The translations under genes were made by a program, and so were the position numbers. A DNA stretch of 64,000 bases, taken from an uncultured Myxococcales bacterium (GTDB taxonomy: Bacteria; Myxococcota_A; Polyangia; Palsa-1104; JAEUJZ01). The notes beneath the pieces are model-generated. The model had not been told where the DNA came from and searched no databases. It was given only the letters and a program-made list of their open reading frames with translations. Within the stretch, counting starts at the first letter, position 1, and each line of letters starts with the position of its first letter. The DNA lies in NCBI GenBank assembly GCA_964537055.1, contig CAZHYV010000004.1:46172-110171 (forward strand). The letters are read 5' to 3'. Positions 1 to 64,000 of this stretch are shown piece by piece.

Positions 1-793
1 CTCGAATTCTATCGAGGTCGCTTTTAAGGAAGGCACCTCCTTTGGTGCGAAGTTAATAGCTGTAGACCAGACCCTTGATCTTGCATTACTTCAGCTTATG
101 GACATAAGAGATTTCAGATTAAAACCGGTAGTATGGGGAGACTCCGAAAGTCTGCGAGTTGGAGAGGGGGTCGTTGTCATCGGGCACCCCTTTGGAATGG
201 ATCAAACAGTCACGGTAGGAATTATTAGTGGTACCCACCGTACACTTCGATATCGATCGGGAATAAAAGAGCGCTCTATCATTTATCGAAACTTACTGCA
301 GACTGATTCATCAATTCATGCAGGAAATTCTGGTGGCCCCTGGTTCAATCTTTCAGGAGAAGTCATTGGGATTAGCACATTGCTTATGAACCCAGGTGGA
401 GGCAGCGGCGGGATTGGTTTTGCGATTCCTTCGAATGAAGCACAAACAAGCATACAGAGGATGATAACAGCAAGGAACATCATTTTTAGAGAGCTAGGTA
501 TAGTTATGGAGCCTTATACGCATCAAAGTCGAGAAATGCTAGAGAATAGAATAGGAAAAAAAGATCAAGGAGGAGTTATTGCTGAGATCAAACTTGGCAG
601 TGTAGCAGAGATAGCTGGGCTTCTGCCTAACGATGTTCTTCTTACTATAGAAGATCAATCTTTTTCTAATGAGAGTGAGCTAGCTAGGCTTATTATACAT
701 CGAGCTCAGAAAAACACTTTACGGATTGAGATTTTGCGTAGGGGACAAAGAGACCCCCAGGCTCTATCTGTAAAAATGAAAATGCTTCCTTAA
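1..793 (+). CDS. htrA: HtrA/DegP-family periplasmic serine protease, C-terminal part (trypsin domain end + PDZ); 5' end lies outside the window
   Basis: The reading frame is open from base 2 of the window. GNSGGP catalytic-Ser motif and a PDZ-like C-terminal region are present; ORF track 98..793 extends in frame to the window start. Confidence 0.85.
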   Translation, partial: SNSIEVAFKEGTSFGAKLIAVDQTLDLALLQLMDIRDFRLKPVVWGDSESLRVGEGVVVIGHPFGMDQTVTVGIISGTHRTLRYRSGIKERSIIYRNLLQTDSSIHAGNSGGPWFNLSGEVIGISTLLMNPGGGSGGIGFAIPSNEAQTSIQRMITARNIIFRELGIVMEPYTHQSREMLENRIGKKDQGGVIAEIKLGSVAEIAGLLPNDVLLTIEDQSFSNESELARLIIHRAQKNTLRIEILRRGQRDPQALSVKMKMLP

Positions 794-1185
794 GTTTTCT
801 TCGAAAGCTTTGGCTGTCTTGCTGATTGTGCTTTTAACGAAACATACCGGAACGTTTTTGAAAAAAATGTACTTTTGGAGTCTTTTTTCTTCTCTTCTAC
901 CACTGCAGAAACTTCTGAGAATCGATTAGGTTCCATCGATACGGTACTTACCCCTTCATTTTCTAAGTCTTGTTTAAGTAATTCCAAAAAATTAGAAGGA
1001 ATTCCTTCTGGTGGTTCATCTAAGATAGTTGGAATTTCCTTAATCGGCGTGCTAATGTTATCATTTCCAGAAATTTCATAGATGACTTTCCCCGCAGGTG
1101 TTTCAGACACTGGCGGCTCCGAACCACAGCCTGCAATAAGGAAGATAAAACTCATGCTCATCCAAATGTTGCTTTTCTTCCACAT
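790..1185 (-). CDS. small lipoprotein (signal peptide MWKKSNIWMSMSFIFLIAGC); N-terminal motif shared with the adjacent gene at 1778..2668
   Basis: ORF 790..1227 trimmed to the internal ATG at 1185, which is preceded by an AGGAGG Shine-Dalgarno. Lipobox LIAGC. The ISTPIKEIPTILDEPPEGIPSNFL motif is paralogous to the downstream protein. Confidence 0.6.
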   Translation of the reverse strand: MWKKSNIWMSMSFIFLIAGCGSEPPVSETPAGKVIYEISGNDNISTPIKEIPTILDEPPEGIPSNFLELLKQDLENEGVSTVSMEPNRFSEVSAVVEEKKKDSKSTFFSKTFRYVSLKAQSARQPKLSKKT

Positions 1186-1219
1186 AGTTCCTCCTATTTC
1201 ATGTTTCTCTTTGACAAGT

Positions 1220-1738
1220 TTACACAATGGGTTTCTCTAGCGTCTCACTAAAAGATTGTGCCATTTGCAGGGCTCGCTCCTCATTCCCCGCCTGGACGAG
1301 CAGTTGAGCATCTCGATCTGAACGAATCGCTTCCACCTCCCAAGAGGAAGAACCCCGCAATCGAGCCGTCCTTTGGACTCGTATTCCGGCTATCTTCTCT
1401 ACAGGAATTACTCGTTTCCACGGAAGAAAGAAAAATCGGTCTTGAATCTCAAGCAATCTTTTCTCTTTGTCGTAATAAATCTTTTGATTCATAAACCATA
1501 GGCTCAGAAAGAACAGAGATAATAGCTCTGCAAGTACCCATCCCACAGGCCGAGAAAAATTTCCATCCACTTTGACCTCAAAAAAAGGAAGCTGGACATA
1601 GATTCCATATCGATAAAGGATCTTCAGAATGAGGAGATAAGTTACCAAAATTGCAATCGGAAGAAAGAGGATTGCGATGAACCATGGAAATCGAGCAGAG
1701 TAAAGCAATTGGCGATTTGATTGATCGTGACTCTTCAT
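1220..1738 (-). CDS. membrane protein with two N-terminal TM helices and a bacterial PH-like (YdbS/YdbT-like) cytoplasmic domain
   Basis: Hydrophobic segments FPWFIAILFLPIAILVTYLLIL and VGWVLAELLSLFFLSLWF are followed by a soluble ~90 aa domain. The fold assignment is an inference. Confidence 0.5.
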   Translation of the reverse strand: MKSHDQSNRQLLYSARFPWFIAILFLPIAILVTYLLILKILYRYGIYVQLPFFEVKVDGNFSRPVGWVLAELLSLFFLSLWFMNQKIYYDKEKRLLEIQDRFFFLPWKRVIPVEKIAGIRVQRTARLRGSSSWEVEAIRSDRDAQLLVQAGNEERALQMAQSFSETLEKPIV

Positions 1739-1777
1739 ATGGCTAACACCTTATCTCCTAACCCTCATCTTAATGAC

Positions 1778-2668
1778 CTATGAATTTGGAATCCACCCAA
1801 TTTCGATAAAACCGCCAAAGCACCCTGAGCTTCCTGCATTGACAATCTCACCCTCACTACTTGGGCAGATATCATAGGACACATTCCCTTGTATACCCGC
1901 TTGTACCTTAGCGCCTACCTTATTTGCTAGCTGGTTGAGAGTAGCACCTACAGGAAGACGGCGCAGCAAATCGATAAAAACAATTCCTTCGAGAGACCCT
2001 TTGCATTTACTCGAAAGCCCACATACAAATCCTACGGAAAGTCCATTGATGATATCGAAACTAAACTTTTTGGCAGGAGAAAAGAACGCTACCCCAGCGA
2101 GAGAGAAGTCCTTATACCATTCCACTTGGCATTCTGGTGCGCAGGTGCCGTACTTTCCCCACTTAAGTCTAGAATCAGTCCAAATATGATAGGCATTGTC
2201 TTTAGGCCACTTTTGATACATAGATAGCCCATAAAATGAATCACCTTTATGATAGCCTAACCCTCCCCAGAGCCACCCTGTTAAGTCGATACTTCCTTTC
2301 TCAAAGTCAACACACAATTCAACGGAGGCTACCATTCCAAATTCAATTGGAATCCCCGATAAAGAACTAGCACTCGCTGAGGCCATAGAAACCCCATCTT
2401 TTTGAATGACCTTCTCTAACTGCTGAAGAAAGTCGGAGGGTATTCCGCTTGGAGGCTCATTTAGAATTTTAGGGATCCCCTTGATGGGTGTACTGATCTT
2501 ATTATTCCCTGTAACTTGAAAAACGATCCCTCTCAGAGGATCGGTCAAGGCCTGTTTCCTAAAAGGGTGTTGATTTCGGGGTTTCGAGCTTTCCTGTTGC
2601 CAAGAACACTGTAGAATTAAAAACCCTAAGATGAGAGTAGTAATCTTCACAGAAGAATTTTTGGCCAA
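1778..2668 (-). CDS. secreted/lipoprotein of unknown function (TTG start); paralogous N-terminal motif with 790..1185
   Basis: Signal peptide MAKNSSVKITTLILGFLILQC. The start codon is TTG with an AGGAGGG SD 6 nt upstream. Motif ISTPIKGIPKILNEPPSGIPSDFL. Confidence 0.6.
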   Translation of the reverse strand: MAKNSSVKITTLILGFLILQCSWQQESSKPRNQHPFRKQALTDPLRGIVFQVTGNNKISTPIKGIPKILNEPPSGIPSDFLQQLEKVIQKDGVSMASASASSLSGIPIEFGMVASVELCVDFEKGSIDLTGWLWGGLGYHKGDSFYGLSMYQKWPKDNAYHIWTDSRLKWGKYGTCAPECQVEWYKDFSLAGVAFFSPAKKFSFDIINGLSVGFVCGLSSKCKGSLEGIVFIDLLRRLPVGATLNQLANKVGAKVQAGIQGNVSYDICPSSEGEIVNAGSSGCFGGFIEIGWIPNS

Positions 2669-2927
2669 GGTACCCTCCTACCATTTTCTAAAAATCAATA
2701 ATAATTTAGGACCCTTGTCAAACTTTTATTTTCCTTTTTAGGTCTCGAAGAGTACAAAGAAAACTTGGGATTCGCTGAAATACTGGCTTCTTCTTAAACA
2801 TTTGGAGGGCTGGTACGGCAGAGCTTTGCTTTAAGCCACGAATCGTTCTCAACCACGCTTGCGCATTATGCGGCTCTAGGAGCCTGGGCGCAGCACCACC
2901 AAACAAGATTACTTTCACACCTACAAC

Positions 2928-3076
2928 AAGGAGGTGGGGCGCACTCTTTGCCCAATTGAATCGTTCCGTAAGGATTTTTCGAAGGATGTACCCGATCGGG
3001 CAAACATGCTAAGTGGTTGAAAATACTACCAAAAAAATCGGGGCGAGAGGATTTGAACTTCCGACCCCCAGTCTGG
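2928..3076. repeat. direct repeat copy A (~150 bp) including a 39-nt 3' remnant of tRNA-Pro (3038..3076)
   Basis: About 90% identical to 5656..5821. Contains ...tcggggcgagaggatttgaacttccgacccccagtctgg, the reverse complement of the tRNA acceptor/T-arm. Confidence 0.8.
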
Positions 3077-3298
3077 GGAATTCCGTTGAGAAATCTAAAA
3101 AGATTATTCCGTAGAATCAAGAGATACCTGCCTTTTTCATGACTTATCTACGGATTGATTCATCGGGATTCGGATTAGCTCAATTCATGATTGGAGTAAA
3201 ATTTACGATCTCACTTTTCTCTGTTAGTAAAAAGAAGGTACCTGCCCTATTTCGTTACTCAGGTTCCTTCTCAAGGGTTCTGTGGTATGGAGCAAAGA

Positions 3299-3682
3299 AT
3301 GGAAAAAATTCTCGTGAGTGCTTGCTTGTTAGGAGCGCCTGTTCGTTATAACGGAAAGGATGCTGCCATCGAAAGTCTCTTACTGGCTCGCTGGCAGCAA
3401 GAAGGACGCCTCCTTTCCTTGTGCCCCGAGCAACAAGGAGGCCTTAAAACCCCACGTCCCGCCGCAGAGATTCTGGGAGAAGACGGGAGAGCTGTCTTGC
3501 AGAGAAAAGCCAAGGTGGTCGACCAAGCACTTCAGGAGTATACGGATGCTTTCTTACAAGGAGCTTACGCAGCTCTAAGCGTCTGTCAACGACACCAAAT
3601 CAAAATCGCTATTTTGAAGACGGAACTTCAGGAGGCCGCCCACTGCCTCGATGTCCTTATAGCACAAGGCTCTTCGGGGTGA
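3299..3682 (+). CDS. DUF523 (YbbK-like) family protein
   Basis: N-terminus MEKILVSACLLGAPVRYNGKD is the typical DUF523 signature. The start is chosen at the ATG with a GGAG SD; the ORF could alternatively start at 3287. Confidence 0.6.
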   Translation: MEKILVSACLLGAPVRYNGKDAAIESLLLARWQQEGRLLSLCPEQQGGLKTPRPAAEILGEDGRAVLQRKAKVVDQALQEYTDAFLQGAYAALSVCQRHQIKIAILKTELQEAAHCLDVLIAQGSSG

Positions 3683-3808
3683 TTCCTTACGAGCAAACTG
3701 AAAACTTTTATCCCTAATAGGTAAACAAAGACCAATGAAACGACAACAAAAAGTCTGTTCTAACAAGCTAAAAGGGTCTGTTTCGCAGCTGCCAAATAGG
3801 TTCAAGCC

Positions 3809-4294
3809 ATGACCGCAAGTGAACTGGAGGGTCGAGTCCGTGCAGCCTGGACTAGCATCGCGGCACCTCCTGCAGAAGACATGAAGCTTATGGCGTGGGG
3901 TTGGGGAGAAGAGGCTGCGCGTGCGTTCATCGGAGTTGCTCCCATGGATGTTGATATACAGTCGCACGGATTTCACGCAGCAACACCGCTTTTTGATTTG
4001 CCACCGCGTGCAGCGGCAGCTTATCTTGGGACATATCTTCTATCGTTGATCCAGTCGCTGCAATTTCAAGAAGCGGTTGGCTTGTTCGATGATATCGTTA
4101 CCCGGGCACACATAATCACGTGCATGACGAATCTGCGATTCTGGCATAGGGTCGTACGTGGACAATTACCACTGAATTGTCAACAGGTGGTAGCTCATGT
4201 GGCGCGCTTCTTGGCGGCCCGCCAGGAGGCCCTAGCGCTAAAGCCCGAGCAAGTACAGACATTGCTCGAACTCGCAGATGGTTCCCAGCCATAG
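3809..4294 (+). CDS. hypothetical protein, Ala/Arg-rich, GC-rich ORF (likely horizontally acquired)
   Basis: A 161-aa ORF whose GC is clearly above the flanking genes. It matches no family I recognise. Confidence 0.4.
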   Translation: MTASELEGRVRAAWTSIAAPPAEDMKLMAWGWGEEAARAFIGVAPMDVDIQSHGFHAATPLFDLPPRAAAAYLGTYLLSLIQSLQFQEAVGLFDDIVTRAHIITCMTNLRFWHRVVRGQLPLNCQQVVAHVARFLAARQEALALKPEQVQTLLELADGSQP

Positions 4295-4457
4295 CCCAAA
4301 AAGGTGAATTTCAAAGGCTTCTGGTCCCCTAGCAAAATCGAAGCCGAAGGGAGCGCGTCTTTCTCATAAACCGCCCGACCCGCTTCCATAGGCTATTCAT
4401 CTACCCATTTCTGCTCCTTATTGACATCAATGCCAAAATACCGTACGTTTCCGCATC

Positions 4458-5615
4458 ATGCTGCAAAGATTATGTAAGCTCCCAGAGAAAAGGTCATTTT
4501 TCCTCTTTGGTGCCCGTCAAACCGGAAAAACCACCTTGGTCCGCTCTCTTTTATCCCCACAGGACTGGGCAATCGATCTATTAAAAAATGATACTTACTT
4601 CTCCTATAAAAAAGATCCTTCTCTCTTTCGTAGAGAAGCGGAAAAAAAGATAGCAAATCAGCCCTCTTTACGAATCATGATTGATGAGATTCAGAAAGTC
4701 CCTGAGCTTCTTTCTGAAGTACATTATCTCATTGAGCAATATCCCGGTATCCAATTTATGATGACGGGATCAAACGCTCGGAAGCTAAGAAGAGGCGCAG
4801 CAAACCTACTAGCAGGAAGAGCTTTCAGTAGAATGTTATTTCCGCTCACGTATCAAGAAACTGCCCCACAGTTCCACCTAGAAGACACCCTGCTCTACGG
4901 CTCTTTGCCCGCTGTTTTATCTTTATCTCCAACAGACAAACGAGATTTTTTAAGGGCTTATACTGACACCTATTTAAAAGAAGAAATCCAGGCTGAAGCT
5001 TTGGTTAGAAATCTAGGGGGATTTCATCGCTTCTTAGAAGTCGCCTCTGCTCAATGCGGTGAGACGATTAATTTTGCCTCCATTGCGAGAGAAAGCGGAA
5101 TTGCTTCGCGTACGATCCAAAGTTATTACGAAATTCTAGAAGACACATTGATCGGTTTTCGATTAGAGGCTTGGAGGAAGAGTGCTCGCAAACGACTTTT
5201 GGAACATCCAAAATTCTATCTTTTCGATACAGGGGTTACGAATGCTATCAATCATCGTTTAGAAGGAAGGCTAGACCCTGTCCAAAAAGGAAGGTTATTT
5301 GAACAATTTATTATTTTAGAAACGGTGAGGATGCTTTCTTATCAGCAAAGTGACATACGGGCTTATTATTGGAGAACCAACCATGGGGCTGAGGTAGATT
5401 TGGTCTTAGAAAAAAACAATGATCTGATTGCAGGGATTGAGATCAAATCATCTCGAGAGATTGCTAGAGCTGATCTGACCGGGCTTCGCTCCCTGAAAGA
5501 GGATTATCCCCATGCAAAATCGTTCATTGTTTCGCAGCTTCCGCACAGCTTCGACCTTGATTTTGCGACTGTATTGTCGTTTCAAGATTATTTTCAGTGG
5601 TTATTAACCCAATAG
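4458..5615 (+). CDS. AAA+ ATPase of the AAA_14 + DUF4143 family
   Basis: Walker A GARQTGKTTL near the N-terminus and a ~385 aa architecture typical of this family. Paralogous to 8488..9615. Confidence 0.8.
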   Translation: MLQRLCKLPEKRSFFLFGARQTGKTTLVRSLLSPQDWAIDLLKNDTYFSYKKDPSLFRREAEKKIANQPSLRIMIDEIQKVPELLSEVHYLIEQYPGIQFMMTGSNARKLRRGAANLLAGRAFSRMLFPLTYQETAPQFHLEDTLLYGSLPAVLSLSPTDKRDFLRAYTDTYLKEEIQAEALVRNLGGFHRFLEVASAQCGETINFASIARESGIASRTIQSYYEILEDTLIGFRLEAWRKSARKRLLEHPKFYLFDTGVTNAINHRLEGRLDPVQKGRLFEQFIILETVRMLSYQQSDIRAYYWRTNHGAEVDLVLEKNNDLIAGIEIKSSREIARADLTGLRSLKEDYPHAKSFIVSQLPHSFDLDFATVLSFQDYFQWLLTQ

Positions 5616-5655
5616 GAAATCTCTTGAACTTATACACTCTGTCTTCATTTTCCAA

Positions 5656-5821
5656 AGGAGGTGGGGCGCAATATTTGCCCAATTGAATCGTTCCGTAAAC
5701 GTTCCGTAAGGATTTTTCGAAGGATGTACCCGATCGGGCAAACATGCTAACTGCTTGAAATTGTTACTAAAAAATCGGGGCGAGAGGATTTGAACCTCCG
5801 ACCCCCAGACCCCCAGTCTGG
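5656..5821. repeat. direct repeat copy B (overlaps the 3' half of tRNA-Pro and ~120 bp downstream of it)
   Basis: Aligns with 2928..3076. Contains an internal cgttccgtaa duplication relative to copy A. Confidence 0.8.
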
Positions 5822-5849
5822 TGCGCTAACCAGGCTGCGCCACGCCCCG
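5775..5849 (-). tRNA. tRNA-Pro (anticodon GGG)
   Basis: Cloverleaf read by eye. Acceptor CGGGGCG/CGCCCCG, D-stem GCGC, anticodon stem CCAGA/TCTGG with loop CTGGGGG, T-arm GGAGG-TTCAAAT-CCTCT, discriminator A, no encoded CCA. Confidence 0.85.
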
Positions 5850-6080
5850 AAAAGTAAAGTGGTTTTATCAGCAATACGCTTTGCCGTCAAGGATTGTTCC
5901 ATAAGCCTCCAGAAAATCTAGCGTCCCCTTCCAGATACCCCTGTAGACTACCTCAAGGCCAGAGCATTCGTGAGTCAGCTGTTGCAAAACGCGCTTCCAG
6001 CCAGCGATGGCCCGTCCCCTTCTGGCCCTTTTCTTATAAAATTCATACCTTAGCCGCCAAGAATCTGCTATAACTCACGA

Positions 6081-7361
6081 ATGCGTTCGTCGCGAATTCC
6101 AGGGTTTTTCCAAATGCCGGCCGAGCTTAGGCGGAAAGAGATTGCCACACGCTGCAAGCTATCCCAAGAAGAAGTGGATCATCTTCTCATGACAGGCCTT
6201 GATTTTTCCACCGCAGACCGAATGACCGAAAATGTCGTTGGTCTATTTAAGCTTCCTCTTTCGATTGCTACCAATTTCCAAATCAATGGAAAAGACTACC
6301 TCATTCCTCTTTGCATCGAAGAACCCTCGGTGGTTGCCGCCGCCTCCAGAGCAGCCCTTTTGGTCCGAGAGGGTGGTGGCTTTTCGGCTACTTCCGACCC
6401 ACCTGTTATGATTGGACAGGTTCAACTACTCGAGGTAAAGGATACGAAAGCGGCCAAAGAATCGCTCCTTGCTAGGCAAGATGAACTTATTTCTCTTGGG
6501 AACCAGATGGTGCCTTCCCTGGTTCGTCGTGGGGGCGGCTTGCGAGGAATCGAAGTACGTATTCTCACAGAAAGCCCATCCCCTCCTCGTCAAGCTACAG
6601 AACCACATCTTTCCTTCTCTACGACCTCAACCACGAAAGCCTCATCCTCAGTCATCTCATCCACAAGAGCCCTATCTCCTGGACAAACATCTTCCGGCGA
6701 AATGGTGATCCATCTTCTGGTTGATTGCCAAGATGCGATGGGTGCCAATCTGACCAACCAAGTCGCAGAATCTTTGGCCCCAAGGCTTGCCGAGCTTTCG
6801 ATGGGTCGCGTGGGACTACGCATCCTATCGAATCTTTCAATCTATCGGAAAGTCCAAGCAAAGTGTACCATTCCTGTAAGCACGCTTGCCTATCAATCTT
6901 TCTCAGGCGAAGAAATGCGAGACCGTATCATTTCGGCAAGTGATTTTGCCAAAAAAGATCCCTTTCGAGCAGCCACCCACAACAAAGGAATTATGAACGG
7001 GGTAGATGCGCTAGTGATCGCGACGGGGAATGATTTCCGTGCCGTAGAAGCAGGCGCACATGCCTACGCATCACTCTCGGGGAACTACCAGCCACTCGCC
7101 ATTTGGAGTAAAAGCAAAGAAGGGCACTTACAGGGAGAGCTAGAGATGCCTCTCTCGCTTGGAACCAAAGGAGGAACCCTTGCCGCCAGAAGGGATGTAG
7201 CCTTGGTACTTAAAATTCTCGAAATAGAGTCCGCCCAAGAACTTTCTCAGGTGGCTGGATGTGTAGGCCTTGCCACCAACCTTTCTGCGCTCCGGGCTCT
7301 TTCCAGTGGGGGCATCCAAAAAGCCCATATGCCTCTCCATTACCGATCAATCGCAAAATAG
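6081..7361 (+). CDS. mvaA: class II (NAD(P)H-dependent) HMG-CoA reductase with a Ser/Thr-rich low-complexity insertion
   Basis: ENVVG, DAMGAN and GTKGG-type motifs are present. It is collinear with Pseudomonas mevalonii HMGR except for a ~40 aa S/T-rich insert before the DAMGAN block. Confidence 0.85.
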   Translation: MRSSRIPGFFQMPAELRRKEIATRCKLSQEEVDHLLMTGLDFSTADRMTENVVGLFKLPLSIATNFQINGKDYLIPLCIEEPSVVAAASRAALLVREGGGFSATSDPPVMIGQVQLLEVKDTKAAKESLLARQDELISLGNQMVPSLVRRGGGLRGIEVRILTESPSPPRQATEPHLSFSTTSTTKASSSVISSTRALSPGQTSSGEMVIHLLVDCQDAMGANLTNQVAESLAPRLAELSMGRVGLRILSNLSIYRKVQAKCTIPVSTLAYQSFSGEEMRDRIISASDFAKKDPFRAATHNKGIMNGVDALVIATGNDFRAVEAGAHAYASLSGNYQPLAIWSKSKEGHLQGELEMPLSLGTKGGTLAARRDVALVLKILEIESAQELSQVAGCVGLATNLSALRALSSGGIQKAHMPLHYRSIAK

Positions 7362-7475
7362 ATCTTTGGTCGTAAATTGAACCTATTGTAACCAGGTCAG
7401 CCTAAATAGATAACACAGAGTTAGCCCCTTTATTCTTTCCTCGACCCCAGATATAGGCTGTGATATGATAGACAG

Positions 7476-8480
7476 ATGGAGCTTCTCCCATCCCTGCCCG
7501 AAAGTCTTGTGGACCTACCTTTTCAACATATTCCCCTAGGTACCTTCTCGGGGCATCTGCCGTACTTAAATTTTAAGCACCTATCCTCTCGTCCTTGGCA
7601 GCGCTTCACCCATCAGAAACATTGGATGTTTTTATCACTCACCGCCGATCCCATCTTTATGGGGATCGCTATTGTAGATTTAAGCTATGCTACCAAGGCC
7701 TTTTTGTTTGTATACGACCAGCAGAAAATGTCTTTTCTTGTCCATTTTTCGAAAATGGGTCCTCCTCTGCTTGCAGGTGTGAAAGCAACCCCGACGTTCG
7801 ATCGGATGGCGTGGTTTCGTTTTGGAGGAGTGTTTTTGTGCTTGTACAGCAGTCTTAAAGAGGAACGCTATGAGCTTACAGTCCACGCACCCCATCTTTT
7901 GATCGAAGCAGAGCTTTCCGGTAGGGAAGCACCTGCACCATTGTCAGCGATAGGGACACATGGACCCGGTCTCCTTCATACTACAGAAAAGTCTGTCTTC
8001 CTGAACGCAACTGGACAGCTGAGAGTAAACGGAACGCTTCATTCCCTTAACCACGGTATCGCTGGTCTTGATTATACGCATGGATACCTGCCCCATCGGA
8101 TGGACTGGCGCTGGGCGTTTGCACAAGGCCATGCGAAGACAGGAGAATCCGTGGCTTTTAATATTGCCGACGGCTCCTTGGGTGAATCTGAATGTGCTCT
8201 TTGGATCAATCAGGAGCTTATCCCAATTTCAAAAGGGGAATTCCAATTCTCAAATCATACAAGCAAGACCCCTTGGAGGATTTCTTCTTTGCACAAGACG
8301 GTAGATCTTCTATTTTACCCTGAAGAGTTTCATAAGGAGAAAAACAATTATGTGTTTGTTTCCTCAGACTACATCCAAGGCATAGGTCGCTTTTCTGGAA
8401 GTATCTCTCTTCCAAACCGCCCCACCCTACTTATTGATAAACTCATCGGTGTCACCGAGGCTCAAAAGGTTAGCTGGTAA
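7476..8480 (+). CDS. hypothetical protein (possibly DUF2804-like)
   Basis: A 334-aa ORF with no recognisable catalytic motifs. The family guess is from memory only. Confidence 0.4.
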   Translation: MELLPSLPESLVDLPFQHIPLGTFSGHLPYLNFKHLSSRPWQRFTHQKHWMFLSLTADPIFMGIAIVDLSYATKAFLFVYDQQKMSFLVHFSKMGPPLLAGVKATPTFDRMAWFRFGGVFLCLYSSLKEERYELTVHAPHLLIEAELSGREAPAPLSAIGTHGPGLLHTTEKSVFLNATGQLRVNGTLHSLNHGIAGLDYTHGYLPHRMDWRWAFAQGHAKTGESVAFNIADGSLGESECALWINQELIPISKGEFQFSNHTSKTPWRISSLHKTVDLLFYPEEFHKEKNNYVFVSSDYIQGIGRFSGSISLPNRPTLLIDKLIGVTEAQKVSW

Positions 8481-8487
8481 GACTCCC

Positions 8488-9615
8488 TTACACCAGCTGC
8501 TGCAAAAACTTATATGCAGGACAAACACGAATTCCTTCCTTCGAAAGATAGTCTTTTTGCCCCATAAAAGAAATTTGCCAAGCTTCGCAATTGGGGAAAC
8601 GTGTTTTTAAATACAGAAGTCCTCTTCCAATGTCCGTATCATTCCATTTACAATCGATAAACCAAAGAGGCTTGCGGTTTTCCAGCACGACAAAATCAAC
8701 CTCCCGGCCATCTATATCACGGAAATATCGTAGCTCTACGTCCCTACCTTCTGCATCCTCTCGAAAATGCACCCATTTCAGTAAATGGGAAGCCACCATA
8801 TTCTCAAACCGCAATGAAGGCTCAGGAACTAAAGACCAATCAAAATGATAATGTTTTTGCTCCTTTTGAACAGCTCTTATCTTAGGCTGTAACTTCCCTC
8901 CCTGAAAAGGAAGCAGCCGAAAGATAGCATACAATCTTTCTAAAATACTTACCCATCGTGAAACAGTTTTATGGCTTGTCTGTAGATCTTCACGAAGAGA
9001 GTTAATGGATAAAGGGCTTCCCACCAGCTCAGGCAAACGTAGCGTAAGAAGTTCCATCTGTGATAAATCATTCACCCTCTCTAGGCTAGTAAGGTCTTCA
9101 TGGAGGAGACGATTTCGATACTCACGCGACCATCTCTTTGCTTCCATCTCAGATCCAATTAGAAAAGGCTCTGGAAAGCCTCCCAAAATAAGTAAATCAT
9201 TCAATTCTTTTTGAAGTGTCAGATTTAGCTCTTTAACTGAAAATGGATGCAGACGCAGATAATGATATCTCCCCTGAAGGGAGTCTCCACCAAACCGATA
9301 AAAGTCGAGACGAGCGCTTCCCATTACTAAAATTTGGTGTTTTTTATCATCGAGATCATAAGTACCCTTCAAATAACTTCGCCAGAGGCGATATTTATGA
9401 AGCTCATCAAAAACCCAAAGAGGCGATGGAGGAAATTGATGCTTCAAAATTCTTTCTCGATGGAGAGGAGAATCCCAGTTTAAATAACCCAAAGGCTCCT
9501 GTAAAAGCTGTTTTGCGATGGTCGTTTTCCCTACCTGCCTAGGTCCTCCTACAAACACCATCTTTCGTTTAAGATCAGCCTGAATTTGAGATTGGAGATA
9601 ACGTTCTTTTTTCAC
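8488..9615 (-). CDS. AAA+ ATPase of the AAA_14 + DUF4143 family (second paralogue)
   Basis: Walker A GGPRQVGKTT. Same architecture as 4458..5615. Confidence 0.8.
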   Translation of the reverse strand: MKKERYLQSQIQADLKRKMVFVGGPRQVGKTTIAKQLLQEPLGYLNWDSPLHRERILKHQFPPSPLWVFDELHKYRLWRSYLKGTYDLDDKKHQILVMGSARLDFYRFGGDSLQGRYHYLRLHPFSVKELNLTLQKELNDLLILGGFPEPFLIGSEMEAKRWSREYRNRLLHEDLTSLERVNDLSQMELLTLRLPELVGSPLSINSLREDLQTSHKTVSRWVSILERLYAIFRLLPFQGGKLQPKIRAVQKEQKHYHFDWSLVPEPSLRFENMVASHLLKWVHFREDAEGRDVELRYFRDIDGREVDFVVLENRKPLWFIDCKWNDTDIGRGLLYLKTRFPNCEAWQISFMGQKDYLSKEGIRVCPAYKFLQQLV

Positions 9616-9627
9616 ACAACAATATTA

Positions 9628-9688
9628 CGAGTTTTTTCACCCAGAGTCAAAATTACTCGCGAGTTTTTTCACCCAGAGTCAAAATTAC
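9628..9688. repeat. two perfect 29-bp tandem direct repeats (cgagttttttcacccagagtcaaaattac) separated by 3 bp, immediately upstream of the ATPase gene start at 9615
   Basis: Read directly from 9628..9656 and 9660..9688. Confidence 0.9.
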
Positions 9689-9892
9689 ACACACATCTAT
9701 TTGTTCTCGCTTATTCTTTCAATCGAAGACGTCTTTCTAGAGGCTTCCTTCTTGAATCTAGTAGAGCTGTAAGCTAATCATCTTTACCATAGTAGCCTAC
9801 AAGAACACCTCACAAAATATCTACCAATCCGAAGCACTTCTGGTAAGCTTGCTTGCACTCTGGTAAGCTTCTCTTTTTGTAGAGGTACGGTC

Positions 9893-10951
9893 ATGATACG
9901 TGTTCTTGAACTAAATCGAGCAGTTGAAAATGCTCGTGTTGTGGAGTACCAAGACGCCCAAGCAGCGCTTTTCGCCCAAAGGCCTGATTCCCATATCCTA
10001 CGTTGGGTAGATATTACTGAGCAAACAAGCGAAGATATTGAACTTATTCGGAAAGGGTTTCAATTCCACCCCTTAACGCTTGAGGATTGCCTCCATTTCG
10101 ATCAACGTCCAAAGCTAGAGGAATTTCCCGGGAATCACCCCTATGTATTTATTGTCATTCATAATTTTAAGATATGCATGACAGGAGATACAACCCATTC
10201 TGACGAAGCTTTGACCCTCCCTCAAAGTAGCCATTCTTCTACCAAAGAAAAGTCTTTGCTTCGGATGCAAGAGGTGCATGCCTATTTGGGCCCGAATTAC
10301 CTCGTGACGGTACATCGCCATCCAATTGCTGAAATTGATGGATTATTTCAAAGGTTACGTTCTGATACCGGTCTTTTTCAAAGAGGATGCGATTTCCTTT
10401 ATTATCTTCTTGCCGACCAACTATGCGATAGCAATTTTCCCGTGCTCGAGCATCTTTCGGACGAACTCGATCAAATCGAGGAACTAGTGATCGCTTCTCC
10501 AGAAAAACGAGTGCTTACGTTAATTTACGATACTCGGAAAGTGCTGGTAAGGATGAGAAGAACGTTATCCCCGCAGCGCGATCTGATGGCGCTGTTAGCA
10601 CGTCATGGAGGTGGGACGTACATCCAGCCAAGCACAGCCCCCTATTTTCGCGACGTATATGACCACCTTGTTAGGATCAACGAAGCGATTGAATCAGGTC
10701 GCGACCTTTTAGGAAACTGTGTTGATGCATATATGTCTTCAGTAGGACAGCGCACCAACGATATTGTAAAGCAGCTCACCATTCTTTCGTCAGTGATGCT
10801 GCCATTGACATTTGTGGTAGGCTTTTTCGGCATGAATTTTGACGCACTGCCTTTTCATTCGCTCGGTTGGTTTGTATTTGTTTTACTGGTGATGATTTTG
10901 ATTTTGCCGACAGGCATGGTCTATTGGTTTCATCGGAAGAGATGGATATGA
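9893..10951 (+). CDS. corA: CorA-family Mg2+/Co2+ transporter
   Basis: C-terminal GMNF motif (FFGMNFDALP) followed by two TM helices. Confidence 0.85.
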   Translation: MIRVLELNRAVENARVVEYQDAQAALFAQRPDSHILRWVDITEQTSEDIELIRKGFQFHPLTLEDCLHFDQRPKLEEFPGNHPYVFIVIHNFKICMTGDTTHSDEALTLPQSSHSSTKEKSLLRMQEVHAYLGPNYLVTVHRHPIAEIDGLFQRLRSDTGLFQRGCDFLYYLLADQLCDSNFPVLEHLSDELDQIEELVIASPEKRVLTLIYDTRKVLVRMRRTLSPQRDLMALLARHGGGTYIQPSTAPYFRDVYDHLVRINEAIESGRDLLGNCVDAYMSSVGQRTNDIVKQLTILSSVMLPLTFVVGFFGMNFDALPFHSLGWFVFVLLVMILILPTGMVYWFHRKRWI

Positions 10952-11964
10952 TTTCAAAGGTAGGGGGACTATCCTCCCCACCAAAGACGGCCTTAGAACC
11001 AAAGCGGCCCCCAGAATCGCTTGGGCTTGGGGGCATTTTGGGGCAAGAATTCGTAACATCACTCCTTCGAAAGTCGATTATTCAAAAGCGTTTGCACCAT
11101 GCTTACCTCTTTGATGGGCCTTTTGGAGTAGGTAAGGCAACCTGTGCAAAAGCTCTTTTTGCAGCCCTCAACTGCGAAGCTCCCCCGGTCCCAGGAGATG
11201 CCTGCGGCAGCTGCAGATCATGTAGAAAAGTTATTTTTCAAACTCATCCCGACCTTATCTTTGTCGACATGACCCTTGCAGGGCTTGCCGAAGAAGTCGA
11301 GCGGCTTCTTGGCCGTCTCACCTCTTCTCCCTACGAAGGCAAAGCGGCTTTAGTCATTTTTGACCCAGCTGACGCCTTTGCCGCCCCCACAGCGATCACT
11401 GCAGCCAACCGTCTGCTAAAAACGTTAGAGGAGCCTAGGCAGAATATCTATTTTGTGCTGATTTGCCAAAACGCTCATGTCCTCTTACCCACTCTTCGTT
11501 CACGCATGCAACGAATCCGCTTTTCTCCGTTGCCAGAGGCACTCATCCAAGAAGCCGTCATTTCTCAAGGTTTTGCAAAAGGGCCTCTATCAGAGTCTAT
11601 GTTGCGATTCGCTCAAGGTAGTTTAGGACGAGTCCATGAAATTCTTGCAAACCAAGAGGACTGGGAGCAACGAATGAATTGCGCCCAAAGTCTTCTTGAA
11701 GCGGCTAAAGAAGGTAGTGTAAAACGGATTGTCACAGTCTGTGCCCAAAGTGAGTTCTCTAACCGAGAGCAGGCCCAGCGGATTCTTGAGGGAATTCTCT
11801 TACTTTTATATGAGGATCTTAGCAAGAACCATTCACGCACACTTCTTTTATCCAAGATTCGAGTGGTCCAAGAAACGATGGAGGCCATTCGCAGATTTAT
11901 TACACCTCAATTCGCGCTTGAACGAATGTTGCGGAGAATGAAGCAGAGCATTGAATCTCTGTAG
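10942..11964 (+). CDS. holB: DNA polymerase III delta-prime subunit
   Basis: ILGQE...HAYLFDGPFGVGK P-loop and a Cys-x2-Cys-x-Cys zinc module (CGSCRSC). The start is set at the ATG overlapping the corA stop; the ORF track extends further upstream. Confidence 0.75.
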   Translation: MDMISKVGGLSSPPKTALEPKRPPESLGLGGILGQEFVTSLLRKSIIQKRLHHAYLFDGPFGVGKATCAKALFAALNCEAPPVPGDACGSCRSCRKVIFQTHPDLIFVDMTLAGLAEEVERLLGRLTSSPYEGKAALVIFDPADAFAAPTAITAANRLLKTLEEPRQNIYFVLICQNAHVLLPTLRSRMQRIRFSPLPEALIQEAVISQGFAKGPLSESMLRFAQGSLGRVHEILANQEDWEQRMNCAQSLLEAAKEGSVKRIVTVCAQSEFSNREQAQRILEGILLLLYEDLSKNHSRTLLLSKIRVVQETMEAIRRFITPQFALERMLRRMKQSIESL

Positions 11965-12251
11965 CGAGATACATTCCTTTAGAAGTACCTTCTTTTAAAC
12001 GTGTTCTTACTAAGCGTATTCTTACCGTAACAACAGATTAAGTAGTTAGACTCTCATTGCAGGTCCTTATTCTTGTCGGAGAAAGTAGGAACATGTAGTC
12101 TGAAGTAATTACTTATCTCACGAATTTTCATACGATCTTTTACTTTTTTTCCTAACCAAAAATTTTTGTGTTAGGTTGCGCTCTCGTTAGGGCAGCAGAG
12201 AATACGTTTGCCCTTAATAACCCTGGTTGTAACTACCGTTTTGGAGATTTT

Positions 12252-13772
12252 ATGAAAACATATATTGCGCTTCTAGGAACCCTTCTTTTCCTTGCTTCTT
12301 GTAACTTTAGCATCCCGGCAAAGCCTTTTCCAGATCCAATGGATATGCCTCCCGTTGGAACACAAGATTTTAACGTAGCCAACATTGATACAAAATTCGG
12401 TGATACTAAAGGGGGAACGACCATCACCCTTACGGGCAAGGGGCTCACCCAAGATACCAAAGTGACGGTTGGCGATAAGGTAGCTGTGGTCAAAAGTGCA
12501 TCTGCAGACGGGACTAGCCTTCAATTCACTTTACCAGCAAGTCCAGGAACTGTGGGAAAGAAAACCATTACCCTCATGAACACAAAGGGTATGGTAGTCG
12601 AGTTAAAGGATGTGTTTACTTACTATTTAGGAAATATCTCTTTTACCAGTATGTCTTCAGCAGCAATTCTTAGTAGTACCTCTCCTTTGCATATTGCGGT
12701 AGCGAATCTTGATAATGACGCAAACAACATTCAAGATCTTGCCATTGTCAATATGGACAACCGAAACGTTGATATTCTGGTTGGGGACGGCCAAGGGAAC
12801 TTCAGCCTGAATCCAATCCTCCAGTTTAACTTTGGTGGTACTTACCATAATTTTTCTGCTACTGGAGATTTCAACAACGACGGTCTTACCGATTTAGCCA
12901 TTATCAGCCCAGGCGATAGTTTAATCGCGCTTGCCCAAAAACGTCCGGGAGCAACCAACGGTTTTGTTATTGAGGGAAACATAGGTTCTGGGAATATCCC
13001 AAATGCGATTGTTCTTGTGGATCTGGATGGAGATAACCGTCTTGACATTGCTGCAGCCAACACAGACACCACCAATATGAACCGTCTTAGCGTCTATCGT
13101 AATAATACTCCAGCCATGGGAGTCGTTACCTACCTTCCTCCCCAAAAACTTCCTCTGCCAACTGCCGTTTCCTCCCTCCTAGCAGCGGACCTGAACAAGG
13201 ATGGAAAAGTTGACTTGGTTGCTGCTTCCTCTACCAGCTTCCATGCCCTCCTTAACACAGGGATGGCCGCCACACTCTTTGCAGGCACTCCAGCGGACCA
13301 AGCTTTCTCAGGCTTTACTCCTCAGGCAGGGTTTTTTGCCCCTCTTTCGATGACCTCCTCATCTAACCAGATAGACCTTGCGTTTGTAGGAACGGATGGC
13401 ACCAACAAGACCATGGCTTTCTATGATAACACCTCTCCAGGGACCTCCCTTGCCTTTACCAAAAACACTGCCAGTGTGATGGTAGAGTCAGGCGTGGGAA
13501 ATCCGGCAAGCTCTCTAGCCATGGTTGATTTCAACAAAGATGGCTATAACGATTTTGTTGTCACCTCAGGTTCAACCATTCGGGTCTATCTTAGCAAAGC
13601 CTTAGAAGGAAAAGGCCTAGCTTTCGCAGATGCGATTGTATTCCAGACCGTAACACCTACGGTCCTAAGAGACATGAAATTGGTAGATACCAACGCAGAT
13701 GGATTAATGGATATCGTCACCATTTCTCGAAATGATGCAAAGGTCTACGTATTCCAAAATAGCTCAAACTAG
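12252..13772 (+). CDS. lipoprotein with an IPT/TIG domain followed by FG-GAP (integrin-alpha-like) repeats
   Basis: Start at the ATG with a GGAGA SD; lipobox LASC. DxNxDGxxD repeats: DFNNDGLTD, DLDGDNRLD, DLNKDGKVD, DFNKDGYND, DTNADGLMD. Confidence 0.75.
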   Translation: MKTYIALLGTLLFLASCNFSIPAKPFPDPMDMPPVGTQDFNVANIDTKFGDTKGGTTITLTGKGLTQDTKVTVGDKVAVVKSASADGTSLQFTLPASPGTVGKKTITLMNTKGMVVELKDVFTYYLGNISFTSMSSAAILSSTSPLHIAVANLDNDANNIQDLAIVNMDNRNVDILVGDGQGNFSLNPILQFNFGGTYHNFSATGDFNNDGLTDLAIISPGDSLIALAQKRPGATNGFVIEGNIGSGNIPNAIVLVDLDGDNRLDIAAANTDTTNMNRLSVYRNNTPAMGVVTYLPPQKLPLPTAVSSLLAADLNKDGKVDLVAASSTSFHALLNTGMAATLFAGTPADQAFSGFTPQAGFFAPLSMTSSSNQIDLAFVGTDGTNKTMAFYDNTSPGTSLAFTKNTASVMVESGVGNPASSLAMVDFNKDGYNDFVVTSGSTIRVYLSKALEGKGLAFADAIVFQTVTPTVLRDMKLVDTNADGLMDIVTISRNDAKVYVFQNSSN

Positions 13773-14067
13773 TCTTCCCCTCAAAAGCCGGCCTGATCGA
13801 AGGAAGGCCTGGTTGAGCGTTCTTTGCCTCATCTAGGCCTTCCCTTTTCGCCCTAACAGCCTACTATCTCCTACAAGCAGATTTCGTAATAACCTTTTAA
13901 GAAATTGGTGGCTTAGCTCTTCCTCAAGAAAAAACAAATTAGTCTGTATTTGCGCTTGAACCTGTGCTAAAATGAATAAACGTTTATCTTTCTAAAGCAC
14001 ATAGATAGACATGAAGCAAAAGAACGATCAAATGGTATCGTAGGTAATGAACGTAAAGGAGACAGTG

Positions 14068-15492
14068 ATGGGACAAAAACATTTATCTCAAATCTTTGGG
14101 GTCGTATTTCTGCTCTCTTCTCTAAGCTGTGGAACAAATTCCTCAGATCCAAATGGCGCTATTGATCCATCCCTACCCCCTAAAATTAAGTCCATCACCC
14201 CTGGCTCCGCAAAAACAAGCGGTGGCGAAGTCGTTTCGATCCAAGGAGAAAACTTCATTTCTGGAATTACTGTTTCCTTTGATGAGCAAGCTGCAGAGGA
14301 TATAGACCTGGTCTCTTCTACAGAAATTAAAGTTTTGGTGCCTAAACGGATAGGGATTCAAGGGAACGTTCCCGTAAAACTTACAAACCATACCTCTCAC
14401 GGAGCACTCTCTGATACGGCGACTGAACTATTTGCTTACTATCCCTCGTTGATGCAATTTGGTTCAATTCTCTCCGTCCAAGGAATGGTCCCCACTCTTG
14501 TTGCAACTTCTTTGAATATGACAGGTGATGGAAGGCCATCGCTTATAGCAAGCCAGACGAATAGCCAAACCAATGATACCGAGTTAAGCGTTTTTTTATA
14601 TAACTCTGTGACAAAGCAGTTTGTTGGTACTTCGTTTTACTCGACAAAAGAGGTTCCTACGGTAATGTCTAAAGCATTTTTGAATACCGATAACAAAGAA
14701 GATCTTCTTGTGGGTCTCTCCTCAGGAAAGATTTTACTGTTCTTCAATAATGGGGCAGGAAGCTTTGTTCCACCCATTACGCTAGTGCCCGCTATTACAG
14801 GGGCTGTTAAATTTCTTACCCCTGTAGACTACAATAAAGATGGGAATATGGATATCGGCGTTATGGTGGATAACTACCTTGGCTTTATTCATAATAACGG
14901 GGATGGAACCTTCGCCCTTTTAAAGATGGGATTTGCAGGAAATACTCCCACCTTTCCGGCGATGATTGATTATAACCATGATGGTTGGTTAGACTTTTTA
15001 GTAATCTCCAATGCCAGAACGTACTTACTTCAAGGGAACCCAGACGGAACTTTCCAAACGGCCTCTGGCATGAGTGAGATTGCCTCGCCAAAAGCTTTCG
15101 TGGTGTCTGACTTTAACAACGATAAGAAGGCAGATCTCTTGGTAGTGAAAGACAATGGTGGTGTCATAGAATCCAGCATATGGTTCGAACACGGAGGAGC
15201 TTTTCAGGCAAAAGATTCCCTACCTTTTGTAGAAATCCCTAAGAATATGATAGCAACTGACTTGAATGGAGATTCAATACTCGATCTAATCATTACAGGC
15301 GAAAGTATGATGTTTGCTCATCTTGGCAATGGAGATGGAACTTTCCAAGCGCCTACTTATTTCTCAAGCCCTGCGAAGAGCAGCTTGGTTACGATTGGGG
15401 ACCTCGACTTAGATACAAAGCCCGATATTCTAGTTTACTACCTCGACGGAATGAACCCTACTCTGGGACTTGTCCCGAACACATCCCAGTAA
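14068..15492 (+). CDS. secreted protein with an IPT/TIG domain and FG-GAP repeats (paralogue of 12252..13772)
   Basis: Start at the ATG with an AAGGAGA SD. Repeats DYNKDGNMD, DYNHDGWLD, DFNNDKKAD, DLNGDSILD. Confidence 0.75.
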   Translation: MGQKHLSQIFGVVFLLSSLSCGTNSSDPNGAIDPSLPPKIKSITPGSAKTSGGEVVSIQGENFISGITVSFDEQAAEDIDLVSSTEIKVLVPKRIGIQGNVPVKLTNHTSHGALSDTATELFAYYPSLMQFGSILSVQGMVPTLVATSLNMTGDGRPSLIASQTNSQTNDTELSVFLYNSVTKQFVGTSFYSTKEVPTVMSKAFLNTDNKEDLLVGLSSGKILLFFNNGAGSFVPPITLVPAITGAVKFLTPVDYNKDGNMDIGVMVDNYLGFIHNNGDGTFALLKMGFAGNTPTFPAMIDYNHDGWLDFLVISNARTYLLQGNPDGTFQTASGMSEIASPKAFVVSDFNNDKKADLLVVKDNGGVIESSIWFEHGGAFQAKDSLPFVEIPKNMIATDLNGDSILDLIITGESMMFAHLGNGDGTFQAPTYFSSPAKSSLVTIGDLDLDTKPDILVYYLDGMNPTLGLVPNTSQ

Positions 15493-15555
15493 GCAGGAAT
15501 ATGGGGAGATGCTCCGTTCACCCGCCCCTTTATCAAGTCCTAAGGACCCTCCCCG

Positions 15556-16611
15556 TTAAGAACGAATCAGCTTCAGTATATCCCTAATCGTAATGAGAAG
15601 GATCAATCCAAGCAGAAGCAAGAAGCCAATGGCATGGATCCATTGTTCGGCTTTCTTCGAGACGGATTTTCGGGTAATCATTTCCCAGCCGATAAATAAA
15701 AGCCGGCCGCCATCAAGAGCAGGAATGGGAAGCAGGTTAAAGAATCCTAATGCTGCACTAATGAGGGCAATCGTTTCAAGAGCTTCAATCACCCCAGCAC
15801 GAATCTGGCCCTTCAGCTGCCTTACAATTTGTACAGGCCCGCCTACCTCTTTTAAAGCTTTTCGGTCTGTAAACATCTTCTTAAACCCCTGGATCTGTGT
15901 CCAGGTAAGCGCCACGGGATAGATAAGCGCATTCTTTACAGCAGTCCCTAACCCAAGGTGCTGCCGCTCGATCTTAGGGATAGTGACTACCCCAATCCGC
16001 CAACTGTTCTCTTCAAACACAGGGGTCACCATGACGGTTTGCTTATCATGCCCCCTTTGAATCTCAATCACCATCGGATGACCGGCGGATTTCTGAATGC
16101 GTTCTACAAATTCATCAGGGGTCTTGATAAAAACACCATCCAAGGTGAGGATGGTATCCTTCATTTGGAGCCCTGCTTTTGCAGCTGGATATCCATCCAA
16201 GGCTTGTCCAACCATCACTCCCTCTTCCAAAGGAGTAGGCGTCCCTGCACTTAGGTTCAGACCCAATACCAGAAAGCAGGCAAATAGATAGTTGATCAGG
16301 GGCCCGGCAAGCACTACCAAAAACCGCTGCCAACCAGGCCGATTTGGATAAAGCCTAGGGTCTGCAGGATCGTTTTTCTTTTCTCCTTCTTCTTCAGGGT
16401 TCAGCCCGGCGATCTGTACATAACCTCCTAAGGGAATCGGAGCAATTTGGTAGGTCGTTTCTCCTATCTTCTTTGACCATAAGGCTGGACCAAATCCAAC
16501 CGAGAATTTATCCACCCGCATCCCGCAAGCACGAGCCATAAGCAAATGACCAAATTCATGAATGATCACCAAGAAACATAAAGCCAAAATGGCAAGAAGA
16601 ATAGAAAGCAT
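15556..16611 (-). CDS. rseP: RIP site-2 zinc metalloprotease RseP
   Basis: HEFGH motif in the first TM helix, a PDZ domain, and a C-terminal LDGG motif. Confidence 0.85.
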   Translation of the reverse strand: MLSILLAILALCFLVIIHEFGHLLMARACGMRVDKFSVGFGPALWSKKIGETTYQIAPIPLGGYVQIAGLNPEEEGEKKNDPADPRLYPNRPGWQRFLVVLAGPLINYLFACFLVLGLNLSAGTPTPLEEGVMVGQALDGYPAAKAGLQMKDTILTLDGVFIKTPDEFVERIQKSAGHPMVIEIQRGHDKQTVMVTPVFEENSWRIGVVTIPKIERQHLGLGTAVKNALIYPVALTWTQIQGFKKMFTDRKALKEVGGPVQIVRQLKGQIRAGVIEALETIALISAALGFFNLLPIPALDGGRLLFIGWEMITRKSVSKKAEQWIHAIGFLLLLGLILLITIRDILKLIRS

Positions 16612-16745
16612 AAGCTAAACGTACTCCGGATTTGTAGATTCGGCAATGAAGAATCTTGCAAATTCTTCCTTCTCCATTAATTCTTGCAGGCCCAAAGAGC
16701 TTCTTCTATAATCTGTAAACCCTACACCAAGGCACAAAGAGGATC

Positions 16746-17924
16746 ATGACTATGCATGAAAGTTTTATTTTCAAACAGATTCAACGTGGAAACCGAAATC
16801 TTGTCATTTTCAGCCTTTTCTGGATCTTCTTTGCGGTCGCAGGTCTTATTTACAAGAACAACTTTTTCAAACATCTTTTTACTTCGAAGATAACCCCACC
16901 TAGCGAAGTTTACGAATTGAAAGACGAACAATCCTCAAAAGGGAAATTTGTTCGTTTAGAAGCAAACGAAATTTTCAATTTATTTTATGTAGAATATGAG
17001 CAACAAGAAGGGTCGAAATCGTCACAGACAGATCTTGCCCAATTTTGGGCCGTGATGATTTCGCCCTCTGCAGACAAAAACATCGCCGCTGTAAACACCC
17101 CTGTTGAGAAAAAAATCCTAATCGTAAAATTTGATATCAAAGATCCACGCGTTAAAGATCATTTGGAAAATACGGAATTTTTAGAGCTGGTCGGAAAGGC
17201 CCAGCGCCTTGAGGGAGAGCTACAGCCATTTCCAACCTATCTAAAAAGTTATGCAAATAAAAATTTTAAAGATCTCCCTCTTGTCCCCGTGATGCTTGAT
17301 ACGAGAAATCAACGTCTGGATTCCTACCTAACTCTGGGGATTGGAGTACTTGTTCTCTCTGCAGGATTTTGGGGGCTTTATTTAGCCTACCGACGCTCGA
17401 AAGATCCAAGCCTTCACCCAATTAGCCGAGCAATTGCGAAGGTGGACACATTCGATGTTGTTGTAAATAAAATTGAAGCAGAAATGCAACGGCCGGATGT
17501 TAACCACATTGGACCTTTTACGATTTCAAAATCTTGGTTTTTCCGTAAATACCTTTTTGGAGCTCATGTTCTTTACCTTCCTGATTTGGTTTGGGTCTAT
17601 AAACAGGTGACCCAGCACCGTCATAACGGAATCCCCTCAGGAAAAACTTATGAACTTATTTGTTGGAAAAGAGATGGAAGCAAGCTAGCCCTTCATACCC
17701 GTAAAAAGCAAAGTGATCAGGTATTAGAAGCGTTAATCCAAAAGGTGCCCTATGTAATTTATGGATTTTCGGAAGAGCTAAAAAAGACCTGGGCCTCTAA
17801 CAGAGCCGATATGATCGCTGCAATTGATGCACAACGAAAACCTCCTTCTCCGTCGTTTGCCCCTGAACGCCCTAATCCTGAACCTCCACAGGAAATCAAT
17901 AACTCCGGGTATGCGCTTCCTTAG
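16746..17924 (+). CDS. hypothetical membrane protein with a Pro-rich C-terminus
   Basis: Two predicted TM helices; no known motifs. Confidence 0.45.
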   Translation: MTMHESFIFKQIQRGNRNLVIFSLFWIFFAVAGLIYKNNFFKHLFTSKITPPSEVYELKDEQSSKGKFVRLEANEIFNLFYVEYEQQEGSKSSQTDLAQFWAVMISPSADKNIAAVNTPVEKKILIVKFDIKDPRVKDHLENTEFLELVGKAQRLEGELQPFPTYLKSYANKNFKDLPLVPVMLDTRNQRLDSYLTLGIGVLVLSAGFWGLYLAYRRSKDPSLHPISRAIAKVDTFDVVVNKIEAEMQRPDVNHIGPFTISKSWFFRKYLFGAHVLYLPDLVWVYKQVTQHRHNGIPSGKTYELICWKRDGSKLALHTRKKQSDQVLEALIQKVPYVIYGFSEELKKTWASNRADMIAAIDAQRKPPSPSFAPERPNPEPPQEINNSGYALP

Positions 17925-18087
17925 GCGTCTCTGAAAATACTTGATTCCGAAGGCTCTTAAGAATTGCTATCCCGTTTTTCTGCTGATCCTGTACGGTCCA
18001 TGTACGTTTCTGTCGTTGAGGTACGGCAGAATTACATATTATTTGTTTGTCTTGCATGCACGTTGTCACGCATGTTACGATAAGTAT

Positions 18088-19923
18088 GTGCATACTTTAT
18101 CTGTTTATTTCAAGCAAATCCATAAAGTTCTCCTTACTATTCTGTTTATAGGAATAGCAAGTTGCTCACGTTCTCAAAACCCCTCTTTGGGGAGTTCCAA
18201 CGCTTCCTTTTTATGTCCCCAAGATGATCTATATGAATCTTGCCAAGCACTGCTCCGGCTTCATCAGCATCAGATCGGACAAAACGGAGGGTGGAAATCC
18301 GAATTATTTCAGCGCACCTGGGTAAAATCATCGAATATTTGCGATTGGCAGGGAGTCCGCTGTAGAGATAAGAAAGTCTTCGAACTCGATTTTACTGGGG
18401 CTGGAATTACCTCACTGCCTGAGCAACCTTTTGCAGGAATGGATGATCTGTCCGAAGTCATGTTAGGCTCTAACTTCATCCGCGTTCTTCCTCAGAAAAC
18501 ATTTGCTAGCCTCCCTTCTTTAACAAAGGTTTTTTTGAACAACACCTTAATTGAAGAAATTCAAGAGAATAGTTTCTCAGGCACATCAAATCTACAAGTA
18601 CTAGAATTAAAACAATCCCCTATTGTCAATGTGCATCCAAATGCATTTGCCGATTTGAAGAAGTTACAGGCACTATCGATTTCTCTTAAGAATCCTCAAG
18701 CTCTTCAAGCAATTCGCCGACTCTCCTCTCTAGAGAGGCTCGACATTCATCTTGATTTTCCAGACCTGCCGGCGAATGCATTTTTGGGTCTTTCGAGTTT
18801 GAAAAAGCTGCTTATCGAAAATTCTAGTCAACTTCATTCTATTTCTGCCGATGCCTTTCAATCATTATCAAATGTAGAAGAGTTCGTCTTTAACACGACA
18901 AATATTGGAGAATTTCCAGCTTTCTTATTTACCCCTCTAAAAAATGTAAGAACTTTATTCTTAGTAGGGCACCCAAGCCTAACCCAAATATCTCCTTTCG
19001 CATTTTCGGCTCTTATGAAGCTTGAATTTCTTGTAATGAGAAATTTCTCTCAGATCCAAGTTTTCCCTCCTTTTCTATTAAGCGATCTAAGTGCGTTAAA
19101 AGTTCTTCAAATGTCTGGGCATCCGTTGTGGAAGTCTATACCCGCTAACTTTTTTGAACATCTTCACACTTTAGAAACCCTACGATTGGAAGATAATGGG
19201 CTGGTAGAATTATCCAGCAAAACCTTTTCTGGCTTAATTAATCTGAAAGAGCTTGAGTGTAACAATAATCAGATCGTGAGTCTTTATTCTCAAACTTTTT
19301 CTACAATATCAGCAGTCAGGGTCATTAGCCTTAGGAACAATAAGATCTCAGTGCTTCCTAGCAATGTATTTTCTGTTATGACGAGTTTAGAAAGTTTAGA
19401 TCTTTCTTCTAATGAAATTTCTGTACTAGATAGGCAATCTTTTTTCGGTCTGCTTCAATTAAAACTACTTAAGTTATCATATAATAGAATTTTTGATCTA
19501 AGTGGAAACGTATTCGAATTTATACCAGCTCTGAGAAGTTTACACCTCTCTTCAAATCCCTTAGCTACCGTTCCGCAGGATCTGCTTTTACCTCTTTCGC
19601 AATTAAGCAATCTTTATTTGTCAGATACATCTTTAAAATCGATTCCAGAAAATTTCTTCAGAAGACAATTGAGATTGATGTGGCTTGATTTATCAAGCAA
19701 TCGTTTAGAAAACTTGTCTACTTCTTTTTTTGAAGAGCTAAAAAATGTGAGACAGCTGTATTTACAAGGAAATCCACTTCAAACAGTCGATGAAAGAAAT
19801 TTCGATTTACTCGAGTCTTTAGTCCATCTCGACTTAACAAATACTCCCGTCTCTACTTCACTCAACCTTAGCTCGATTACATGTTCACGAGCTACTGTAT
19901 TGCCGAACCGAATGTGTTTTTGA
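18088..19923 (+). CDS. eukaryote-like leucine-rich repeat protein with an LRRNT_2-like Cys/Trp N-terminal cap
   Basis: More than 20 LxxLxxLxLxxN repeats. Cap CDWQGVRC. A GTG start at 18088 gives a signal peptide ending LLTILFIGIASCS. The true start is uncertain; the ORF track opens at 17941. Confidence 0.7.
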   Translation: MHTLSVYFKQIHKVLLTILFIGIASCSRSQNPSLGSSNASFLCPQDDLYESCQALLRLHQHQIGQNGGWKSELFQRTWVKSSNICDWQGVRCRDKKVFELDFTGAGITSLPEQPFAGMDDLSEVMLGSNFIRVLPQKTFASLPSLTKVFLNNTLIEEIQENSFSGTSNLQVLELKQSPIVNVHPNAFADLKKLQALSISLKNPQALQAIRRLSSLERLDIHLDFPDLPANAFLGLSSLKKLLIENSSQLHSISADAFQSLSNVEEFVFNTTNIGEFPAFLFTPLKNVRTLFLVGHPSLTQISPFAFSALMKLEFLVMRNFSQIQVFPPFLLSDLSALKVLQMSGHPLWKSIPANFFEHLHTLETLRLEDNGLVELSSKTFSGLINLKELECNNNQIVSLYSQTFSTISAVRVISLRNNKISVLPSNVFSVMTSLESLDLSSNEISVLDRQSFFGLLQLKLLKLSYNRIFDLSGNVFEFIPALRSLHLSSNPLATVPQDLLLPLSQLSNLYLSDTSLKSIPENFFRRQLRLMWLDLSSNRLENLSTSFFEELKNVRQLYLQGNPLQTVDERNFDLLESLVHLDLTNTPVSTSLNLSSITCSRATVLPNRMCF

Positions 19924-19958
19924 AAGATAATTAATTAGTGATCACAGGAGAATTTTCC

Positions 19959-21260
19959 ATGGTGTTTGGATCTATACTTCAAAATCTCCGGAACTTCGGA
20001 TGGCTGCTTGTGACTGTCATAGTTCTTAGCGAATGCTCGAAAACAAGACCACCTTCTGCGGTACAAGAGCAACCTCCTGTTCCCCCAGATCAACAATGTG
20101 CACAGGGACCTCTTTACGATGCCTGTAAATCTCTAATCGCTATTCACGAACTGATGCCAGCCTCCTCTTGGAATATAGGGCATAATAAAACTTGGTTAAG
20201 AAAAAACAATTTGTGTGAATGGGAAGGCGTTTTATGCAATCAAACCTCGGAACGTGTTGTTGGTTTATCGCTGATAGGATATAGTAACGCAATAAATGTA
20301 GTTACATTTCCTCCGTCTGTATTCCTAGGCCTTCGAGATTTAGAAGCGTTAGAAATTTCCCAATTCCACCTTAAACTTCAATCTCAGCAATTTGCTTCTC
20401 TTACCAAATTAAAACGCTTGGTCATTGCCGAGAATTTGATCGATGAAGAGATTCCAGAAACGACCTTTCAAAATCTACGAAGTCTTGAAATTCTAGAGCT
20501 CTCAAAAAATAAGTATAATCGACCTTGGCTTTTACCCACTGATCTATTTCAAGATTTGATCTCTCTTACGCAACTTCATCTTGAGAGAAACGGGTTTCTC
20601 CAAGTTCCTCAAGGGTGGTTTAAATCATTGAAGCAACTAACTTACTTAGATATCTCTGGTAACCAAATTACGGCCTTGTCGCGGGGTATTCTACAGGGGT
20701 TAGAAAATGTGTCGATTTTAGAGGCTGCAGAAAATCAGATTGGAAGCCTTCCTGTAGACACATTCTTTGATATGGCACTGCTAGCACGCTTAAATCTAAG
20801 TAACAACTCTCTTACGGTTCTCCCAGAGCGCTTGCTAGAATCAAATTTATTTCTGCGCTCTATCAATCTATCGGAGAACCAGTTTCATAGTCTGCCTGAG
20901 CTTCTCTTCCGAAATCAAGAATTCCTCCTCAGCCTCGACCTGTCAGGAAATTATTTCCAAAGACCGTTGCCCAACGGTCTCTTTGCAAACTTGTCAAACC
21001 TAGAAGATTTGGACCTAAGCAGAACAGGACTTCAGAAGCTCTCCTCTACTTGGTTTGCACTACCCCGTTTACGAAATCTTCAATTAAGTGAGAATCTTAT
21101 TGTTCTTGACTCTGCTGTGGTATTTGACCAGCTTCGCAACATCCTTTTTATCAATTTGGGAGAAAACAACCTACCAAACACTGCGAGAGTATCTGCAACC
21201 ACTTGTACCCAGCTAAAACTGAACCAGGGATTGATCTATCCTCAATTTCTGTGCCCCTAG
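19959..21260 (+). CDS. eukaryote-like leucine-rich repeat protein (tandem paralogue) with an LRRNT_2-like cap
   Basis: ATG at 19959 with an AGGAG SD. Cap NLCEWEGVLC, followed by ~15 LRRs. Confidence 0.75.
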   Translation: MVFGSILQNLRNFGWLLVTVIVLSECSKTRPPSAVQEQPPVPPDQQCAQGPLYDACKSLIAIHELMPASSWNIGHNKTWLRKNNLCEWEGVLCNQTSERVVGLSLIGYSNAINVVTFPPSVFLGLRDLEALEISQFHLKLQSQQFASLTKLKRLVIAENLIDEEIPETTFQNLRSLEILELSKNKYNRPWLLPTDLFQDLISLTQLHLERNGFLQVPQGWFKSLKQLTYLDISGNQITALSRGILQGLENVSILEAAENQIGSLPVDTFFDMALLARLNLSNNSLTVLPERLLESNLFLRSINLSENQFHSLPELLFRNQEFLLSLDLSGNYFQRPLPNGLFANLSNLEDLDLSRTGLQKLSSTWFALPRLRNLQLSENLIVLDSAVVFDQLRNILFINLGENNLPNTARVSATTCTQLKLNQGLIYPQFLCP

Positions 21261-21276
21261 CTATCTTCAATAAGTT

Positions 21277-22233
21277 TTACAGCGTTCGTATTGGGGAACC
21301 CTCAAGAAATGCTTTAATATCTTCGACCGTCTCTGTAAAATAGGTCCTATAATTAGCCTGCGATACATACCCTAAATGAGGTGTGGCAAGAACGTTTGGC
21401 AATGCCCGAAAGGGGTGATCCTTCGGTAAAGGCTCCATCTCAAATACGTCAAGTCCTGCGCCTGCAATGGATCCCTGTCTTAGCACCTCGATAAGGGCAG
21501 CCTGGTCCACGATTTGGGCTCGCGATGTATTGACCAAAAATGCAGACGGCTTCATCTGTCGAAGCTCTTTTATTCCTAAAAAATTTTGGGTTCGTTCGCT
21601 TAAGATGAGATGAATCGAGACAATATCACTTCGCCGAAGAAGGTCTTCTTTTGAGGGTGAAAGCTCTACACCAGCCGCCTCTGTTTTTTCTTTCGTTAAA
21701 TTTTGGCTATAGGCCAGAACCTTCATCCCAAAGGCACGACCCACCTGAGCAACTTTGGTACCAATCTTCCCAAGCCCAAGCAAGCCTAGTTGCTTTTGAT
21801 AGAGATCTATCCCGATAGAGCTCTGCCAGGAGCCCCCAGTCCTTAATGATTGATTCTCTTTTACCAAATGGCGAGTCAGTCCTAAAATGAGCGCCCAGGT
21901 AAGCTCCACGGGAGGCTCGGAGAAACTACCCGTTCCACAGATCACAATCCCCTGCGCCTTTGCAGCTTCTAGATCGATGGAAGCATTCCGCATACCCGAA
22001 GTGATAAGGAGGCGTAAATTGGGTAATCTTGCAAGAAGAGAGGCACGGATAGGGGTACGCTCGCGCATGATCACAAGAATATGGCAGTGCGAAATTGCCT
22101 TCACTAATTCGTCTTCCTCATCGAAGTGCTGCTGAAAAGAACGAACCTCTACCTGGTTAAAAAGACTCGACCAATCTGCCATCGATAGAGCTGCGTTTTG
22201 GTAGTCATCCAGAATTGCGCAGGAAAGTTTCAT
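21277..22233 (-). CDS. D-isomer-specific 2-hydroxyacid dehydrogenase family (NAD-binding)
   Basis: GLLGLGKIGTKVA Rossmann motif. The start is trimmed to MKLSCAILDD; the ORF track is extended upstream. Confidence 0.75.
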   Translation of the reverse strand: MKLSCAILDDYQNAALSMADWSSLFNQVEVRSFQQHFDEEDELVKAISHCHILVIMRERTPIRASLLARLPNLRLLITSGMRNASIDLEAAKAQGIVICGTGSFSEPPVELTWALILGLTRHLVKENQSLRTGGSWQSSIGIDLYQKQLGLLGLGKIGTKVAQVGRAFGMKVLAYSQNLTKEKTEAAGVELSPSKEDLLRRSDIVSIHLILSERTQNFLGIKELRQMKPSAFLVNTSRAQIVDQAALIEVLRQGSIAGAGLDVFEMEPLPKDHPFRALPNVLATPHLGYVSQANYRTYFTETVEDIKAFLEGSPIRTL

Positions 22234-22493
22234 GATCTGGATCTTGACATTCGATTTCAGAGTCTGGCAAGCTATTTTCGTTTTAGTAACTTGTAGTGAC
22301 AAAAGCAATCGGCCGAATCGTGAATGAGCACCCTCTATTATGATCCTTTCTTTACACTTCTTGAGAAGGCAACTGTTTGCCCCAGCCCACCTTCTTACCT
22401 CACCCATACAGTGTACAATGCAAATGGACATTCCCCTCAGCGTCTTACGACAGCGCAGATGGCTGCGCGTTCGGCCAAGATAAGGAAAAACTA

Positions 22494-25001
22494 ATGTTTG
22501 ATTCTCTGCATACCAAAGATGTAAAAGAACCCTCTCCAGAATCTGAAGACCTACTTACGAAAGAACTCTCTCTAGAACCTCCTATTTCTTCGGTGTTAGA
22601 AGAATCCGCACATATTAAAGTGCCCCCGAAGTCTACACACGATCCCTTAGCAAAAGATTTTAAAGAGCTAGGTGTTCGCTCGGAGATCTTAGAAGCACTC
22701 CAGACGATGGGATTTACCAAGGCGTTCCCCGTACAAAGTCAGACCTTCCATCCAGCCATGATGGGACAAGATCTGATCATACAGGCACGCACAGGCTCTG
22801 GAAAGACGGCGGCCTTTGTGATTCCTCTTGTCCAGGGCCTTCTAGAGCGCCAAGGAACGGCTCAAGCGGGCAGGCCGTACATCCTCGTCCTGGTTCCCAC
22901 GCGGGAACTCGCACTCCAAGTGACAAAAGAATTTCAAAAAATTGCGGCGCATACCTCCATCTCTTCCACTGCTATTTACGGTGGAGCCCCGATGGGAGCA
23001 CAGGTAGATCTTCTTTCTAAAGGCGTGCATGTTGTGGTAGGTACGCCAGGGAGAGTTTTAGATCATCTTCGGCGAGGCACGCTAGATTTTACATCTGTGC
23101 GCACTTTGGTTCTTGATGAAGCAGATGAGATGTTTTCCCGAGGATTTTATGAAGACATCCACGAGCTAATAAAACAGTGTCCCTCTGATAAACAAACTCT
23201 CCTGTTCTCGGCCACCATGCCGGCAGATGTCGAGCGGTTGTGTCAGAAAGTGATGCGTCATCCAACCAAGATTCAGCTCTCAAGCGATTTTGTAAGTGCG
23301 CTTGAGATCGAGCACTCGTACTATATGGTATCGGGGATGGCAAGATGCCGAGATCTTTTGCGGGTTTTAGACATAGAATCGCCCGAATCTGCCATCATTT
23401 TCTGCAATACCCGAGAGGAAACCGCAGAAGTGGCCGAATTTCTACGAGCTCAAGGGCTTTCTGCAGGTTCTATCTCTGGAAGCCTCACACAGAAACAGCG
23501 TGAGCGGGTTATATCCCTGATGCGTGCTGGAAAGATTAGATATTTGGTAGCGACGGACATTGCTGCGCGTGGGATTGATATTAGTCACATTACCCATGTG
23601 TTTAATTACATGTTTCCCGAGTCGTCCGAAGTTTATATTCACCGAACAGGACGTACGGGCCGTGCAGGTCGTGCAGGCAAAGCAATTTCTTTAATTGGGC
23701 CAAGGGAATTAGGAAACTTTTATACCTTCAAGCTCACCTACAAACTTCGTCCAAGCGAAAAAACATTTCCAAAAACAGAGGAGCTCGATGCTCTTCGAGA
23801 AAAGCAATACCTGGCTCGTCTTAAGCAAGAGATTCTACGAGATCCAAGCCCTCTCTTTTATTCCCTGGTACGAAAGCTGAGCCAAACAAAAGAAGGGGAG
23901 CGGTTGCTCGCCGTGCTGGTAGAGAAATTCGTCACGGCCCCGATGGTTACAGAGGAGCTCGATTTCTCCTCAGGCCTCGAAGAGCAAGAGAATCCGCCAC
24001 AGGAAGACACGGCCCTACCCTCAAACGAACGCTCCAAACCGCAAGATCACCCCGCCAGAGAATCGCGACGAGGAAACAGGGAGCCCCGCAATTCTTTTTC
24101 AAAGGAACGCACTGGGAGAGAACAAACTGGGAGAGAACGAACCAGTAGGGAGCAGACCAGCAGAGAACAAATGGGTGATGCAGAGGAACATCATCGATCC
24201 TCTCGAGGTTCTTCTGAACATCGTAGGAAAACTAAAGAATCCCCCTCTCAGGAACGAGGATTCTCTTCTGCTACGGAGAGACCAAGAAGATCTCGTGACA
24301 AACGCAAACAAGAGCAACCCGTTTCGTCCTCGTCTGCAAGCGGTTCTCACACCTCTTTAGATAGAGAGCCAAATTCTTCTAAGGAAAGCTCTTCAAGAGA
24401 AAATGTATCCAAAGAAACCGATTCTTATCAGGTTATACATGAGCCCATCCAGCTAACTGAAGGGCGAGAATACTGGGAAGCCTGGATTGACTCTCGTCAA
24501 CCTGGGCCTTCTCTGTCCGAAGAAATGCAATCTTCAAACGGGCAGGAATCCAACTCCACAAGCGCTACTACACCCAAACCTTCCGCCGAGGAAACATCGT
24601 CCTTTACAGACACTCCCTCGACAAAAGCTTCTCATGCTAAATCCTTACGGAAATCTCGGAATCGGCGGAAACCAACAGGCACCTCGACACAAGAGAATTC
24701 CCAAGCATCCGAACAGCATGCCAAGCAAACTGAAGACATGAAAGACGTCCACTCAAATGCAGATGCTAAAGCAGCTTCCCCACCAAAGGTCTATATTAAT
24801 CTGGGCAAGCGCCACGGATTTACCCAAGAGCGCCTGCAGGAGCTTTTGTCAGCTCAGAACTTACCTCAATTCCCCACGCAGGTCCGCCTCACCCATAGTT
24901 ATCTCTTCCCCACAGAAGAATCCTTAGCCCAAGTGGTAAGTGCTCTTAATGGGCAGGTGGTAGACAATCGTACGATCCTGTGCGAACGGGCTCGGAAGTG
25001 A
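22494..25001 (+). CDS. deaD: DEAD-box ATP-dependent RNA helicase (DeaD/CsdA-like) with a long R/S/E-rich low-complexity linker and a C-terminal DbpA RNA-binding domain
   Basis: Q-motif, AQTGSGKT, DEAD, SAT and HRTGRTGRAG motifs are present. The start is at the ATG with an AAGGA SD. Confidence 0.85.
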   Translation: MFDSLHTKDVKEPSPESEDLLTKELSLEPPISSVLEESAHIKVPPKSTHDPLAKDFKELGVRSEILEALQTMGFTKAFPVQSQTFHPAMMGQDLIIQARTGSGKTAAFVIPLVQGLLERQGTAQAGRPYILVLVPTRELALQVTKEFQKIAAHTSISSTAIYGGAPMGAQVDLLSKGVHVVVGTPGRVLDHLRRGTLDFTSVRTLVLDEADEMFSRGFYEDIHELIKQCPSDKQTLLFSATMPADVERLCQKVMRHPTKIQLSSDFVSALEIEHSYYMVSGMARCRDLLRVLDIESPESAIIFCNTREETAEVAEFLRAQGLSAGSISGSLTQKQRERVISLMRAGKIRYLVATDIAARGIDISHITHVFNYMFPESSEVYIHRTGRTGRAGRAGKAISLIGPRELGNFYTFKLTYKLRPSEKTFPKTEELDALREKQYLARLKQEILRDPSPLFYSLVRKLSQTKEGERLLAVLVEKFVTAPMVTEELDFSSGLEEQENPPQEDTALPSNERSKPQDHPARESRRGNREPRNSFSKERTGREQTGRERTSREQTSREQMGDAEEHHRSSRGSSEHRRKTKESPSQERGFSSATERPRRSRDKRKQEQPVSSSSASGSHTSLDREPNSSKESSSRENVSKETDSYQVIHEPIQLTEGREYWEAWIDSRQPGPSLSEEMQSSNGQESNSTSATTPKPSAEETSSFTDTPSTKASHAKSLRKSRNRRKPTGTSTQENSQASEQHAKQTEDMKDVHSNADAKAASPPKVYINLGKRHGFTQERLQELLSAQNLPQFPTQVRLTHSYLFPTEESLAQVVSALNGQVVDNRTILCERARK

Positions 25002-25064
25002 TTTCGGAATTCACCAGTGCTTGTCTGAGTTGCATCAGTTCTATCTTGGCTGAAAGCTAGGTTC

Positions 25065-25087
25065 ACGTATGCTGACTCAGCATACGT
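25065..25087. terminator. 23-bp hairpin-forming palindrome (acgtatgctga c tcagcatacgt) between the convergent deaD and mutS2 genes
   Basis: Perfect 11-bp arms. No U-tract follows, so a terminator function is uncertain. Confidence 0.3.
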
Positions 25088-25090
25088 AGG

Positions 25091-27634
25091 CTAACGCAAG
25101 TAAAGAATCGTCACCCCTTCTCCCCCCTCTTGAACAGAAGCAGAAGATAGCTCTTTGACTTGGGCATGACGCAAGAAATGAGACCGAATCGCCTCACGCA
25201 AGGCTCCGGTCCCGTGCCCATGGATCACGTAAATGGCAGCTTCTCGGTTTAACAAAGCCTCGTCGAGAAAATCTTCCGTCTTTTGGATGGCATCATCCAC
25301 TCGTTCTCCTCGGAGGTCGAGAGTATTCCCCGAAGTTCTCACCACGACGGGGGCAACGCTAACCTCCTGTATCGGTGAGGAGAAAGCATTAGGGGAATTG
25401 AGAGAGCCCCTGGTTGTTCCAGAAGGGCTCTTCGTGGAAGGAGCACCTTTTGCACCTGCTCCTAAAATATTGGAGTTCGATTCATAGAGATCGTCAAGGC
25501 CTACCTGCAGCTTTAATCCACCTGCCATGATCCAAACCTTCCCACGTTCAGGAGTAGTCAAAAGCGTCCCTTTCTTGTTGAGACTTGCAATGTAAACCTC
25601 TTGTCCCTTAGTAAGTGCAGAGGTTGAAATCTTCTTCTCCAAAGGGATGTCTTTCCTTGGAGTCAGCTCATAGATTTGAGACGACAGATTCTCTAGAGTT
25701 TTCTTTGCAAGCGAGAGTTCCTCTGGATTGGTTTCTGATGTCATTTTCTTCCGCTTCATCTCGCTCCGGACTTCCTCCAGCTGCCTCCGCGCCTCTTGTA
25801 AGGTGCTTACCGCCTGATCGTGCGCCTTTTTCCTTTGTTTTTTCACCTCAAGCTGGGCCTCCTGCACCAAGGCGTTAAACAATGCCGTTTTCTCTTCTGC
25901 CTGCCGCTTTAGATTCTCTACATGATGGCTTGCCTCCTTGAGCTGCTCTTTTTGTGCGGTCAGCTCACGAAGCAAAAACTCAACCCCAATCCGCTCGGAT
26001 TGAACCAGCTGGTAAGTCCTCTGAATGATTTCTTCGGGAAGGCCTAATTTTTTTGCAACTGGAAGTGTTTCAGAAGGTCCCGGAAGCCCCAAATGGAGAC
26101 GGTACGTAGGTTGCAGACGTTCTAAATCGTACCCCACACTCGCATTCACAAACTTATCATTTTCTGAAGCCAGGAGTTTCAAACTAGGGTAGTGGGTCGT
26201 CACCAGCAAGGTCGCCTCCTTGGCCACAAATGCCTCGATGATCGACTGTGCTAAGGCTGCCCCTTGCTCGGGGTCTGTCCCCACTGCAATCTCATCAAGC
26301 AGGATCAGGGTCTCTGGACCAGCGCTTTGTAGGAACCAACATAAATTTCTGATATGAGCAGAAAAGGTAGAGACGTTCTTTTCCAAACTTTGGTCATCTC
26401 CAATATCAGTAAACACTTTCTCAAACCATGGCATGGTTGAGTCCTCATCGACCGGGCAGTGAAGCCCTGCCCGAGCCATGAGCAAGAAGAGTCCTGTAAT
26501 CTTTAGAGCGACCGTTTTTCCTCCAGCATTGGGCCCCGAAAGGATAAGCGCCTGTCCCTGGTCCAAAAAGATATCGTTTGCCACCACTTCAGTGCCCCCC
26601 AGAAGCAGCAGGGGATGTCTAGCGTTTTTTAAGGCAAGTCCTTTTTCAGAGGAATCTTGATGGGCAAAGGAACCTTTTTCATGAAAAGAACCGGATGGAA
26701 GGATCTCCTTATGCGATGAAATAGGCAGAAGCACCAGCGGAGCCGCATCAAGCTGACTCGAAAACTTTGCCGCTGCATGGATCACATCAAGCTCTGCCAG
26801 AATCTGTAAATTTTTGGTAAGCTCAGGCACGTCCTTCGATAAACGATGGGACAATTCTTGTAAAATTCGATGGGTTTCCGCAGCCAGCTCAAGCTGGGCT
26901 AGACGAAGTTGGTTGTTGAGCTCAATCAAGGCCTCGGGCTCCATAAACACTGTGGCCCCTGAAGCACTGGTGTCCTGCACAATGCCTCGCAAGCCCACCC
27001 GCGCCTCTGCCCGCACGGGAAGAACGTAGCGCCCCTCCCGTTGGGTGATATACTGCTCTTGCCATACTGAAGAGAGGGAGGGTTGTTCTAAAAGATGATG
27101 AGCCTTTTTTGTAATATCTTGTTGGGTGCTTTGAAGTTTTTTACGTAGACCTTGCAGCTTCGGTGAGGCGGAATCTTTCACCTCTCCCCGCTCATCGAAG
27201 GTCCTTTCGATCATCGCCACAAGATCGGCACGGTCTACGTACGCTTCAATGACCGAAGACAGCCTTGGAAGTTTCTCTGCATTCGTACGAATAAATTGAT
27301 GAAGCCGTGAGCCCTGCCGAAGGGTTTGAGCAATGACAACAAATTCAGGCCCCTCAAGAATATCACCCTCAGACACACGCAAAAGCCATGGATCGAGGTT
27401 GACGATTCCACCCAATGAAAGAGGCTCACCTTGGATAAGGAGTTCTTTTGCTTCAGAGATAGCCTCTGCCCTCCCCTGTGCTTCTAAAAGCGTAGCAAAA
27501 GGCATGAGTGCCCTTGTCAGCATCTGGCCCTTTTCCGTAGAGCAGTGTTTCTCTAAATAGGCAAGGAGACTCTCCCAACCAAGGTCATCTAACGTTTTCT
27601 GAGAAAAATGAGTCTGTTTTATATGGTGTTCCAT
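25091..27634 (-). CDS. mutS2: endonuclease MutS2 (MutS domains + C-terminal Smr)
   Basis: Walker A GPNAGGKT and an Smr domain with the HGHGTG motif at the C-terminus. Confidence 0.85.
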   Translation of the reverse strand: MEHHIKQTHFSQKTLDDLGWESLLAYLEKHCSTEKGQMLTRALMPFATLLEAQGRAEAISEAKELLIQGEPLSLGGIVNLDPWLLRVSEGDILEGPEFVVIAQTLRQGSRLHQFIRTNAEKLPRLSSVIEAYVDRADLVAMIERTFDERGEVKDSASPKLQGLRKKLQSTQQDITKKAHHLLEQPSLSSVWQEQYITQREGRYVLPVRAEARVGLRGIVQDTSASGATVFMEPEALIELNNQLRLAQLELAAETHRILQELSHRLSKDVPELTKNLQILAELDVIHAAAKFSSQLDAAPLVLLPISSHKEILPSGSFHEKGSFAHQDSSEKGLALKNARHPLLLLGGTEVVANDIFLDQGQALILSGPNAGGKTVALKITGLFLLMARAGLHCPVDEDSTMPWFEKVFTDIGDDQSLEKNVSTFSAHIRNLCWFLQSAGPETLILLDEIAVGTDPEQGAALAQSIIEAFVAKEATLLVTTHYPSLKLLASENDKFVNASVGYDLERLQPTYRLHLGLPGPSETLPVAKKLGLPEEIIQRTYQLVQSERIGVEFLLRELTAQKEQLKEASHHVENLKRQAEEKTALFNALVQEAQLEVKKQRKKAHDQAVSTLQEARRQLEEVRSEMKRKKMTSETNPEELSLAKKTLENLSSQIYELTPRKDIPLEKKISTSALTKGQEVYIASLNKKGTLLTTPERGKVWIMAGGLKLQVGLDDLYESNSNILGAGAKGAPSTKSPSGTTRGSLNSPNAFSSPIQEVSVAPVVVRTSGNTLDLRGERVDDAIQKTEDFLDEALLNREAAIYVIHGHGTGALREAIRSHFLRHAQVKELSSASVQEGGEGVTILYLR

Positions 27635-27890
27635 GATGCTTTAAGAAATTGCTACAACCGTGGCTGGTTGGTCTTTAGTTAAACATGAGGTTTTCTAAGG
27701 ACAAAATTTTCGATGAGGTCGAAAAACTTACCTTGATGCTTATCCTAGCATAAATGGAAGTAGAGGGGCTAACGAGATTTCATTTCAAAAGAAGCGATTT
27801 TTATTTTTATGCAACTAGCTTCTTAAGGGCTCTTACGTTTCCATTACTTTCTCATTGCCGAACCCTTCGTTCCTGTGGTACCGTAATAAA

Positions 27891-28397
27891 ATGCGTCTTT
27901 CTCTCTCTGAACAAATTTTTTCGAAAAAGTTACTTACCCAAATCACATTTGCAGGAATGATGTCTTTGGGCATCATCTCTTCGGCATTTGCGATTACTTC
28001 TTCTGATTTTAGCAATCTTTGCCCTTACGTTGCGGGAATTTCTCCTCCCACTGGGGGTAACAACCCACCTGGAAGCAACAATCCGTCTGGAGGCAACAAT
28101 CCTCCTGGAAGCAACACCCCCTCCTGTACCGGAGTTGATTCTGATGCAGACGGATTCCCCGATGCTTGCGATAATTGCCCTACTATCCCAAATGCTGATC
28201 AAACAGATACAGGAAACCTCAAAATCGGCGATGCCTGTCGGCCTGGGGTTTCGGGAGGGGTTGGATGCACAATCGGGACAAATGGTTCTGCTGGACAAGG
28301 ATTTCCTCGATGGTATGCATTCGCCCTGCTTCTGGGAGTGATATCGATGCTCTTCCTGCGCAAGCGGTTTTCTCAAAGCACACATGCAGCTCGATAA
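27891..28397 (+). CDS. small secreted protein with Gly/Pro/Asn repeats, a thrombospondin type-3 (Ca-binding) repeat and a MYXO-CTERM-like Cys...TM...RKR tail
   Basis: DSDADGFPDACDNCPTIPNADQTD. C-terminal GVGCTIG...WYAFALLLGVISMLFLRKR. Confidence 0.55.
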   Translation: MRLSLSEQIFSKKLLTQITFAGMMSLGIISSAFAITSSDFSNLCPYVAGISPPTGGNNPPGSNNPSGGNNPPGSNTPSCTGVDSDADGFPDACDNCPTIPNADQTDTGNLKIGDACRPGVSGGVGCTIGTNGSAGQGFPRWYAFALLLGVISMLFLRKRFSQSTHAAR

Positions 28398-28574
28398 ACC
28401 CGACGGATAGATTTCGGTAGCTATTCTTCATACTAAATCTTATTGCGCTCGACAGGTTCAAGGACGTATGTTTTCTCGATATGAATAAGCCCATCAAACT
28501 TTTCCTCTAAGACCAAATCAGCTTCTAGGGCAGTTGACAAACTGCTCTTCTTTCGTCATCCTGAGGATTCACTT

Positions 28575-29315
28575 ATGATCACTGAGTATCTACGCGCCTT
28601 ATTTGAACCCTTATCCATCCTATTCTGGGTCGTAGATCCTCTGGTTGCTGTACCTATTTTTATTACAATCACAAAGGGCGATTCTATCGAGAAAAAGAAG
28701 GGAACGGCACTAAGGGCAGCGCTGGCTACCTGGATTGCGCTTTCCCTGTTTGCCTGGATCGGCAACTGGATCTTTGAACGTTGGTTTCATATTTCAAGTG
28801 CCGAGTTCCGCATTGCAGGTGGCCTGATTTTGCTTCTCACCGCGATCGACATGGTAAGAGCACAACCCTCTCCTGCTCGATTTACGAAAGAAGAACAAAA
28901 AGAAAGCACCCAGAAGGAGGATGTCTCAATTGTTCCTCTGGCCATTCCCATGCTAGCCGGCCCAGGTGCCATGAGTACGGTGGTTGTGCTTATGCAGAGA
29001 AGTGAGGGAATTTCTAGCCCATTCATTCACAAAATTGGGTTGTTCTTGGCTATTTTTCTTACCTGTCTCATTAGCTGGCTCCTGTTACGCTCCGCTGCCC
29101 GTGCTGAGCATTTCTTAAGCCAAGGGGTTATTCGCGTCTTCGAACGCATTATGGGGCTCTTTTTAGCAGCAGTGGCGATTAACTTTATCATCGCAGGGTT
29201 ACGTGATGAAAACATCTTCCCTAAGCGGGAGGACAATAAACCTATGGCTTCTGCAAAAGAATCAGCTCCTCAGCAAAATCCGTCTTTGCCACCCCCTCAG
29301 GATGTACCAAAATGA
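28575..29315 (+). CDS. marC: MarC-family (UPF0056) integral membrane protein
   Basis: N-terminal region and TM topology typical of MarC. Confidence 0.7.
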   Translation: MITEYLRALFEPLSILFWVVDPLVAVPIFITITKGDSIEKKKGTALRAALATWIALSLFAWIGNWIFERWFHISSAEFRIAGGLILLLTAIDMVRAQPSPARFTKEEQKESTQKEDVSIVPLAIPMLAGPGAMSTVVVLMQRSEGISSPFIHKIGLFLAIFLTCLISWLLLRSAARAEHFLSQGVIRVFERIMGLFLAAVAINFIIAGLRDENIFPKREDNKPMASAKESAPQQNPSLPPPQDVPK

Positions 29316-29321
29316 TAACAT

Positions 29322-30215
29322 TTATCCTTCTCGGGAGGGGAGTTCTGGCTTTTTTCCTTCAAGAGCGGGATTCTTCTCCTCTTGTTTGACTTTTTGCCAA
29401 TACTTATCAAACTCTTCTAGTCTCATCTGCTTCATCTCGCGTCCATCCTCCGCCACCAAGGCTTCTACTCCCTCGAACCGACGGATAAATCGAGCATTTG
29501 CCGTTCGAAGGGCATCCTCTGCTGAAAGACCTAGCTTTCCTGCAAGCCGCGTCAGTGTAAACAGGACGTCGCCTAATTCATGGGCAATTTCCTTTTTGTT
29601 ACCTAGCGCAATTGCTTCGTCAAGCTCTGCCATCTCTTCGGCAACCTTCACACGGACTCCCGCTACATCGGGCCAATCAAAGCCAACCTGTGCGGCTTTT
29701 TCACCAAGCTGATGGGCATAGAGCAGTGCGGGCAATTGCTTCGGGATCCCGTGCAGAACATGTTTTGGTGTCTTCGACTGTTTTCGTTCGGCCTCTTTCA
29801 GCTGTCCCCATAGCACTTTTACCTCTTCTGCATCTTTGACTTTCTGGTCGCCAAAAATATGTGGATGGCGCCGTTCCATCTTTTCAACAATTCGATGGCA
29901 AACATCATCAATGGTAAATTCATGTTTTTGGCTCCTAAGTGCCGATTGAAACACAATCTGGAAGAGCACATCCCCAAGTTCCTCGCAGTGCCCCTGCGTG
30001 TCACTCTGCTCAATGGCTTCAAGCACCTCGTAAGACTCCTCGATCAAAAAGGGTTTTAGGCTGTCGATCGTCTGCTTACGGTCCCACGGGCAGCCGTCTT
30101 TGGAGAGTAATCGCTCCACTAGAGCCACTACTTTTGCAAAAGCACTTCCTGGTTTTGTTTCATTAGATGCATCCATAACCCGGCTTATACAACGGATTGG
30201 AAAAAGAAGAGACAA
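29322..30215 (-). CDS. mazG: MazG nucleoside triphosphate pyrophosphohydrolase
   Basis: Two MazG EExxE motif repeats (EESYEVLEAIE; AEEMAELDEAI). The start may be the internal Met at 30176. Confidence 0.8.
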   Translation of the reverse strand: MSLLFPIRCISRVMDASNETKPGSAFAKVVALVERLLSKDGCPWDRKQTIDSLKPFLIEESYEVLEAIEQSDTQGHCEELGDVLFQIVFQSALRSQKHEFTIDDVCHRIVEKMERRHPHIFGDQKVKDAEEVKVLWGQLKEAERKQSKTPKHVLHGIPKQLPALLYAHQLGEKAAQVGFDWPDVAGVRVKVAEEMAELDEAIALGNKKEIAHELGDVLFTLTRLAGKLGLSAEDALRTANARFIRRFEGVEALVAEDGREMKQMRLEEFDKYWQKVKQEEKNPALEGKKPELPSREG

Positions 30216-30269
30216 ATTTGTTCCTGTAAAGAAGTAGACGTCGTTCCTAGAACTCGGTAGCCTAACAGA

Positions 30270-31436
30270 ATGACGACGTCTTCTTTTTATCTATTTCCAG
30301 ATGATCAGTTTTCAAAAAAGTTTTGGTTGGCATGTGGATCTTTGATTCTTCTTTGTACCTTGGCTTGTAAAGAAAACCAACCTACCAATACAAAAGACAC
30401 CAAAGCTTCTGTCCCCTCGGAGAATGAATTTATTGACGATCTTAGTCTTTTGGCACCAAACCTTAGAAGCATCGCTTATATCAATGTTGCTCAATTAAGT
30501 CATCAAAGCTTCTTTAAACAAATTCTGGAGACATCGAAGAATCTACTCAAAGAATCGAAACACCCCTCTCCAAAAAAACCCACTTCTGAATTGGCTGAAT
30601 CCGCCGACGATTCCGAACAAAAAACCCAACAGAAACAGGATCAGAATGAGAAGAAGCCTTCCTTTGATATTGAGAAACTCTGGACTGTCTGCCATCTGGA
30701 TCCCTTAAAACAAGTTCGTTCGGTTCTGATCGGTTATCAGGATACCGAAACATTTGAGGGTCTTTTCATTATTCGTTCTGAGGTGACCGAGCAGAAGATG
30801 ATCTCTTGCATGACTCAAATGGCCCCCGAGGATGCAAAACGCATGAAAACCACCAAAATCGGAAATGGAACGATGTATCAATTTGAAGGAGAACCAGGTG
30901 CCTTTGGATTTCCCGCAGGGCAACATCGATTCTTCCTAGGGAGTGTGACCGAGGTCAGTCGAGTGCTCAAGCTTTCCTCCTCCTCTCCCCCTTCCGAGAT
31001 TTTATCGATGGCTCAGTCCGCTCGAACTGCACAAGCCCCGGTATGGGTGATCGGGACGCCTAGGGAACAGGGCAAACTTCGTAGCTGGCTCAAAACCGAG
31101 TTCCATTTCGAATCCCCTCTCAAAAGCTTCTTCTTTGCTGTGGATTTTCAAAATCGTTTGCATGTGACGCTAAAGCTGACAACCGCGAGTGAAGGGGAAG
31201 CTCAAAAGCTCCAAAAAGAAGTAACCCAGAAGATGCAGGAGCTTCGGGAGAACCTCATCATTACCCTGATGGGATTAAAACATTATTTCCGTCGTCTGAA
31301 GGTAGAGGTTCAAAAACAGGAGGTTTTCATCGATTTTCAGCTGACCCCTTGCCAACTTGAGGTTCTTATAGAACAGTTAGACTCCATGGATAAGAGCAAC
31401 CCAAAAGCAAACTCAACCGGAGCTTCTACCTCATAG
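30270..31436 (+). CDS. hypothetical secreted/lipoprotein
   Basis: An N-terminal hydrophobic segment with Cys; no known motifs. Confidence 0.45.
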   Translation: MTTSSFYLFPDDQFSKKFWLACGSLILLCTLACKENQPTNTKDTKASVPSENEFIDDLSLLAPNLRSIAYINVAQLSHQSFFKQILETSKNLLKESKHPSPKKPTSELAESADDSEQKTQQKQDQNEKKPSFDIEKLWTVCHLDPLKQVRSVLIGYQDTETFEGLFIIRSEVTEQKMISCMTQMAPEDAKRMKTTKIGNGTMYQFEGEPGAFGFPAGQHRFFLGSVTEVSRVLKLSSSSPPSEILSMAQSARTAQAPVWVIGTPREQGKLRSWLKTEFHFESPLKSFFFAVDFQNRLHVTLKLTTASEGEAQKLQKEVTQKMQELRENLIITLMGLKHYFRRLKVEVQKQEVFIDFQLTPCQLEVLIEQLDSMDKSNPKANSTGASTS

Positions 31437-31502
31437 CCACTTCTCCCCTCGAGAGTACGACTTCCTAGGATATGATTTCTTAAGGGTAATAACTTAAGAT
31501 TC

Positions 31503-33263
31503 TTAAGAAGAAATACGACTCATGGCTTCCTTCAGAAGAAGCTCTATCTCTTTTCCATCGTCAAGCTGCAAAGCTTGTTCAGCCAAAGCCGTAGCCTCTT
31601 TGAAAGTAACCTGATTAATAATATGTTTTGCCTGAGGGATTGAAGCCGGATTCATCGAAAGCTCATCCAAGCCCAAACCTAAAAGCAGTGGCACAAACAT
31701 AGGATTTCCAGCCATTTCTCCACACAGCGAGACCTTTCTCTTATACTTATGGCCCTGCTCTACCGTCATCCGGATCATTCGGATGATTGCTGGATGCAGT
31801 GGATCGTATAATGCCTCTACGTGCTCGTTGGCTCGATCTAAAGCCAAAGTGTATTGAACCAAGTCGTTCGTACCGATGGAGAAAAAGTCTACCTCCTTGG
31901 CCAAATGATCTGCCACTATGACTGCAGAGGGCATCTCGATCATAATCCCCAAAGAAAGATTCTTGCGATAGGGAATTCCCTGCTTCTCTAGTTCTTCCTT
32001 ACATTCTTCAAGCATCGCCTTTGCTTCTCGAACATCATTCAATCCTGATACCATCGGAAGCATCAGCCTCATGTCTCCATACACTGATGCCCGCAATAGT
32101 CCCCGAAGCTGCGTTTTAAATAAAGTTTTTTCCCGTAAGCAAAGGCGTAGAGAGCGTAGTCCTAGGGCAGGATTGAGCTCAGAGGAGAAAGGTATCATTC
32201 CTAGACGGCCCGTCAAAAAAGGCGGCAGCTTATCTGTCCCTAGATCAAAGGTACGAAATGTAGCAGGCCGGTTTCCCAATTGGAGAAGCACCTCTTTCGT
32301 ATAAAGAAAATGCTCTTCTTCCGTAGGATCTGTGGTTCGGTCTAAGAACAAAAATTCTGTTCGGTAAAGACCGATCCCTTGGGCCCCAAATTGCAAAGCG
32401 AGCGAGACCTCTTCGTGAAATTCAATATTGGCAACAAGCTGAAGACGATGATGATCTAGGGTTTCAGCCTGTTTGTCTTTGTTCTTCTTTAGCATTTCAA
32501 ATTGGGCGTGCTGATTATCAATCTGGGTTTGATACATTTGAACCAATTCAGGGGACGGAGCACAAAGAATTTTTCCTGTAGAACCATCGACGATCAGTAA
32601 ATCCCCGGTTCCTAACTGATCGATGGTCTCCCCAATTCCTACAACGACAGGGATTTGGAATGCTCTTGCTAAGATCACCATATGAGATGTCCGTCCACCG
32701 GTCGCAGTAATTACAGCTAAAACCTGCTGCTGGTGCAGGGAAACCAAATCAGAGGGCGATAACTCATAAGCAACAACGATTGATTGGGGGGGAGGTTGAA
32801 CCGGTTTGTCTGGCTCTTTTCCTAAGAGGTTGTGCAAAACCTGTTCACCGACAAACCCAATATCACTTCTGCGTTCTCTTAGGTGCTCAATCCCAATGGC
32901 ATCAAATCTACGCTTTAGATCCTCCATGGTCTTTTGGAGTGCCCACTCTGCATTCAATAGCTCTTTTTGAATCCGTTCATACGTGGGCAAAAGAACATGC
33001 TCATCATGTAAGATGAGTCGATAAGCTTCTAAAATTCCTATGTGGGTGAGATTCGAGCCTTTTGGGTCAAACTTGGTCTTTAGTTGTTCAAACTGATTAT
33101 CTGCAAGAAGAATGGCCTGTTTGAGGCGAAGAATTTCCTCCTCAATCTGTTCCAAGGCAATGTGATACTTAGGAATTTGTAGCCGTCTGCGATCCACAAA
33201 AAAAGCGGTTCCCACCGCAAGACCTGGGGATGCACCAATGCCCTGAATTTGATCTGGCTTCAT
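31503..33263 (-). CDS. ptsI: phosphoenolpyruvate-protein phosphotransferase (PTS enzyme I)
   Basis: Full-length EI architecture with a conserved His in GGRTSHMVILAR. Confidence 0.9.
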   Translation of the reverse strand: MKPDQIQGIGASPGLAVGTAFFVDRRRLQIPKYHIALEQIEEEILRLKQAILLADNQFEQLKTKFDPKGSNLTHIGILEAYRLILHDEHVLLPTYERIQKELLNAEWALQKTMEDLKRRFDAIGIEHLRERRSDIGFVGEQVLHNLLGKEPDKPVQPPPQSIVVAYELSPSDLVSLHQQQVLAVITATGGRTSHMVILARAFQIPVVVGIGETIDQLGTGDLLIVDGSTGKILCAPSPELVQMYQTQIDNQHAQFEMLKKNKDKQAETLDHHRLQLVANIEFHEEVSLALQFGAQGIGLYRTEFLFLDRTTDPTEEEHFLYTKEVLLQLGNRPATFRTFDLGTDKLPPFLTGRLGMIPFSSELNPALGLRSLRLCLREKTLFKTQLRGLLRASVYGDMRLMLPMVSGLNDVREAKAMLEECKEELEKQGIPYRKNLSLGIMIEMPSAVIVADHLAKEVDFFSIGTNDLVQYTLALDRANEHVEALYDPLHPAIIRMIRMTVEQGHKYKRKVSLCGEMAGNPMFVPLLLGLGLDELSMNPASIPQAKHIINQVTFKEATALAEQALQLDDGKEIELLLKEAMSRISS

Positions 33264-33532
33264 TCGTCCTCTCCAAATCGGTTTTGGATCAGTTCCGTGA
33301 GTGCTTGTAGACAGGTTTCTGCCTGAGGCCCCTCACATTGAATCCGAATCTGGCTTCCCAAGCTTGCCACCAAAAGCAATACACCCATGATGCTTTTTCC
33401 ATTCACTCGTTGCCCATCTTTTTCAATCCAAACTTCGCATGGATAACGATTTGCCGTCTGCACAAACTTGGATGCTGCCCGTGCATGAAGACCAGCACGA
33501 TTAATAATCTTAAGCTGTGCCTCAACTAGCAT
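33260..33532 (-). CDS. ptsH: phosphocarrier protein HPr
   Basis: His15 context GLHARAA and Ser46 context KSIMGV. Overlaps the ptsI start. Confidence 0.9.
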   Translation of the reverse strand: MLVEAQLKIINRAGLHARAASKFVQTANRYPCEVWIEKDGQRVNGKSIMGVLLLVASLGSQIRIQCEGPQAETCLQALTELIQNRFGEDE

Positions 33533-33613
33533 AAATTTATTCCTTCTTTTATAAAAAGCGCAACTTTTCTAGAAATATCCATACATATAGCTTGGACACA
33601 AAGGAAGCTAGGT

Positions 33614-34009
33614 TTATTCATGATGGATGCTTTTAGTTCCCGTCGCCACAAGATCATCACCAAGCGCAACAGGCCCTCTTTGTCTATCCACGGTGGCCAG
33701 CTTGATCAGCATAGGCATATTTACGCCGGTGACCACATGCCCCTGTTCAGAGCACTTATGGCAGCACAAACGCGCAGGAGTCGAACCTACCAAATCAACG
33801 AGAAAAAGAACATCTTCGCGGTCCGAGACCAAAAGGCTCTTTAATGCTTCATCAATCTTTTTATCAATCGCCTCGCTGGTATCTTGTGGTTCTACACCAA
33901 CGGTCGCAAGGCCTGGTATTTTCATGTGCAAAAATGATTGGGCGGCTTCTACCATATCAGCCCCAGCTTTTCCATGAGTGACAAGCACAACTGCAGTTAA
34001 AGACACCAT
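33614..34009 (-). CDS. PTS EIIA component, mannose/fructose family
   Basis: VTHG active-site His; LVDLVGSTP and VTGVNMPML blocks. Confidence 0.75.
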   Translation of the reverse strand: MVSLTAVVLVTHGKAGADMVEAAQSFLHMKIPGLATVGVEPQDTSEAIDKKIDEALKSLLVSDREDVLFLVDLVGSTPARLCCHKCSEQGHVVTGVNMPMLIKLATVDRQRGPVALGDDLVATGTKSIHHE

Positions 34010-34037
34010 AACCTATATAATAAATCCTTTCCTCTAT

Positions 34038-34997
34038 TTACTCAACGGCCCCGGAAAAATCACCGGCGCTCCCTTGCATCAACACCTGGTTGAGACGCTC
34101 CTGAAATTCACGGGCAGAAAATGTTCCCTGACGTTTTAACAGCTGGTTTCGGGCAGCCACCTCAACAAGTGAGCTAATGTTTCTACCCGGCCTTACAGGT
34201 ATGCGAACTAAGGGCAAAGCTACATCTAAAATGGCATACCTTCGTTCCTCTGTTCCTAAACGATCATACTCTTCCTCAGGATCCCATTCGACAAGCTCGA
34301 TCACAAGTTCAACCCGCTTTGCGTCGCGTACTGCGGCAACCCCGAATAAATCTTTAATGTTCAAGATCCCCAAACCCCGAATCTCGATATGATGCTTGAT
34401 GAGGGTAGAACCCATTCCGTATAATTGATCAGGAAGGTTTTTCCAAATACGGATGACATCATCGGCGACCAACCGATGCCCTTGTAATACCAGGTCTAAG
34501 GCTGTTTCACTTTTTCCAATCCCTGATTTTCCTAACAGAAGAATTCCTACTCCAAAGACGTCGGTGAGCACACCATGAATCGAAACTGAGGGGGCCAATG
34601 TATTTTCTAGGAATTTTGTTACCCGGTTAATAAATACAGATGACATGAGGGGGGTGGTCAGGAGGGGCACCCGGTATTCCTCCGCCATCTTTACAAAGTC
34701 AGAAGGAACCTCTAAGTCTCGAGTGATCACGACTGCACAAGGACGAAGGCTGACAAGCGCTCGGATTCCTGCGATTTGTTGCTCTTTCGGAAGACTGAGT
34801 AGGTAGGCATGTTCGGTTTGTCCTAAAACCTGTAACCGTTCTGGGTGGACGTGTTTTACAAACCCAGTCAAAGCCAAACCAGGTTTTTGGATGCGAGAGT
34901 TTTTAATCAACCCATCAAGCCCCTGCTGACCAGCAATTAGACTCAGTGCAAGGTCTGCATCCTTCCCAAGAAGGCGTGTCACGGAAATTCCTATCAT
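34038..34997 (-). CDS. hprK: HPr kinase/phosphorylase
   Basis: Walker A GKSGIGKSE plus LVADD. Confidence 0.9.
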   Translation of the reverse strand: MIGISVTRLLGKDADLALSLIAGQQGLDGLIKNSRIQKPGLALTGFVKHVHPERLQVLGQTEHAYLLSLPKEQQIAGIRALVSLRPCAVVITRDLEVPSDFVKMAEEYRVPLLTTPLMSSVFINRVTKFLENTLAPSVSIHGVLTDVFGVGILLLGKSGIGKSETALDLVLQGHRLVADDVIRIWKNLPDQLYGMGSTLIKHHIEIRGLGILNIKDLFGVAAVRDAKRVELVIELVEWDPEEEYDRLGTEERRYAILDVALPLVRIPVRPGRNISSLVEVAARNQLLKRQGTFSAREFQERLNQVLMQGSAGDFSGAVE

Positions 34998-35151
34998 GTT
35001 CTCAGCCTCTTTTTTGAGCTACCTTGTAGAGAATGATCTTCCATTGCGCTCTTTCGAGAAGGTCATCCCCTTAAGGGAATCAAAATTTGTTCTAACAACC
35101 AGGTCTAAGGGATTGCTGAAGCATTTTGTGTCTTGCATGCGAACCTGTAGA

Positions 35152-35742
35152 CTACGTCGCTCGAGAAGATTCCTCATGGGTGGTTTCAATCAGCCCATAC
35201 GAACCATCTTGGCGATGATAGACAACATTAACCTCATGTGTATTTGCATTGTTGAAGCAAAGAAACTGCTCATGCGTCAGGTTCATATGCATGATGGCTT
35301 CTTCAACCGTCATGGGTCTTGCGATATACTTTTCTTCTTTAATAATCTTTGGCGTTTTTGCAGAGTTGGAAACAGGTACATCCTGGACTTGTTGGGATTC
35401 TAGAGTAACAACTTGGTGTCGGATAATTCTCTCAGGGCCGCTTCTAGGACGATGATCTCGGATACGTTCTTTATACTTCCGTACTTGTCGTTCTATTTTT
35501 GCAACAACAAGGTCTATCGAAGAATACATATCTTCAGTGGTTTCTACAGCCTTCAATAAAATCCCGTTGTGAAGAGTAATTTGTACATCAGCAACATGGG
35601 AATGGCTATTCTCAAACGAGAGCACTGCATGTGCTGAGATAGGGTCGGGAAAATACTTACGAATTTTCTCCAATTTTTCTTGGGTATAAACCTTCACTGC
35701 CTCGCTAGGTTCAAGATGACGGAAGGTCACAGCGACCTGCAT
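35152..35742 (-). CDS. hpf: ribosome hibernation promoting factor (long form)
   Basis: Conserved N-terminal RaiA/HPF domain; ~196 aa with a C-terminal dimerisation extension. Confidence 0.85.
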   Translation of the reverse strand: MQVAVTFRHLEPSEAVKVYTQEKLEKIRKYFPDPISAHAVLSFENSHSHVADVQITLHNGILLKAVETTEDMYSSIDLVVAKIERQVRKYKERIRDHRPRSGPERIIRHQVVTLESQQVQDVPVSNSAKTPKIIKEEKYIARPMTVEEAIMHMNLTHEQFLCFNNANTHEVNVVYHRQDGSYGLIETTHEESSRAT

Positions 35743-35966
35743 TGAATCCTCCTTGTTCTTTCATAGTTAACTTCTCTTCTAACTACACCTATCGAGAGGT
35801 TTCGTCAATGAAAGACATGAGGTTTTCGTAAGAAGCTTACTCTTTTGTCATTCCAAAAGTTTTCTTAACCAGGGCTTTGTCAAAAAGTGGCAGAGTAACA
35901 AAGGGATAGATAGCCTGAACGGATGAAAACGACCCGACAATTGTATGGCCAGTATCTCTTGTCGAT

Positions 35967-36971
35967 TTACTGGGACCATAAGCTCAGGGCAAAACCATAG
36001 GCATGTAGAAGGAACTCATTGCCCGGAGAAAGTGTGATCATACTTGGTTTCGATATGGGACCGAGATTCAGAGACTCATCGCCTGTATTAACGTTGTAAA
36101 AGCGCACGGTCCGCCCAGCAACTGCTACAGACTCTTCAGAAGAGGATAGGGCTACGGAAAGAACATCTCCATCTGTTTCAATCTGCTGCACCAAATGGCT
36201 GTCTTTGACCCGCCATAGGGTCAAAAAACTTCCGCTGCCACTAAATAGAAACTCGCCGTGTTTAGAGAATTTGAGGTCCCCTATCGCCTGGGATTTTGTC
36301 TGCTTGATCCGCATCCGTTTCCAGGTCTTGGTATTCCAAATGTCGATGATGCCATTCCTTCTCCCGGCTGCTGCCCATGTTCCCTGATCCGAAAGCACTA
36401 CTTTGGTCACACACGACCCACCCGCAGATAAAACCCGCAAGCGTTTCCCACGGTCTGCATCCCAAAGATAGACAGTCCCTCTATCTCCTCCAGATAAAAG
36501 CAACCGGCCGGACCCATCGAACGATAGAGTGGAAACAAAATCATTCGCTCGATGACCTGTCCATACTTTAAGTTCCTTCTGGGTATTCAGGTCCCAAATG
36601 TGAATGTCACGCCAGTCGTAATCATCTGCACGCCGAGAGAAGGCAACACGCAAACCATGGGAAAGAGCAATGGCTGTGGAATAAAAGCCAACCCTGATCG
36701 ATTTTCCGATCTCTTTTCGCGTATGAGAATCAAAGGTCCGCACAGCTCCTTTGGACCCGGCAGAGATAAATTTTGTTCCATCGGTGGAGAACGCAATGGC
36801 TAAAATTTCCCCATCGTCCGGTAAGTGAAGAGTCCACGTCCACGGAAGTTGAGGTCCTTCCTTACTAGACTCAGCTGAGGCGGCTCCGATAAGAGGCCCG
36901 AGAAAAGCAAAGACAAAGAAGAGGAAAAATGGGAGCATGCGGAATCGGGTTAATTTCATGATTAAGGCCAT
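35967..36971 (-). CDS. secreted WD40-repeat beta-propeller protein
   Basis: Signal peptide and at least five WD-like repeats (for example IHIWDLNTQKE, VYLWDADRGK, IDIWNTKTWK). Confidence 0.7.
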   Translation of the reverse strand: MALIMKLTRFRMLPFFLFFVFAFLGPLIGAASAESSKEGPQLPWTWTLHLPDDGEILAIAFSTDGTKFISAGSKGAVRTFDSHTRKEIGKSIRVGFYSTAIALSHGLRVAFSRRADDYDWRDIHIWDLNTQKELKVWTGHRANDFVSTLSFDGSGRLLLSGGDRGTVYLWDADRGKRLRVLSAGGSCVTKVVLSDQGTWAAAGRRNGIIDIWNTKTWKRMRIKQTKSQAIGDLKFSKHGEFLFSGSGSFLTLWRVKDSHLVQQIETDGDVLSVALSSSEESVAVAGRTVRFYNVNTGDESLNLGPISKPSMITLSPGNEFLLHAYGFALSLWSQ

Positions 36972-37087
36972 ATTCGTGCCGGAAATCTTATGCTACTGGA
37001 AGGGCTCTGTCAAAAAGAACGAAGGACAAAGTGATGTTAACATTGATTCTGTTGGCTCCGGATAAATTTTGGTATAAGTTATCCACC

Positions 37088-38344
37088 ATGCAAGCAGCCT
37101 TCTCTGCCGATTCATCATCAAAAAAGCCCTCATCCTTTAAGTTGAACCTTACCTTTTGGATTTTTGTTGCCCTCTTCATTGGAATTCTGCTGGGCCGTTT
37201 TTTCCCAAGCTTCTCCTCGTACTATCAAATGGGGAGTAAGTTGTTCGTCCGCCTGATCAAGATGATTGTGGCCCCTCTGGTCTTCTCATCGCTTGTCGTC
37301 GGCCTTTGTGGAGCGGGAAGTAAGCACGTAGGAAGGTTATTAGGAAAATCACTTCTTTGGTTCTGGGTTGCTACTGCCGTGGCCCTTGCCATTGGGTTAG
37401 GCACTGCCAACCTGCTTAAACCAGGGCAAGGAGCCGTCAAGGACCCGAAAGCCACCTATGAGGCCCCTAAAGAGCCCCCGAGGCCCTTTATTGAGCAAGT
37501 GGTTCCAGAGAGTATTGTAAATGCCCTTGCGAATAACTCTCTTTTGCAAATTGTCTTTTTCTCTCTCCTTTTTGGACTGGCCCTTGCTGCCATTGGAGAA
37601 AAAGGGAAGCCTGTGGTGGATGTCTTGCAAAGCGTAAGCGAAACCATGTTTAAGGTGACCGAGTATGTGATGTACGTGGTACCAATCGGGGTCGGAGGGG
37701 CTATGGCCTATACCGTAAGTCGTTATGGGCTTACGGTGCTTGTCAATTTAGCCAAACTGGTAGGCTCTTTGTACCTGGCTCTGTTTGTTTTTGTTCTTCT
37801 GCTCCTCATCATTGTAAAGGTCACCACTCGAGTGAGGATCATAAATATTTTGAAAGAGATCCGTGATTCTCTGCTTGTCGCATTTTCGACGGCTTCTTCG
37901 GAATCAGTACTGCCCAAAGTCATGCAATCGATGGAAAAGTTGGGCGTACCTTCTCGCATTGTCCGTCTGGTCATTCCTACTGGATATAGTTTCAACCTAG
38001 ACGGAACCACACTTTATTTATCACTGGCAGCAATCTTTATCGCCCAAGCCTCAGGAAAATCGTTCAGCCCCTGGCAGCAGATCGTGATGATGGTAAGCCT
38101 GCTCATTACGTCAAAAGGTGTAGCTGCTGTACCAAGGGCAAGCTTGGTGGTTTTGGCCTCAACCTGCTCGGACTTTGGTCTGCCGGTTGAGTGGATCGGA
38201 ACCATTCTGGGGGTAGATGCACTGATGGATATGGCGAGAACCAGCGTCAATGTGATGGGGAACTGTATGGCATCGGTAGTCGTAGGACACTGGGAAAATG
38301 CTCTGCCCAAGCACTCGCCACTTTATCAGAAAGAGGCTGCGTAA
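37088..38344 (+). CDS. sodium/proton:dicarboxylate (DctA/GltP) symporter family transporter
   Basis: Multi-TM protein with a conserved DAxMDMxRTxxNV-like block near the C-terminus. The start is trimmed to an internal Met. Confidence 0.75.
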   Translation: MQAAFSADSSSKKPSSFKLNLTFWIFVALFIGILLGRFFPSFSSYYQMGSKLFVRLIKMIVAPLVFSSLVVGLCGAGSKHVGRLLGKSLLWFWVATAVALAIGLGTANLLKPGQGAVKDPKATYEAPKEPPRPFIEQVVPESIVNALANNSLLQIVFFSLLFGLALAAIGEKGKPVVDVLQSVSETMFKVTEYVMYVVPIGVGGAMAYTVSRYGLTVLVNLAKLVGSLYLALFVFVLLLLIIVKVTTRVRIINILKEIRDSLLVAFSTASSESVLPKVMQSMEKLGVPSRIVRLVIPTGYSFNLDGTTLYLSLAAIFIAQASGKSFSPWQQIVMMVSLLITSKGVAAVPRASLVVLASTCSDFGLPVEWIGTILGVDALMDMARTSVNVMGNCMASVVVGHWENALPKHSPLYQKEAA

Positions 38345-38369
38345 GCTGAGCCTCCAAGGTAAGCTAAGG

Positions 38370-40442
38370 CTACCAAGTGTACGTCGGGCTCTTTGCGCTA
38401 TCGTTGAAAAAAACAAAGAGGCGGTTTTGTTCTCTAAAGCCTATCCACCCATGAACCAAAACGTCCTTCTGCCCATCTCCATCAAAATCACCTACCAGCG
38501 GCGGAAGACACCCTGCCTCTTCAGAAAAGCTGACTCGGCTTGTTCCCTCATCGTACCCATCGTCCTCCAAGCTAGCAAAAACGACGAGGCCGTTGCATGC
38601 GGGAACATTTTCAAGCTCCAATATATCTGGATATCCATCCTCTGTGATGTCATCGATGGCAGTCGTCCTCAGATTTTCCAACCGTACTTTGGCAGACCTT
38701 AAGGTTCGGAGATTTTTCTGCTCATCAAGGGCAAGAATATTGGCCCGATAAGATAATAGTGTAGAAGAAAAGCCACTTTTTTCCCAGGAAAGTTGGTTTA
38801 AATCGATCGCAAAAAGGGCGGGTTTCGCCTGATGCATATAGGATTTCACAACAAACCCGTCGAATACACCTCCTGCGTCCTTAGGCTGATAGTCCACAGT
38901 CGAGAATTGAAACCCTCCACGCTCTTGCCCTAAGACGAGTTTTACAGCTGCCCGCGATTGAAAGATCAGATCTTCCTGCCCATCTTGGTTGATGTCTAAT
39001 ACATCCACGAATTCGCTATCTTTCAGGAAGCCGCTTTTATCATCCCCTAGCAGGGTGAGAGGACTAAACTCTCCAGGTGTCTTGGTACCCCACATGACGC
39101 CCCATTGTGGACGTGAAAGAAAACCTGAAAGAACAAAGAATAGATCCCTTTGACCGTCATGGTTAATATCCAATACTTTGGTAGCAGAAACAGGCTGTGG
39201 AAAGGGATAATTCGGAATTTTTATTTTGGTAACTCCCATCAAGCTACTCGTTAACAGAAGAATGTACATCTCCTCTTTATCATCACTTTTCGTGCGCACG
39301 AGCAGATCAAGATAACGATCACTGTTGGCATTCATTGGAACCAGTTCAACAATAGGATCTGCCATCGAAAGAATAGCGCTTTTCTTAAGCTTCCGATCTG
39401 CATCTCCCCAAAAGATCTGAAGTTGCTTCTCTCCAACAACAATAGCATCACTTTTTCCATCTTGGTCGATATCCTTCACAAGTACTTGGGAAATCCGTTG
39501 AAAGTCGGGGGTTAAAGTGAGTGGTTCTTTTGCGAGAGTGACTGTCTTTCTTAGGAGGGGATAGCTTAGATTTTCAATTGATGGGAAATGTTTCAAATAA
39601 TAAGAAGGATATTCACGATCCTCTTTCATCTTCGAGAGAAGAGGTGGAAGGGAATAGATTGAGTAAAATTTACTCTCCATTGCTCCAGCAATAGATGCTA
39701 CTTCATCTCTTTTAAAATACGTTTGGTTTTCGCGACGGTTCCCCTGCATAAAGCCCCATAGGAGTCCAATTTCCCAACCACAAGGACCATCCATACCGAC
39801 ATCTGCCCTTGGAAGGAAGGGAGTGAACTCTGGTAAATAGACCTGGTGCTGACCTGTCTCACTATGTCTGGCTTCATGAAGCAGAAGCGTAGCCATCTCA
39901 ACCGCATCCCCTCGCTCCTCTCTTAACCTCATCTCCTCATTCTTATTGAGAATTTCCGCTGGAATAAGCTCCTCTCGGTTCTCACAAATATGGATCGCCT
40001 CCGGGGTATAGTAAGACGTATTGGTAAGAGAGTTGCATCCGTACCGTATCTCTAATGATGCGTTCAGAATATAATTGAACATTTCTTGGTTCAGATTCTT
40101 ATCTGGGTCCCGAACAAATCGTTCATAAAAATCAAACATCCCGGCTTCTTTTATGGTACCAAGCCCAAACATTTTTTTATCTTTGGGAAAAGCAAGGGGG
40201 CTCGTGAGTAAAAGGTGAAGCGCTCTGATTATATCTTGCTTCTCTTTTGGATGAGCTTCAAAAGAAGCTACATCGATCGGCGCCATCCGTGTGATTACCT
40301 CATCGCAACCGTGAGTCAACTCCCCCTGACAAGTCCCAGTTGCGGTAATTTCACTATAAAAATCCTTCTGGCAGGCCACAAACAGGAAACTGCTGAATAT
40401 TGAAAAAATCCACAAATCGTATTTGTTCAATAACATGATCAT
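38370..40442 (-). CDS. lipoprotein with an N-terminal Cys-rich domain bearing HEARHSETGQH (HExxHxxxxxH, metzincin-like spacing) and C-terminal FG-GAP repeats
   Basis: ATG at 40442 (the ORF-track start is TTG). Lipobox FVAC. FG-GAP-like DIDQDGKSD, DINHDGQRD, DINQDGQED, DITEDGYPD, DFDGDGQKD. C-terminus SPTYTW. Confidence 0.7.
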   Translation of the reverse strand: MIMLLNKYDLWIFSIFSSFLFVACQKDFYSEITATGTCQGELTHGCDEVITRMAPIDVASFEAHPKEKQDIIRALHLLLTSPLAFPKDKKMFGLGTIKEAGMFDFYERFVRDPDKNLNQEMFNYILNASLEIRYGCNSLTNTSYYTPEAIHICENREELIPAEILNKNEEMRLREERGDAVEMATLLLHEARHSETGQHQVYLPEFTPFLPRADVGMDGPCGWEIGLLWGFMQGNRRENQTYFKRDEVASIAGAMESKFYSIYSLPPLLSKMKEDREYPSYYLKHFPSIENLSYPLLRKTVTLAKEPLTLTPDFQRISQVLVKDIDQDGKSDAIVVGEKQLQIFWGDADRKLKKSAILSMADPIVELVPMNANSDRYLDLLVRTKSDDKEEMYILLLTSSLMGVTKIKIPNYPFPQPVSATKVLDINHDGQRDLFFVLSGFLSRPQWGVMWGTKTPGEFSPLTLLGDDKSGFLKDSEFVDVLDINQDGQEDLIFQSRAAVKLVLGQERGGFQFSTVDYQPKDAGGVFDGFVVKSYMHQAKPALFAIDLNQLSWEKSGFSSTLLSYRANILALDEQKNLRTLRSAKVRLENLRTTAIDDITEDGYPDILELENVPACNGLVVFASLEDDGYDEGTSRVSFSEEAGCLPPLVGDFDGDGQKDVLVHGWIGFREQNRLFVFFNDSAKSPTYTW

Positions 40443-40480
40443 AAAATCCCCCACAGGCTTGCTCGCCTCCAAAGGGATCT

Positions 40481-41329
40481 TTAAAATAAAAATCCCGTTG
40501 TCAATCCTACAAAAATTCCTTCAAGCAATGTCTTGTTCCCTGTATTGTAAAGAATGTGATACCGAGCATCACCTTGCAAATAGAAAAACATAGGTTTACT
40601 TACGGGTAATTTTGGAGCAAACCTTAGTCCAAATTCAAACCAAGACTCAGAAAGAAGACTCCCAAAACTCCCCGGCGCATCCGGTCTTCCATCTCCACTT
40701 TTGCCAACGGATACATCTGATGACAGCTCTGCAAAAAGGCTGAAGGATATTTTTTGATTTCCCATCTTGACGTCGCATCCAGGCGCGAGACCAAGCAGAT
40801 GGATTCCTGTAAAGGGCTCAGACGTCCCAAATGCCCTCCAGCTTTTTACCCCTACTGCTTGTCCCCGAATGCCACAGCCTCCCTCTGCCCATTGATTCTT
40901 GCGGCGGAATTCTACCTTGCCATGACCTAGAGACACAACGACCAGAGATTCTGTGTCCATCCGCTTTGGGTTCCGGAAATAACGAATCACTCCCCCTCCC
41001 CAGGATAGCCACTCTTTCGCCTGAAATCGAACTATCGTGGTTTCAACACTTGCGTAAGGGATGTAGTGTTCATAATCGTTTGGACCAAACGCCAGTCGAA
41101 CCTTTGTTTCGGCAGCATGGCACTGAAACTTGCCACATAGCTTGGGAAAATCAAACGCCGCCCCAAACTGGGCATCCAGCAAAAATCCTAACTGGGTTCG
41201 TTGAGGAATCACCAAGAGCCCTACCCCTACCTTGGTTTGCTCCCAGGTAGCTGCGTGTGTAGGAGAAGACTGCATACACATTATGATCACTAAGCAGGTT
41301 GAAAATAGGCAGACAGAAATTTTCCTCAC
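40481..41329 (-). CDS. predicted outer-membrane beta-barrel protein
   Basis: Signal peptide ending AHA-A. C-terminus ...GLTTGFLF with a terminal Phe and alternating hydrophobics. Confidence 0.5.
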   Translation of the reverse strand: MRKISVCLFSTCLVIIMCMQSSPTHAATWEQTKVGVGLLVIPQRTQLGFLLDAQFGAAFDFPKLCGKFQCHAAETKVRLAFGPNDYEHYIPYASVETTIVRFQAKEWLSWGGGVIRYFRNPKRMDTESLVVVSLGHGKVEFRRKNQWAEGGCGIRGQAVGVKSWRAFGTSEPFTGIHLLGLAPGCDVKMGNQKISFSLFAELSSDVSVGKSGDGRPDAPGSFGSLLSESWFEFGLRFAPKLPVSKPMFFYLQGDARYHILYNTGNKTLLEGIFVGLTTGFLF

Positions 41330-41428
41330 AGGTCTTTTATAGCATGATTCCCGTCTTTGATTAAAAGAAAATTTTTCAAGGCTACAGCATACCTACGTGG
41401 CTGATCCTTCTCACAGCTTGGCTGTTGC

Positions 41429-43462
41429 TCACCAAGTATACGAAGGGCTCTCTTTCCCCTCATGGAAAAAAATAAAGACCTGCTTCTTACTGGTGAGAAC
41501 GGCAATATCTTTATACCCATCCCCATTAAAATCTCCCACGATAGGAGAAGCCGAAAGGAAGGTGTTCTCCGAGCTTTCTGCATTAAGCAGAGGAATATTT
41601 TTATCAAGATACCCCTCTCCATTCATGCTTGTAAAAATTTTTATTTGAACTCCATTATACGTCCTCTGAGAAGATAAAATCTCGGGATACCCATCTCCTG
41701 TAAAGTCGTCAACGGCAAAGTTTATATTTTTGCCAGGATTCTCGCCTGATGTCTGTGAATACAAGGTGGATTTTTTCATAGGCTCCTGGGAGATAGGAAC
41801 CGGAAGCGCGTTCATGGTTTGGATGAAAAAGGGCCCCTTCTTACCTGCTAGTTCTGTTACTGCACTTTCGTTGATAGAGATAAGAGGATATTTTTGGCCT
41901 TGGCCTAAGTAGAAAAGAAAGAACGCTCTTGCCTCTGTGGAGTCTTGAGAGAAGGGATCTATCTTCTGGAAGTGAAATTTCTGCCCCGAGGCACCGAGCC
42001 CTAGGATCACACTGGTTTGTGAGCAAAAAATAAGATCCTCATAACCATCTTGGTTGATATCACTTAGGGTATGAAGCACACTGTCCTGAAGTAGATCCTC
42101 TGCATCCCACCCCCATAAAGTGAGAGGATGAAATTCTCGAGGGTTTTGAGATCCTAAACGCACACCCCAGCTCCGATCCGAAAAGTAATAGAACAGATCT
42201 TTCTGTCCGTCTCTATTAAGGTCGGCAATCTTTACAGAGAGGATAGACGGCCGCTCCACGTCAGCGGCAACTTCTATAAGGTCTGCCGATGATTCTTTCC
42301 CCGCGATCGGAAGAAAGTACGTTTTCTCGATTGAGGTAATTACAAGACCTCGATACTGAGGATCAGCATGGTCGAGGAAGTCGACGTTTGTAATCTCTTC
42401 TTCCATTTCAATCTTCTGCCCCCCTTCCAAGGTACGATTCGTGCTGCCAAAGAGAACCTGGATTTCCTTCTCACCTACCACGACGAGATCAAGCGTTCCG
42501 TTATGATCGATGTCTTTCCCAAAGCCTTTCTCAGTTACTTTTTCTACTTCGCTTGTAAAAGATTGTGCTTTATCTGGGAATACAACCATTGATATCATTG
42601 AGGGATAATGCAGACTTTCCACAAGCGGAAAATTCCTACGGTAGTCCTGGAAGAATGTCTTTTGCGAAACAGGCGGTAGAAATACCTCGGGAGGCGCAAA
42701 AATATAACCAAATCTGGTTTGCAATCGGTCAATCAGTTTCTTCAGGGTATCCCGGTCAAAATAGGGCACCTTGGCCTGATCATTTCCATGAAAAAATCCC
42801 CATAATAGCGCAGCTTCCCAGCCAAAGGGACCATCAAGTCCCACATCTCCTCGGGGTACAAGCGGAGTCGAGGAGGGCACGTAAACTTGGTGCTGCCCTG
42901 TCTCGCTATGTCTCGCTTCATGGAAGAGCAAAGTTACTGTCATAATAAGATTTTTCTCCTGGGTCTCGTCAGAGATATTCTTTGTTTGTTGCTCGGTAAA
43001 ACAAACATGGATCGCCTCGGGCGTGTAGAAAGAAACCCCTGTCACCGAGTTACATTCATACCGAATTTCTTGGGCTGCATTAAAAATATAATTGAGGATG
43101 GCTTGGTTGATGGAAGGAGTGGGCTCTTTTACAAAGCGCTGATAAAAATCATTCATGCCTGCCTCCTGCCATGTGCCTAATCCAAAGATTTTTTTATCCT
43201 CTGGAAATGCAATCGGTGCGGTCAGAAGCAGATGAATCGCTTTCACCACTCTTTGTTCAGCCCCAGGATGGTCTACAAAGGATTCCAGATCAAGAGGTGC
43301 ATTCGAAACAATCGCCTGGTAACAATCCTCGGTAAGTTCTCGTCCACAAGTCCCCGCTTCAACAATGTTTGTATAATAGTCTTTCTTACAAGAACTGAGG
43401 CCATAGCTCATAGAAAAAAGTCCTAGAGACAAGAGAATCTTGATGGGGAAAGATTTTATCAT
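41429..43462 (-). CDS. lipoprotein paralogue of 38370..40442 (HEARHSETGQH motif + FG-GAP repeats)
   Basis: Lipobox LSSC. The same conserved blocks are present (GTCxxELTxxC, RYxCNS, TLLxHEARHSETGQHQVY), and the C-terminus is SPSYTW. Confidence 0.7.
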   Translation of the reverse strand: MIKSFPIKILLSLGLFSMSYGLSSCKKDYYTNIVEAGTCGRELTEDCYQAIVSNAPLDLESFVDHPGAEQRVVKAIHLLLTAPIAFPEDKKIFGLGTWQEAGMNDFYQRFVKEPTPSINQAILNYIFNAAQEIRYECNSVTGVSFYTPEAIHVCFTEQQTKNISDETQEKNLIMTVTLLFHEARHSETGQHQVYVPSSTPLVPRGDVGLDGPFGWEAALLWGFFHGNDQAKVPYFDRDTLKKLIDRLQTRFGYIFAPPEVFLPPVSQKTFFQDYRRNFPLVESLHYPSMISMVVFPDKAQSFTSEVEKVTEKGFGKDIDHNGTLDLVVVGEKEIQVLFGSTNRTLEGGQKIEMEEEITNVDFLDHADPQYRGLVITSIEKTYFLPIAGKESSADLIEVAADVERPSILSVKIADLNRDGQKDLFYYFSDRSWGVRLGSQNPREFHPLTLWGWDAEDLLQDSVLHTLSDINQDGYEDLIFCSQTSVILGLGASGQKFHFQKIDPFSQDSTEARAFFLFYLGQGQKYPLISINESAVTELAGKKGPFFIQTMNALPVPISQEPMKKSTLYSQTSGENPGKNINFAVDDFTGDGYPEILSSQRTYNGVQIKIFTSMNGEGYLDKNIPLLNAESSENTFLSASPIVGDFNGDGYKDIAVLTSKKQVFIFFHEGKESPSYTW

Positions 43463-43636
43463 AGGTCCTCACACAGCGATGTAGTCTTAGATAGAAGGCA
43501 GCGGCTTTATTGTACACCAAATCGCTTAGAATTTTCTATGAAAAGAAGGTTTTCCGGGGAAAGGATGGGCGGGAAACAAAGCACTCCCAAAATTCGATTG
43601 AATTCTCCCACGAATCCGCTATTCTCTTAGCCACGT

Positions 43637-45442
43637 ATGTCCTCGGATTCCCGTTTTATCCGCAACTTTTCGATTATTGCGCACATCGATCATGGCAAAT
43701 CCACCTTGGCAGATCGTCTTTTAGAGGCGACAGGAGCCATCACTGCACGTGAAAAACAAGACCAATTCCTTGATAAAATGGATTTAGAACGAGAACGAGG
43801 GATTACTATCAAGGCTCAAACGGTCCGTCTGAACTATCAGGCGAAGGATGGCCATACCTATATCTTAAATCTTATTGATACCCCAGGGCACGTAGATTTC
43901 AACTATGAGGTCAGCCGCTCCCTTGCCGCTTGTGAGGGTGCTCTGCTCGTCGTGGATGCTGCCCAAGGCGTTCAAGCACAAACGCTAGCAAACGTGTACT
44001 TGGCCCTGGATAACAACTTAGAAATTGTCCCCGTGCTGAATAAGATCGATCTGCCCACCGCAGAACCTGACCGCATCCGAAAACAGATTGAGGATGTGAT
44101 TGGACTCGATGCTTCGGATGCCATCCTAGCAAGTGCGAAAGACGGACTTGGTGTTCCAGAGACCCTAGAAGCCATTGTAAAAAGAATTCCTCCACCCAAG
44201 GGAGATCCCAATGCTCCTCTTCAGGCGCTTATTTTTGATAGCTGGTACGATACCTACCGAGGGGTCATTGTCTTAATTCGTATTAAACAAGGAACCCTCC
44301 GCAAGGGAGATAAGATTCTCTTATGGTCCACGGAAAAAACTTTTGAGGTATTAGCACTGGGTGCTTTTACTCCCCATCCCAAAGAATTAGAGCAACTCTC
44401 GATTGGTGAAGTCGGCTTTGTGGTGGCCAATATTAAAGCTGTCGCTGATACGAAGATTGGTGATACGCTTACCCATGCGGACAGACCATGTGCTGAAGCG
44501 TTGCCTGGTTTTAAAATGGTAAAGCCAATGGTTTTTGCCGGGATCTTTCCGACGGACACGGCTAAATATACTGACCTTAGAGAAGCACTTCACAAACTTC
44601 ACTTAAACGATGCATCCATTACGTTTGAACCTGAAACCTCGATGGCATTGGGGTTTGGATTCCGCTGCGGATTCTTGGGATTGCTCCATATGGAAATTAT
44701 CCAAGAACGTCTTGAACGTGAATATCACTTAGAACTCATCACCACGGCACCCACGGTAGAATACCGGGCCATTGATCGTGAAGGAAACGTGACAACCATC
44801 GATAACCCTGCCGCTTTACCTGAAGAAGGAAAAGTAGTCACGATTGAAGAGCCTGTGGTCTTGGCAACCATCCATACACCGACGGAATATGTTGGAAATT
44901 TGATCACCCTCTGTCAAGAACGCCGTGGGGTTCAGGTAGGAATGAATTATTATGGGGACAACCGGGTTGCGCTCAAGTATGAGCTTCCTTTGGCCGAAAT
45001 TGTCTTTGGTTTCTACGACAAGTTAAAATCGCTCTCGAGAGGCTATGGCTCGCTGGACTACGAGCTCCTCACCTACCGCGAGGCCGATCTGGTTCGGCTT
45101 GACCTTTTGGTCAATGGCGACCGGGTCGATACGCTCTCTTGCATCACCCATCGAGAGAAAGCCTTCTACCAAGGACGAGAGCTTTGTAATAAAATGAAGG
45201 ACCTCATTCCCCAGCAACAGTTTGAGGTGGCGATTCAAGCCGCCATTGGGAGCCGAATTATTGCAAGAAGTACGGTGAAAGCACTTCGCAAGAACGTAAC
45301 GGCCAAATGCTATGGGGGGGATATCACCCGGAAACGCAAACTGCTCGAGCGCCAGAAAGAAGGAAAGAAGCGGATGAAACAGGTAGGCAGCGTCGAAATT
45401 CCTCAAGAGGCATTCCTAGCGATCCTGAAGGTCGAAGGCTAA
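43637..45442 (+). CDS. lepA: elongation factor 4 (LepA)
   Basis: G-domain [18 protein letters not shown]. Full length of 601 aa. Confidence 0.9.
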
Positions 45443-45497
45443 GTTCCTCTTCTCTCAAGGAGCTTTCATACAGATATTTCTTCTCAGGGAGGTACTT

Positions 45498-46481
45498 ATG
45501 TTGGTAGAACCAAGCGTCCCCTACCCCGGTCAGCACTGCGAGACCACTGCGACAGGAACTCTTTTGCTTCAGCATGGCATTTGTCTGTCAGAACCTATGC
45601 TGTTTGGCCTTGGGGAAGGCTTAAGCTTTATCTTCTGGAACATGAAGTCAATGGAATTTCCCTTTATTGGAGGTCGAACTAAACCAGATCTCCTCACCCA
45701 GAATATAGCAGCTCGTTTGGAGTTTTCTTTAGAAGTGCACGAGACTGCCTCTACAAGGAAGGCATGGGAACATGTGAAAGCAAACCTAGACCAAAACCGT
45801 TTGGTTGGCCTTAAGCTAGACAGTTTTTATCTTGAGTATTTCACAAAGCCTTTTCATTTTGCGGGACACTACGTTACGATGTATGGTTATGATGAATCGT
45901 TTGCTTATTTGGTCGATACAAAGCAGCAAGGAGGCAAGGTCACAACGTCTTTACAAAGTTTAGAACATGCCCGAAACGCAAAAGGGCCCATGTCTTCAAA
46001 GAATCTTTCGTATACTCTCACCCCTACAGGAAAACCATGGGATCTTGCACAGGCCGTTCGGACAGCCCTTCGTAACAATGCAAACACCTATCTGTCACCA
46101 CCGATCACCAATATAAGTTATCTAGGGATCGCGAAGATTGCGGCCTACCTTCCCACGTGGTTTGCAAAGAGTCCAAATCGATCAAAGGAATTTTGCACAA
46201 CGGCCATGCTGATGGAAAAAGCTGGAACAGGCGGTGCCTTGTTTCGCAACCTTTACCGAGACTTTCTTGAAGAAAGCCAAACGCTGCTTGGAGGAGCCTC
46301 TTTAAAGCAAGCTCATGCTTTATTTAGCGAAGCTGCTACGCAATGGACCGAGGTAGCGCACCTTTTGGAACAAGCAGGAAAAACGGAGCAGGTTCGGCAC
46401 GTGCAAAAAGCTGCAGGACTCCTTATCTCTATTTCGAAAACTGAGCACACCGCTATGAAGCTTGTCCAAGAAGCTTCTTGA
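45498..46481 (+). CDS. BtrH-N/DUF4872-like protein (papain-like Cys fold, HCE motif)
   Basis: YPGQHCETTATGTLL near the N-terminus, typical of BtrH_N family members. Confidence 0.5.
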   Translation: MLVEPSVPYPGQHCETTATGTLLLQHGICLSEPMLFGLGEGLSFIFWNMKSMEFPFIGGRTKPDLLTQNIAARLEFSLEVHETASTRKAWEHVKANLDQNRLVGLKLDSFYLEYFTKPFHFAGHYVTMYGYDESFAYLVDTKQQGGKVTTSLQSLEHARNAKGPMSSKNLSYTLTPTGKPWDLAQAVRTALRNNANTYLSPPITNISYLGIAKIAAYLPTWFAKSPNRSKEFCTTAMLMEKAGTGGALFRNLYRDFLEESQTLLGGASLKQAHALFSEAATQWTEVAHLLEQAGKTEQVRHVQKAAGLLISISKTEHTAMKLVQEAS

Positions 46482-46510
46482 ACCTTGTTTCTTTTTATAG
46501 TAGGCAAGTA

Positions 46511-46885
46511 ATGATGAAGACTTTTGGCAAAGCTCTCTTGTTTGGATTCCTTCTTTGGTTATGTATTTTCATGACTGCGTTTCTTATGTACTCAGTCCGT
46601 AAAAGCGATCCCATCTTCTTTGAAACCCTAATGACTCTCACCATTACGTTCTTTTCCGTGACAGCTTCCGTACTTTTCTTTCGGAAGACTCCTGTTTCCG
46701 TAGCGTATGGACTTTTGCTCGGCTTGCTCTGGGCTCTCATGAACGTACTCATCGACCTCCCTGCGTTTCTCTGGGGCCCCATGAAAATGCCCGTTCTGCG
46801 TTACATGCAAGACATTGGACTAACCTATCTCGCAATTCCAATGATTACCACTGGGTTTGGTTTTTTCACCTCCCCCAAAAAGTAA
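46511..46885 (+). CDS. small integral membrane protein (4 TM), unknown function
   Basis: Hydrophobic profile. ATG-ATG start at 46511. Confidence 0.45.
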   Translation: MMKTFGKALLFGFLLWLCIFMTAFLMYSVRKSDPIFFETLMTLTITFFSVTASVLFFRKTPVSVAYGLLLGLLWALMNVLIDLPAFLWGPMKMPVLRYMQDIGLTYLAIPMITTGFGFFTSPKK

Positions 46886-46961
46886 ACCGTTTCTTTCCTA
46901 AAGCTGCTTCTGCTTGGTTCTTCTTGAATTTTGCCCTGATTCATGAAATAAAAGAACCCAC

Positions 46962-48239
46962 ATGAAACCTCCGCAGGCAAAAAAGGCAAACTCTTTCACT
47001 TCTTCTAGTGTCATTGAGGATTCTTTCTCTTCACACCGAATCCTACGAGGGCTGTACGAAAACATTTGGCTCGTCTCAATTCCCGTCTTTATCGGAGTCT
47101 ATCTAGCCATCGTTTCCGCGACCAATTCGTATGATTTCGGGAAAGTTCCTTTTTTACGATGGATCCAAGCGGCAGTGGCTGTGTTCATTTTACTTGGGCT
47201 CTTTTCGCTTCTTAATAAAATATTCTATGTCGCCTTCCAGAAGGTGCGGAAAGATATTGATCAACTGTATCGGCTTAAATCACTTCGACAAAACGCCAAA
47301 ACGTATGCAACCAAACTTTCTCCTGAGAAAAAGGCCAAGCTCCTTTCAGCTATAGAGAACCTAAAGCAAGCGTTTCGAAAAAACACAGGACTGAAAAAAG
47401 CCTCTAGCGAAATACTTGAACAATTGCCACAAAATGGTGAGTACGAAAAACCAAGAGCAATGGATTACTTCTCCTCTCTGTTTATCGCTTTGCTTGTAGC
47501 TTTATTCTTACGAGGATTCTTGGTAGGTAACTTTGTCATTCCTTCGGGCTCCATGATTCCCACCCTTCAAGTGGGCGATCATATTTTTGTGAATCAGGCC
47601 ATTTATGGAATCGGGATTCCATTTACCACAAAGAAATTTGGTACTCACCTTCGGACGCCACAGCCAGGTGAGATTATTGTTTTTATGGGTCTTGATGCTG
47701 ACGATGATCGCGATCTTATTAAACGAGTTATTGCCATTCCTAACGACAAGATTACCTTCTGTCGAGGGAGTGATACCATCCGGATTAATGGCCAAGAGCT
47801 CGTTCAAAAGATCCAACCGGGCCCTTGCTCCTATGTGGACAAAGATCACCCTGAGACAAACGAGCTTGCTGACTGGAAGCAGATGAGCGAATGTACTCTC
47901 CTTCTTGAGTCTAACCGCACTGCGGCTTACATCATCCAAAAGACAGAGCTCCCCGGGACACTTCCTTCGTATGGTCCTCTCCCTTCGTTTGTTGAGGAGC
48001 GCTTCAAACCTGAGCAAGAAGACCCAAGCTGTTATACCTACGAGGTTCCCTCGGATCATGTGTTCGTTATGGGTGATAACCGTGACCACAGCCGCGACAG
48101 CCGTTATTTTGGACCGGTCCCCTACAATAGAATTAAGGGGAAGGCGATGATCATTTGGTGGTCTGATGGCGTCCAATTTGTGAAGGACAAAGCCCAGCCT
48201 TTTGCGAGACTTGAACGAATCCTGAAAAAAATTCAGTAA
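46962..48239 (+). CDS. lepB: signal peptidase I with a long N-terminal extension
   Basis: SGSMIPTL (box B) and GDNRDHSRDSRYFG (box D/E). Confidence 0.85.
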   Translation: MKPPQAKKANSFTSSSVIEDSFSSHRILRGLYENIWLVSIPVFIGVYLAIVSATNSYDFGKVPFLRWIQAAVAVFILLGLFSLLNKIFYVAFQKVRKDIDQLYRLKSLRQNAKTYATKLSPEKKAKLLSAIENLKQAFRKNTGLKKASSEILEQLPQNGEYEKPRAMDYFSSLFIALLVALFLRGFLVGNFVIPSGSMIPTLQVGDHIFVNQAIYGIGIPFTTKKFGTHLRTPQPGEIIVFMGLDADDDRDLIKRVIAIPNDKITFCRGSDTIRINGQELVQKIQPGPCSYVDKDHPETNELADWKQMSECTLLLESNRTAAYIIQKTELPGTLPSYGPLPSFVEERFKPEQEDPSCYTYEVPSDHVFVMGDNRDHSRDSRYFGPVPYNRIKGKAMIIWWSDGVQFVKDKAQPFARLERILKKIQ

Positions 48240-48255
48240 GAATTCCTCTATCAAG

Positions 48256-48765
48256 ATGCCTGGAAGGAACATTCACCAAAATTCATTCTCTATCCATTTA
48301 GGGAGCCCAAGTGAAACCCAGAGGTGGGCCATCGCGTTAGGAGCGCTTGTAGAACCAGGGGATGTTCTGATCCTTTCTGGAGAGATGGGGTCGGGGAAAA
48401 CATTTTTTGTCAAAGGACTTGCCCAGGGGATGAACATACCCGGTGCTGCTTCTGTAAGCAGCCCCAGCTTTACCCTCATCAACGAATATCCTGGAAGAAT
48501 TTCTCTTTACCATGCTGACCTCTACCGTCTTGAGCGAGAAGAAGAGCTGACCGAGCTGGGGCTTTTTGAGAGAGCCGAAGCAAATGCTGTTATGGCTGTC
48601 GAATGGCTGGATCGGTTCCCAAGGTGGATCCCCAAAGAGCACCTAAGGATTCATCTTTCCTTTACCCAAAAGGATCAGGAGAGGCTTCTTTCTGTAGAGG
48701 CAAAGGGGTCGTCCCATGTTCGGCGAATACAGCAGTGGTTCAGCCTTATGAGATCTGCGAGCTAA
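48256..48765 (+). CDS. tsaE: tRNA threonylcarbamoyladenosine biosynthesis ATPase TsaE
   Basis: GEMGSGKT P-loop; ~165 aa. Confidence 0.85.
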   Translation: MPGRNIHQNSFSIHLGSPSETQRWAIALGALVEPGDVLILSGEMGSGKTFFVKGLAQGMNIPGAASVSSPSFTLINEYPGRISLYHADLYRLEREEELTELGLFERAEANAVMAVEWLDRFPRWIPKEHLRIHLSFTQKDQERLLSVEAKGSSHVRRIQQWFSLMRSAS

Positions 48766-48826
48766 CATCGTGGGGCGTCTCTAGCAAAATGGCACGAAGA
48801 AGTACAACAAGGCAAGAGACCGAGCT

Positions 48827-51256
48827 TTACGTCTCTACGGGGGTGGGTTGCGGTAGGCTGAGGCGATTGCTAAATCGTGAAAGCTCTTTATCAAGCTCTG
48901 CCTTGTCTTGAACAGAAAGCTTCGCCTTATGCTTTTCGATCACTTTTCGGCATAGCTCATCGAATTGCTCATCGATAGAGTGATTGCCCTCTTTGGATCG
49001 GGGCAAGGTCCCTATACTTTTCCAATCTGCACGGATTCTTTTTATTTCAGTATAGATAGAGGGTACAGGATCGTCCGTTTTTAGAATCGCCTCAAGGGTT
49101 TCGTACAGAGCCTGCTTTCGAGAAGATTGCTCTTTGATCTCTGCCTCTCGCTCTTTTAAATAAGAATCTCGACGCTCGAAGAAGTGGTTCCATGCTTTGC
49201 GAAAGCGGTTATTGATTTCCTTGGCAGCTGCCTTTGGAACCGCACCTATCTCTTTCCACTCTGCGCTCAATTTTCGAAATTGGTTCGCTGTGTACCGAAA
49301 GTCGCTTGACTCAGAAAGAGCCTCTGCTTGGGTACATAGCGATTCTTTCCGCTTCAGGTTTTGTTCCCACACAAGTTTCTGCTTTTTGAGGTATTCACGG
49401 TAACGAACAAAAAACTGTTGGTAGGCCTCCCGGAATCGCTTGGTCAAAGCCTGAGCCTGCTCTTTAGGGAGAGGCCCTACTTGGTTCCACTTTGCCCGAA
49501 GCTCATTCATTTGGGGCACAGATTCTTTCCACTCCGTGGAGGCAACAAGGGCCTCAGCCTTTTGGCAAAGCTCCTCCTTCATAGGAACATTTGCCAGCCG
49601 TTCAGCCAAAAGAGCCTCTTTGAACGTTTCTGCTTTGGTTTTTGCTTCAGACAGAGCTTCGAGAAACCGTGTTTTTCTCTCTTGAAACTCGTTGTCTTTC
49701 TTAAGCGCGTGCGCAAAAGATTTGGAGGCTTCGCGAATCGCCCGTACCTCTTCCAGATACTTTCTGCCATCCGTCTCTTCTTTCAATTTGTTAAGACGTA
49801 GCTCAAGCTGATCGAGTTGAGACCGCAAGGACCACTGTTTCCAATCGCTCGCCTCTTTTAATTCCACAAGTCGCTTCGATAATGCCTCTTTGAGCTTGGT
49901 GAAGCGCGCTCGAATTTCGAGCTGCTTTCGTTTAGGAAGGGCATCCAGATTTTCAATAGTTTCCTGCCATGTCTTTAGACGCTGATCGATTTCTTTTCTC
50001 GAGGCCTGATCAAGGTCGCGCTCAAGCTCATCGCAAACCTTCTCAAGAAGCGACAACTGAGTTTGATAGGCATGTTCAAGATTGGATGAGGTATGTTCTG
50101 GATTGGATGGCCGCTTTTCTGATCGTGGCTTGTCTGACTTCGAATTTTCGGACCAAGAAGGAGATTGGTCCTTGTTCACAGAAGCAGCCACAGCACCAAT
50201 CCTTCGTTTTGCTTGCTGATACATTTGCAAGAAGCGTGTTTCTAGCGGCTTCAAATCTGCTTTCGGAGAACCCAAAGCGGACGCTTTTGCACGGATTCCC
50301 TCGAGCTCTTCCACAGAGGTAAATTCTCCCCCATGCTGAAGCTCTTCGCACAAGGCAAGCCATTTCTGTCTCTGACTCTCTCTTTCTTGTTCCTCCCGAA
50401 AGCGATCCAAAAAGCTTTGTTTTCTGATAGAGTGTTGCTGCAACAGACGCTGAAATCGTTCGATAAGCACCTGTTCTTTCGGCTCCTCACTATTATCACC
50501 AAGAACAGCCCAGGATTGCTTGATGTCATTTACTTTTAAGAAGACGGCATCCCAATCATTGCTTTGGGAAAGGCTTTCCAAAAGCTTACACAATTTTTCT
50601 CGCTTTTCCATCCTCTTTTCTAAAGAAAGCGAGGATATAGACGGAGATTCTCCCGCTTGCCCATTCGATTGTGTAGAGGTTTTAGACGCCGCAGGACCTT
50701 GCATCTTCTCTAGCTTTTTTACGACTTCTTTCACGAGGTCCTTCGGAAGAGAAGCAGAGGACAATTCTTTGAGAAGAGTACGCTCCTCGATCCGCTGTAA
50801 CGCAAGGGTTTGGATGTTACGGTCCTTAGTCTTTCTGATAACCTCAACAAGCGATTTGGGACGCGTGATTGCTTGTAACGCCGCGTTCCTTACTGCTTCT
50901 AAGGGAGCTCGGGTGGCGAGCTCGATAAGCTCTTTTTCGCCGACAAGAAAAGTGACCGCTTCAACCGCTTTTTGCTGCTCGTTTCCACTTAGGGCCACAG
51001 CAAAATAAATCGCAGATAGTTTTTCTGTCGCCAGCTTTCGGACTTCCTCGGCAGTATCCTCTTTGGCCACTCTCCGCAGAGTCTCTGGATGAGAGAGTTT
51101 CCGAATGGCGACCTTGCGAATGTTTGCCTCAGGATCTGTAAGCGCAACTTCTGCCAAAGCCTTTGTCTGTGATTCCTCCAAATCCCGAACGGCGGAAAGA
51201 CGAAGTTCTTTGTCACTATGTTTCCAATTTGGACGAAATAGATCAAAAAATCCCAT
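48827..51256 (-). CDS. DUF349 repeat protein with an N-terminal HEAT-like region (coiled-coil rich)
   Basis: At least six tandem ~75-aa DUF349 units with the W-x-x-G-x-x-P / RF-x-x-A-x-x-F pattern. The N-terminal RPNWKHSD is typical of the family. Confidence 0.7.
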   Translation of the reverse strand: MGFFDLFRPNWKHSDKELRLSAVRDLEESQTKALAEVALTDPEANIRKVAIRKLSHPETLRRVAKEDTAEEVRKLATEKLSAIYFAVALSGNEQQKAVEAVTFLVGEKELIELATRAPLEAVRNAALQAITRPKSLVEVIRKTKDRNIQTLALQRIEERTLLKELSSASLPKDLVKEVVKKLEKMQGPAASKTSTQSNGQAGESPSISSLSLEKRMEKREKLCKLLESLSQSNDWDAVFLKVNDIKQSWAVLGDNSEEPKEQVLIERFQRLLQQHSIRKQSFLDRFREEQERESQRQKWLALCEELQHGGEFTSVEELEGIRAKASALGSPKADLKPLETRFLQMYQQAKRRIGAVAASVNKDQSPSWSENSKSDKPRSEKRPSNPEHTSSNLEHAYQTQLSLLEKVCDELERDLDQASRKEIDQRLKTWQETIENLDALPKRKQLEIRARFTKLKEALSKRLVELKEASDWKQWSLRSQLDQLELRLNKLKEETDGRKYLEEVRAIREASKSFAHALKKDNEFQERKTRFLEALSEAKTKAETFKEALLAERLANVPMKEELCQKAEALVASTEWKESVPQMNELRAKWNQVGPLPKEQAQALTKRFREAYQQFFVRYREYLKKQKLVWEQNLKRKESLCTQAEALSESSDFRYTANQFRKLSAEWKEIGAVPKAAAKEINNRFRKAWNHFFERRDSYLKEREAEIKEQSSRKQALYETLEAILKTDDPVPSIYTEIKRIRADWKSIGTLPRSKEGNHSIDEQFDELCRKVIEKHKAKLSVQDKAELDKELSRFSNRLSLPQPTPVET

Positions 51257-51669
51257 GGGTATCCTAACATCTGATCATCGAGAGAAGCACTCAAACGTTG
51301 TTCTAATCACTTCTTAAAGACTGTTGATGGGTGCGATCGCTCTTCTTGATTAACTGAGTGTTACTTAACACAACGATCTATTTCAAACAAGAGGTGATCC
51401 CTGCGCAGATAGGAGCCGGGGTCGGGGAGGGGTGAACCGCTAAAGCCTGTAGAAGGTGGAGCAGGGTCTCTCTCTGAAAGAGAATGCGGGCCTGTTTCGG
51501 ATCCCCTCTTTAAACATCCATGGGCTGATAATTTCTCGGCAAGCCTGGCACACCTTTTCTATCTGTTGAGTACAATTTTCTGCATCTACCAAAGAGAAGG
51601 AAGGGGTTACTCTATTCGATAAATGAAGAGAAAAGAGAGTACATGCAGAATCTTGTTGTTCTAGGAAGT

Positions 51670-54600
51670 TTACGCAGAGGCTTTCGCTTTTTCTTCTGCG
51701 CTCTTTTGATTGCGAAGGCGTCTTTTTTGCGAATCAATCACATCCGCAATCACGGAGATAATCTCATTCGGCTCGATGGGCTTTGCGACAAACATCTGAA
51801 ATCCTGCTGCTAAGGCCCTTACTCGATCCTCGACACGCACATGGGCTGTCAGTGCAATGGCAGGAATTCTCGATTGTTTGTCGCTGAACAAAGACCGCAC
51901 CTTCCGAATAAAGGTATAGCCATCCTCTTCGGGCATTGCCAAATCGGATACGATCACATCAAAGGGAACATGCTTAAGATGTTCATAGGCTTCCTTCGCA
52001 CTTGTAGCCGCCTGGACAGTCGCACCACAACTTTTCAAAAGGGCTTGCAGCATAGACAAAATGTCTGGCGCGTCATCAACAATCAGAATGGAACTTCCAT
52101 CTAAACGCACAGAGGGATCTATGGATGATTCTACCATCATGGAGATGTGCTTTTCGGGGAGCGCTGTACGAGATATCGACTTTTTAGACTTTTCACTTTT
52201 TGGTAGGGTGACAATAAACGTGGCGCCTTTGCCCTTCCCTTCACTCTCTGCAACGATCTTTCCCCCGTGCAGTTCAACCAAATGCCTTACGATAGAGAGT
52301 CCTAACCCAAGACCGCTATGCTTCCGAGTAATTGTTCCATCCGCTTGACGGAATCGATCAAAGACATAGGGTAAAAAGTCAGAGGGAATTCCTTCTCCTG
52401 TATCCTTCACTTGGATGCAGACCTGTTTTTTCTCTTCTTTGACCTCAACAAAAACATCTCCTCCTCTGGGAGTAAACTTAACCGCATTTGATAGGAGATT
52501 CCACACGATCTGTTGAAGCCTACCAGCATCGGCATCAATGGGATCAATCTCTGAGTCGATTCTACCGTGAACCGTGATCTCTTTTGATTGCAAAGCTGGT
52601 TTAAGTGCATCAAGAGCTGCTTGAACCACTTCATCGCATTTTACCTTAGATATTTTCAGCCTCAGTTTTCCAGTGATGATCCTAGAAACATCTAAAATAT
52701 CCTCGATCAGCTGAGCTTGCGATCTTGCATTTCTCTCGATAGTCTCCACCGCTGTAGAGAAGGTTGTGGGGTCGCCACTATCCGTCCTTAGCATATGGAC
52801 CCAGCCCATGATTGCCGTAAGTGGGGTTCTGAGCTCGTGGGAAACCGTAGCCAGAAACTCATCCTTCATCCGATTGGTTCTCTCTGCTTCGGCCCGCGCC
52901 TTTTGTTCTTGTTCTAGTAGAGCAAGCCGCTCCTCTTCTACTCTCTTTATCTCATGCATATCCGTGATGGTACCTACCCATTCGCGAACGTATCCGTCCC
53001 CCGAAAGCAAAGGCACTGCTCGAATAAACACGTAACGATATTGGGAGTCTTTTGCCCGAAAGAGACGACCTTCGATTTCATAGAGGCTACGTTCTTCCAT
53101 GGCTTGATCGAACCTTGCCTTGATCTTTGCTTGATCCTCCTCTAAAAACATAGAGAGCCACCCAAGATTTTGTTGCTCTTTAAAGTTCTGTCCCGTAAAC
53201 ATTTCCCATGAAAGTTGAGGAGTCACAAAATTGCCTTTTGCATCTGCAGTCCAGACTACGGCTGCGGTGGCAGCGACCAAGGATCGAAATCGCTCTTCGC
53301 TCAGACGTAAGGCTTGCTCAGCCAAAAGTTTCTCGGTACTGTCGACAAAAATACCCACAGCCCCTTGTTGTATCCCTTCACTATTAAAAATGGGGGTTAC
53401 GTTTCCAAACAACCGATGGCATCTTCCATCATCAAAGACTACATCCATTTCAAAACCACGAATCTCTATCCCCTCCGCCGCAGCTTTTTGTAGCGGAAGC
53501 TCTTTGCAGGGAATCTCTTTTCCATCCCTCATGACCCGGAAATGGGGAGGGCATTCTCCGGCAGGTGCACTCTTCGATTGATTGGTTCCAGGTTCCATTC
53601 GCAAAAGCTCGTACGCTGCTGAGTTCCCAGTGATACGTCTGCTTTCCTTATCATGAGAAATCCAGACGCACGCAGGAACAGAATTCATAAGAATCTCCAG
53701 CTCCTGTGCACGAGCCCGCTCTCGTTCTTCACTTCGTTTTAAGGCTTCGTTTGATTTTTTATGTTCGGTAATGTCTTGAATGATCCCTAGAATCTGCTCA
53801 GGTTTACCATCGCTTGCTCGAGAAAAAACCACGGCTCGATTGCGAAGCCAGATGTAGTTCCCTTCTGCATTCCGCATACGGTACTCTATCTCTACAACCT
53901 CAAAATCCTCCAGGGCCTCAAAACGTTTGTAGCTCTCCGCCATTCTTTCAACATCATCCGGATGGATCAATGAATAATCTGCGCTCCCTTCTATCGTATC
54001 CATTGTGATTGGATCACCAAGGATGTGTTGACCCGCTCGATTTACATATAAATTCCTTCGCTTGCATAAGTCGTACACATAAATAATATCTGGCGTAGCT
54101 TCGGCAATCCTTTGAAATAGCAAACGGTTTCTTGCTGATTCTTCTTGGGCTTGTTTTCTCTCTGTAAGATCAACAACAAAACCAATTGAACCCTGCTTTG
54201 CACTACGTAACTTTGAGATTTCAATTCTCACAGGAATTCGTCGGCCGTCTTTACGGAAATACTCCTTTTCGTAAATAATTTCCTCAGGTTGTGCTTGGCT
54301 ACCCATATATATTTCAGAAGACGTTAAGAGCATTGCAGCATTCTCATTGGCGTGCAAGTGATGCCAGTTTACTCTTCCTGTACGCAGGTCTTCCTTGGTA
54401 TATCCAAATAGATGTAAAAATGCCTCATTGGCGATTTTGATGTTTCCTTCTGCATCATTAAGGACAATTCCTACCGGGTTTTCTTCCAGAAGAGAGTACA
54501 ACTGGGCTTCTCGCTCTCTAAGCATCTCTTCGATATACTTCTTATCAGTAATATCGGCGCCAACCCCTGTTAATCTGATAGGCTTTCCCTGCTCATCGAA

Positions 54601-55800
54601 GAAGGCCTGTCCTCTTGCAGAAATCCAGTGGATGCTCCCATCTAACCAGATTGTACGAAACTCTACTTGGAAATCTCCACCATTTTCAAAGGCAACCCGC
54701 TGTGCATTTCTAACAACCTCGACATCCTGGGGAACAAGGCATTCTGCAAACTCCTCGAACGTACCCTGAAACATTCCCTCGGGACGACCAAAGATGGTAG
54801 TTGCTGTTCCTTCGGGCCAAAAAATTTTTCCAGGAATATCTTGATCCCAACAGCCCATTTTTCCAGCCCTTAAGGCAAGTTTTAGTCTTTCTGCACTTTC
54901 GGAAAGCGCTTTTTCTATCTTTTTCTGGGCGCGTAGATCACTGCAGCAGTAGGCAATCATCGGTGTTGTAGACAAAAGAGGCTCAATGGAAAAAACTCGG
55001 CTTTGAACCTCAAACCACTCTCCGGTTTTCATATGTTTCAGTTGACCCTCCAAAGAAGTGGGCATTTTTTGTAAAGAGCCCCGCTCTTTTACAGTAGGTT
55101 CCGAGACTGAGGGAGGAGAAAAACATGCATGGATGCTTAATTCTGAAAAAGATTCTCGCCCAGAAAGTCCTATCATCTTTTTCCCGGTCTCATTCAGGTA
55201 AAGGATCTGCCCCTCCAGACTAGTTAAGGCGATAAAATCATTACTTTTTTCTAGAAGAGAGTAAAATGCATGCCTCTCGCTTTCTAACTTTTTGATCGGT
55301 GTAATTTCTCTAACGATGCCGATCATCTTTTGTGCATAACCTTGAGGATTGTAAACGACCATCCCTTGATCCTCGAGCCACCGAACAGAACCATCTTCTT
55401 CCAAAACTCGGTACTGGAGGTGAAACGAACCGGTTTGCCCAATCGCATAGCTTTGCTTATGGTTCACAAGCAAACGATCGTCTTTGTGAATCTTGGACAA
55501 GTAGGTTTGATAATTCCTTGGTTCTCCCTGACCGATGCTTAGTAATTTTTCTGCCTCTGATAGGAATCTCATCTCTCCTGAATGCAGATCCCGCTCCCAT
55601 ATCCCAACACCCGCGTGATTTAAGGCTTTTTCAAGAAAAGAGTTATCCCACCCAAATTGCCTAAGCTTTTTACGATTCTGTTCTACTGAGAAAGCCATAC
55701 GAATCAGGAAATAAGCAGAGACCGTAGTTACAATGGTTACAAGAAGAACCAACCACTCGCCTGCAATTCCTTGGCCAAAAGAAGTTACGAATAAACTCAT
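51670..55800 (-). CDS. hybrid sensor histidine kinase: N-terminal TM, multiple PAS/PAC domains, HisKA + HATPase_c, C-terminal receiver domain
   Basis: H-box ATVSHELRTPL. N, G1 and G2 boxes (NAVKFT, DTGEGI, GLGLGLSI). Receiver ILIVDD...D...K. Confidence 0.85.
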   Translation of the reverse strand: MSLFVTSFGQGIAGEWLVLLVTIVTTVSAYFLIRMAFSVEQNRKKLRQFGWDNSFLEKALNHAGVGIWERDLHSGEMRFLSEAEKLLSIGQGEPRNYQTYLSKIHKDDRLLVNHKQSYAIGQTGSFHLQYRVLEEDGSVRWLEDQGMVVYNPQGYAQKMIGIVREITPIKKLESERHAFYSLLEKSNDFIALTSLEGQILYLNETGKKMIGLSGRESFSELSIHACFSPPSVSEPTVKERGSLQKMPTSLEGQLKHMKTGEWFEVQSRVFSIEPLLSTTPMIAYCCSDLRAQKKIEKALSESAERLKLALRAGKMGCWDQDIPGKIFWPEGTATTIFGRPEGMFQGTFEEFAECLVPQDVEVVRNAQRVAFENGGDFQVEFRTIWLDGSIHWISARGQAFFDEQGKPIRLTGVGADITDKKYIEEMLREREAQLYSLLEENPVGIVLNDAEGNIKIANEAFLHLFGYTKEDLRTGRVNWHHLHANENAAMLLTSSEIYMGSQAQPEEIIYEKEYFRKDGRRIPVRIEISKLRSAKQGSIGFVVDLTERKQAQEESARNRLLFQRIAEATPDIIYVYDLCKRRNLYVNRAGQHILGDPITMDTIEGSADYSLIHPDDVERMAESYKRFEALEDFEVVEIEYRMRNAEGNYIWLRNRAVVFSRASDGKPEQILGIIQDITEHKKSNEALKRSEERERARAQELEILMNSVPACVWISHDKESRRITGNSAAYELLRMEPGTNQSKSAPAGECPPHFRVMRDGKEIPCKELPLQKAAAEGIEIRGFEMDVVFDDGRCHRLFGNVTPIFNSEGIQQGAVGIFVDSTEKLLAEQALRLSEERFRSLVAATAAVVWTADAKGNFVTPQLSWEMFTGQNFKEQQNLGWLSMFLEEDQAKIKARFDQAMEERSLYEIEGRLFRAKDSQYRYVFIRAVPLLSGDGYVREWVGTITDMHEIKRVEEERLALLEQEQKARAEAERTNRMKDEFLATVSHELRTPLTAIMGWVHMLRTDSGDPTTFSTAVETIERNARSQAQLIEDILDVSRIITGKLRLKISKVKCDEVVQAALDALKPALQSKEITVHGRIDSEIDPIDADAGRLQQIVWNLLSNAVKFTPRGGDVFVEVKEEKKQVCIQVKDTGEGIPSDFLPYVFDRFRQADGTITRKHSGLGLGLSIVRHLVELHGGKIVAESEGKGKGATFIVTLPKSEKSKKSISRTALPEKHISMMVESSIDPSVRLDGSSILIVDDAPDILSMLQALLKSCGATVQAATSAKEAYEHLKHVPFDVIVSDLAMPEEDGYTFIRKVRSLFSDKQSRIPAIALTAHVRVEDRVRALAAGFQMFVAKPIEPNEIISVIADVIDSQKRRLRNQKSAEEKAKASA

Positions 55801-56176
55801 GGAGTCTCCTTGATTTACGCCTATCTGCCTCAGAGGCTTTCTGTCTGCTGAATCTTGTACCTGTGGGGTAAAAGCCTGAGACTACAGATTTTCTCGACGC
55901 ATGTAAGATTGCAACTTACTTATATAACGACCTTCATAAAAATGTAAGGAATATCTTTGGTCTTTCTTACCTTACCAATCGAAATGCTTTCTTAGAACAC
56001 TTTTCAAAATACTGTGATCCCTGTGATTATGGCAACTACTTTTGAAGTATCGACCAAACCTTATGATAGCTCTCTGTAAGTGCTACAGAACCTAACGATT
56101 ACATTTGCCTTCATACATTCTTTCTGTGCGATGGAGAATTGACGGCAGCCCTAAAAATTAGGTAGATTCTCGCTCT

Positions 56177-57658
56177 ATGCATCCATCTGACCCTACTGTT
56201 CGAGTTCGAATTGCTCCTTCTCCTACGGGCGATCCCCATGTAGGAACCGCTTACATTGCCCTGTTTAATTATGTATTTGCCAAAAAGAATCAGGGACAAT
56301 TTATCCTGCGGATTGAAGATACCGATCAAACGCGATCAACCAAAGAGAGTGAAACCGCTATTTTACGAGCCCTACATTGGGTAGGACTCGCCTGGGACGA
56401 GGGACCTGATGTGGGTGGACCTTACGGGCCTTACCGGCAATCAGAACGGACATCTATCTACCAAGAACATGCCGATAGTCTGGTCAAAAAGGGAGCAGCC
56501 TACCCCTGTTTTTGTACTGCAGAAAGGCTTGAGGCCTTGCGCCGCACACAGCGAGCGGAGGGAAAACCCCCAGGGTATGATCGTCTGTGCCGCTTCCTTC
56601 CCAAAGAAGAAGTAAGCGCTCGTCTCAAGCAAGGGGAGACCCACGTGATTCGGCTTGCTATGCCTACTCAGGGGCAAACCTCCTTTAAAGATGGGTTGAG
56701 GGGCGAGATCATCATTGAGAATGAAACTATTGACGATCAGGTTTTGTTAAAATCCGATGGATTTCCCACGTACCATTTGGCCAATGTGGTTGATGATCAC
56801 TTGATGAAAATTACCCATGTGATTCGTGCAGAGGAATGGATCGTCTCCACACCAAAGCATGTGCAGCTTTACAAGGCTTTTGGTTGGCAAGCACCCTTGT
56901 TCTTCCATATGCCGCTATTGCGCAATCCAGACCGTTCGAAGATTTCCAAGCGAAAAAACCCTGTTTCTCTTGATTATTACCGGGACGCAGGATTTTTTCC
57001 TGAGGCCTTGCTCAATTTTCTCGCTTTGATGGGATTTTCGTTTGGTGAGAACCGTGAAAAGTTTTCGTTACAAGAAATGATTGGGGTCTTTGATTTTAGC
57101 AAGCTCCACACGGGTGAGCCTGTCTTCGATTTGAAAAAACTCACTTGGCTCAACAGCCTTTACTTACGGGAAATGCCCCCCAAAGAACTTCTTCGCCGGC
57201 TTCGTGAGTGGAGACTTTCGGACGAATACTTGCTTCGGCTATTACCTTTAGAACAAGAGCGTATCGAGGTCCTTAGCGAATTCATCCCAGCGGTTAGCTT
57301 CTTTTTGTCGGGAGATTTGGATTTCTCTTCTGTGGCTCGTCAGATGGTTCCAAAAGGAAAAGATGCACAAACCACAGCGCAAGTTCTCTCAGAGCTGGTT
57401 GAGCATTTAGAAGAACAAACCAAAACCGGATTTACCCATGCAAACCTAGAGCCAGCTTGTCGAAGCTTTGCCGAAAAAGCCGGCTGGAAGACGAAAGAGC
57501 TTTTTATGGCGATACGCCTGGGCATCACCGGCCGCACCGCCGCACCTCCCCTGTTTGATACCATGGAAGTGCTGGGCAAGGACCTTACCCGGCGACGTCT
57601 TCGTCTTGCCGCCCAAGCCTTGCTTGCACTACCTTTGGAAACGAATCCAGTCGGGTAA
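56177..57658 (+). CDS. gltX: glutamyl-tRNA synthetase
   Basis: HIGH-like [12 protein letters not shown] and KMSKS-like KISKR. Confidence 0.9.
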
Positions 57659-57802
57659 GTCCCAAGCGAATATTGAACATTTCAGTGAGGAAGAACTAAA
57701 ACAGATTGCGTATTGGAACGCAGAATTTTTGGCCTTTCTTTTAAACCTTTCTAAAGAAGAGCTAGGAATTTCCTCATCTTCCTAATTGGTCAATCCCTTG
57801 AA

Positions 57803-58750
57803 CTATCCCTTCCTTAGATGACGAACCTCTTGCTGAAAATTCTCAGGAGGATCTTGCGAGAACTGCATCGTTTCCCCCGTGCTAGGATGGGGAAACCCTA
57901 ACGTCTGCGCATGCAGAAGCAATCGCGAGCTTTCGATGGGCTCATTCCCGTGGTTTAGATAATCGCGAATATACACGGTCTCGCCCACCAATGGGTAGCC
58001 GCGCTCTGCCATGTGAATTCGGATTTGATGGGTCTTTCCGGTTTCCAGGCGCACTTCGCAAAGGGTGGCGCCGTGCAAGTATTCAAGGGCCTTGACCATA
58101 GTTACTGCTCGCCTAGCATCCGGGCGTCCCTCGGGATTCTTTACCGATCCTCTTAGGCCGTCCCCTCGATCTTTGATCAGGTAGGTCTCGATCTTTTGGT
58201 CAATCACCTTACCATGCGCCACGCAAATGTACTTTCGATCGATCTCGTGTTTCCGCAGCAGTTGCTGAAGGAAGATTTCAGCCGACTTGGTCTTGGCGAA
58301 CATCAAAAGCCCCGATGTGTCTTTATCAATGCGGTGAACTACATAGAGAGGAGTGCTTGTCGCAGGTCGGTTCTGTGCTCGCCAAGCCTCTCGAATTAGA
58401 TCCATGGCGGTTCCTGTTTCCCCTCGCTCGTAGGGCACACTAGAAATGCCCGAGGGTTTATTCACCACAATGAGTTGAGCATCTTCGTACATAATGGCGC
58501 CTACGGCTTTTGTAGCTTCCTTTGACAGAGGAGCTTTCGCGTTCATCCGGACCTCAACAACGCCGCCTACTTTCAATCTCTTCGCGGGATCTAAAATACG
58601 GTCTTTCCCCACAAACACTTTTCCCGTCTCACACAGGTTTTTTGCTTCGCTCCAGCTGATCTGCAATCGCTTTCGCAAAACGGCAGCAATGGTCAGTCCT
58701 TGGTCAGCTTCTTCTAAAACAAATAGGCTTGTATTGGCGGGGGAACTCAT
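57803..58750 (-). CDS. rluD: RluA/RluD-family 23S rRNA pseudouridine synthase (S4 domain + catalytic HRIDKDTSG)
   Basis: S4-like N-terminus and an HRLDxxTSG-type motif. Confidence 0.75.
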   Translation of the reverse strand: MSSPANTSLFVLEEADQGLTIAAVLRKRLQISWSEAKNLCETGKVFVGKDRILDPAKRLKVGGVVEVRMNAKAPLSKEATKAVGAIMYEDAQLIVVNKPSGISSVPYERGETGTAMDLIREAWRAQNRPATSTPLYVVHRIDKDTSGLLMFAKTKSAEIFLQQLLRKHEIDRKYICVAHGKVIDQKIETYLIKDRGDGLRGSVKNPEGRPDARRAVTMVKALEYLHGATLCEVRLETGKTHQIRIHMAERGYPLVGETVYIRDYLNHGNEPIESSRLLLHAQTLGFPHPSTGETMQFSQDPPENFQQEVRHLRKG

Positions 58751-58801
58751 ATTTGTGGGCTCATGTTCATGTCTGGGCTTATTTTCGTAGGGAAACTCAT
58801 A

Positions 58802-61300
58802 TTAGCGAGGCTCAATCGAAATGTGCTGCTTAAGGTGCGCAACACAGGCATCATGCGCTGCTTGTACTTCCTCATCGCGAAGTGTCTTTTCCTTCGATTG
58901 GTAAGTCAAGCTGAGGAGTAATCCCTTTTTTCCCTTGGGCACTCGGCCGGGTTCACGATAGTCCTCTAGGATGGTGACATGCGTAAGCAAAGGCTGCTTG
59001 GCACCGTAAAGGAAGCTTACCACGTCCCCTGCGGGAATATGCTCCTCCACGAAAAAGGAGAGATCCCGCTCGACTGCTGGAAACCGGGCCCAAGGTTCAA
59101 ACGCAGGCTGTTTTGGCAGAGTTTCTGGTACTCTCAGCTCAAATGCAAACGCGGGGACTTCAATGCCAAGGGCTTTACGAACATCGGGGTGAATCTCTCC
59201 AAATTCACCATAGATCATTGAAGGCTGCTCTCGAGAAAAGAGTTTTGCGGAAACCCCAGGATGAAACCACGGGGCTTCTTGTTCGGTCGTTGGCGCTGTT
59301 GCCACAGGAACACCATATAAAGTCGAGACTAAGATTTCTACCATCCCCTTAAGCTCATAGAAATCAGCCTCCTTCTGTGTTTTCATCCAGTCTTCTTTGG
59401 TGCCTACAAGAACTCCTGCAACGTGCTGTTCTTCTAGAGGCATGTCTTTGGTTCCCGTTAAAAACACCTCGGCCACCTCAAACAAACGAACCCGCTTTTG
59501 TCCATGGCTTAGGTTGTAGGACACGGCCTCAAGCAAACCTAACAAAAGCTGCGTGCGAAGAACCGAGGCTTCTTCCCTGAGTGGATTTTGTATAAGAATT
59601 GGATTTGCTTGGGGATGATCCTTAGGAAGCTGAAGCACGTCAAGCCGTTTTACTGAGCTAAAGGGGAGGGTTTGAATCTCGGTTAACCCCAAACTAACGC
59701 ATACATCTTGTGTCTTCTCAACAGCAACCTTTTTTGCTTGGGCTTTCTGTATCGAAGCAAAATTCACTGGCATGCTCATTTTGGGAAGCGTTCCTTCGAT
59801 ATGCTCATACCCCCAAAGACGACCAATTTCCTCGACAAGATCAATAGGTTTTGAAATATCAGGTCGATACGTCGGAACCTGTACAGCGAACACAACCTCA
59901 CCGGATGGAGAGTTACCTAACTTTTTCTCCTGGGAAAAGCGTTTGGTTACCTTCATTCCCAGGAGAGTAAGTATCTGCTCCTGTTCTTGTTCTGAAATTG
60001 TAGTACCTAGCAAAGCCTGGGTTTTGCTGGGCAGCAATTCTACTTCGACCGGAGGAATTGGAACCTGGTAAAGGTCCAAGGGGTCTTTGGCCAATTGGCC
60101 ACCCGCACTGTGCAAGATCATTTTCGCGCAATCGTTTCCTGCCCATACTAGACCTTCGTTGGGATCCACCCCTCGCTCGAAGCGATAACTCGCATCCGTT
60201 TGCAGTTTCTGCGATTTTGCTGTCTTCCGGATCACATCTGGAGAAAAATACGCCGTCTCCAAAAGCACCTGTTTTGTGTGCTCATCAACCTGGCTATTCT
60301 TCCCCCCCATAATCCCTGCAAGCGCGATGGGATCTGCCCCTGCAGCAATCACAACATCCTCTTTACTAAGTTCACGCACAGAACCATCTAGCAATTCTAT
60401 ATGCGTCGTTGATGCTTTCTTAGTAACAATCACCGAAGAGCCTAGGCTCTTCACCTTCTCTAGATCAAAAGCATGTAACGGATTCCCCCATTTCAGCATC
60501 GCCAATTGGGTCGCATCCACAATATTATTGATCGGACGAAGCCCAAGTCTTGTGAGTAGTATTTGCGTCTGAAACGGACTTGGTTTTACCTGGACATCCT
60601 GAAGGACAAAGGCTCGGTAGCGTGGGCAGGCTATCGTATCCTCGATATGTACGGTTACCAAGTCTTTTGTAATAGCCAAGCCTGTAGGAGGTAGCCCAAC
60701 GGCCAAAGAATTCAGCGTAGCCCCTTGATGATAAAACAGAGCTGCCACTTCGCGAGCAACACCTACGTGACCCAAGCAGTCTGCACGGTTGGGGGTGATG
60801 TTTATTTCAAAAATGATATCAGGAAGACCCGCTTTTTTGGCAAAATCATCGCCAGGCTGCAGTCCCTCCTCTTTATCCAGAAGCAGAAGTCCCTCGGCTT
60901 GCTCTGAAAGCCCAAGTTCTGTCGCCGAGCACAACATCCCGGGAGAAGCAATGCCCCGAACCTCTTTGGTAGAGAGCGTAATCCCCGACGGGAGCATTGC
61001 CCCTGGCTTCGCCCAAAGGACATACTTGTTTGAGCCTGGAGCTGGAACATTCCTTGCTCCACAGACAACTTGCGTTACGCTGTGCCCATCGAACACATCG
61101 ACCAGACTAAGTTTTTCCGCATGAGGATGGGGACGTTTTCCTAGGACCTCCGCAAGAATGACAGAAGATAAACTTTTCCCTACATGGGTCATCCCCTCCA
61201 CCTCAAGCCCGGCCATCGTAAGCTTTTCCGCAATCGCTGCAAACTTAATCGTTTCAGGGAGACTCACCAGCTCTTTTAACCATGATAAAGATACCTTCAT
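58802..61300 (-). CDS. pheT: phenylalanine-tRNA ligase beta subunit
   Basis: N-terminal MKVSLSWLKE, B3/4 and B5 domains, 832 aa. Confidence 0.9.
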   Translation of the reverse strand: MKVSLSWLKELVSLPETIKFAAIAEKLTMAGLEVEGMTHVGKSLSSVILAEVLGKRPHPHAEKLSLVDVFDGHSVTQVVCGARNVPAPGSNKYVLWAKPGAMLPSGITLSTKEVRGIASPGMLCSATELGLSEQAEGLLLLDKEEGLQPGDDFAKKAGLPDIIFEINITPNRADCLGHVGVAREVAALFYHQGATLNSLAVGLPPTGLAITKDLVTVHIEDTIACPRYRAFVLQDVQVKPSPFQTQILLTRLGLRPINNIVDATQLAMLKWGNPLHAFDLEKVKSLGSSVIVTKKASTTHIELLDGSVRELSKEDVVIAAGADPIALAGIMGGKNSQVDEHTKQVLLETAYFSPDVIRKTAKSQKLQTDASYRFERGVDPNEGLVWAGNDCAKMILHSAGGQLAKDPLDLYQVPIPPVEVELLPSKTQALLGTTISEQEQEQILTLLGMKVTKRFSQEKKLGNSPSGEVVFAVQVPTYRPDISKPIDLVEEIGRLWGYEHIEGTLPKMSMPVNFASIQKAQAKKVAVEKTQDVCVSLGLTEIQTLPFSSVKRLDVLQLPKDHPQANPILIQNPLREEASVLRTQLLLGLLEAVSYNLSHGQKRVRLFEVAEVFLTGTKDMPLEEQHVAGVLVGTKEDWMKTQKEADFYELKGMVEILVSTLYGVPVATAPTTEQEAPWFHPGVSAKLFSREQPSMIYGEFGEIHPDVRKALGIEVPAFAFELRVPETLPKQPAFEPWARFPAVERDLSFFVEEHIPAGDVVSFLYGAKQPLLTHVTILEDYREPGRVPKGKKGLLLSLTYQSKEKTLRDEEVQAAHDACVAHLKQHISIEPR

Positions 61301-61309
61301 TTTATCCCC

Positions 61310-62419
61310 TTACCTAAACTGTTCGGACAGTCTGAGATCTCCTGAAAAGAACAGCTTCAAATCGTTCACACCATACTTCAGCATGGCAAGTCGATCCAAC
61401 CCCATCCCAAAGGCAAACCCTGTATACCTGTCTGGATCGTAGGTTTTCTTTCCTAGCTTCCGATTTACCTCTTCAAAAACTACGGGATTGACCAAACCGC
61501 AACCGAGCACCTCGATAAAGCCTGTGCCTTTGCAGGTCCGACACTCCCCTCCCTTGCCTTGGCAAAAGTAACAAATAATATCAAGCTCAGCTCCAGGTTC
61601 AACAAAGGGGAAGAACGAAGCGCGAAGACGAATCTTTGTGTTTTCTCCAAAGAGGCGTTTGACAAAATAAAGAAGTGTGCCCTTCAGATCTCCAAAAGTA
61701 ATACGCTGATCGATCACTAACCCTTCAAGCTGGGTAAACATCGGAGAATGCGTAGGGTCGTCCTCTTTTCGGTAGACCTTCCCAGGGGCAATCATTCGTA
61801 AAGGCGGAGGCTCTGCTAGCATCTTTCGAATCTGAACCGAGGAGGTATGGGTCCGTAAAAGCTTGGTTTCTTCTTCGATTTTTCCGGATTTGCTAGAAGG
61901 TTCATGCTTGATGTAAAATGTATCCTGTGCACTCCGAGCAGGGTGGTTGGCAGGCATTCCCAGCGCTTGAAAATTGTAAAAATCCGTCTCGATTTGGTTT
62001 CCCATAGCAATCGTAAATCCAAGCTCTGAGAAGATTCCTTCGATGGTCCTACGAATTTGCGTCATTGGGTGCAAAGCACCTAGGCAGAGAGGCCTTCCCG
62101 GAAGTGTTACATCGATACGTCGGGCCAAATCAGAGAGCCGCTCCTTTTCAGCGAGCTTCTTAACCTCTTCCGCAAGCAGCAAATCCATTTGGACAAAAAT
62201 CCCATTCCCTATCTGTCCAATAGCCTTCTTGTCAGGCCCTATTGCACTTCGCAGAGCGTTCGCAACGGCGAGACGAATCCTTCCTTCTTTTCCGCCATAC
62301 CGTGCATACACTGTGCGTAACAAAGGTTCTGTATTCGCCTCGGATATCTCCTTTTGGTATTGGGCCAGGAGCAATTCGAGAGTAGATTTAAGCTGGAGAT
62401 GTTGTGTAGAAAGTTCCAT
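61310..62419 (-). CDS. pheS: phenylalanine-tRNA ligase alpha subunit
   Basis: Class II motifs, FFPFVEP. Confidence 0.9.
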   Translation of the reverse strand: MELSTQHLQLKSTLELLLAQYQKEISEANTEPLLRTVYARYGGKEGRIRLAVANALRSAIGPDKKAIGQIGNGIFVQMDLLLAEEVKKLAEKERLSDLARRIDVTLPGRPLCLGALHPMTQIRRTIEGIFSELGFTIAMGNQIETDFYNFQALGMPANHPARSAQDTFYIKHEPSSKSGKIEEETKLLRTHTSSVQIRKMLAEPPPLRMIAPGKVYRKEDDPTHSPMFTQLEGLVIDQRITFGDLKGTLLYFVKRLFGENTKIRLRASFFPFVEPGAELDIICYFCQGKGGECRTCKGTGFIEVLGCGLVNPVVFEEVNRKLGKKTYDPDRYTGFAFGMGLDRLAMLKYGVNDLKLFFSGDLRLSEQFR

Positions 62420-62510
62420 AGAGGCTCGCTGAGATGCAAAAAGTATGTCAACTTACAGAAGCTACCGACTTGCAGCCAGCACCCCTCGGTGCTTCGTGAT
62501 ACGGATTTAT

Positions 62511-62873
62511 CTAAGCTAGCTGAGGAAGAAGCCCTGTTTGCTGAACCACCTGCCGAAAGGCAGCAGGATCATGAACAGCTAAATCAGCGAGGACCTTCCG
62601 ATCCATTTGGATGTTCGCCCGAAGTAAGCCATTGATAAAGGCTGAGTAGGTAACGCCCAACTCACGCACAGCCGCATTGATGCGGACAATCCACAGTCGA
62701 CGAAATTCCCGTTTGCGCACTTTTCGGTCGCGGGTTGCAAACCGCCATGCATGTCGGACGGTTTCCGACATGACCTTCCAAAGTTTTGAGCGACCTCCCC
62801 GGTATCCACTTGCTTCTTTTTTCATCCGGTTGCGGCGTTGACGCGCCTTAAAACCACGTTTTACTCGAGACAT
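62511..62873 (-). CDS. rplT: 50S ribosomal protein L20
   Basis: [14 protein letters not shown]...RINAA. 120 aa. AAGAGGA SD. Confidence 0.9.
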
Positions 62874-63077
62874 GTTTCCTCTTTATCAGTGTAGCGACTG
62901 GTATCGGGGCTGGAGTTAGCAGCTTTGAACCCTAAACCAAGTCTAGGTTAAAATTTGAAAATTGTAGATAGCACATTCTGGGACGAAAAGGAAGAAATAC
63001 TTACTAGAGTAACAAATATCTTTCATATAAAGTTGATTTAAGAACTAAGTTTTCTGCTTTATCCTTTTGAGGCTCAG

Positions 63078-63105
63078 CCTTTGAAAGAGCTAGCTCTTTC
63101 AAAGG
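63078..63105. promoter_or_regulatory. perfect 28-bp palindrome cctttgaaagagct|agctctttcaaagg in the rplT/glsB divergent intergenic region
   Basis: Read directly from the sequence. 58 nt upstream of the glsB ATG and ~205 nt upstream of rplT. Confidence 0.5.
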
Positions 63106-63162
63106 CGGCTCGCTTGCATTTTTGGGATTCGTTCTTACATTCTGTTGCCAAGGAGGTGTGTT

Positions 63163-63423
63163 ATGGGAATTTTAGGTTTTGTGTGGATGCTCTTAATTGG
63201 ACTTGTGATCGGAGGATTGGCAAAATTTTTGATGCCCGGCAAAGACCCTGGGGGGATCATCATTACCATGATCCTTGGGATTGCAGGCTCCATGGTGGCC
63301 GGGTTTGTGGGGAAAGCCTTAGGTTGGTACCAATACCCAGGTCAAGGACCAGGCCTGATTGCTTCCGTGTTAGGAGCTGTACTGATTCTATTCATCTATC
63401 GACTCATTATCGGAAGAGGTTAA
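63163..63423 (+). CDS. GlsB/YeaQ/YmgE-family small membrane stress protein (transglycosylase-associated)
   Basis: MGILGFVWMLLIGLVIGGLAKFLMPG...LFIYRLI. AAGGAGG SD. Confidence 0.7.
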   Translation: MGILGFVWMLLIGLVIGGLAKFLMPGKDPGGIIITMILGIAGSMVAGFVGKALGWYQYPGQGPGLIASVLGAVLILFIYRLIIGRG

Positions 63424-63526
63424 CGTAAGCATCAGACGAATTTAAGGAAGGCGTAGCCTCAATTACAAAACTCTGCGTTAAATAGTCATCCACTGCGATG
63501 AAACAGCTTAGTTATCATGCTAGAGC

Positions 63527-64000
63527 TTAGCTATCATGCTGTGCTAGAAAATGCTCCGCTTGAAGTGCCGCCATGCATCCAGTCCCGGCCGCAGTCACAG
63601 CCTGACGCCACCTTGGATCCTGCACATCCCCAGCGGCAAAGACGCCATTCACTGAGGTTTCGGTGGTTCCTGGCTTAGTAACAACATAACCAGATTCGTC
63701 TAGTTGAAGTTGTCCCTTCAAAAATTCAGTGTTGGGGATGTGGCCGATGGCGTAAAAAAGGCCACGGCATGGCAAAATTTCTGTCTGGCCAGTCTTTACA
63801 TTTTTAATCTGTACGCCCTCCAGTCCTTCTTCTCCTAACGCTTCTTCCACGGTATGGCTCCATCGAATTTCTATCTTCGGGTGTGCAAAAAGACGTTTCT
63901 GCATTGCCTTTGAGGCTCGAAGTTCATCCCGGCGGTGGATAAGAATCACCTTAGACCCAAACTTGGCTAGATGGGTCGCCTCTTCAACTGCGGTATCACC
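63527..64000 (-). CDS. trxB: thioredoxin-disulfide reductase, C-terminal part (5' end beyond the window)
   Basis: [18 protein letters not shown] and C-terminal GVFAAGDV motifs. The frame continues open to the window end. Confidence 0.85.

Follow-up and report, generated by a model that had tools for sequence, protein, structure and literature searches.

The 64,000-nt stretch of DNA analyzed here (the window) contains a tRNA-Pro(GGG) gene and a direct repeat of ~150 bp that includes a 3' portion of this gene and then continues well past its end. The question raised by this locus is what kind of event left such a repeat behind. A reading made from the sequence alone (the sequence-only reading) had taken it for the footprint of an integrated, now integrase-less island, and had offered two explanations for its excess length: either elements with a common flank had integrated in tandem or secondarily, or a segment had been duplicated.

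Three copies of the tRNA-Pro 3' end

ARAGORN (5774..5850) and Rfam (RF00005, 5775..5849, 61.9 bits) agreed on a complete tRNA-Pro(GGG) gene on the minus strand, as the sequence-only reading had stated for 5775..5849. The accompanying direct repeat also proved to be real. Alignment of 2928..3078 (copy A) with 5655..5823 (copy B) matched 140 of 150 aligned bases, with 10 mismatches and 3 indels of 11, 1 and 8 nt (93% identity over non-gap columns), and included an exact core of 51 bp (2962..3012 = 5700..5750). This was the sole long repeat pair in the 64-kb window, and probes for the tRNA 3' end and the adjoining arm returned zero matches against shuffled sequence. Some of the details described earlier required correction. 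The internal duplication, given as 12 bp, is 11 nt long (CGTTCCGTAAA, 5689..5699 in copy B), and the indel given as 6 bp measures 8 nt, representing loss of one of two tandem CTGGGGGT units that occupy tRNA positions 34-41 and 42-49. Likewise, the match to the tRNA is genuine but its extent is not 39 nt: 35 nt match contiguously (3037..3071), and the match reaches tRNA position 29 across the 8-nt gap, with the repeat block spanning tRNA positions 29-75.

We refer to this tRNA segment, found at 5821..5775 within the intact gene, as core O. Its counterpart in copy A (fragment A, 3037..3076, minus strand) carries a single mismatch in the T stem (3059) in addition to the 8-nt deletion, which takes out the 3' strand of the anticodon stem and thereby destroys the anticodon-stem dyad. 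The arrangement seen in the window was matched at 100% by contigs from two read sets, L081 and L082 (SRR11567520) and L090 (SRR11567529). One of these, L082, is 100% identical to window positions 1..2991 and extends 618 bp past the left end of the window, where it carries a third tRNA-Pro fragment (copy C) 3.6 kb further on from fragment A. Copy C, together with the arm that precedes it, occupies L082:3484..3609, equivalent to window positions -492 to -617, and lies on the same strand as the tRNA. Ahead of its tRNA portion (L082:3560..3606) lie ~76 bp with 95% identity to 3156..3077, and ARAGORN called no tRNA gene on L082. Copy C is known from a short-read contig outside the window, and this contig ends at the very point from which copy B has the same 31-mers.

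In both fragments A and C, identity to the tRNA extends from position 29, where the anticodon stem begins, to position 75. An intact tRNA gene is followed downstream by displaced 3' fragments that share its orientation, as for the islands collected in Islander, and fragments that start at the anticodon and reach the tRNA 3' end correspond to class A of that survey (PMC4383910).

Arms flanking the tRNA-derived core

Copies A and B have 118 bp in common on the 3' side of the tRNA fragment, while copies A and C have ~76 bp in common on its 5' side, with 3 mismatches and 2 small indels. Since the 3' arm of copy A is shared with B and its 5' arm with C, the middle junction represents a complete P-O-P' unit of 229 bp, in which P and P' denote the 5' and 3' arms, respectively. 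The locus can then be written as tRNA(O)-P' / E1 / P-O-P' / E2 / P-O, where E1 (2.7 kb) and E2 (3.6 kb) are the two intervening units. The P arm of E1 (3077..3156, minus strand, ~76-80 bp) lies on the island side of fragment A, contains two ACGGAAT motifs and is ~95% identical to L082 3484..3559; the arm sequences are GCAGGTATCTCTTGATTCTACGGAA (P) and AAGGATGTACCCGATCGGGCAAAC (P').

The P' arm of E1, delimited by alignment with 2928..3036, occupies ~118 bp directly after the tRNA 3' end (5655..5774, minus strand). A T-run lies in this arm, together with an inverted repeat of 12 bp that is imperfect (TTTGCCCGATCG ... CAATTGGGCAAA) and a tandem pair of TTACGGAACG motifs that make up the 11-nt duplication. 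The corresponding arm of E2 (2928..3036, minus strand, 109 bp), delimited by the same alignment, has one TTACGGAACG motif. Apart from the 11-nt indel, these two arms differ solely at 2944, at 2946 and within a variable patch (3013..3031). Differences were clustered in this 19-nt patch next to the tRNA (7 of 19 positions, compared to 3 of 131 elsewhere; Fisher p = 1.6e-5), and the remainder of the P' arm therefore appears to be constrained. The ~120 bp beyond the tRNA had been regarded as downstream flank; their most plausible identity is not host flank but an attP arm that belongs to the element.

Junction A has 3 sites for the motif WACGGAAY and the arm of copy B has 2, always on one strand. 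There are 10 such sites in the whole window, and 0.02 would be expected per junction, a figure that applies to a motif picked after viewing the sequence. These ACGGAA motifs are candidate arm sites for integrase binding.

A coding or RNA function of the 118-bp arm was considered and rejected. The 11-nt indel breaks any shared reading frame, a search of the arm against Rfam matched no RNA family, and promoter and terminator scans of the arm remained at background level. Arm folds were no better than those of shuffled sequences (z between -0.1 and -1.6); in the E1 P' arm the inverted repeat pairs in the predicted fold, with a z of about -1.5 to -1.6 that is not significant. Transposon-style ends or a target duplication were rejected as well, the ends of the units being free of inverted repeats.

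Cargo of the two units and the search for mobility genes

Three genes lie in E1. The first is a DUF523 gene (2-thiouracil desulfurase family; 3287..3682, plus strand), which had been recognized earlier and is indeed present, but is truncated: it covers Pfam profile positions 1-99 of 141, and homology to its full-length relatives (160-182 aa) stops near nt 3625, with loss of the SPSCG motif and the C-terminal ~50 residues. Searches with P0127-P0129 by tblastn likewise ended at 3625 and found the C-terminal part nowhere else in the window. Deletions therefore did occur inside E1. The second gene (3809..4294, plus strand) encodes a 161-aa protein that had been called a GC-rich orphan. Its GC content of 54.5% bears out the first half of this description; the second half fails, as a search at E <= 1e-3 recovered 63 homologue representatives, the best full-length match being 59% identical. 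This small conserved family had no match in Pfam or PDB, and a single-sequence AlphaFold model of the protein reached a pLDDT of 49.

The third E1 gene (4458..5615, plus strand) encodes a full-length ATPase of 385 aa with AAA_14 (E = 8.7e-23) and DUF4143 (E = 4.8e-35) domains in Pfam. PADLOC assigned it to PDC-S01 (PDLC04790, E = 7.6e-68), whose models describe a single protein with an AAA_14 ATPase and a PD-(D/E)XK-like DUF4143 domain. PDC-S01 is a candidate single-gene defence family of which antiviral activity has not been validated (family description in PMC12988326). Homologues with 53-66% identity bear names from Elusimicrobia, Deltaproteobacteria, Chlamydiae and Spirochaetes, and neighbouring genes differed between the two homologue loci examined. 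A composition scan had been recommended as a check for foreign origin. The 161-aa gene is indeed an outlier, with the highest GC content of 42 genes, while the AAA_14 gene, at 42.0%, is unremarkable relative to the window mean of 45.9%; composition is thus weakly informative here, with one outlier only. E1 is both decayed and mosaic, as shown by the DUF523 truncation, the GC range of 42.0-54.5% and the unrelated contexts in which the nearest homologues of each gene are found.

The cargo of E2 has nothing in common with that of E1 beyond the arms. It comprises three ORFans and a protease. The largest ORFan, previously described as a lipoprotein gene (1778..2668, minus strand), encodes a 296-aa protein with a signal-peptide-like N-terminus in its translation; a search of 5.8 billion proteins returned this protein alone, and it had no match in Pfam, PHROG or NCBIfam. 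Two further ORFs without a family match occupy 790..1738 on the minus strand, one of 172 aa (1220..1738) and one of 131-145 aa (790..1185 or 790..1227). The trypsin/PDZ (HtrA-like) protease, identified by Pfam and the L082 gene calls, is 421 aa long; its C-terminal part lies in the window (1..793, plus strand), and its start lies outside, ~20 bp from the P arm of E2.

These findings move the boundary of the island. The gene at 1778..2668 had been regarded as the host boundary, but it lies inside E2, which runs off the left end of the window. A tRNA-Pro gene adjoining the lipoprotein gene in related genomes is therefore the wrong expectation for an empty site. Accessory DNA extends ~6.4 kb leftwards from tRNA-Pro, not 2.6 kb, and includes the candidate defence ATPase, a gene for a putative secreted protein that was found in no other genome, and an HtrA-like protease, which could be mistaken for a housekeeping gene.

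Pfam scans of the E1 genes and of all stop-to-stop segments between the repeat copies found no integrase or transposase, upholding what had been claimed for this 2.6-kb interval. The PF00589 profile had no match in the genes of E1 and E2, in the intergenic stop-to-stop segments of at least 37 aa that were scanned or in the other window ORFs scanned. No integrase remnant was detected by Pfam at E <= 1 in the ten longest intergenic stop-to-stop segments, and neither E1 nor E2 contains a relaxase or transfer genes. With no integrase or remnant in the ORFs scanned, the class of enzyme involved is therefore one that we purely infer.

Phage structural, lysis, replication and packaging genes were absent from E1 and E2, leaving no grounds for classifying either unit as a prophage or satellite. 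PHROG matches within the two units consisted of a weak match of the DUF523 fragment to phrog_27395 (unknown function) and a single match of the 161-aa gene (E = 0.0065). A phage or plasmid origin was also pursued with arm and cargo probes in IMG/VR and with DNA searches of phage and plasmid records, and was rejected: matches were confined to the tRNA, and no close relatives were found in IMG/VR. Viral and metagenome scans revealed neither relics of mobility genes nor a parent element, and metagenome scans with the arm core and the full protease gave no match. A scan of genome contigs with the neighbouring HMG-CoA reductase returned matches of at most 50% identity, all from unrelated phyla. None of these viral, metagenome and genome-contig scans yielded an empty site, an excised circle or a related element bearing these arms.

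Origin of the array and comparison with known elements

The locus presents three repeats, both arms, homology that ends sharply, unrelated cargo and no integrase. We consider it likely that two or more small integrative elements inserted successively in tRNA-Pro(GGG) by site-specific recombination, giving a tandem array in which both known elements are now integrase-less. The central claim of the sequence-only reading, an integrase-less segment inserted between the tRNA gene and a displaced 3' fragment, is supported, and copy C favours the option in which elements with a common flank integrated in tandem or secondarily. Each element would have carried an attP of ~229 bp, composed of a P arm of ~76-80 bp, a core O copying the tRNA from the base that opens the anticodon stem (position 29) through the 3' end (position 75) and a P' arm of ~110-118 bp. 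Integration at the anticodon stem-loop would let the core of the incoming element rebuild the tRNA while the old 3' part is pushed downstream, and two such integrations would yield tRNA(B-O-P') - E1 - (P-O-P') - E2 - (P-O-...), in which the intact gene acts as attL (B-O-P'). The 150-bp repeat would then represent O plus P', present at attL and at the middle junction. Its atypical length would arise because core plus one arm is seen twice, in two related elements lying side by side. The recombinase would be a tyrosine integrase that was either lost by deletion or supplied from elsewhere. Given the damaged middle core, E1 alone is probably fixed, and excision would be possible only for E1 and E2 together. 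A complete and sharply bounded attP (P-O-P'), along with candidate arm-site motifs, is now available for an integrase that is still to be found in the lineage.

Under random decay, survival of all four arms in two elements stripped of mobility genes is somewhat unexpected. We regard it as unlikely, however, that E1 and E2 never had an integrase and, rather than deriving from larger elements, belong to a class of minimal cassettes, each consisting of cargo and a complete tRNA-derived attP of ~229 bp. In that case a trans-acting integrase, perhaps encoded beyond copy C or on a helper, would stack such units at tRNA-Pro in the manner of integron cassettes or satellites. The units are indeed very small (2.7 and 3.6 kb) and free of mobility genes, no integrase fragment lies beside either arm, and the four arms are intact and 93-95% conserved, with homology that stops sharply at the outer edge of each. 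Moreover, judging from the unitig break of L082, copy C seems to run on with the T-run of a P' arm, such that the array may continue. Against these points, no helper integrase is known, the DUF523 truncation is an internal deletion in E1, and the damaged middle core has the look of a fossil more than of a site still in use. There are also two units only, no other genome was found with such cassettes, and decayed elements that keep both att sites (CIMEs) have already been described (PMC5704250). An integron cassette array proper was rejected: the window ORFs scanned yielded no integrase, the P-O-P' junctions derive from the tRNA and are not attC sites, and the arm fold is not significant. If cassettes of this kind were nevertheless at work, they would represent a novel mode of assembling small arrays of genes next to tRNA genes, a tRNA-anchored analogue of integron arrays that could continue beyond the left end of the window; if not, the locus is a tidy but ordinary case of tandem accretion and decay.

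Very unlikely, in our view, is that one old att-flanked island was tandemly duplicated by homologous recombination between the tRNA repeats, followed by replacement of the cargo in one copy, a scenario that dispenses with a second integration. A P-O-P' middle junction would likewise result if attL on one sister chromosome underwent unequal exchange with attR on the other, and the long exact stretches in the arms, among them the 51-bp exact core, could support RecA-dependent exchange. However, E1 and E2 lack any common cargo outside the arms, and arms that are 5-7% apart and contain a strongly diverged patch are a better fit to two diverged element lineages than to a duplicate that exchanged its entire interior while its arms stayed as they were.

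Still less probable is a host segmental duplication, in which the 3' part of the tRNA and its native flank were copied 2.7 kb away without a mobile element. In its favour, a simple att core would not usually give a repeat that continues for 118 bp beyond the tRNA, and the composition of the AAA_14 gene is native-like. This explanation, which the sequence-only reading had left standing, is contradicted by copy C: it accounts neither for a third tRNA fragment nor for the ~76 bp that A and C have in common on the opposite side, and it leaves unexplained why all fragments start at position 29. Finally, a collapsed or mis-joined repeat is highly improbable, for although the breaks in short-read graph contigs fall precisely on the 51-bp exact core, and short reads alone therefore cannot order the pieces, copy-specific variants flank each repeat at 100% identity in L081, L082 and L090 (two read sets) and the window is part of a 251,739-bp contig. 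The same graph behaviour bears on L081, whose length of 2,747 bp (about one repeat period) raised the possibility of an excised circle; its ends coincide with the breaks that this exact core causes in a graph of k = 31, and it was dismissed as an assembly break. Exchange within this core makes no new 31-mers and is consequently invisible in graph contigs.

Returning to tandem integration, the layout has precedents. In Islander (Hudson, Lau and Williams 2015, PMC4383910), the anticodon-centred class accounts for 2083 of 3919 islands, 125 tandems of two or more are listed, and attP sites are given as ~250 bp, to which the 229-bp junction described here is close. As in those islands, an intact tRNA is followed by displaced same-orientation 3' fragments running from the anticodon stem to the 3' end, with units in series. 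In contrast, Islander requires a PF00589 integrase per island, which neither unit has, and both would be filtered out; the units are also close to its minimum size of 2 kb, and one of the cores is damaged.

CIMEs (Pavlovic et al. 2004; Bellanger et al. 2011; summarised in PMC5704250) keep attL and attR, have no integration or transfer genes and accrete in tandem through successive site-specific integrations at the 3' end of a target gene. E1 (between B-O-P' and P-O-P') and E2 (between P-O-P' and P-O) likewise keep att sites without such genes, in tandem at the 3' end of their target. The locus is thus a CIME-like tandem array of a known kind, an ordinary genome scar that is cleanly preserved. 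By definition, however, CIMEs arise by decay of ICEs or IMEs of Firmicutes, and relatives that still have int and tra genes can be recognised, whereas no parent element, conjugation or mobilisation relic or functional partner was seen here. Tycheposons of Prochlorococcus (Hackl et al., bioRxiv 10.1101/2020.12.28.424599) similarly undergo serial integration at one tRNA, with partial tRNA copies in between; in their arrays older degenerate remnants are pushed deeper into the island, and the cargo includes defence and adaptation genes. Unlike E1 and E2, they carry tyrosine recombinases and replication modules.

The same target tRNA is used by two prophage contigs in IMG/VR, L085 and L086, which have phage genes and an integrase and whose arms share no sequence with those of E1 and E2. 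Both contain a 34-nt exact match to the 3' part of the tRNA. The 3' fragment in L085 starts at the anticodon stem and has the same extent to the 3' end, and in L086 a PF00589 integrase follows tRNA-Pro(GGG) after ~100 bp, a spacing similar to that of the 118-bp P' arm.

The tRNA-Pro gene and its direct repeat

ARAGORN identified a single tRNA in the window, a tRNA-Pro(GGG) gene at 5774..5850 on the minus strand, to which the Rfam tRNA model assigned 61.9 bits (5775..5849). Part of this gene lies in a direct repeat (2928..3078 vs 5655..5823) on which the repeat finder, MAFFT and gapped pairwise alignment agreed; the alignment contains 140 matches, 10 mismatches and three indels, and includes an exact 51-bp stretch (2962..3012 = 5700..5750). 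Since no other long repeat pair occurs in the 64 kb, and shuffled sequence probed with parts of the repeat gave no matches, the repeat is real and far beyond chance. The ~150-bp repeat with a tRNA 3' end described in the sequence-only reading was thus borne out, with two corrections. The duplication inside the copy that includes the intact tRNA (CGTTCCGTAAA) measures 11 nt instead of 12. The indel in the tRNA part measures 8 nt instead of 6: of the CTGGGGGT units that stand in tandem at tRNA positions 34-41 and 42-49, the displaced 3' fragment (copy A, 3037..3076, minus strand) bears a single one. Allowing for this indel, fragment A spans tRNA positions 29-75, from the first anticodon-stem base to the discriminator base. 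Identity begins at the anticodon stem, which places the site in the common anticodon-centred class of tDNA att sites (PMC4383910).

The repeated sequence beyond the tRNA, hereafter the P' arm, had been taken for downstream flank. Arm homology stops sharply at the outer edges, and differences between the two P' arms cluster in a 19-nt patch beside the tRNA end (7/19 positions vs 3/131 elsewhere, p = 1.6e-5). The octamer (T/A)ACGGAA(T/C), chosen post hoc after inspecting the sequence, occurs 3 times in the copy A junction and twice in the arm of the intact gene (copy B), always on one strand, compared to about 0.02 expected per junction; the whole window contains 10 sites vs about 6 expected. 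The 11-nt "duplication" is a second copy of this octamer, which we regard as a lead, not a proof, with respect to a candidate recombination-site motif. The P' arm also contains an imperfect 12-bp inverted repeat. Taken together, the sharp ends, clustered differences, octamer and inverted repeat fit a constrained recombination site rather than neutral host flank, pointing to an element arm in place of the flank first proposed.

A third copy bounding a proposed second unit

Look-up of a 296-aa protein encoded next to the repeat (1778..2668, minus strand) brought up L082, a Logan contig from read set SRR11567520. Window positions 1..2991 are the exact reverse complement of L082, which contains 618 bp more beyond the left end of the window. 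Its final 50 nt comprise tRNA positions 29-75 and three trailer bases, with one mismatch and in the orientation of the tRNA gene (copy C); ARAGORN detected no tRNA gene in that end. Ahead of copy C lie ~76 bp that match window 3156..3077 at ~95% identity, the stretch adjoining fragment A on its island side. Read in the tRNA direction, copy B consists of the tRNA 5' half, the tRNA-derived core O and a 118-bp arm (B-O-P'), copy A of a 76-80-bp arm, O and a 109-bp arm (P-O-P'), and copy C of a 76-bp arm and O, followed by the contig end (P-O-?). Copy A, the middle junction, has all the parts of an attP-like site and measures 229 bp; attP of tDNA-integrating islands is about 250 bp (PMC4383910). 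Since L082 ends on the last 31-mer holding the private mismatch of copy C, the bases that come next are shared with copy B (a fourth T or more), which hints that copy C may be continued by another P'-type arm.

The three copies delimit two proposed inserted units, E1 (5773..3077, 2.7 kb) and E2 (3036..1 and on to about -567, 3.6 kb), which have their arms alone in common. All six proteins looked up were singletons at 90% identity. E1 bears a truncated DUF523 gene (3287..3682; full-length relatives 160-182 aa) in which homology ends near nt 3625 and the SPSCG motif and C-terminal third are gone, with no remainder elsewhere in the window. It is followed by a 161-aa gene (3809..4294) that had been called an orphan ORF and proved to belong to a small conserved family of 63 cluster representatives (12 at E <= 1e-30, mostly 156-173 aa), without a match in Pfam or PDB. 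Its GC content (54.5%) was the highest among 42 genes compared. The family is uncharacterised, about 160-170 aa long, with an invariant Trp near the N-terminus; one representative, P0246, is a 324-aa tandem fusion. A single-sequence AlphaFold model of the 161-aa protein was too poor for use (pLDDT 49). The third gene encodes a full-length AAA_14/DUF4143 ATPase (4458..5615) that matched PDC-S01 in PADLOC. This candidate defence family, in which an ATPase is joined to a domain of the PD-(D/E)XK type, is very common, has been transferred between domains of life, and is without experimental validation (PMC12988326). The best homologues of the E1 ATPase (53-66% identical) are named from several phyla and have unrelated neighbourhoods.

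E2 encodes the 296-aa secreted-type protein, the products of two more ORFs that matched no family, and a trypsin/PDZ protease of 421 aa, which starts ~20 bp from the P arm. The 296-aa "lipoprotein" gene, previously placed beside the island, instead lies inside E2 as bounded by copy C. The HtrA-like protease (window 1-793, L082:2199-3464) also lies within this att-bounded unit and so could represent accessory cargo and not the housekeeping HtrA; scanning metagenomes for its peptide patterns returned no relative.

Probable tandem integration and its alternatives

We consider it probable that related small elements, both now without an integrase, integrated in tandem at tRNA-Pro. Two related elements with one attP type would have integrated successively at this gene to give the observed layout; the second could have entered at the regenerated tRNA or at the displaced fragment, with identical outcome. 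The mechanism is ordinary and the preservation clean. As the sequence-only reading had held, no integrase or transposase lies between the repeat copies, nor does a fragment of either, and no integrase was found in E2 or among the other window ORFs scanned, where those with family matches were chromosomal housekeeping genes (holB, rseP, lepA, gltX, pheS, hprK, ptsI, mutS2) and LRR and WD40 proteins. The earlier idea of an integrase-less island thus stands, with copy C and the shared opposite arm favouring its tandem-integration option, although flank and island boundary had been misread. In fragment A, which also has a T-stem mismatch, the anticodon stem has lost its 3' strand to the 8-nt deletion, and the presumed crossover region is therefore no longer surrounded by a dyad. 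We infer that this middle junction no longer functions, such that E1 could not leave alone and that only B x C exchange would remove E1+E2 as one piece.

A live, if unlikely, alternative is that the elements are cassette-like and had no integrase from the outset: both units are small, all four arms survive and integrase relics are absent, but E1 has an evident deletion, the middle core is damaged and further examples are lacking. Duplication of one island in tandem with subsequent cargo replacement is very improbable, as the entire interior would have to be swapped with the arms left in place. Plain segmental duplication of host DNA, the other option first offered, fails on copy C and the shared opposite arm, and we give it even less credence. 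An assembly artefact is the least credible, given copy-specific variants at 100% identity in three independent read-set contigs.

The locus works like the tDNA-integrated island arrays of Islander, but without the integrase that Islander requires (PMC4383910). CIMEs have lost integration and transfer genes, keep attL and attR, and form tandems via site-specific accretion (PMC5704250); the locus falls within this definition, with ICE/IME descent putative here. It likewise resembles the Prochlorococcus islands, in which elements and remnants form arrays with partial tRNAs between them (bioRxiv 10.1101/2020.12.28.424599). We file these elements as a further case of an already known type of locus. 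Two IMG/VR prophage ends offer parallels: L086 (669-1761) has a full tRNA-Pro(GGG) with a PF00589 tyrosine integrase ~100 bp on, and L085 (6189-6236) has a tRNA-Pro(GGG) 3' fragment starting from the anticodon stem, after an Rz-like lysis gene. The L085 fragment is flanked by repeated GTGTACTAT motifs.

Other features of the window

Directly upstream of tRNA-Pro lies a class II (degradative type, TIGR00532) HMG-CoA reductase gene (6081-7361), which may itself have been acquired, as its GC content is relatively high (50.8%); no relative above 50% identity was found among the species genomes scanned, the best matches being from Polyangia and Chloroflexota. A second AAA_14/DUF4143 (PDC-S01-type) gene (8488-9615, minus strand) is 23% identical to the E1 ATPase, and just upstream of its start is a perfect 29-nt direct repeat of period 32 (CGAGTTTTTTCACCCAGAGTCAAAATTAC twice, 9628-9688). 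Proteins with leucine-rich repeats and a WD40 beta-propeller protein are encoded among housekeeping genes (17941-21260 and 35967-36971); such eukaryote-like domain content is often found in bacteria living inside eukaryotic cells. An 18-nt tandem repeat (28046-28117; three overlapping 36-nt copies, 72-81% identity) in ORF 27855..28397 would translate into a short peptide repeat rich in Pro, Gly and Asn. Five copies of a 36-nt repeat family (38961-42223, 64-81% identity) lie in the large adjoining minus-strand ORFs 38370..40472 and 41429..43462. The latter has an XAC2610-related C-terminal motif in common with 12168..13772 and 14047..15492, and by virtue of this motif these ORFs appear to be paralogues, forming a family of large secreted proteins.

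What the first reader, a model, noticed from the sequence alone, without database searches (positions are those of the whole stretch)
4458..9615. Two paralogous AAA_14/DUF4143 ATPases bracketing tRNA-Pro, a lone class II HMG-CoA reductase and a hypothetical gene
The ATPases at 4458..5615 (+) and 8488..9615 (-) share the Walker-A-at-N-terminus architecture of the widespread but functionally uncharacterised DUF4143 family. They sit in inverted orientation around the tRNA, mvaA and 7476..8480. Such an arrangement resembles the boundaries of an acquired segment. It raises the possibility that the HMGR gene itself was laterally acquired together with these ATPases.
Basis: inference. Interest (0 to 1): 0.5.

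Follow-up and report, generated by a model that had tools for sequence, protein, structure and literature searches.

The report
Native HMGR beside tRNA-Pro insertion islets
The genes are real, but the HMG-CoA reductase looks native to this Myxococcota-like bacterium, whereas the two ATPases are unrelated copies of a common, untested "phage-defence candidate" family, one of them sitting in a small integrase-less insertion scar on the other side of the tRNA-Pro gene.

Summary
Two AAA_14/DUF4143 ATPases (4458-5615 +, 8488-9615 -) flank tRNA-Pro(GGG), a class II HMG-CoA reductase and a DUF2804 gene.

The ATPases are only 23% identical and share no DNA-level repeats. Both match PADLOC PDC-S01, an abundant and untested defence candidate (AAA+ ATPase fused to a PD-(D/E)xK nuclease). 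Their closest homologues (55-69% identity) lie in unrelated phyla, in unrelated contexts and on plasmids.

The HMGR behaves as native:
- It groups (NJ bootstrap 99/100) with the HMGR of the nearest genomic relative.
- That group nests inside an all-Myxococcota clade.
- Its divergence is ortholog-like (49%, against 43-62% for other shared proteins).
- Its composition is unremarkable.

The real insertion scar lies on the tRNA's 3' side. The tRNA 3' half plus a ~110-nt arm is repeated at 2928-3076 and 5655-5821. An ~80-nt inner arm plus remnant recurs about 0.6 kb left of the window. This fits two tandem, integrase-less, att-bounded islets (CIME-like accretion). The tRNA-proximal islet carries ATPase1. 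HMGR, DUF2804 and ATPase2 lie outside it.

The ATPases are best read as cargo, not boundaries. The finding is ordinary, with one tidy structural detail.

The parts
1..2927 (.). Cargo of the distal islet (islet 2). It holds an HtrA/DegP-like protease whose 5' end runs off the window (98-793 +), and three ORFs without family hits (790-1227 -, 1220-1738 -, 1778-2668 -).
   Evidence: Logan contig L180 equals window 2991..1 plus 618 nt further left. It ends in a third [inner arm + tRNA-Pro 3' remnant] copy. HtrA has the lowest GC3 in the window (0.336).
2928..3037 (-). Outer arm, copy A (P'-like arm). About 110 nt, repeated next to the intact tRNA.
   Evidence: 134 of 143 aligned positions match 5655-5808. 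A perfect 51-nt core (2962-3012 = 5700-5750) occurs exactly twice in the window, against 0 expected.
3038..3076 (-). tRNA-Pro 3' remnant A. It runs from the anticodon stem to the 3' end, with an 8-9 nt deletion in the variable region. It is not a functional tRNA.
   Evidence: It is not called by ARAGORN or by Rfam at E<=1.
3077..3156 (-). Inner arm J (P-like arm), about 80 nt. It is repeated next to remnant 0, left of the window.
   Evidence: window 3156..3035 against L180 3484-3609, 113 of 130 identical. There is a single copy inside the window.
3287..3682 (+). Decayed TudS/DUF523-like gene (2-thiouracil desulfurase family). It lacks the C-terminal third, including the SPSCG cysteine region.
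   Evidence: Pfam PF04463 4.5e-24, covering profile positions 1-99 of 141. Alignment to TudS 6z92 covers residues 3-99 of 166. No continuation is found in other frames.
3809..4294 (+). ORF of 161 aa with no family match and the highest GC in the window (54.5%).
   Evidence: The source annotation calls it as a gene.
4458..5615 (+). ATPase1: AAA_14 + DUF4143, PADLOC PDC-S01 type. It is the intact cargo of the tRNA-proximal islet.
   Evidence: (PDC-S01 7.6e-68). Walker A G18-T26, Walker B D76-E77, and nuclease-like E282 / E312-V-D314 / E328-x-K330.
5655..5774 (-). Outer arm, copy B, directly downstream of the intact tRNA.
5775..5850 (-). Intact tRNA-Pro(GGG), the integration target. Positions 5775-5821 form the repeated core.
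   Evidence: The same sublocation is used by tRNA-Pro fragments in IMG/VR contigs.
6081..7361 (+). Class II HMG-CoA reductase (mvaA). It is catalytically complete and has a lineage-specific Ser/Thr-rich loop insert of about 30 aa (about nt 6588-6690). It lies outside the repeat-bounded islets.
   Evidence: (E/K/D/H motifs conserved against 1qax).
7476..8480 (+). DUF2804 protein, function unknown. It sits 114 nt downstream of HMGR on the same strand.
   Evidence: It has no PDB sequence relative and is not linked to HMGR in 80 other loci.
8488..9615 (-). ATPase2: a second, distantly related AAA_14 + DUF4143 (PDC-S01 type) gene, convergent with DUF2804.
   Evidence: (1.4e-42).
9628..9688 (.). Perfect 29-nt tandem repeat (two copies, 3-nt spacer) just upstream of ATPase2. 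It contains a TTGACT -35-like hexamer.
   Evidence: It is also present in Logan contig L182.

Best explanation
This is an ordinary chromosomal neighbourhood of an uncultured Myxococcota-like bacterium. Its tRNA-Pro(GGG) gene has served as an integration site.

**HMGR (shown to be native; role inferred)**
The class II HMGR on the tRNA's 5' side is a native, vertically inherited gene. Its most likely role is the NAD(P)H-dependent reduction of HMG-CoA to mevalonate in the mevalonate pathway, which myxobacteria use.

**Islets on the tRNA's 3' side (repeats shown; mechanism inferred)**
Reading in the tRNA's sense direction, the DNA runs:
1. intact tRNA
2. outer arm
3. cargo 1 (ATPase1, orf3809, decayed TudS-like gene)
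4. inner arm
5. tRNA 3' remnant
6. outer arm
7. cargo 2 (three unknown ORFs and an HtrA-like protease)
8. inner arm
9. tRNA 3' remnant

This is the pattern expected when two related elements with the same attP integrate one after the other. Integration would be by tyrosine-recombinase crossover in the anticodon-stem-to-3'-end core of the tRNA. Neither islet encodes an integrase. They are therefore decayed elements, or elements mobilised in trans or in cis, and resemble CIMEs (cis-mobilizable elements).

**ATPases (family membership and motifs shown; activity inferred)**
ATPase1 is cargo of the tRNA-proximal islet. ATPase2 is an independent, distantly related member of the same family, lodged between DUF2804 and corA. 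Both belong to the PDC-S01 family: an AAA+ P-loop ATPase fused to a PD-(D/E)xK nuclease-like domain. They are predicted to be ATP-dependent nucleic-acid-targeting proteins, possibly anti-phage. That activity is inferred and untested.

The ATPases are cargo, not island boundaries. Their position on either side of tRNA-HMGR-DUF2804 has no demonstrated functional meaning.
For: **Host lineage**
The best named LepA hits are Myxococcales, Myxococcota and Polyangia MAGs at 75-80% identity.

**HMGR is native**
- The nearest long relative contig (ERZ922514, 180 kb) carries LepA at 86% identity and HMGR at 49%.
- Other shared proteins between the two genomes are 43-62% identical.
- In an NJ tree of 88 sequences, the window groups with P0022, P0096 and P0004 in 99 of 100 bootstraps. 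That group nests in a 24-member clade containing only Myxococcota.
- HMGR GC, GC3 and codon-usage z-scores all lie within +/-1.3.
- The catalytic motifs are intact.
- M. xanthus has the complete mevalonate pathway (PMC4266966).
- HMGR is also unlinked to other mevalonate-pathway genes in the relatives' loci L081 and L084.

**Islets**
- Repeats 2928-3076 and 5655-5821 match at 134 of 143 aligned positions and share a 51-nt perfect core.
- A third copy of inner arm plus remnant lies beyond the window's left end, 113 of 130 identical.
- The arm/remnant junction is the same in both remnant copies.
- IMG/VR contigs carry tRNA-Pro 3' fragments that break at the same sublocation.
- No integrase or phage function was found.
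- The CIME and accretion definitions come from PMC5704250 and PMC6323972.

**ATPases**
- Both hit PADLOC PDC-S01 and keep conserved Walker A/B and E...D...(E/D)xK motifs.
- DUF4143 is classed as PD-(D/E)xK (PMC3424549).
- PDC-S01 is described as an ATPase plus PD-(D/E)xK nuclease, abundant, transferred across domains, and with validation pending for most candidates of its class (PMC12988326).
- ATPase1's best named hits are Elusimicrobia, Deltaproteobacteria, Chlamydiae and Spirochaetes MAGs at 54-58%, in unrelated contexts.
- ATPase2 has 425 metagenomic relatives. The best 80 are 63-69% identical, and the 46 longer than 5 kb span GC 0.36-0.72.
- The family occurs on 312 and 234 plasmid records respectively.
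Against: - No integrase, no related intact element and no empty site were found. Site-specific integration is therefore inferred from repeat architecture alone.
- Composition does not mark either islet clearly.
- The HMGR tree is NJ only, and the four clustered sequences all sit on long branches, so long-branch attraction is possible.
- Taxonomy rests on a few named MAG hits.
- The source genome outside the window could not be read. The rest of the mevalonate pathway and the copy number of the ATPase family are therefore unknown.
- The third repeat copy comes from a Logan contig of the same sample. That contig ends 3 nt after the remnant, so what follows it is unknown.
- The exact HMGR protein is absent from the protein collection, while its neighbours from the same contig are present. 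A Logan contig also breaks inside DUF2804, at window position 8121. Both points are unexplained.
Confidence: 0.6

Rival explanations
1. The whole 4458-9615 block (ATPase1, tRNA-Pro, HMGR, DUF2804, ATPase2) is one laterally acquired segment, and the two ATPases are its ends.
For: - The ATPases converge around the block.
- The ATPase family is horizontally mobile.
- Synteny around HMGR is not conserved in two relatives.
- The ATPases are slightly AT-rich and HMGR slightly GC-rich relative to the window.
Against: - The ATPases are 23% identical and share no terminal DNA repeats.
- No recombinase is present.
- HMGR is phylogenetically Myxococcota-type and groups with the relative's copy at ortholog-like divergence.
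- No co-occurrence of HMGR or DUF2804 with these ATPases was found in 160 related loci.
- The actual repeat boundaries separate ATPase1 from HMGR.
Confidence: 0.05
2. The repeats are relics of local tandem duplication of the tRNA-Pro region, for example a former tRNA-Pro gene array followed by decay and a copied junction. On this view they are not site-specific integration scars, and the genes between them need not be foreign.
For: - No integrase and no related intact element were found.
- Composition is not clearly foreign.
- All copies lie within about 6.5 kb in one orientation.
Against: - The cargo between the repeats differs completely, which does not fit duplication of a whole segment.
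- Both remnants start at the same tRNA position, the anticodon stem. tRNA-Pro fragments in viral and proviral contigs break at or near that sublocation too.
- The alternation outer arm / cargo / inner arm / core is exactly the accretion pattern.
- ATPase1's nearest homologues are in other phyla.
Confidence: 0.15
3. The HMGR-DUF2804 stretch (about 5.8-8.1 kb) is a strain-variable or recombined segment, that is, allelic or xenologous replacement within the lineage. It would then be neither simply vertical nor part of the islets.
For: - HMGR sits on a long branch and has a unique Ser/Thr-rich insert of about 30 aa.
- The exact HMGR protein, or any relative at 90% or more, is missing from the 15-billion-protein collection, while flanking genes of the same contig are present. 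DUF2804 is present from NCBI only.
- The Logan contig of the same sample stops at window 8121, inside DUF2804, with no repeat there.
Against: - HMGR still groups with the relatives' HMGRs and has ordinary composition.
- DUF2804 is a single intact ORF across position 8121.
- Contig breaks in unitig assemblies have many trivial causes.
Confidence: 0.1
4. Assembly artefact. The order of the segments joined at the tRNA-derived repeats is a mis-join in the metagenome-assembled contig.
For: Repeats that contain conserved tRNA sequence are classic mis-assembly points. Independent Logan contigs break exactly there.
Against: - The repeat copies differ (94% identity plus indels). They are therefore resolvable by reads or by longer k-mers.
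- Each unique segment is reproduced at 100% identity in two samples.
- The arms are in register with the intact tRNA.
Confidence: 0.05

Closest known systems
PADLOC PDC-S01 (COG1373; Pfam AAA_14 PF13173 + DUF4143 PF13635), a single-gene phage-defence candidate
   Same: Both ATPases hit the PDC-S01 models strongly (7.6e-68 and 1.4e-42). They have the same N-terminal P-loop ATPase plus C-terminal PD-(D/E)xK-like architecture with conserved motifs. Like the family, they are standalone, patchily distributed across phyla and found on plasmids.
   Different: Nothing distinguishes them from ordinary members. No other defence genes were detected among the neighbours tested. The family's defence role has not been validated, so only family membership is shown, not the function.
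CIMEs (cis-mobilizable elements) and tandem accretion of integrative elements at tRNA genes (ICESt1-type model)
   Same: The units are bounded by att-like repeats that include the 3' end of the target tRNA. They lack integration and transfer genes and are arranged in tandem next to the intact tRNA. This matches the published definition.
   Different: - They are very small (about 2.6 and about 3.6 kb).
- They are in a Myxococcota-like MAG, not in Firmicutes.
- No parental ICE, IME or prophage with the same arms was found.
- Mobility is untested.
- The far end of the array lies outside the window.
Class II HMG-CoA reductase (Pseudomonas mevalonii MvaA, PDB 1qax; TIGR00532)
   Same: The alignment is full length (E 1.7e-101). 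The EEPS, THNKGIMNG, GND...VEAG and GIQ..H motifs, which hold the catalytic Glu, Lys, Asp and His, are conserved. The score is above the curated cutoff.
   Different: - It carries a Ser/Thr/Pro-rich loop insert of about 30 aa that is absent from 120 homologues.
- It is at most 52% identical to anything in 5.8 billion proteins.
- The 'degradative' label is a family name only. In a Myxococcota background a biosynthetic role is more likely, but this is an inference.
Classical tRNA-linked genomic island or prophage
   Same: An intact tRNA sits at one end and a direct repeat of the tRNA 3' part at the other. The core sublocation is the same as in proviral tRNA-Pro fragments.
   Different: There is no integrase and there are no phage or conjugation genes. 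There is no clear compositional signature.

Membership tests
AAA_14/DUF4143 (COG1373, PADLOC PDC-S01) | N-terminal AAA_14 P-loop domain with Walker A and Walker B | tested here: met
   Pfam hits are above cutoff in both proteins. G18, G23, K24, D76 and E77 are invariant in an 11-sequence alignment.
AAA_14/DUF4143 (COG1373, PADLOC PDC-S01) | C-terminal DUF4143 domain with a PD-(D/E)xK-type motif | tested here: met
   PF13635 scores 4.8e-35 and 7.7e-20. E282, E312-V-D314 and (E/D)-x-K330 are conserved. The family is classed as PD-(D/E)xK in PMC3424549.
AAA_14/DUF4143 (COG1373, PADLOC PDC-S01) | Match to the PADLOC PDC-S01 profile HMMs | tested here: met
   7.6e-68 (ATPase1) and 1.4e-42 (ATPase2) to PDLC04790, plus six further PDC-S01 models each.
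AAA_14/DUF4143 (COG1373, PADLOC PDC-S01) | Anti-phage activity, or embedding in a defence island | tested here: inconclusive
   The four neighbours tested have no PADLOC hit. The literature says validation is pending for most candidates of this class. Activity itself cannot be tested with these tools.
Class II HMG-CoA reductase | HMG-CoA_red domain scoring above the class II (TIGR00532) cutoff and below the class I cutoffs | tested here: met
   TIGR00532 scores 378.3 bits against 259.95. TIGR00533 scores 53.5 against 441.8.
Class II HMG-CoA reductase | Catalytic Glu, Lys, Asp and His (P. mevalonii E83, K267, D283, H381) | tested here: met
   The alignment to 1qax shows the motifs holding these residues conserved. 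The residue numbering is from my own knowledge of the enzyme.
Class II HMG-CoA reductase | Partner mevalonate-pathway genes in the genome (mvaS, mvk, pmk, mvd, idi) | not testable with these tools
   None is in the 64-kb window. The rest of the source genome could not be retrieved.
CIME / tandem accretion at a tRNA gene | attL and attR direct repeats that include the 3' end of the target gene | tested here: met
   Repeats 2928-3076 and 5655-5821, plus a third remnant copy in L180.
CIME / tandem accretion at a tRNA gene | Absence of integrase/excisionase and transfer genes inside the element | tested here: met
   Pfam, NCBIfam and PHROG scans of all ORFs between the repeats found no recombinase.
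CIME / tandem accretion at a tRNA gene | Descent from, or mobilisation by, an ICE, IME or prophage with the same att sites | tested here: inconclusive
   Exact-match scans of IMG/VR with both arm sequences found nothing. Genome collections could not be scanned again.
Classical tRNA-linked genomic island | Integrase gene adjacent to the tRNA | tested here: not met
   The gene next to the tRNA's 3' side is ATPase1. No integrase is present in 1-5655.
   The ATPases are 23% identical at protein level. No inverted repeat longer than 30 nt links them. No transposase domain was found.
DUF2804 (PF10974) | Full-length match to the family profile | tested here: met
   1.2e-38, residues 22-334 against profile positions 21-339 of 339.

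The most novel reading that the evidence does not exclude
The two islets could be members of a family of miniature (2.6-3.6 kb), integrase-less, att-bounded cassettes. A trans-acting tRNA-Pro-specific integrase would shuffle them in an uncultured Myxococcota lineage. This would be a minimal 'cassette array' at a tRNA gene, delivering single PDC-S01-type defence-candidate genes. It would be analogous in logic to integron cassettes, but built on tRNA att sites.
Probability: 0.12. Interest if true: 0.5.

Novelty: new member of a known kind. Interest (0 to 1): 0.22.

Why it matters
The analysis removes a tempting but unsupported horizontal-transfer story for a mevalonate-pathway gene. It also shows where the real insertion scars are.

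For annotation:
- Both 'DUF4143 ATPases' should be labelled as PDC-S01-type ATPase-nuclease candidates.
- The tRNA-Pro remnant and arm repeats should be recorded as att-like sites.

If the accretion reading holds, the locus is a compact example of how single defence-candidate genes settle at tRNA hot spots in a poorly sampled Myxococcota lineage. That makes it a convenient construct for testing whether PDC-S01 proteins actually defend against phage. It does not open a new kind of biology.

Tried and rejected
- **Composition.** GC, GC3 and codon usage gave no clear island signal for any gene in 4458-9615.
- **Promoter and terminator scans.** Counts were at shuffle level.
- **Rfam.** At E<=1 over 2600-6100, only the tRNA was found.
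- **Folding of the ~110-nt arm.** z-scores were -0.1 to -1.6, so there is no convincing structured RNA.
- **DUF2804.**
  - No PDB sequence relative.
  - No weak Pfam clan hits.
  - No close JGI relatives.
  - The single-sequence AlphaFold model had pLDDT 31, so no fold search was run.
  - The one paper found only places a P. aeruginosa homologue (PA3342) among GliR-activated genes in a study of glycerolipid-metabolism regulation.
- **IMG/VR scans with both arm sequences.** No hits.
- **A conserved two-ATPase module.** Second paralogues occur near ATPase homologues in L087, L105, L118 and L151/L152, but with varying orientation and spacing. I rejected a fixed module.
- **An association of the ATPases with tRNAs in general.** Only 2 of 38 ATPase2-relative loci, and 0 of 3 ATPase1-relative loci (L085-L087), have any tRNA within the fetched flank.
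- **PHROG scan.** No phage functions were found.

Full report
**1. What is in the sequence**

- ATPase1: 385 aa, 4458-5615 (+), with AAA_14 (8.7e-23) and DUF4143 (4.8e-35).
- tRNA-Pro(GGG): 5774-5850 (-).
- HMG-CoA reductase: 426 aa, 6081-7361 (+), PF00368 7.6e-99. TIGR00532 (the class II 'degradative' equivalog) scores 378 bits against a cutoff of 260.
- DUF2804 protein: 334 aa, 7476-8480 (+), 1.2e-38.
- ATPase2: 375 aa, 8488-9615 (-), with AAA_14 (4.5e-21) and DUF4143 (7.7e-20).

The two ATPases are only 23% identical (E 3e-12). They are the only members of the family in the 64-kb window. No other mevalonate-pathway gene is in the window.

**2. Whose genome this is**

The window is ordinary bacterial chromosome. 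It carries lepA, lepB, tsaE, gltX, pheST, mutS2, hprK, ptsI, rseP, holB and corA, together with FG-GAP/TIG, LRR and WD40 proteins.

LepA has its own 100% copy in the protein collection, on a 251,739-bp NCBI/Logan contig. The next hits are 87%, 86% and 81%. The best named hits are Myxococcales, Myxococcota and Polyangia MAGs at 75-80%. I therefore treat the host as an uncultured Myxococcota-like lineage. Its GC is 46%.

**3. Is HMGR foreign?**

The best HMGR match is only 52% among 5.8 billion proteins and 50% among GTDB species representatives. The top named hits are Polyangia/Myxococcales and Anaerolineae.

This low identity is what the lineage's isolation predicts.
- The closest relative with a long contig is ENA ERZ922514 k127_246718 (180 kb). 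It carries LepA at 86% and HMGR (P0022) at 49% on the same contig.
- The other proteins I could compare between the two genomes are 62% (2-hydroxyacid dehydrogenase), 49% (TsaE) and 43% (LepB) identical.

In a distance tree of 88 HMGRs, the window sequence groups with P0022, P0096 and P0004 in 99 of 100 bootstraps. That group sits inside a 24-member clade made only of Myxococcota sequences, including Pendulispora and Sandaracinus (earlier versions).

HMGR composition is unremarkable: z(GC) +1.3, z(GC3) +0.4 and z(codon log-likelihood) -1.3. The motifs holding the catalytic residues align to P. mevalonii HMGR. The one oddity is a Ser/Thr/Pro-rich loop insert of about 30 aa, absent from 120 homologues.

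In both relatives whose context I could read (L081, L084), HMGR is likewise unlinked to other mevalonate genes. It also has no tRNA, DUF2804 or AAA_14 gene nearby. In L081 a 2-hydroxyacid dehydrogenase lies downstream in the same relative orientation as in the window. That is a weak trace of shared backbone.

Myxococcus xanthus is reported to have the complete mevalonate pathway (PMC4266966; see also PMC10152446). A native biosynthetic HMGR is therefore the economical reading. The rest of the pathway could not be checked.

**4. What the ATPases are**

Both proteins hit the PADLOC PDC-S01 models (7.6e-68 and 1.4e-42). DUF4143/COG1373 is classed in the PD-(D/E)xK superfamily (PMC3424549).

A 2026 survey (PMC12988326) describes PDC-S01 in these terms:
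- It is among the most common 'defence' calls in prokaryotes.
- It is an ATPase fused to a PD-(D/E)xK domain.
- It has been repeatedly transferred across domains.

In an alignment with nine homologues, Walker A (G18, G23, K24), Walker B (D76-E77) and a C-terminal E...EVD...(E/D)xK motif are conserved in both window proteins.

ATPase1's homologues, after its own copy, are 66% and 62% identical, followed by more than 100 proteins at 52-58%. Those with names come from Elusimicrobia, Deltaproteobacteria, Chlamydiae and Spirochaetes MAGs. Their contexts are unrelated housekeeping genes.

ATPase2 has 6,679 cluster representatives at E<=1e-3, the best at 65%, 59% and 59%. It also has 425 confirmed JGI metagenome relatives, and the best 80 are 63-69% identical. 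Of those 80 loci, the 46 longer than 5 kb span GC 0.36-0.72. None of the 80 carries HMGR, DUF2804, corA or holB.

These cross-lineage identities match or exceed those of the other proteins I could compare between the window and its nearest relative (43-62%, apart from LepA). That points to horizontal spread, or to very strong conservation, of the ATPases. The family also occurs on 312 and 234 plasmid records, many of them conjugative.

A second, divergent paralogue lies within 5 kb in L087, L105, L118 and L151/L152, with variable orientation. Loose clustering of family members is therefore recurrent, but there is no fixed two-gene module. tRNAs are not generally nearby.

**5. Where the real scars are**

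A repeat search found that 2928-3076 and 5655-5821 are direct repeats. They match at 134 of 143 aligned positions, have two indels, and share a perfect 51-nt core that occurs exactly twice in the window.

Each repeat has two parts:
- about 40-47 nt of the 3' part of tRNA-Pro, from the anticodon stem to the discriminator base;
- about 110 nt of sequence immediately downstream of the tRNA.

Copy A is not a tRNA by ARAGORN or Rfam.

Logan contigs from the same samples break exactly at these repeats. L178 equals window 2983-5729. L180 equals window 2991..1 and then continues 618 nt past the window's left end. L180 ends in a third copy: an ~80-nt 'inner arm' plus the tRNA-Pro 3' remnant. This copy matches window 3156..3035 at 113 of 130 positions and has the identical arm/remnant junction.

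Reading in the tRNA's sense direction, the order is:
1. intact tRNA (5850-5775)
2. outer arm (5774-5655)
3. ATPase1, orf3809 and a TudS-like gene
4. inner arm (3156-3077)
5. remnant A (3076-3038)
6. outer arm (3037-2928)
7. three unknown ORFs and an HtrA-like protease
8. inner arm
9. remnant 0

This is the B-C-P'...P-C-P'...P-C pattern expected from successive site-specific integration of two related elements into a tRNA gene. The literature calls this tandem accretion. Units that keep attL and attR but have no integration or transfer genes are called CIMEs (PMC5704250 and PMC6323972).

No recombinase or phage function was found in either unit. The TudS-like gene lacks its C-terminal third, which is consistent with decay.

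Independently, 5 of 9 IMG/VR contigs that share the tRNA-Pro 3' 32-mer carry only a fragment that starts at or near the anticodon loop. The same sublocation is therefore used as an att core elsewhere.

HMGR, DUF2804 and ATPase2 lie on the 5' side of the tRNA, outside this array.

**6. Mechanism, and what is shown versus inferred**

Shown:
- domain content and motif conservation;
- the repeat architecture;
- the phylogenetic placement of HMGR (NJ level);
- the absence of recombinases;
- the lack of linkage between HMGR and the ATPases elsewhere.

Inferred:
- that a tyrosine recombinase acting on the tRNA-Pro core produced the repeats;
- that the islets are decayed or trans-mobilised elements;
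- that the ATPases are ATP-dependent nucleic-acid-targeting (possibly anti-phage) proteins;
- that HMGR works biosynthetically.

DUF2804 stays uncharacterised. It has no PDB relative and no usable model, and it is not linked to HMGR in 80 other loci. The only literature link is a P. aeruginosa homologue (PA3342) among the genes activated by the regulator GliR, in a study of glycerolipid-metabolism regulation.

**7. Loose ends**

- The exact HMGR protein, or any relative at 90% or more, is missing from the protein collection. DUF2804, CorA, orf3809, RseP and LepB of the same contig are present.
- The Logan contig carrying ATPase2 stops at window 8121, inside DUF2804, with no repeat there.
- These two points may reflect annotation or assembly trivia, or strain heterogeneity across HMGR-DUF2804. 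I list that as a minor rival.

**8. Verdict**

It is wrong about the boundaries and about HMGR.

The locus holds a new member of each of three known kinds: PDC-S01 candidates, a class II HMGR, and tRNA-linked decayed islets. Interest is low to modest.

Noticed in passing
window 9628-9688: A perfect 29-nt tandem repeat (CGAGTTTTTTCACCCAGAGTCAAAATTAC, two copies, 3-nt spacer) lies 13 nt upstream of the ATPase2 start. On the gene's strand it contains a TTGACT-17-TAATAT promoter-like site. It is reproduced in Logan contig L182. It could be a duplicated promoter or operator.
   Followed up: partly
window ~6588-6690 (HMGR residues ~170-203): A Ser/Thr/Pro-rich low-complexity insert of about 30 aa sits in a variable surface loop of HMGR. 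It is absent from all 120 closest homologues and from P. mevalonii HMGR.
   Followed up: partly
window 6081-7361 and 8121: The exact HMGR protein, or any relative at 90% or more, is absent from the 15-billion-protein collection, although neighbouring genes of the same 251,739-bp contig are present. DUF2804 is present from NCBI only. A Logan contig from the same sample ends at 8121, inside DUF2804. Possible causes are strain heterogeneity or an annotation quirk. Unexplained.
   Followed up: partly
window 3287-3682: A TudS/DUF523-like (2-thiouracil desulfurase) ORF matches only the first ~100 of ~141-166 residues of the family and lacks the SPSCG cysteine region. It is probably a decayed gene.
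   Followed up: yes
window 45498-46481: A BtrH_N/DUF4872 gene sits between lepA and lepB. In the closest relative (L082), lepA, lepB and tsaE are directly adjacent, so this is a ~1.5-kb insertion relative to that genome.
   Followed up: partly
window 1778-2668 (-) and 949-1098 (-): The unknown 296-aa ORF shares a 50-aa stretch (50% identity) with the neighbouring small ORF at 790-1227. This is a repeated domain of unknown nature inside the distal islet.
   Followed up: no
window 10867-10951: The longest holB ORF (TTG start at 10867) overlaps corA by 85 nt. The Logan gene call gives 338 aa rather than 365 aa, so the real start is probably about 80 nt further downstream.
   Followed up: partly
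window 12168-21260 and 38370-43462: There are clusters of secreted-type repeat proteins. Four are FG-GAP proteins (two of them also with TIG domains) and two are LRR proteins. A WD40 protein and a TSP3-repeat ORF lie elsewhere in the window. The LRR genes are the most AT-rich in the window (GC 0.38-0.42).
   Followed up: no
L089 (IMG/VR UViG_3300032053_000873), 7629-7705 and 8000-8031: A viral contig carries an intact tRNA-Pro(TGG) and, about 300 nt away, a separate tRNA-Pro 3' fragment. This is an att-type duplication like the one in the window. L090, L091, L094 and L095 carry fragments only.
   Followed up: partly
L118 8001-10352; L105 6556-9113; L151 5970-11930; L087 3538-9158: Pairs of divergent AAA_14/DUF4143 paralogues lie within 0.2-4 kb of each other in unrelated metagenomic contigs, in convergent, divergent or tandem orientation. 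Members of this family tend to co-localise.
   Followed up: partly
window 2947-3006 (and 5674-5744): The repeated outer arm contains an imperfect inverted repeat (TTTGCCCAATTG ... CGATCGGGCAAA). Its folding z-score is only -1.5. It could be a recombinase or accessory-protein binding site, or a terminator.
   Followed up: partly

Follow-up and report, generated by a model that had tools for sequence, protein, structure and literature searches.

The 64-kb stretch of DNA analysed here (the window) harbours an intact gene for a bacterial class II HMG-CoA reductase (HMGR), and, judged from its sequence, the product is probably a working enzyme. It is likely that the gene encodes a functional biosynthetic HMGR in a Myxococcota-like host whose mevalonate (MVA) pathway genes are dispersed. 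The enzyme would catalyse one step of the MVA pathway, the reduction of HMG-CoA to mevalonate, for which it probably uses NADPH; the remaining MVA genes would be located in other parts of the host genome, that of a phylogenetically isolated, Myxococcota-like bacterium. The rest of the pathway is inferred, as HMGR is the sole MVA gene in the 64 kb covered here, which belong to a contig of 251,739 bp. On the best reading, the finding is mostly ordinary: a biosynthetic enzyme that carries a lineage-specific disordered loop. The relevant features are collected in Table 1.

Table 1. Features of the HMGR gene and its surroundings in the window (Pm: P. mevalonii HMGR; Ef: E. faecalis HMGR).
Feature	Position	Strand	Remarks
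Repeat-bounded 2.7 kb segment	3000-5821		Abuts 3' end of tRNA-Pro(GGG)
tRNA-Pro(GGG)	5774..5850	-	Rfam; neighbour only, no functional link to HMGR
Class II HMG-CoA reductase CDS	6081..7361	+	426 aa; ATG start, TAG stop; coordinates include the stop codon
Glu81, equivalent to catalytic Glu83 of Pm	6321..6323	+	Motif CIEEPSVVAAAS; HMMER alignment; invariant column
Cofactor positions V144, S146, R150	6510..6530	+	Equivalent to Pm D146/L148/L152 and Ef Y146/S148/R152
Expanded Ser/Thr/Pro-rich hairpin loop, residues 163-207	6567..6701	+	TESPSPPRQATEPHLSFSTTSTTKASSSVISSTRALSPGQTSSGE; predicted disordered
Lys302, Asn306, Asp318, equivalent to catalytic Lys267, Asn271, Asp283	6984..7034	+	Motifs THNKGIMNG and ATGNDFRA; invariant columns
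Minimal flap: one C-terminal helix, residues 412-424	7314..7358	+	Carries catalytic His416 (equivalent to His381)

Family Assignment and Gene Boundaries

The initial annotation had recognised a class II HMGR from three motif blocks, an assignment that is borne out by profile and structure-database matches. Pfam PF00368 matches with an E-value of 7.6e-99 and 331.6 bits (cut-off 27) over profile positions 5-367 of 368, and the NCBIfam equivalog TIGR00532 scores 378.3 bits (cut-off 259.95), with a match that reaches profile position 394 of 395. The top PDB match (HMMER, E 1.7e-101) is 1qax, the P. mevalonii enzyme. The motif blocks lie at residues 50-54 (ENVVG), 218-223 (DAMGAN) and 361-365 (GTKGG); in the third, Lys replaces the Val of GTVGG, and a change of the same kind is found across the clade to which the protein belongs. 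Membership of class I was ruled out, as the scores for the class I profiles are far below cut-off (TIGR00533, 53.5 bits vs 441.8; TIGR00920, 30.7 vs 778).

The database gene call (protein P0241) begins at Met12, position 6114. Because the conserved N-terminal motif SSRIPGF, in which S4, R5 and F9 are invariant in a 60-sequence alignment, sits upstream of Met12, the ATG at 6081 is most likely the true start. The stop codon is supported by an independent Logan contig (L088), which is identical to the window from position 6777 on; the contig starts 3' of the insert described below and has no bearing on the insert itself. The organism is also present in sequencing run SRR11567529. The initial protein search returned best identities of 51-52%, and a GTDB scan gave no match closer than 50% identity.

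Catalytic Residues, Cofactor Residues and Fold

The catalytic set is complete. E81, K302, N306, D318 and H416 correspond to Glu83, Lys267, Asn271, Asp283 and His381 of P. mevalonii HMGR, and all five columns are invariant across the 60-sequence alignment. The AlphaFold model (pLDDT 89.7, pTM 0.88) and its Foldseek matches display three domains, namely a large domain, a small cofactor-binding domain and a flap; TM-scores are 0.84-0.92 to the P. mevalonii enzyme, and 0.81-0.92 if Delftia and Burkholderia HMGR structures are included. P. mevalonii HMGR (MvaA; 1qax, 4i4b), the structural archetype of class II, is ~44% identical to the window protein, and shares with it the fold, the catalytic Glu/Lys/Asn/Asp/His and the ENVxG, DAMGxN and GxxGG motifs. 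Its gene is linked to that of HMG-CoA lyase and serves mevalonate catabolism.

The two enzymes differ at the positions that determine cofactor specificity in class II HMGRs (PMC10070635). These were assigned by the ungapped HMMER alignment of residues 105-169 to Pm 107-171, and their residue distribution was tabulated in 190 homologues. P. mevalonii HMGR is NAD-specific, and has Asp146, Leu148 and Leu152 where the window protein has Val, Ser and Arg; the Asp that marks NADH use in the degradative type is thus replaced by Val144. Ser146 and Arg150 are equivalent to Ser148 and Arg152, which contact the 2'-phosphate of NADPH in the NADPH-specific, biosynthetic HMGR of E. faecalis (7m3h/7m1z), whose direction the window protein presumably shares; the E. 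faecalis enzyme has Tyr146 in place of the Val. Overall, the NADPH-specific enzymes of Gram-positive cocci, including that of S. pneumoniae (5wpj), are 34-39% identical to the window protein. Operon-embedded HMGRs of the Myxococcota type (P0016, P0254, P0045) and the fusion protein P0036 have the same cofactor pattern, V/Y-x-S/N-x3-R. The trio V144/S146/R150 hence resembles NADPH-specific enzymes rather than the NAD-dependent degradative type, and suggests that NADPH is probably used.

A Flap Reduced to One Helix

The initial annotation stated that the C-terminal extension of the Pseudomonas enzyme is lacking, and this is correct. Only 10 residues follow the catalytic His416, vs 47 after His381 in the three-helix flap of P. 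mevalonii HMGR and 40-70 in most homologues; the tail is the shortest among 191 sequences. Of the three helices that normally form the flap, the second and third are missing; the E. faecalis and S. pneumoniae enzymes have the complete set, including Gln410, a residue that contacts NADP+ (PMC10070635). The three-helix bundle is said to persist among bacterial class II homologues and the flap to be crucial to catalysis, and the function of helices 2 and 3 is called unclear; in class I, the flap consists of the first helix alone (PMC10070635). The one-helix flap of the window protein is analogous to that of the class I catalytic domain (human 1dq8, archaeal), which is otherwise remote (17% identity, TM ~0.58). 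As in class I, a single helix is probably enough to bring the catalytic His into place.

The spacer downstream of the gene (7362..7475) equals the missing tail in length (114 nt). A decayed or frameshifted tail in this spacer was considered and rejected: tblastn returned noise only, and a tail HMM gave E>1 in all frames downstream of the gene (positive control, 1.4e-17). Nor did the tail HMM find a remnant downstream of the genes for P0004, P0022, P0096 and P0249, in which 13-18 residues follow the His. The short C-terminus characterises the small, rare clade that these proteins form with the window protein, and is not a mark of decay. Short tails are also compatible with MVA function, as two proteins outside the clade illustrate: P0045 (16 residues) is encoded in an MVA operon, and the Sandaracinus amylolyticus protein P0036, with 13 residues, is joined to GHMP-kinase domains. 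Since the TIGR00532 profile stops before flap helices 2 and 3, and short-tailed members occur in MVA operons, the three-helix flap is characteristic of the family but not defining. A literature search on truncated or short-flap class II HMGRs, including their activity, found nothing specific.

An Expanded Hairpin Loop

HMMER splits the match to 1qax in two, with residues 3-169 aligned to Pm 4-171 and residues 208-425 to Pm 173-390. This leaves ~38 extra residues (about 35-41), and confirms the Ser/Thr-rich insertion of ~40 aa reported in the initial annotation. Measured between GIEVRIL and MVIHLL, the loop comprises 45 aa, vs 3-22 aa (modes 4 and 10) in 190 homologues and 2-3 residues in the P. 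mevalonii hairpin; the E. faecalis and S. pneumoniae enzymes likewise have no long loop. Ser and Thr make up 21 of the 45 residues, and the combined content of Ser, Thr and Pro is 58%, vs 16% in the remaining protein.

In the AlphaFold model, residues 164-205 are coil with a pLDDT of 45-60, flanked by strands 153-163 and 206-215, so that an exposed, disordered coil expands a hairpin loop at the outermost tip of the small domain, which binds the cofactor. The insertion had been placed immediately before DAMGAN, and here the initial annotation needs correcting: the 10-residue β-strand 206-215 intervenes, and DAMGAN is found at the end of this second hairpin strand opposite the loop. In this model the segment, biased in composition and disordered, lengthens a hairpin loop whose size differs among homologues in any case.

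The 135-nt insert is known from a single assembly. Among relatives, a length of 45 aa is unique to the window's organism; loops in the clade have 4-15 aa, that of the nearest relative (P0022) has 10 aa, and the loop sequence is conserved in no relative. Clade member P0096 (PSQSSALSHPSSTGA) and P0017 from Pendulispora have shorter Ser-rich loops at this site. The GC content of the loop segment equals that of the whole gene. Three origins were considered for the insert, namely mobile mini-element, duplication and tandem expansion; there is no second copy in the 64-kb window, no tandem repeat (TRF) and no inverted or direct repeat flanking the insert, and all three were rejected. The loop is probably tolerated or neutral, and would not be required mechanistically.

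Relatives and Divergence

A neighbour-joining tree groups the window protein with P0004, P0022 and P0096, and a search with a clade profile adds P0249; all four stem from uncultured relatives. Clade members score 673-739 bits with this profile, followed by P0016, P0254 and P0045 at 568-588. Identity between the window protein and clade members is 49-51% by BLASTP and 53-56% in a four-way alignment. Common to all are the HMPLH motif, GT(K/Q)GG, the short tail and a solitary gene, and they stray from the family consensus to a similar degree. Of 132 columns with at least 95% conservation, clade members depart at 11-23 and the window protein at 17, vs a median of 1 for other homologues; the operon-type enzymes also depart little (P0045, at 2 of the 132 columns). 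Among the changes, Phe takes the place of Trp in GNDWR and of Tyr in DPYRAATH, Lys that of Val in GTVGG, and Arg that of His370.

The source of P0022 is the nearest known relative, as judged by LepA (86% identity), which is encoded on the same contig as P0022. The HMGR of this relative is 49% identical (tblastn), and other proteins of the pair are 43-62% identical. For this pair, the divergence of HMGR appears ordinary.

Genomic Neighbourhood and the Mevalonate Pathway

As initially annotated, the gene adjoins a tRNA and a repeat-bounded segment (Table 1); it lies beyond the 5' end of the tRNA, outside that segment. Its composition is host-like, with a GC3 of 0.464 vs 0.442 +/- 0.048 for the window. 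Recent horizontal transfer is not supported, given a GC3 in the window range and a location outside the tRNA-linked, repeat-bounded segment. Rfam matches within the 230-nt leader and the interval 2900-9900 comprise the tRNA alone, with no regulatory RNA, and promoter and terminator scans around the gene gave background level only.

The reported lack of adjacent MVA genes holds for the entire window: neither its 49 ORFs nor tblastn over the 64 kb revealed any further MVA gene or any MEP gene. An HMG-CoA lyase (mvaB)-like gene, the linkage partner expected of a degradative enzyme, is likewise absent from the 49 ORFs, and no mevalonate transporter or other conserved partner was found near HMGR, nor a linked kinase gene within the window. 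DUF2804, encoded downstream, was discarded as an operon partner because it is absent beside HMGR in loci L081, L082 and L084. The window and the clade loci have zero neighbours in common, and gene neighbours vary among the clade loci.

A solitary HMGR gene is common among the nearest homologues. Among 35 GTDB homologue loci with full flanks, 19 have no lower-MVA gene within 10 kb, and all four clade loci with usable flanks are without nearby MVA genes (L081, L082 and L084 are solitary). To single out the isolated location and the missing extension as oddities was therefore an overstatement, as both recur in relatives. The closest relatives outside the clade differ in their setting. They are encoded in idi2-mvk-mdd-pmk-HMGR operons (P0016, P0254, P0045), which also have no mvaS, or combined with GHMP-kinase domains in the same polypeptide; the operon of P0045 extends to idi2-mvk-mdd-pmk-HMGR-hpnCDE, and P0036 from the cultured S. 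amylolyticus is an HMGR fused to GHMP-kinase domain(s).

Two explanations had been offered for the isolated gene: dispersed MVA genes, or an enzyme employed elsewhere, such as in making branched acyl units from HMG-CoA as in myxobacteria. The latter finds no support here. In that route, dehydration and decarboxylation branch off from HMG-CoA, and HMGR is not used. Dispersed MVA genes are better supported, because solitary HMGRs are common and relatives outside the clade sit in operons without mvaS, and also because the cofactor residues are of the NADPH type, LepA of the window is Myxococcales/Polyangia-like (80% identity to a 'Myxococcales' MAG, ~75% to Polyangia) and myxobacteria, along with Bradymonadales and Oligoflexia, are reported users of the MVA pathway (PMC8237579).

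Alternative Explanations

The gene could be a relic, an off-operon HMGR that is decaying or inactive, has lost two flap helices, has gained a junk insertion and makes no mevalonate. The 17 deviations at 132 highly conserved columns, the shortest tail of 191 sequences, a loop twice as long as the next longest and the solitary gene would all fit such a fate. Decay is nevertheless unlikely, given an uninterrupted 426-codon ORF that retains all catalytic residues and motifs, an insertion that keeps the reading frame, a distance to the nearest relative on a par with housekeeping genes, and an AlphaFold model that is confident except in the loop. At least four other lineages, which have diverged to ~50% identity, moreover share the short tail and carry substitutions of this class, and this implies long-term maintenance. 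A role outside isoprenoid synthesis, be it P. mevalonii-like oxidation of mevalonate to HMG-CoA or the turnover of another acyl-CoA substrate, would account for both the divergent clade and the absent pathway neighbours (4 of 4 usable clade loci), and could be read into the NCBIfam family name, 'degradative', and into the clade-specific changes in or near HMGR motifs (GTVGG to GTKGG, RGH to KAH). That name, however, is the generic label of TIGR00532, and also covers class II enzymes in MVA operons. With Val at the equivalent of the NADH-marking Asp146, Ser146 and Arg150 matching the NADPH type, the equivalents of Glu83, Lys267, Asn271, Asp283 and His381 unchanged, HMG-CoA lyase, mevalonate transporter and conserved partner all absent, and neighbours that differ between clade loci, a role of this kind is very unlikely.

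A further proposal concerns the loop, which might act as a regulatory module, by serving as a target for Ser/Thr kinases, as a site of O-glycosylation or in docking, and so tune isoprenoid flux. Eukaryote-like kinases abound in myxobacteria, and phosphorylation regulates eukaryotic HMGR. The 21 Ser/Thr among 45 disordered, exposed residues and the smaller Ser-rich loops in P0096 and Pendulispora P0017 speak for such a function, which is compatible with a biosynthetic HMGR as the best explanation of the gene. Yet the loop sequence is conserved in no relative (P0022 has a mere 10 aa), the loop lies at the hairpin end that is farther from DAMGAN, kinase gene linkage is absent within the window, and low-complexity expansions in variable loops are mostly neutral; regulation through the loop is quite improbable. 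An extended version, in which the clade is a functionally distinct, off-operon class II subfamily minus two flap helices and, in the window's organism, the loop on the cofactor-binding domain is a regulatory handle (through phosphorylation, glycosylation or docking), is highly improbable. If true, this handle would parallel, in a bacterium, the post-translational control that acts on eukaryotic HMGR. The preferred reading remains that of a biosynthetic enzyme with a lineage-specific loop.

Implications

The NCBI label 'degradative' should not be taken as a functional statement. The tip of the small-domain hairpin accommodates a disordered insertion of 45 residues, and is thereby marked as permissive to tags or other engineering. 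Neither this site nor the one-helix flap alters what is known of the pathway. Class II HMGRs whose flap consists, as in class I, of one helix do occur in nature, some of them in MVA operons, and these short-flap enzymes are possible test objects for the role of flap helices 2 and 3. The case is mostly useful for calibration, in that an isolated HMGR gene is not a sign of an orphan enzyme: over half of the nearest homologues are solitary too.

Identity and fold of the HMG-CoA reductase

Comparison with known sequences and structures suggests that the gene probably encodes an ordinary, functional and apparently NADPH-using class II HMG-CoA reductase (HMGR) from a Myxococcota-like lineage that is poorly sampled, and that this enzyme would act in a mevalonate (MVA) pathway with its other genes dispersed in the genome. 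Its initial annotation as a class II enzyme with ENVVG, DAMGAN and GTKGG blocks, all of which are present, is upheld: the protein covers nearly the whole Pfam HMG-CoA_red profile (E 7.6e-99), passes the NCBI equivalog model TIGR00532 (378 bits; cut-off 260), and has the Pseudomonas mevalonii enzyme as its closest solved structure (1qax, E 1.7e-101). In the alignment, all catalytic residues of the latter (Glu83, Lys267, Asn271, Asp283 and His381) are kept, as E81, K302, N306, D318 and H416, and these columns are invariant across 60 homologues. An AlphaFold model built from this alignment is confident (pLDDT 89.7, pTM 0.88) and matches solved class II HMGRs at TM 0.81-0.92.

Because the conserved N-terminal motif SSRIPGF lies 5' of Met12, the true start is Met1 (6081), not 6114. 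A public gene call (P0241, 415 aa) begins at Met12; it was placed in a 90% cluster represented by a 186-aa fragment, which concealed it from the homologue search.

The Ser/Thr/Pro-rich loop

The HMMER match to P. mevalonii HMGR falls into two collinear pieces, with ~38 query residues unmatched between them. In alignments with 120, then 190 homologues, the segment from GIEVRIL to MVIHLL comprises 45 residues in the query and 3-22 elsewhere (modes 4 and 10); the insertion thus occupies a loop of already variable length, and is twice as long as the next longest. Ser, Thr and Pro make up 58% of it, compared with 16% of the remaining protein. As the initial annotation had proposed to check, structure prediction gives a surface loop: the modelled residues 164-205 are coil (pLDDT 45-60) and cap a β-hairpin of the small cofactor-binding domain, formed by strands 153-163 and 206-215. 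The insertion itself is real, but it was said to lie immediately before DAMGAN; in the model strand 206-215 intervenes, and since DAMGAN follows this strand, the loop is at its opposite end.

Within the window, the insert DNA has no second copy, and it shows neither tandem structure nor flanking repeats. The sole independent assembly of the locus, Logan contig SRR11567529_1981345 (L088), begins just 3' of the insert, so that what it confirms is the stop codon and the gene downstream, not the insert. Its first 27 nucleotides (L088:1-27) are Nextera transposase adapter (…AGATGTGTATAAGAGACAG), a contamination in the public assembly; the remainder matches the window exactly, starting at 6777. The nearest relative (P0022) has a loop of only 10 residues, so the large insertion postdates the split of the two lineages. 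Most likely, a surface loop of variable length has expanded into a disordered segment in this lineage only.

The short C-terminus and its clade

Only 10 residues follow the catalytic His, versus 40-70 in most homologues, in keeping with the reported absence of a Pseudomonas-like C-terminal extension. The class II flap, the C-terminal region bearing this residue, is a three-helix bundle with the His on its first helix, while class I enzymes have the first flap helix only; the function of the larger flap in bacteria has been described as unclear (PMC10070635). The query therefore possesses a minimal flap, resembling the one-helix flap of class I HMGR. A profile of the missing tail found nothing in any frame downstream of the query or its relatives (positive control 1.4e-17), which rules out decay as the origin of the short tail.

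In a neighbour-joining tree, three proteins (P0004, P0022 and P0096) group with the query, and a clade profile also recovers P0249 and possibly P0276. The gap between members (673-739 bits) and the next proteins (at most 591) marks the clade as rare. The HMPLH motif is common to all members, whose tails extend 13-18 residues past the His; the short tail is a clade trait. Some short-tailed HMGRs are also found in a plain pathway setting. The short-tailed P0045 lies inside an idi2-mvk-mdd-pmk-HMGR-hpnCDE operon. In the cultured myxobacterium Sandaracinus amylolyticus, a 719-aa protein (P0036) joins GHMP-kinase domains to a class II HMGR with 13 post-His residues; a natural fusion of this kind places short-flap HMGRs in an MVA context. 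No biochemical data on short-flap class II HMGR were found in the literature.

Genomic context

Features of the window around the HMGR gene and beyond
Feature	Position	Strand	Remarks
Imperfect direct repeat	3000-3076 and 5738-5821		84-88% identity; bounds 2.7-kb segment
2-Thiouracil-desulfurase-like gene	3287-3682		in repeat-bounded segment
161-aa ORF	3809-4294		in repeat-bounded segment; high GC content (0.545)
DUF4143/AAA_14 ATPase	4458-5615	+	in repeat-bounded segment
Class II HMGR	6081..7361	+	426 codons; ATG start, TAG stop
Insert DNA	6567..6701	+	GC content equal to that of gene
Second AAA_14 + DUF4143 ATPase	8488-9615	-	
Perfect 29-nt direct repeat, CGAGTTTTTTCACCCAGAGTCAAAATTAC	9628-9656 and 9660-9688		3-nt spacer; intergenic, second DUF4143 gene to corA
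FG-GAP/TIG paralogue pairs	12168-15492, 38370-43462		several in window
rseP	15556-16611	-	Peptidase_M50 + PDZ domain; dxr not adjacent
Two adjacent leucine-rich-repeat proteins	17941-21260		660 + 440 aa; lowest-GC stretch (0.38; ~0.46 overall)

Pfam scans of all 49 sizeable window ORFs revealed no HMG-CoA synthase, thiolase, GHMP kinase, diphosphomevalonate decarboxylase, IDI, dxs or dxr, and tblastn of idi2, mvk, mdd and pmk from three operons gave a best E of 0.07 against the window. The earlier statement that mevalonate-pathway genes are not adjacent is therefore correct. A solitary HMGR gene is not unusual: among the nearest homologues, 19 of 35 GTDB loci, mostly Chloroflexota, have no lower-MVA gene nearby (full 10-kb flanks, with Myxococcota-type queries at E<=1e-8, which qualifies the count). 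Operon-embedded relatives also lack an adjacent mvaS. At three clade loci with usable flanks, HMGR is solitary and has no neighbours in common with the window, which rules out a conserved partner gene, including the downstream DUF2804. In two of them (L082:9081-13002 and L084:7312-11277), HMGR shares a 4-nt overlap with the Peptidase_M74 (MepA-like murein endopeptidase) gene before it and is followed by an uncharacterised gene of ~300 aa and a Peptidase_M15_2 gene, possibly a cell-wall-related operon.

The tRNA and repeat-bounded segment noted beside HMGR were both seen. The 2.7-kb segment adjoins the 3' end of tRNA-Pro(GGG), and HMGR lies past the 5' end, hence outside the segment; the GC3 of the HMGR gene (0.464) is within the window range (0.442 +/- 0.048). 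The repeats contain the 3' part of the tRNA and ~36 nt beyond the tRNA 3' end. This arrangement resembles an old att-type duplication, the trace of an integrated element, but no integrase is visible. Two inverted ATPase genes flank the tRNA-Pro/HMGR/DUF2804 block; their identity of only 23% rules out a recent duplication or a composite element. The 29-nt repeat may serve as an operator or represent a promoter element that was duplicated.

Host lineage

The window LepA has a 100% match encoded on a 251,739-bp NCBI/Logan contig; among named sequences, that of a 'Myxococcales bacterium' MAG (80%) comes closest, followed by those of Polyangia MAGs (~75%). A LepA with 86% identity (P0123) shares a 179,933-bp bioreactor-metagenome contig, with lepA-lepB-tsaE synteny, with P0022. 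In this relative (L089:11803-11928), lepA is directly followed by lepB (Peptidase_S26, 425 aa), then tsaE; the window differs in having a BtrH_N/DUF4872 gene plus a 135-aa ORF between lepA and lepB (45498-46885). Identity between the pair is 49% for HMGR, 62% for 2-hydroxyacid dehydrogenase, 43% for signal peptidase and 49% for TsaE. Because the other proteins diverge likewise, the low database identity of HMGR is explained by the phylogenetic isolation of the host rather than by unusually rapid evolution of the gene.

Linkage of dxr and rseP is widespread in bacteria using the MEP pathway, so that rseP lacking a dxr neighbour weakly hints at a host without MEP. The MVA pathway has been reported in myxobacteria, Bradymonadales and Oligoflexia (PMC8237579).

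Cofactor and function

In P. mevalonii HMGR, the NADH determinants are Asp146/Leu148/Leu152; in the E. faecalis enzyme, Tyr146/Ser148/Arg152 contact the 2'-phosphate of NADPH (paper on E. faecalis HMGR). An ungapped alignment places Val144, Ser146 and Arg150 at these positions; among 190 homologues, 28 have Asp at the first and 155 Arg at the third. The NADH signature is thus absent from the query, which instead has the Ser/Arg pair of NADPH enzymes; this argues for the biosynthetic direction and against a role outside the MVA pathway, a very improbable alternative; 'degradative' in the family name is a generic label.

That the gene is a decaying relic is unlikely, given that the catalytic residues are kept and that the short tail recurs throughout the clade. 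Still, the query departs from consensus at 17 of the 132 columns that are >=95% conserved among other homologues (clade members 11-23; median of the others 1), with clade substitutions such as Trp->Phe in GNDWR, Tyr->Phe in DPYRAATH, Val->Lys in GTVGG and His370->Arg; this divergence and the minimal flap mean that activity could be reduced or altered. The Ser/Thr/Pro-rich loop might have a regulatory role, which is likewise unlikely but would be compatible with a functional MVA enzyme. On the favoured reading of such an enzyme, the protein would be an otherwise ordinary HMGR in which two structural features are mildly unusual.
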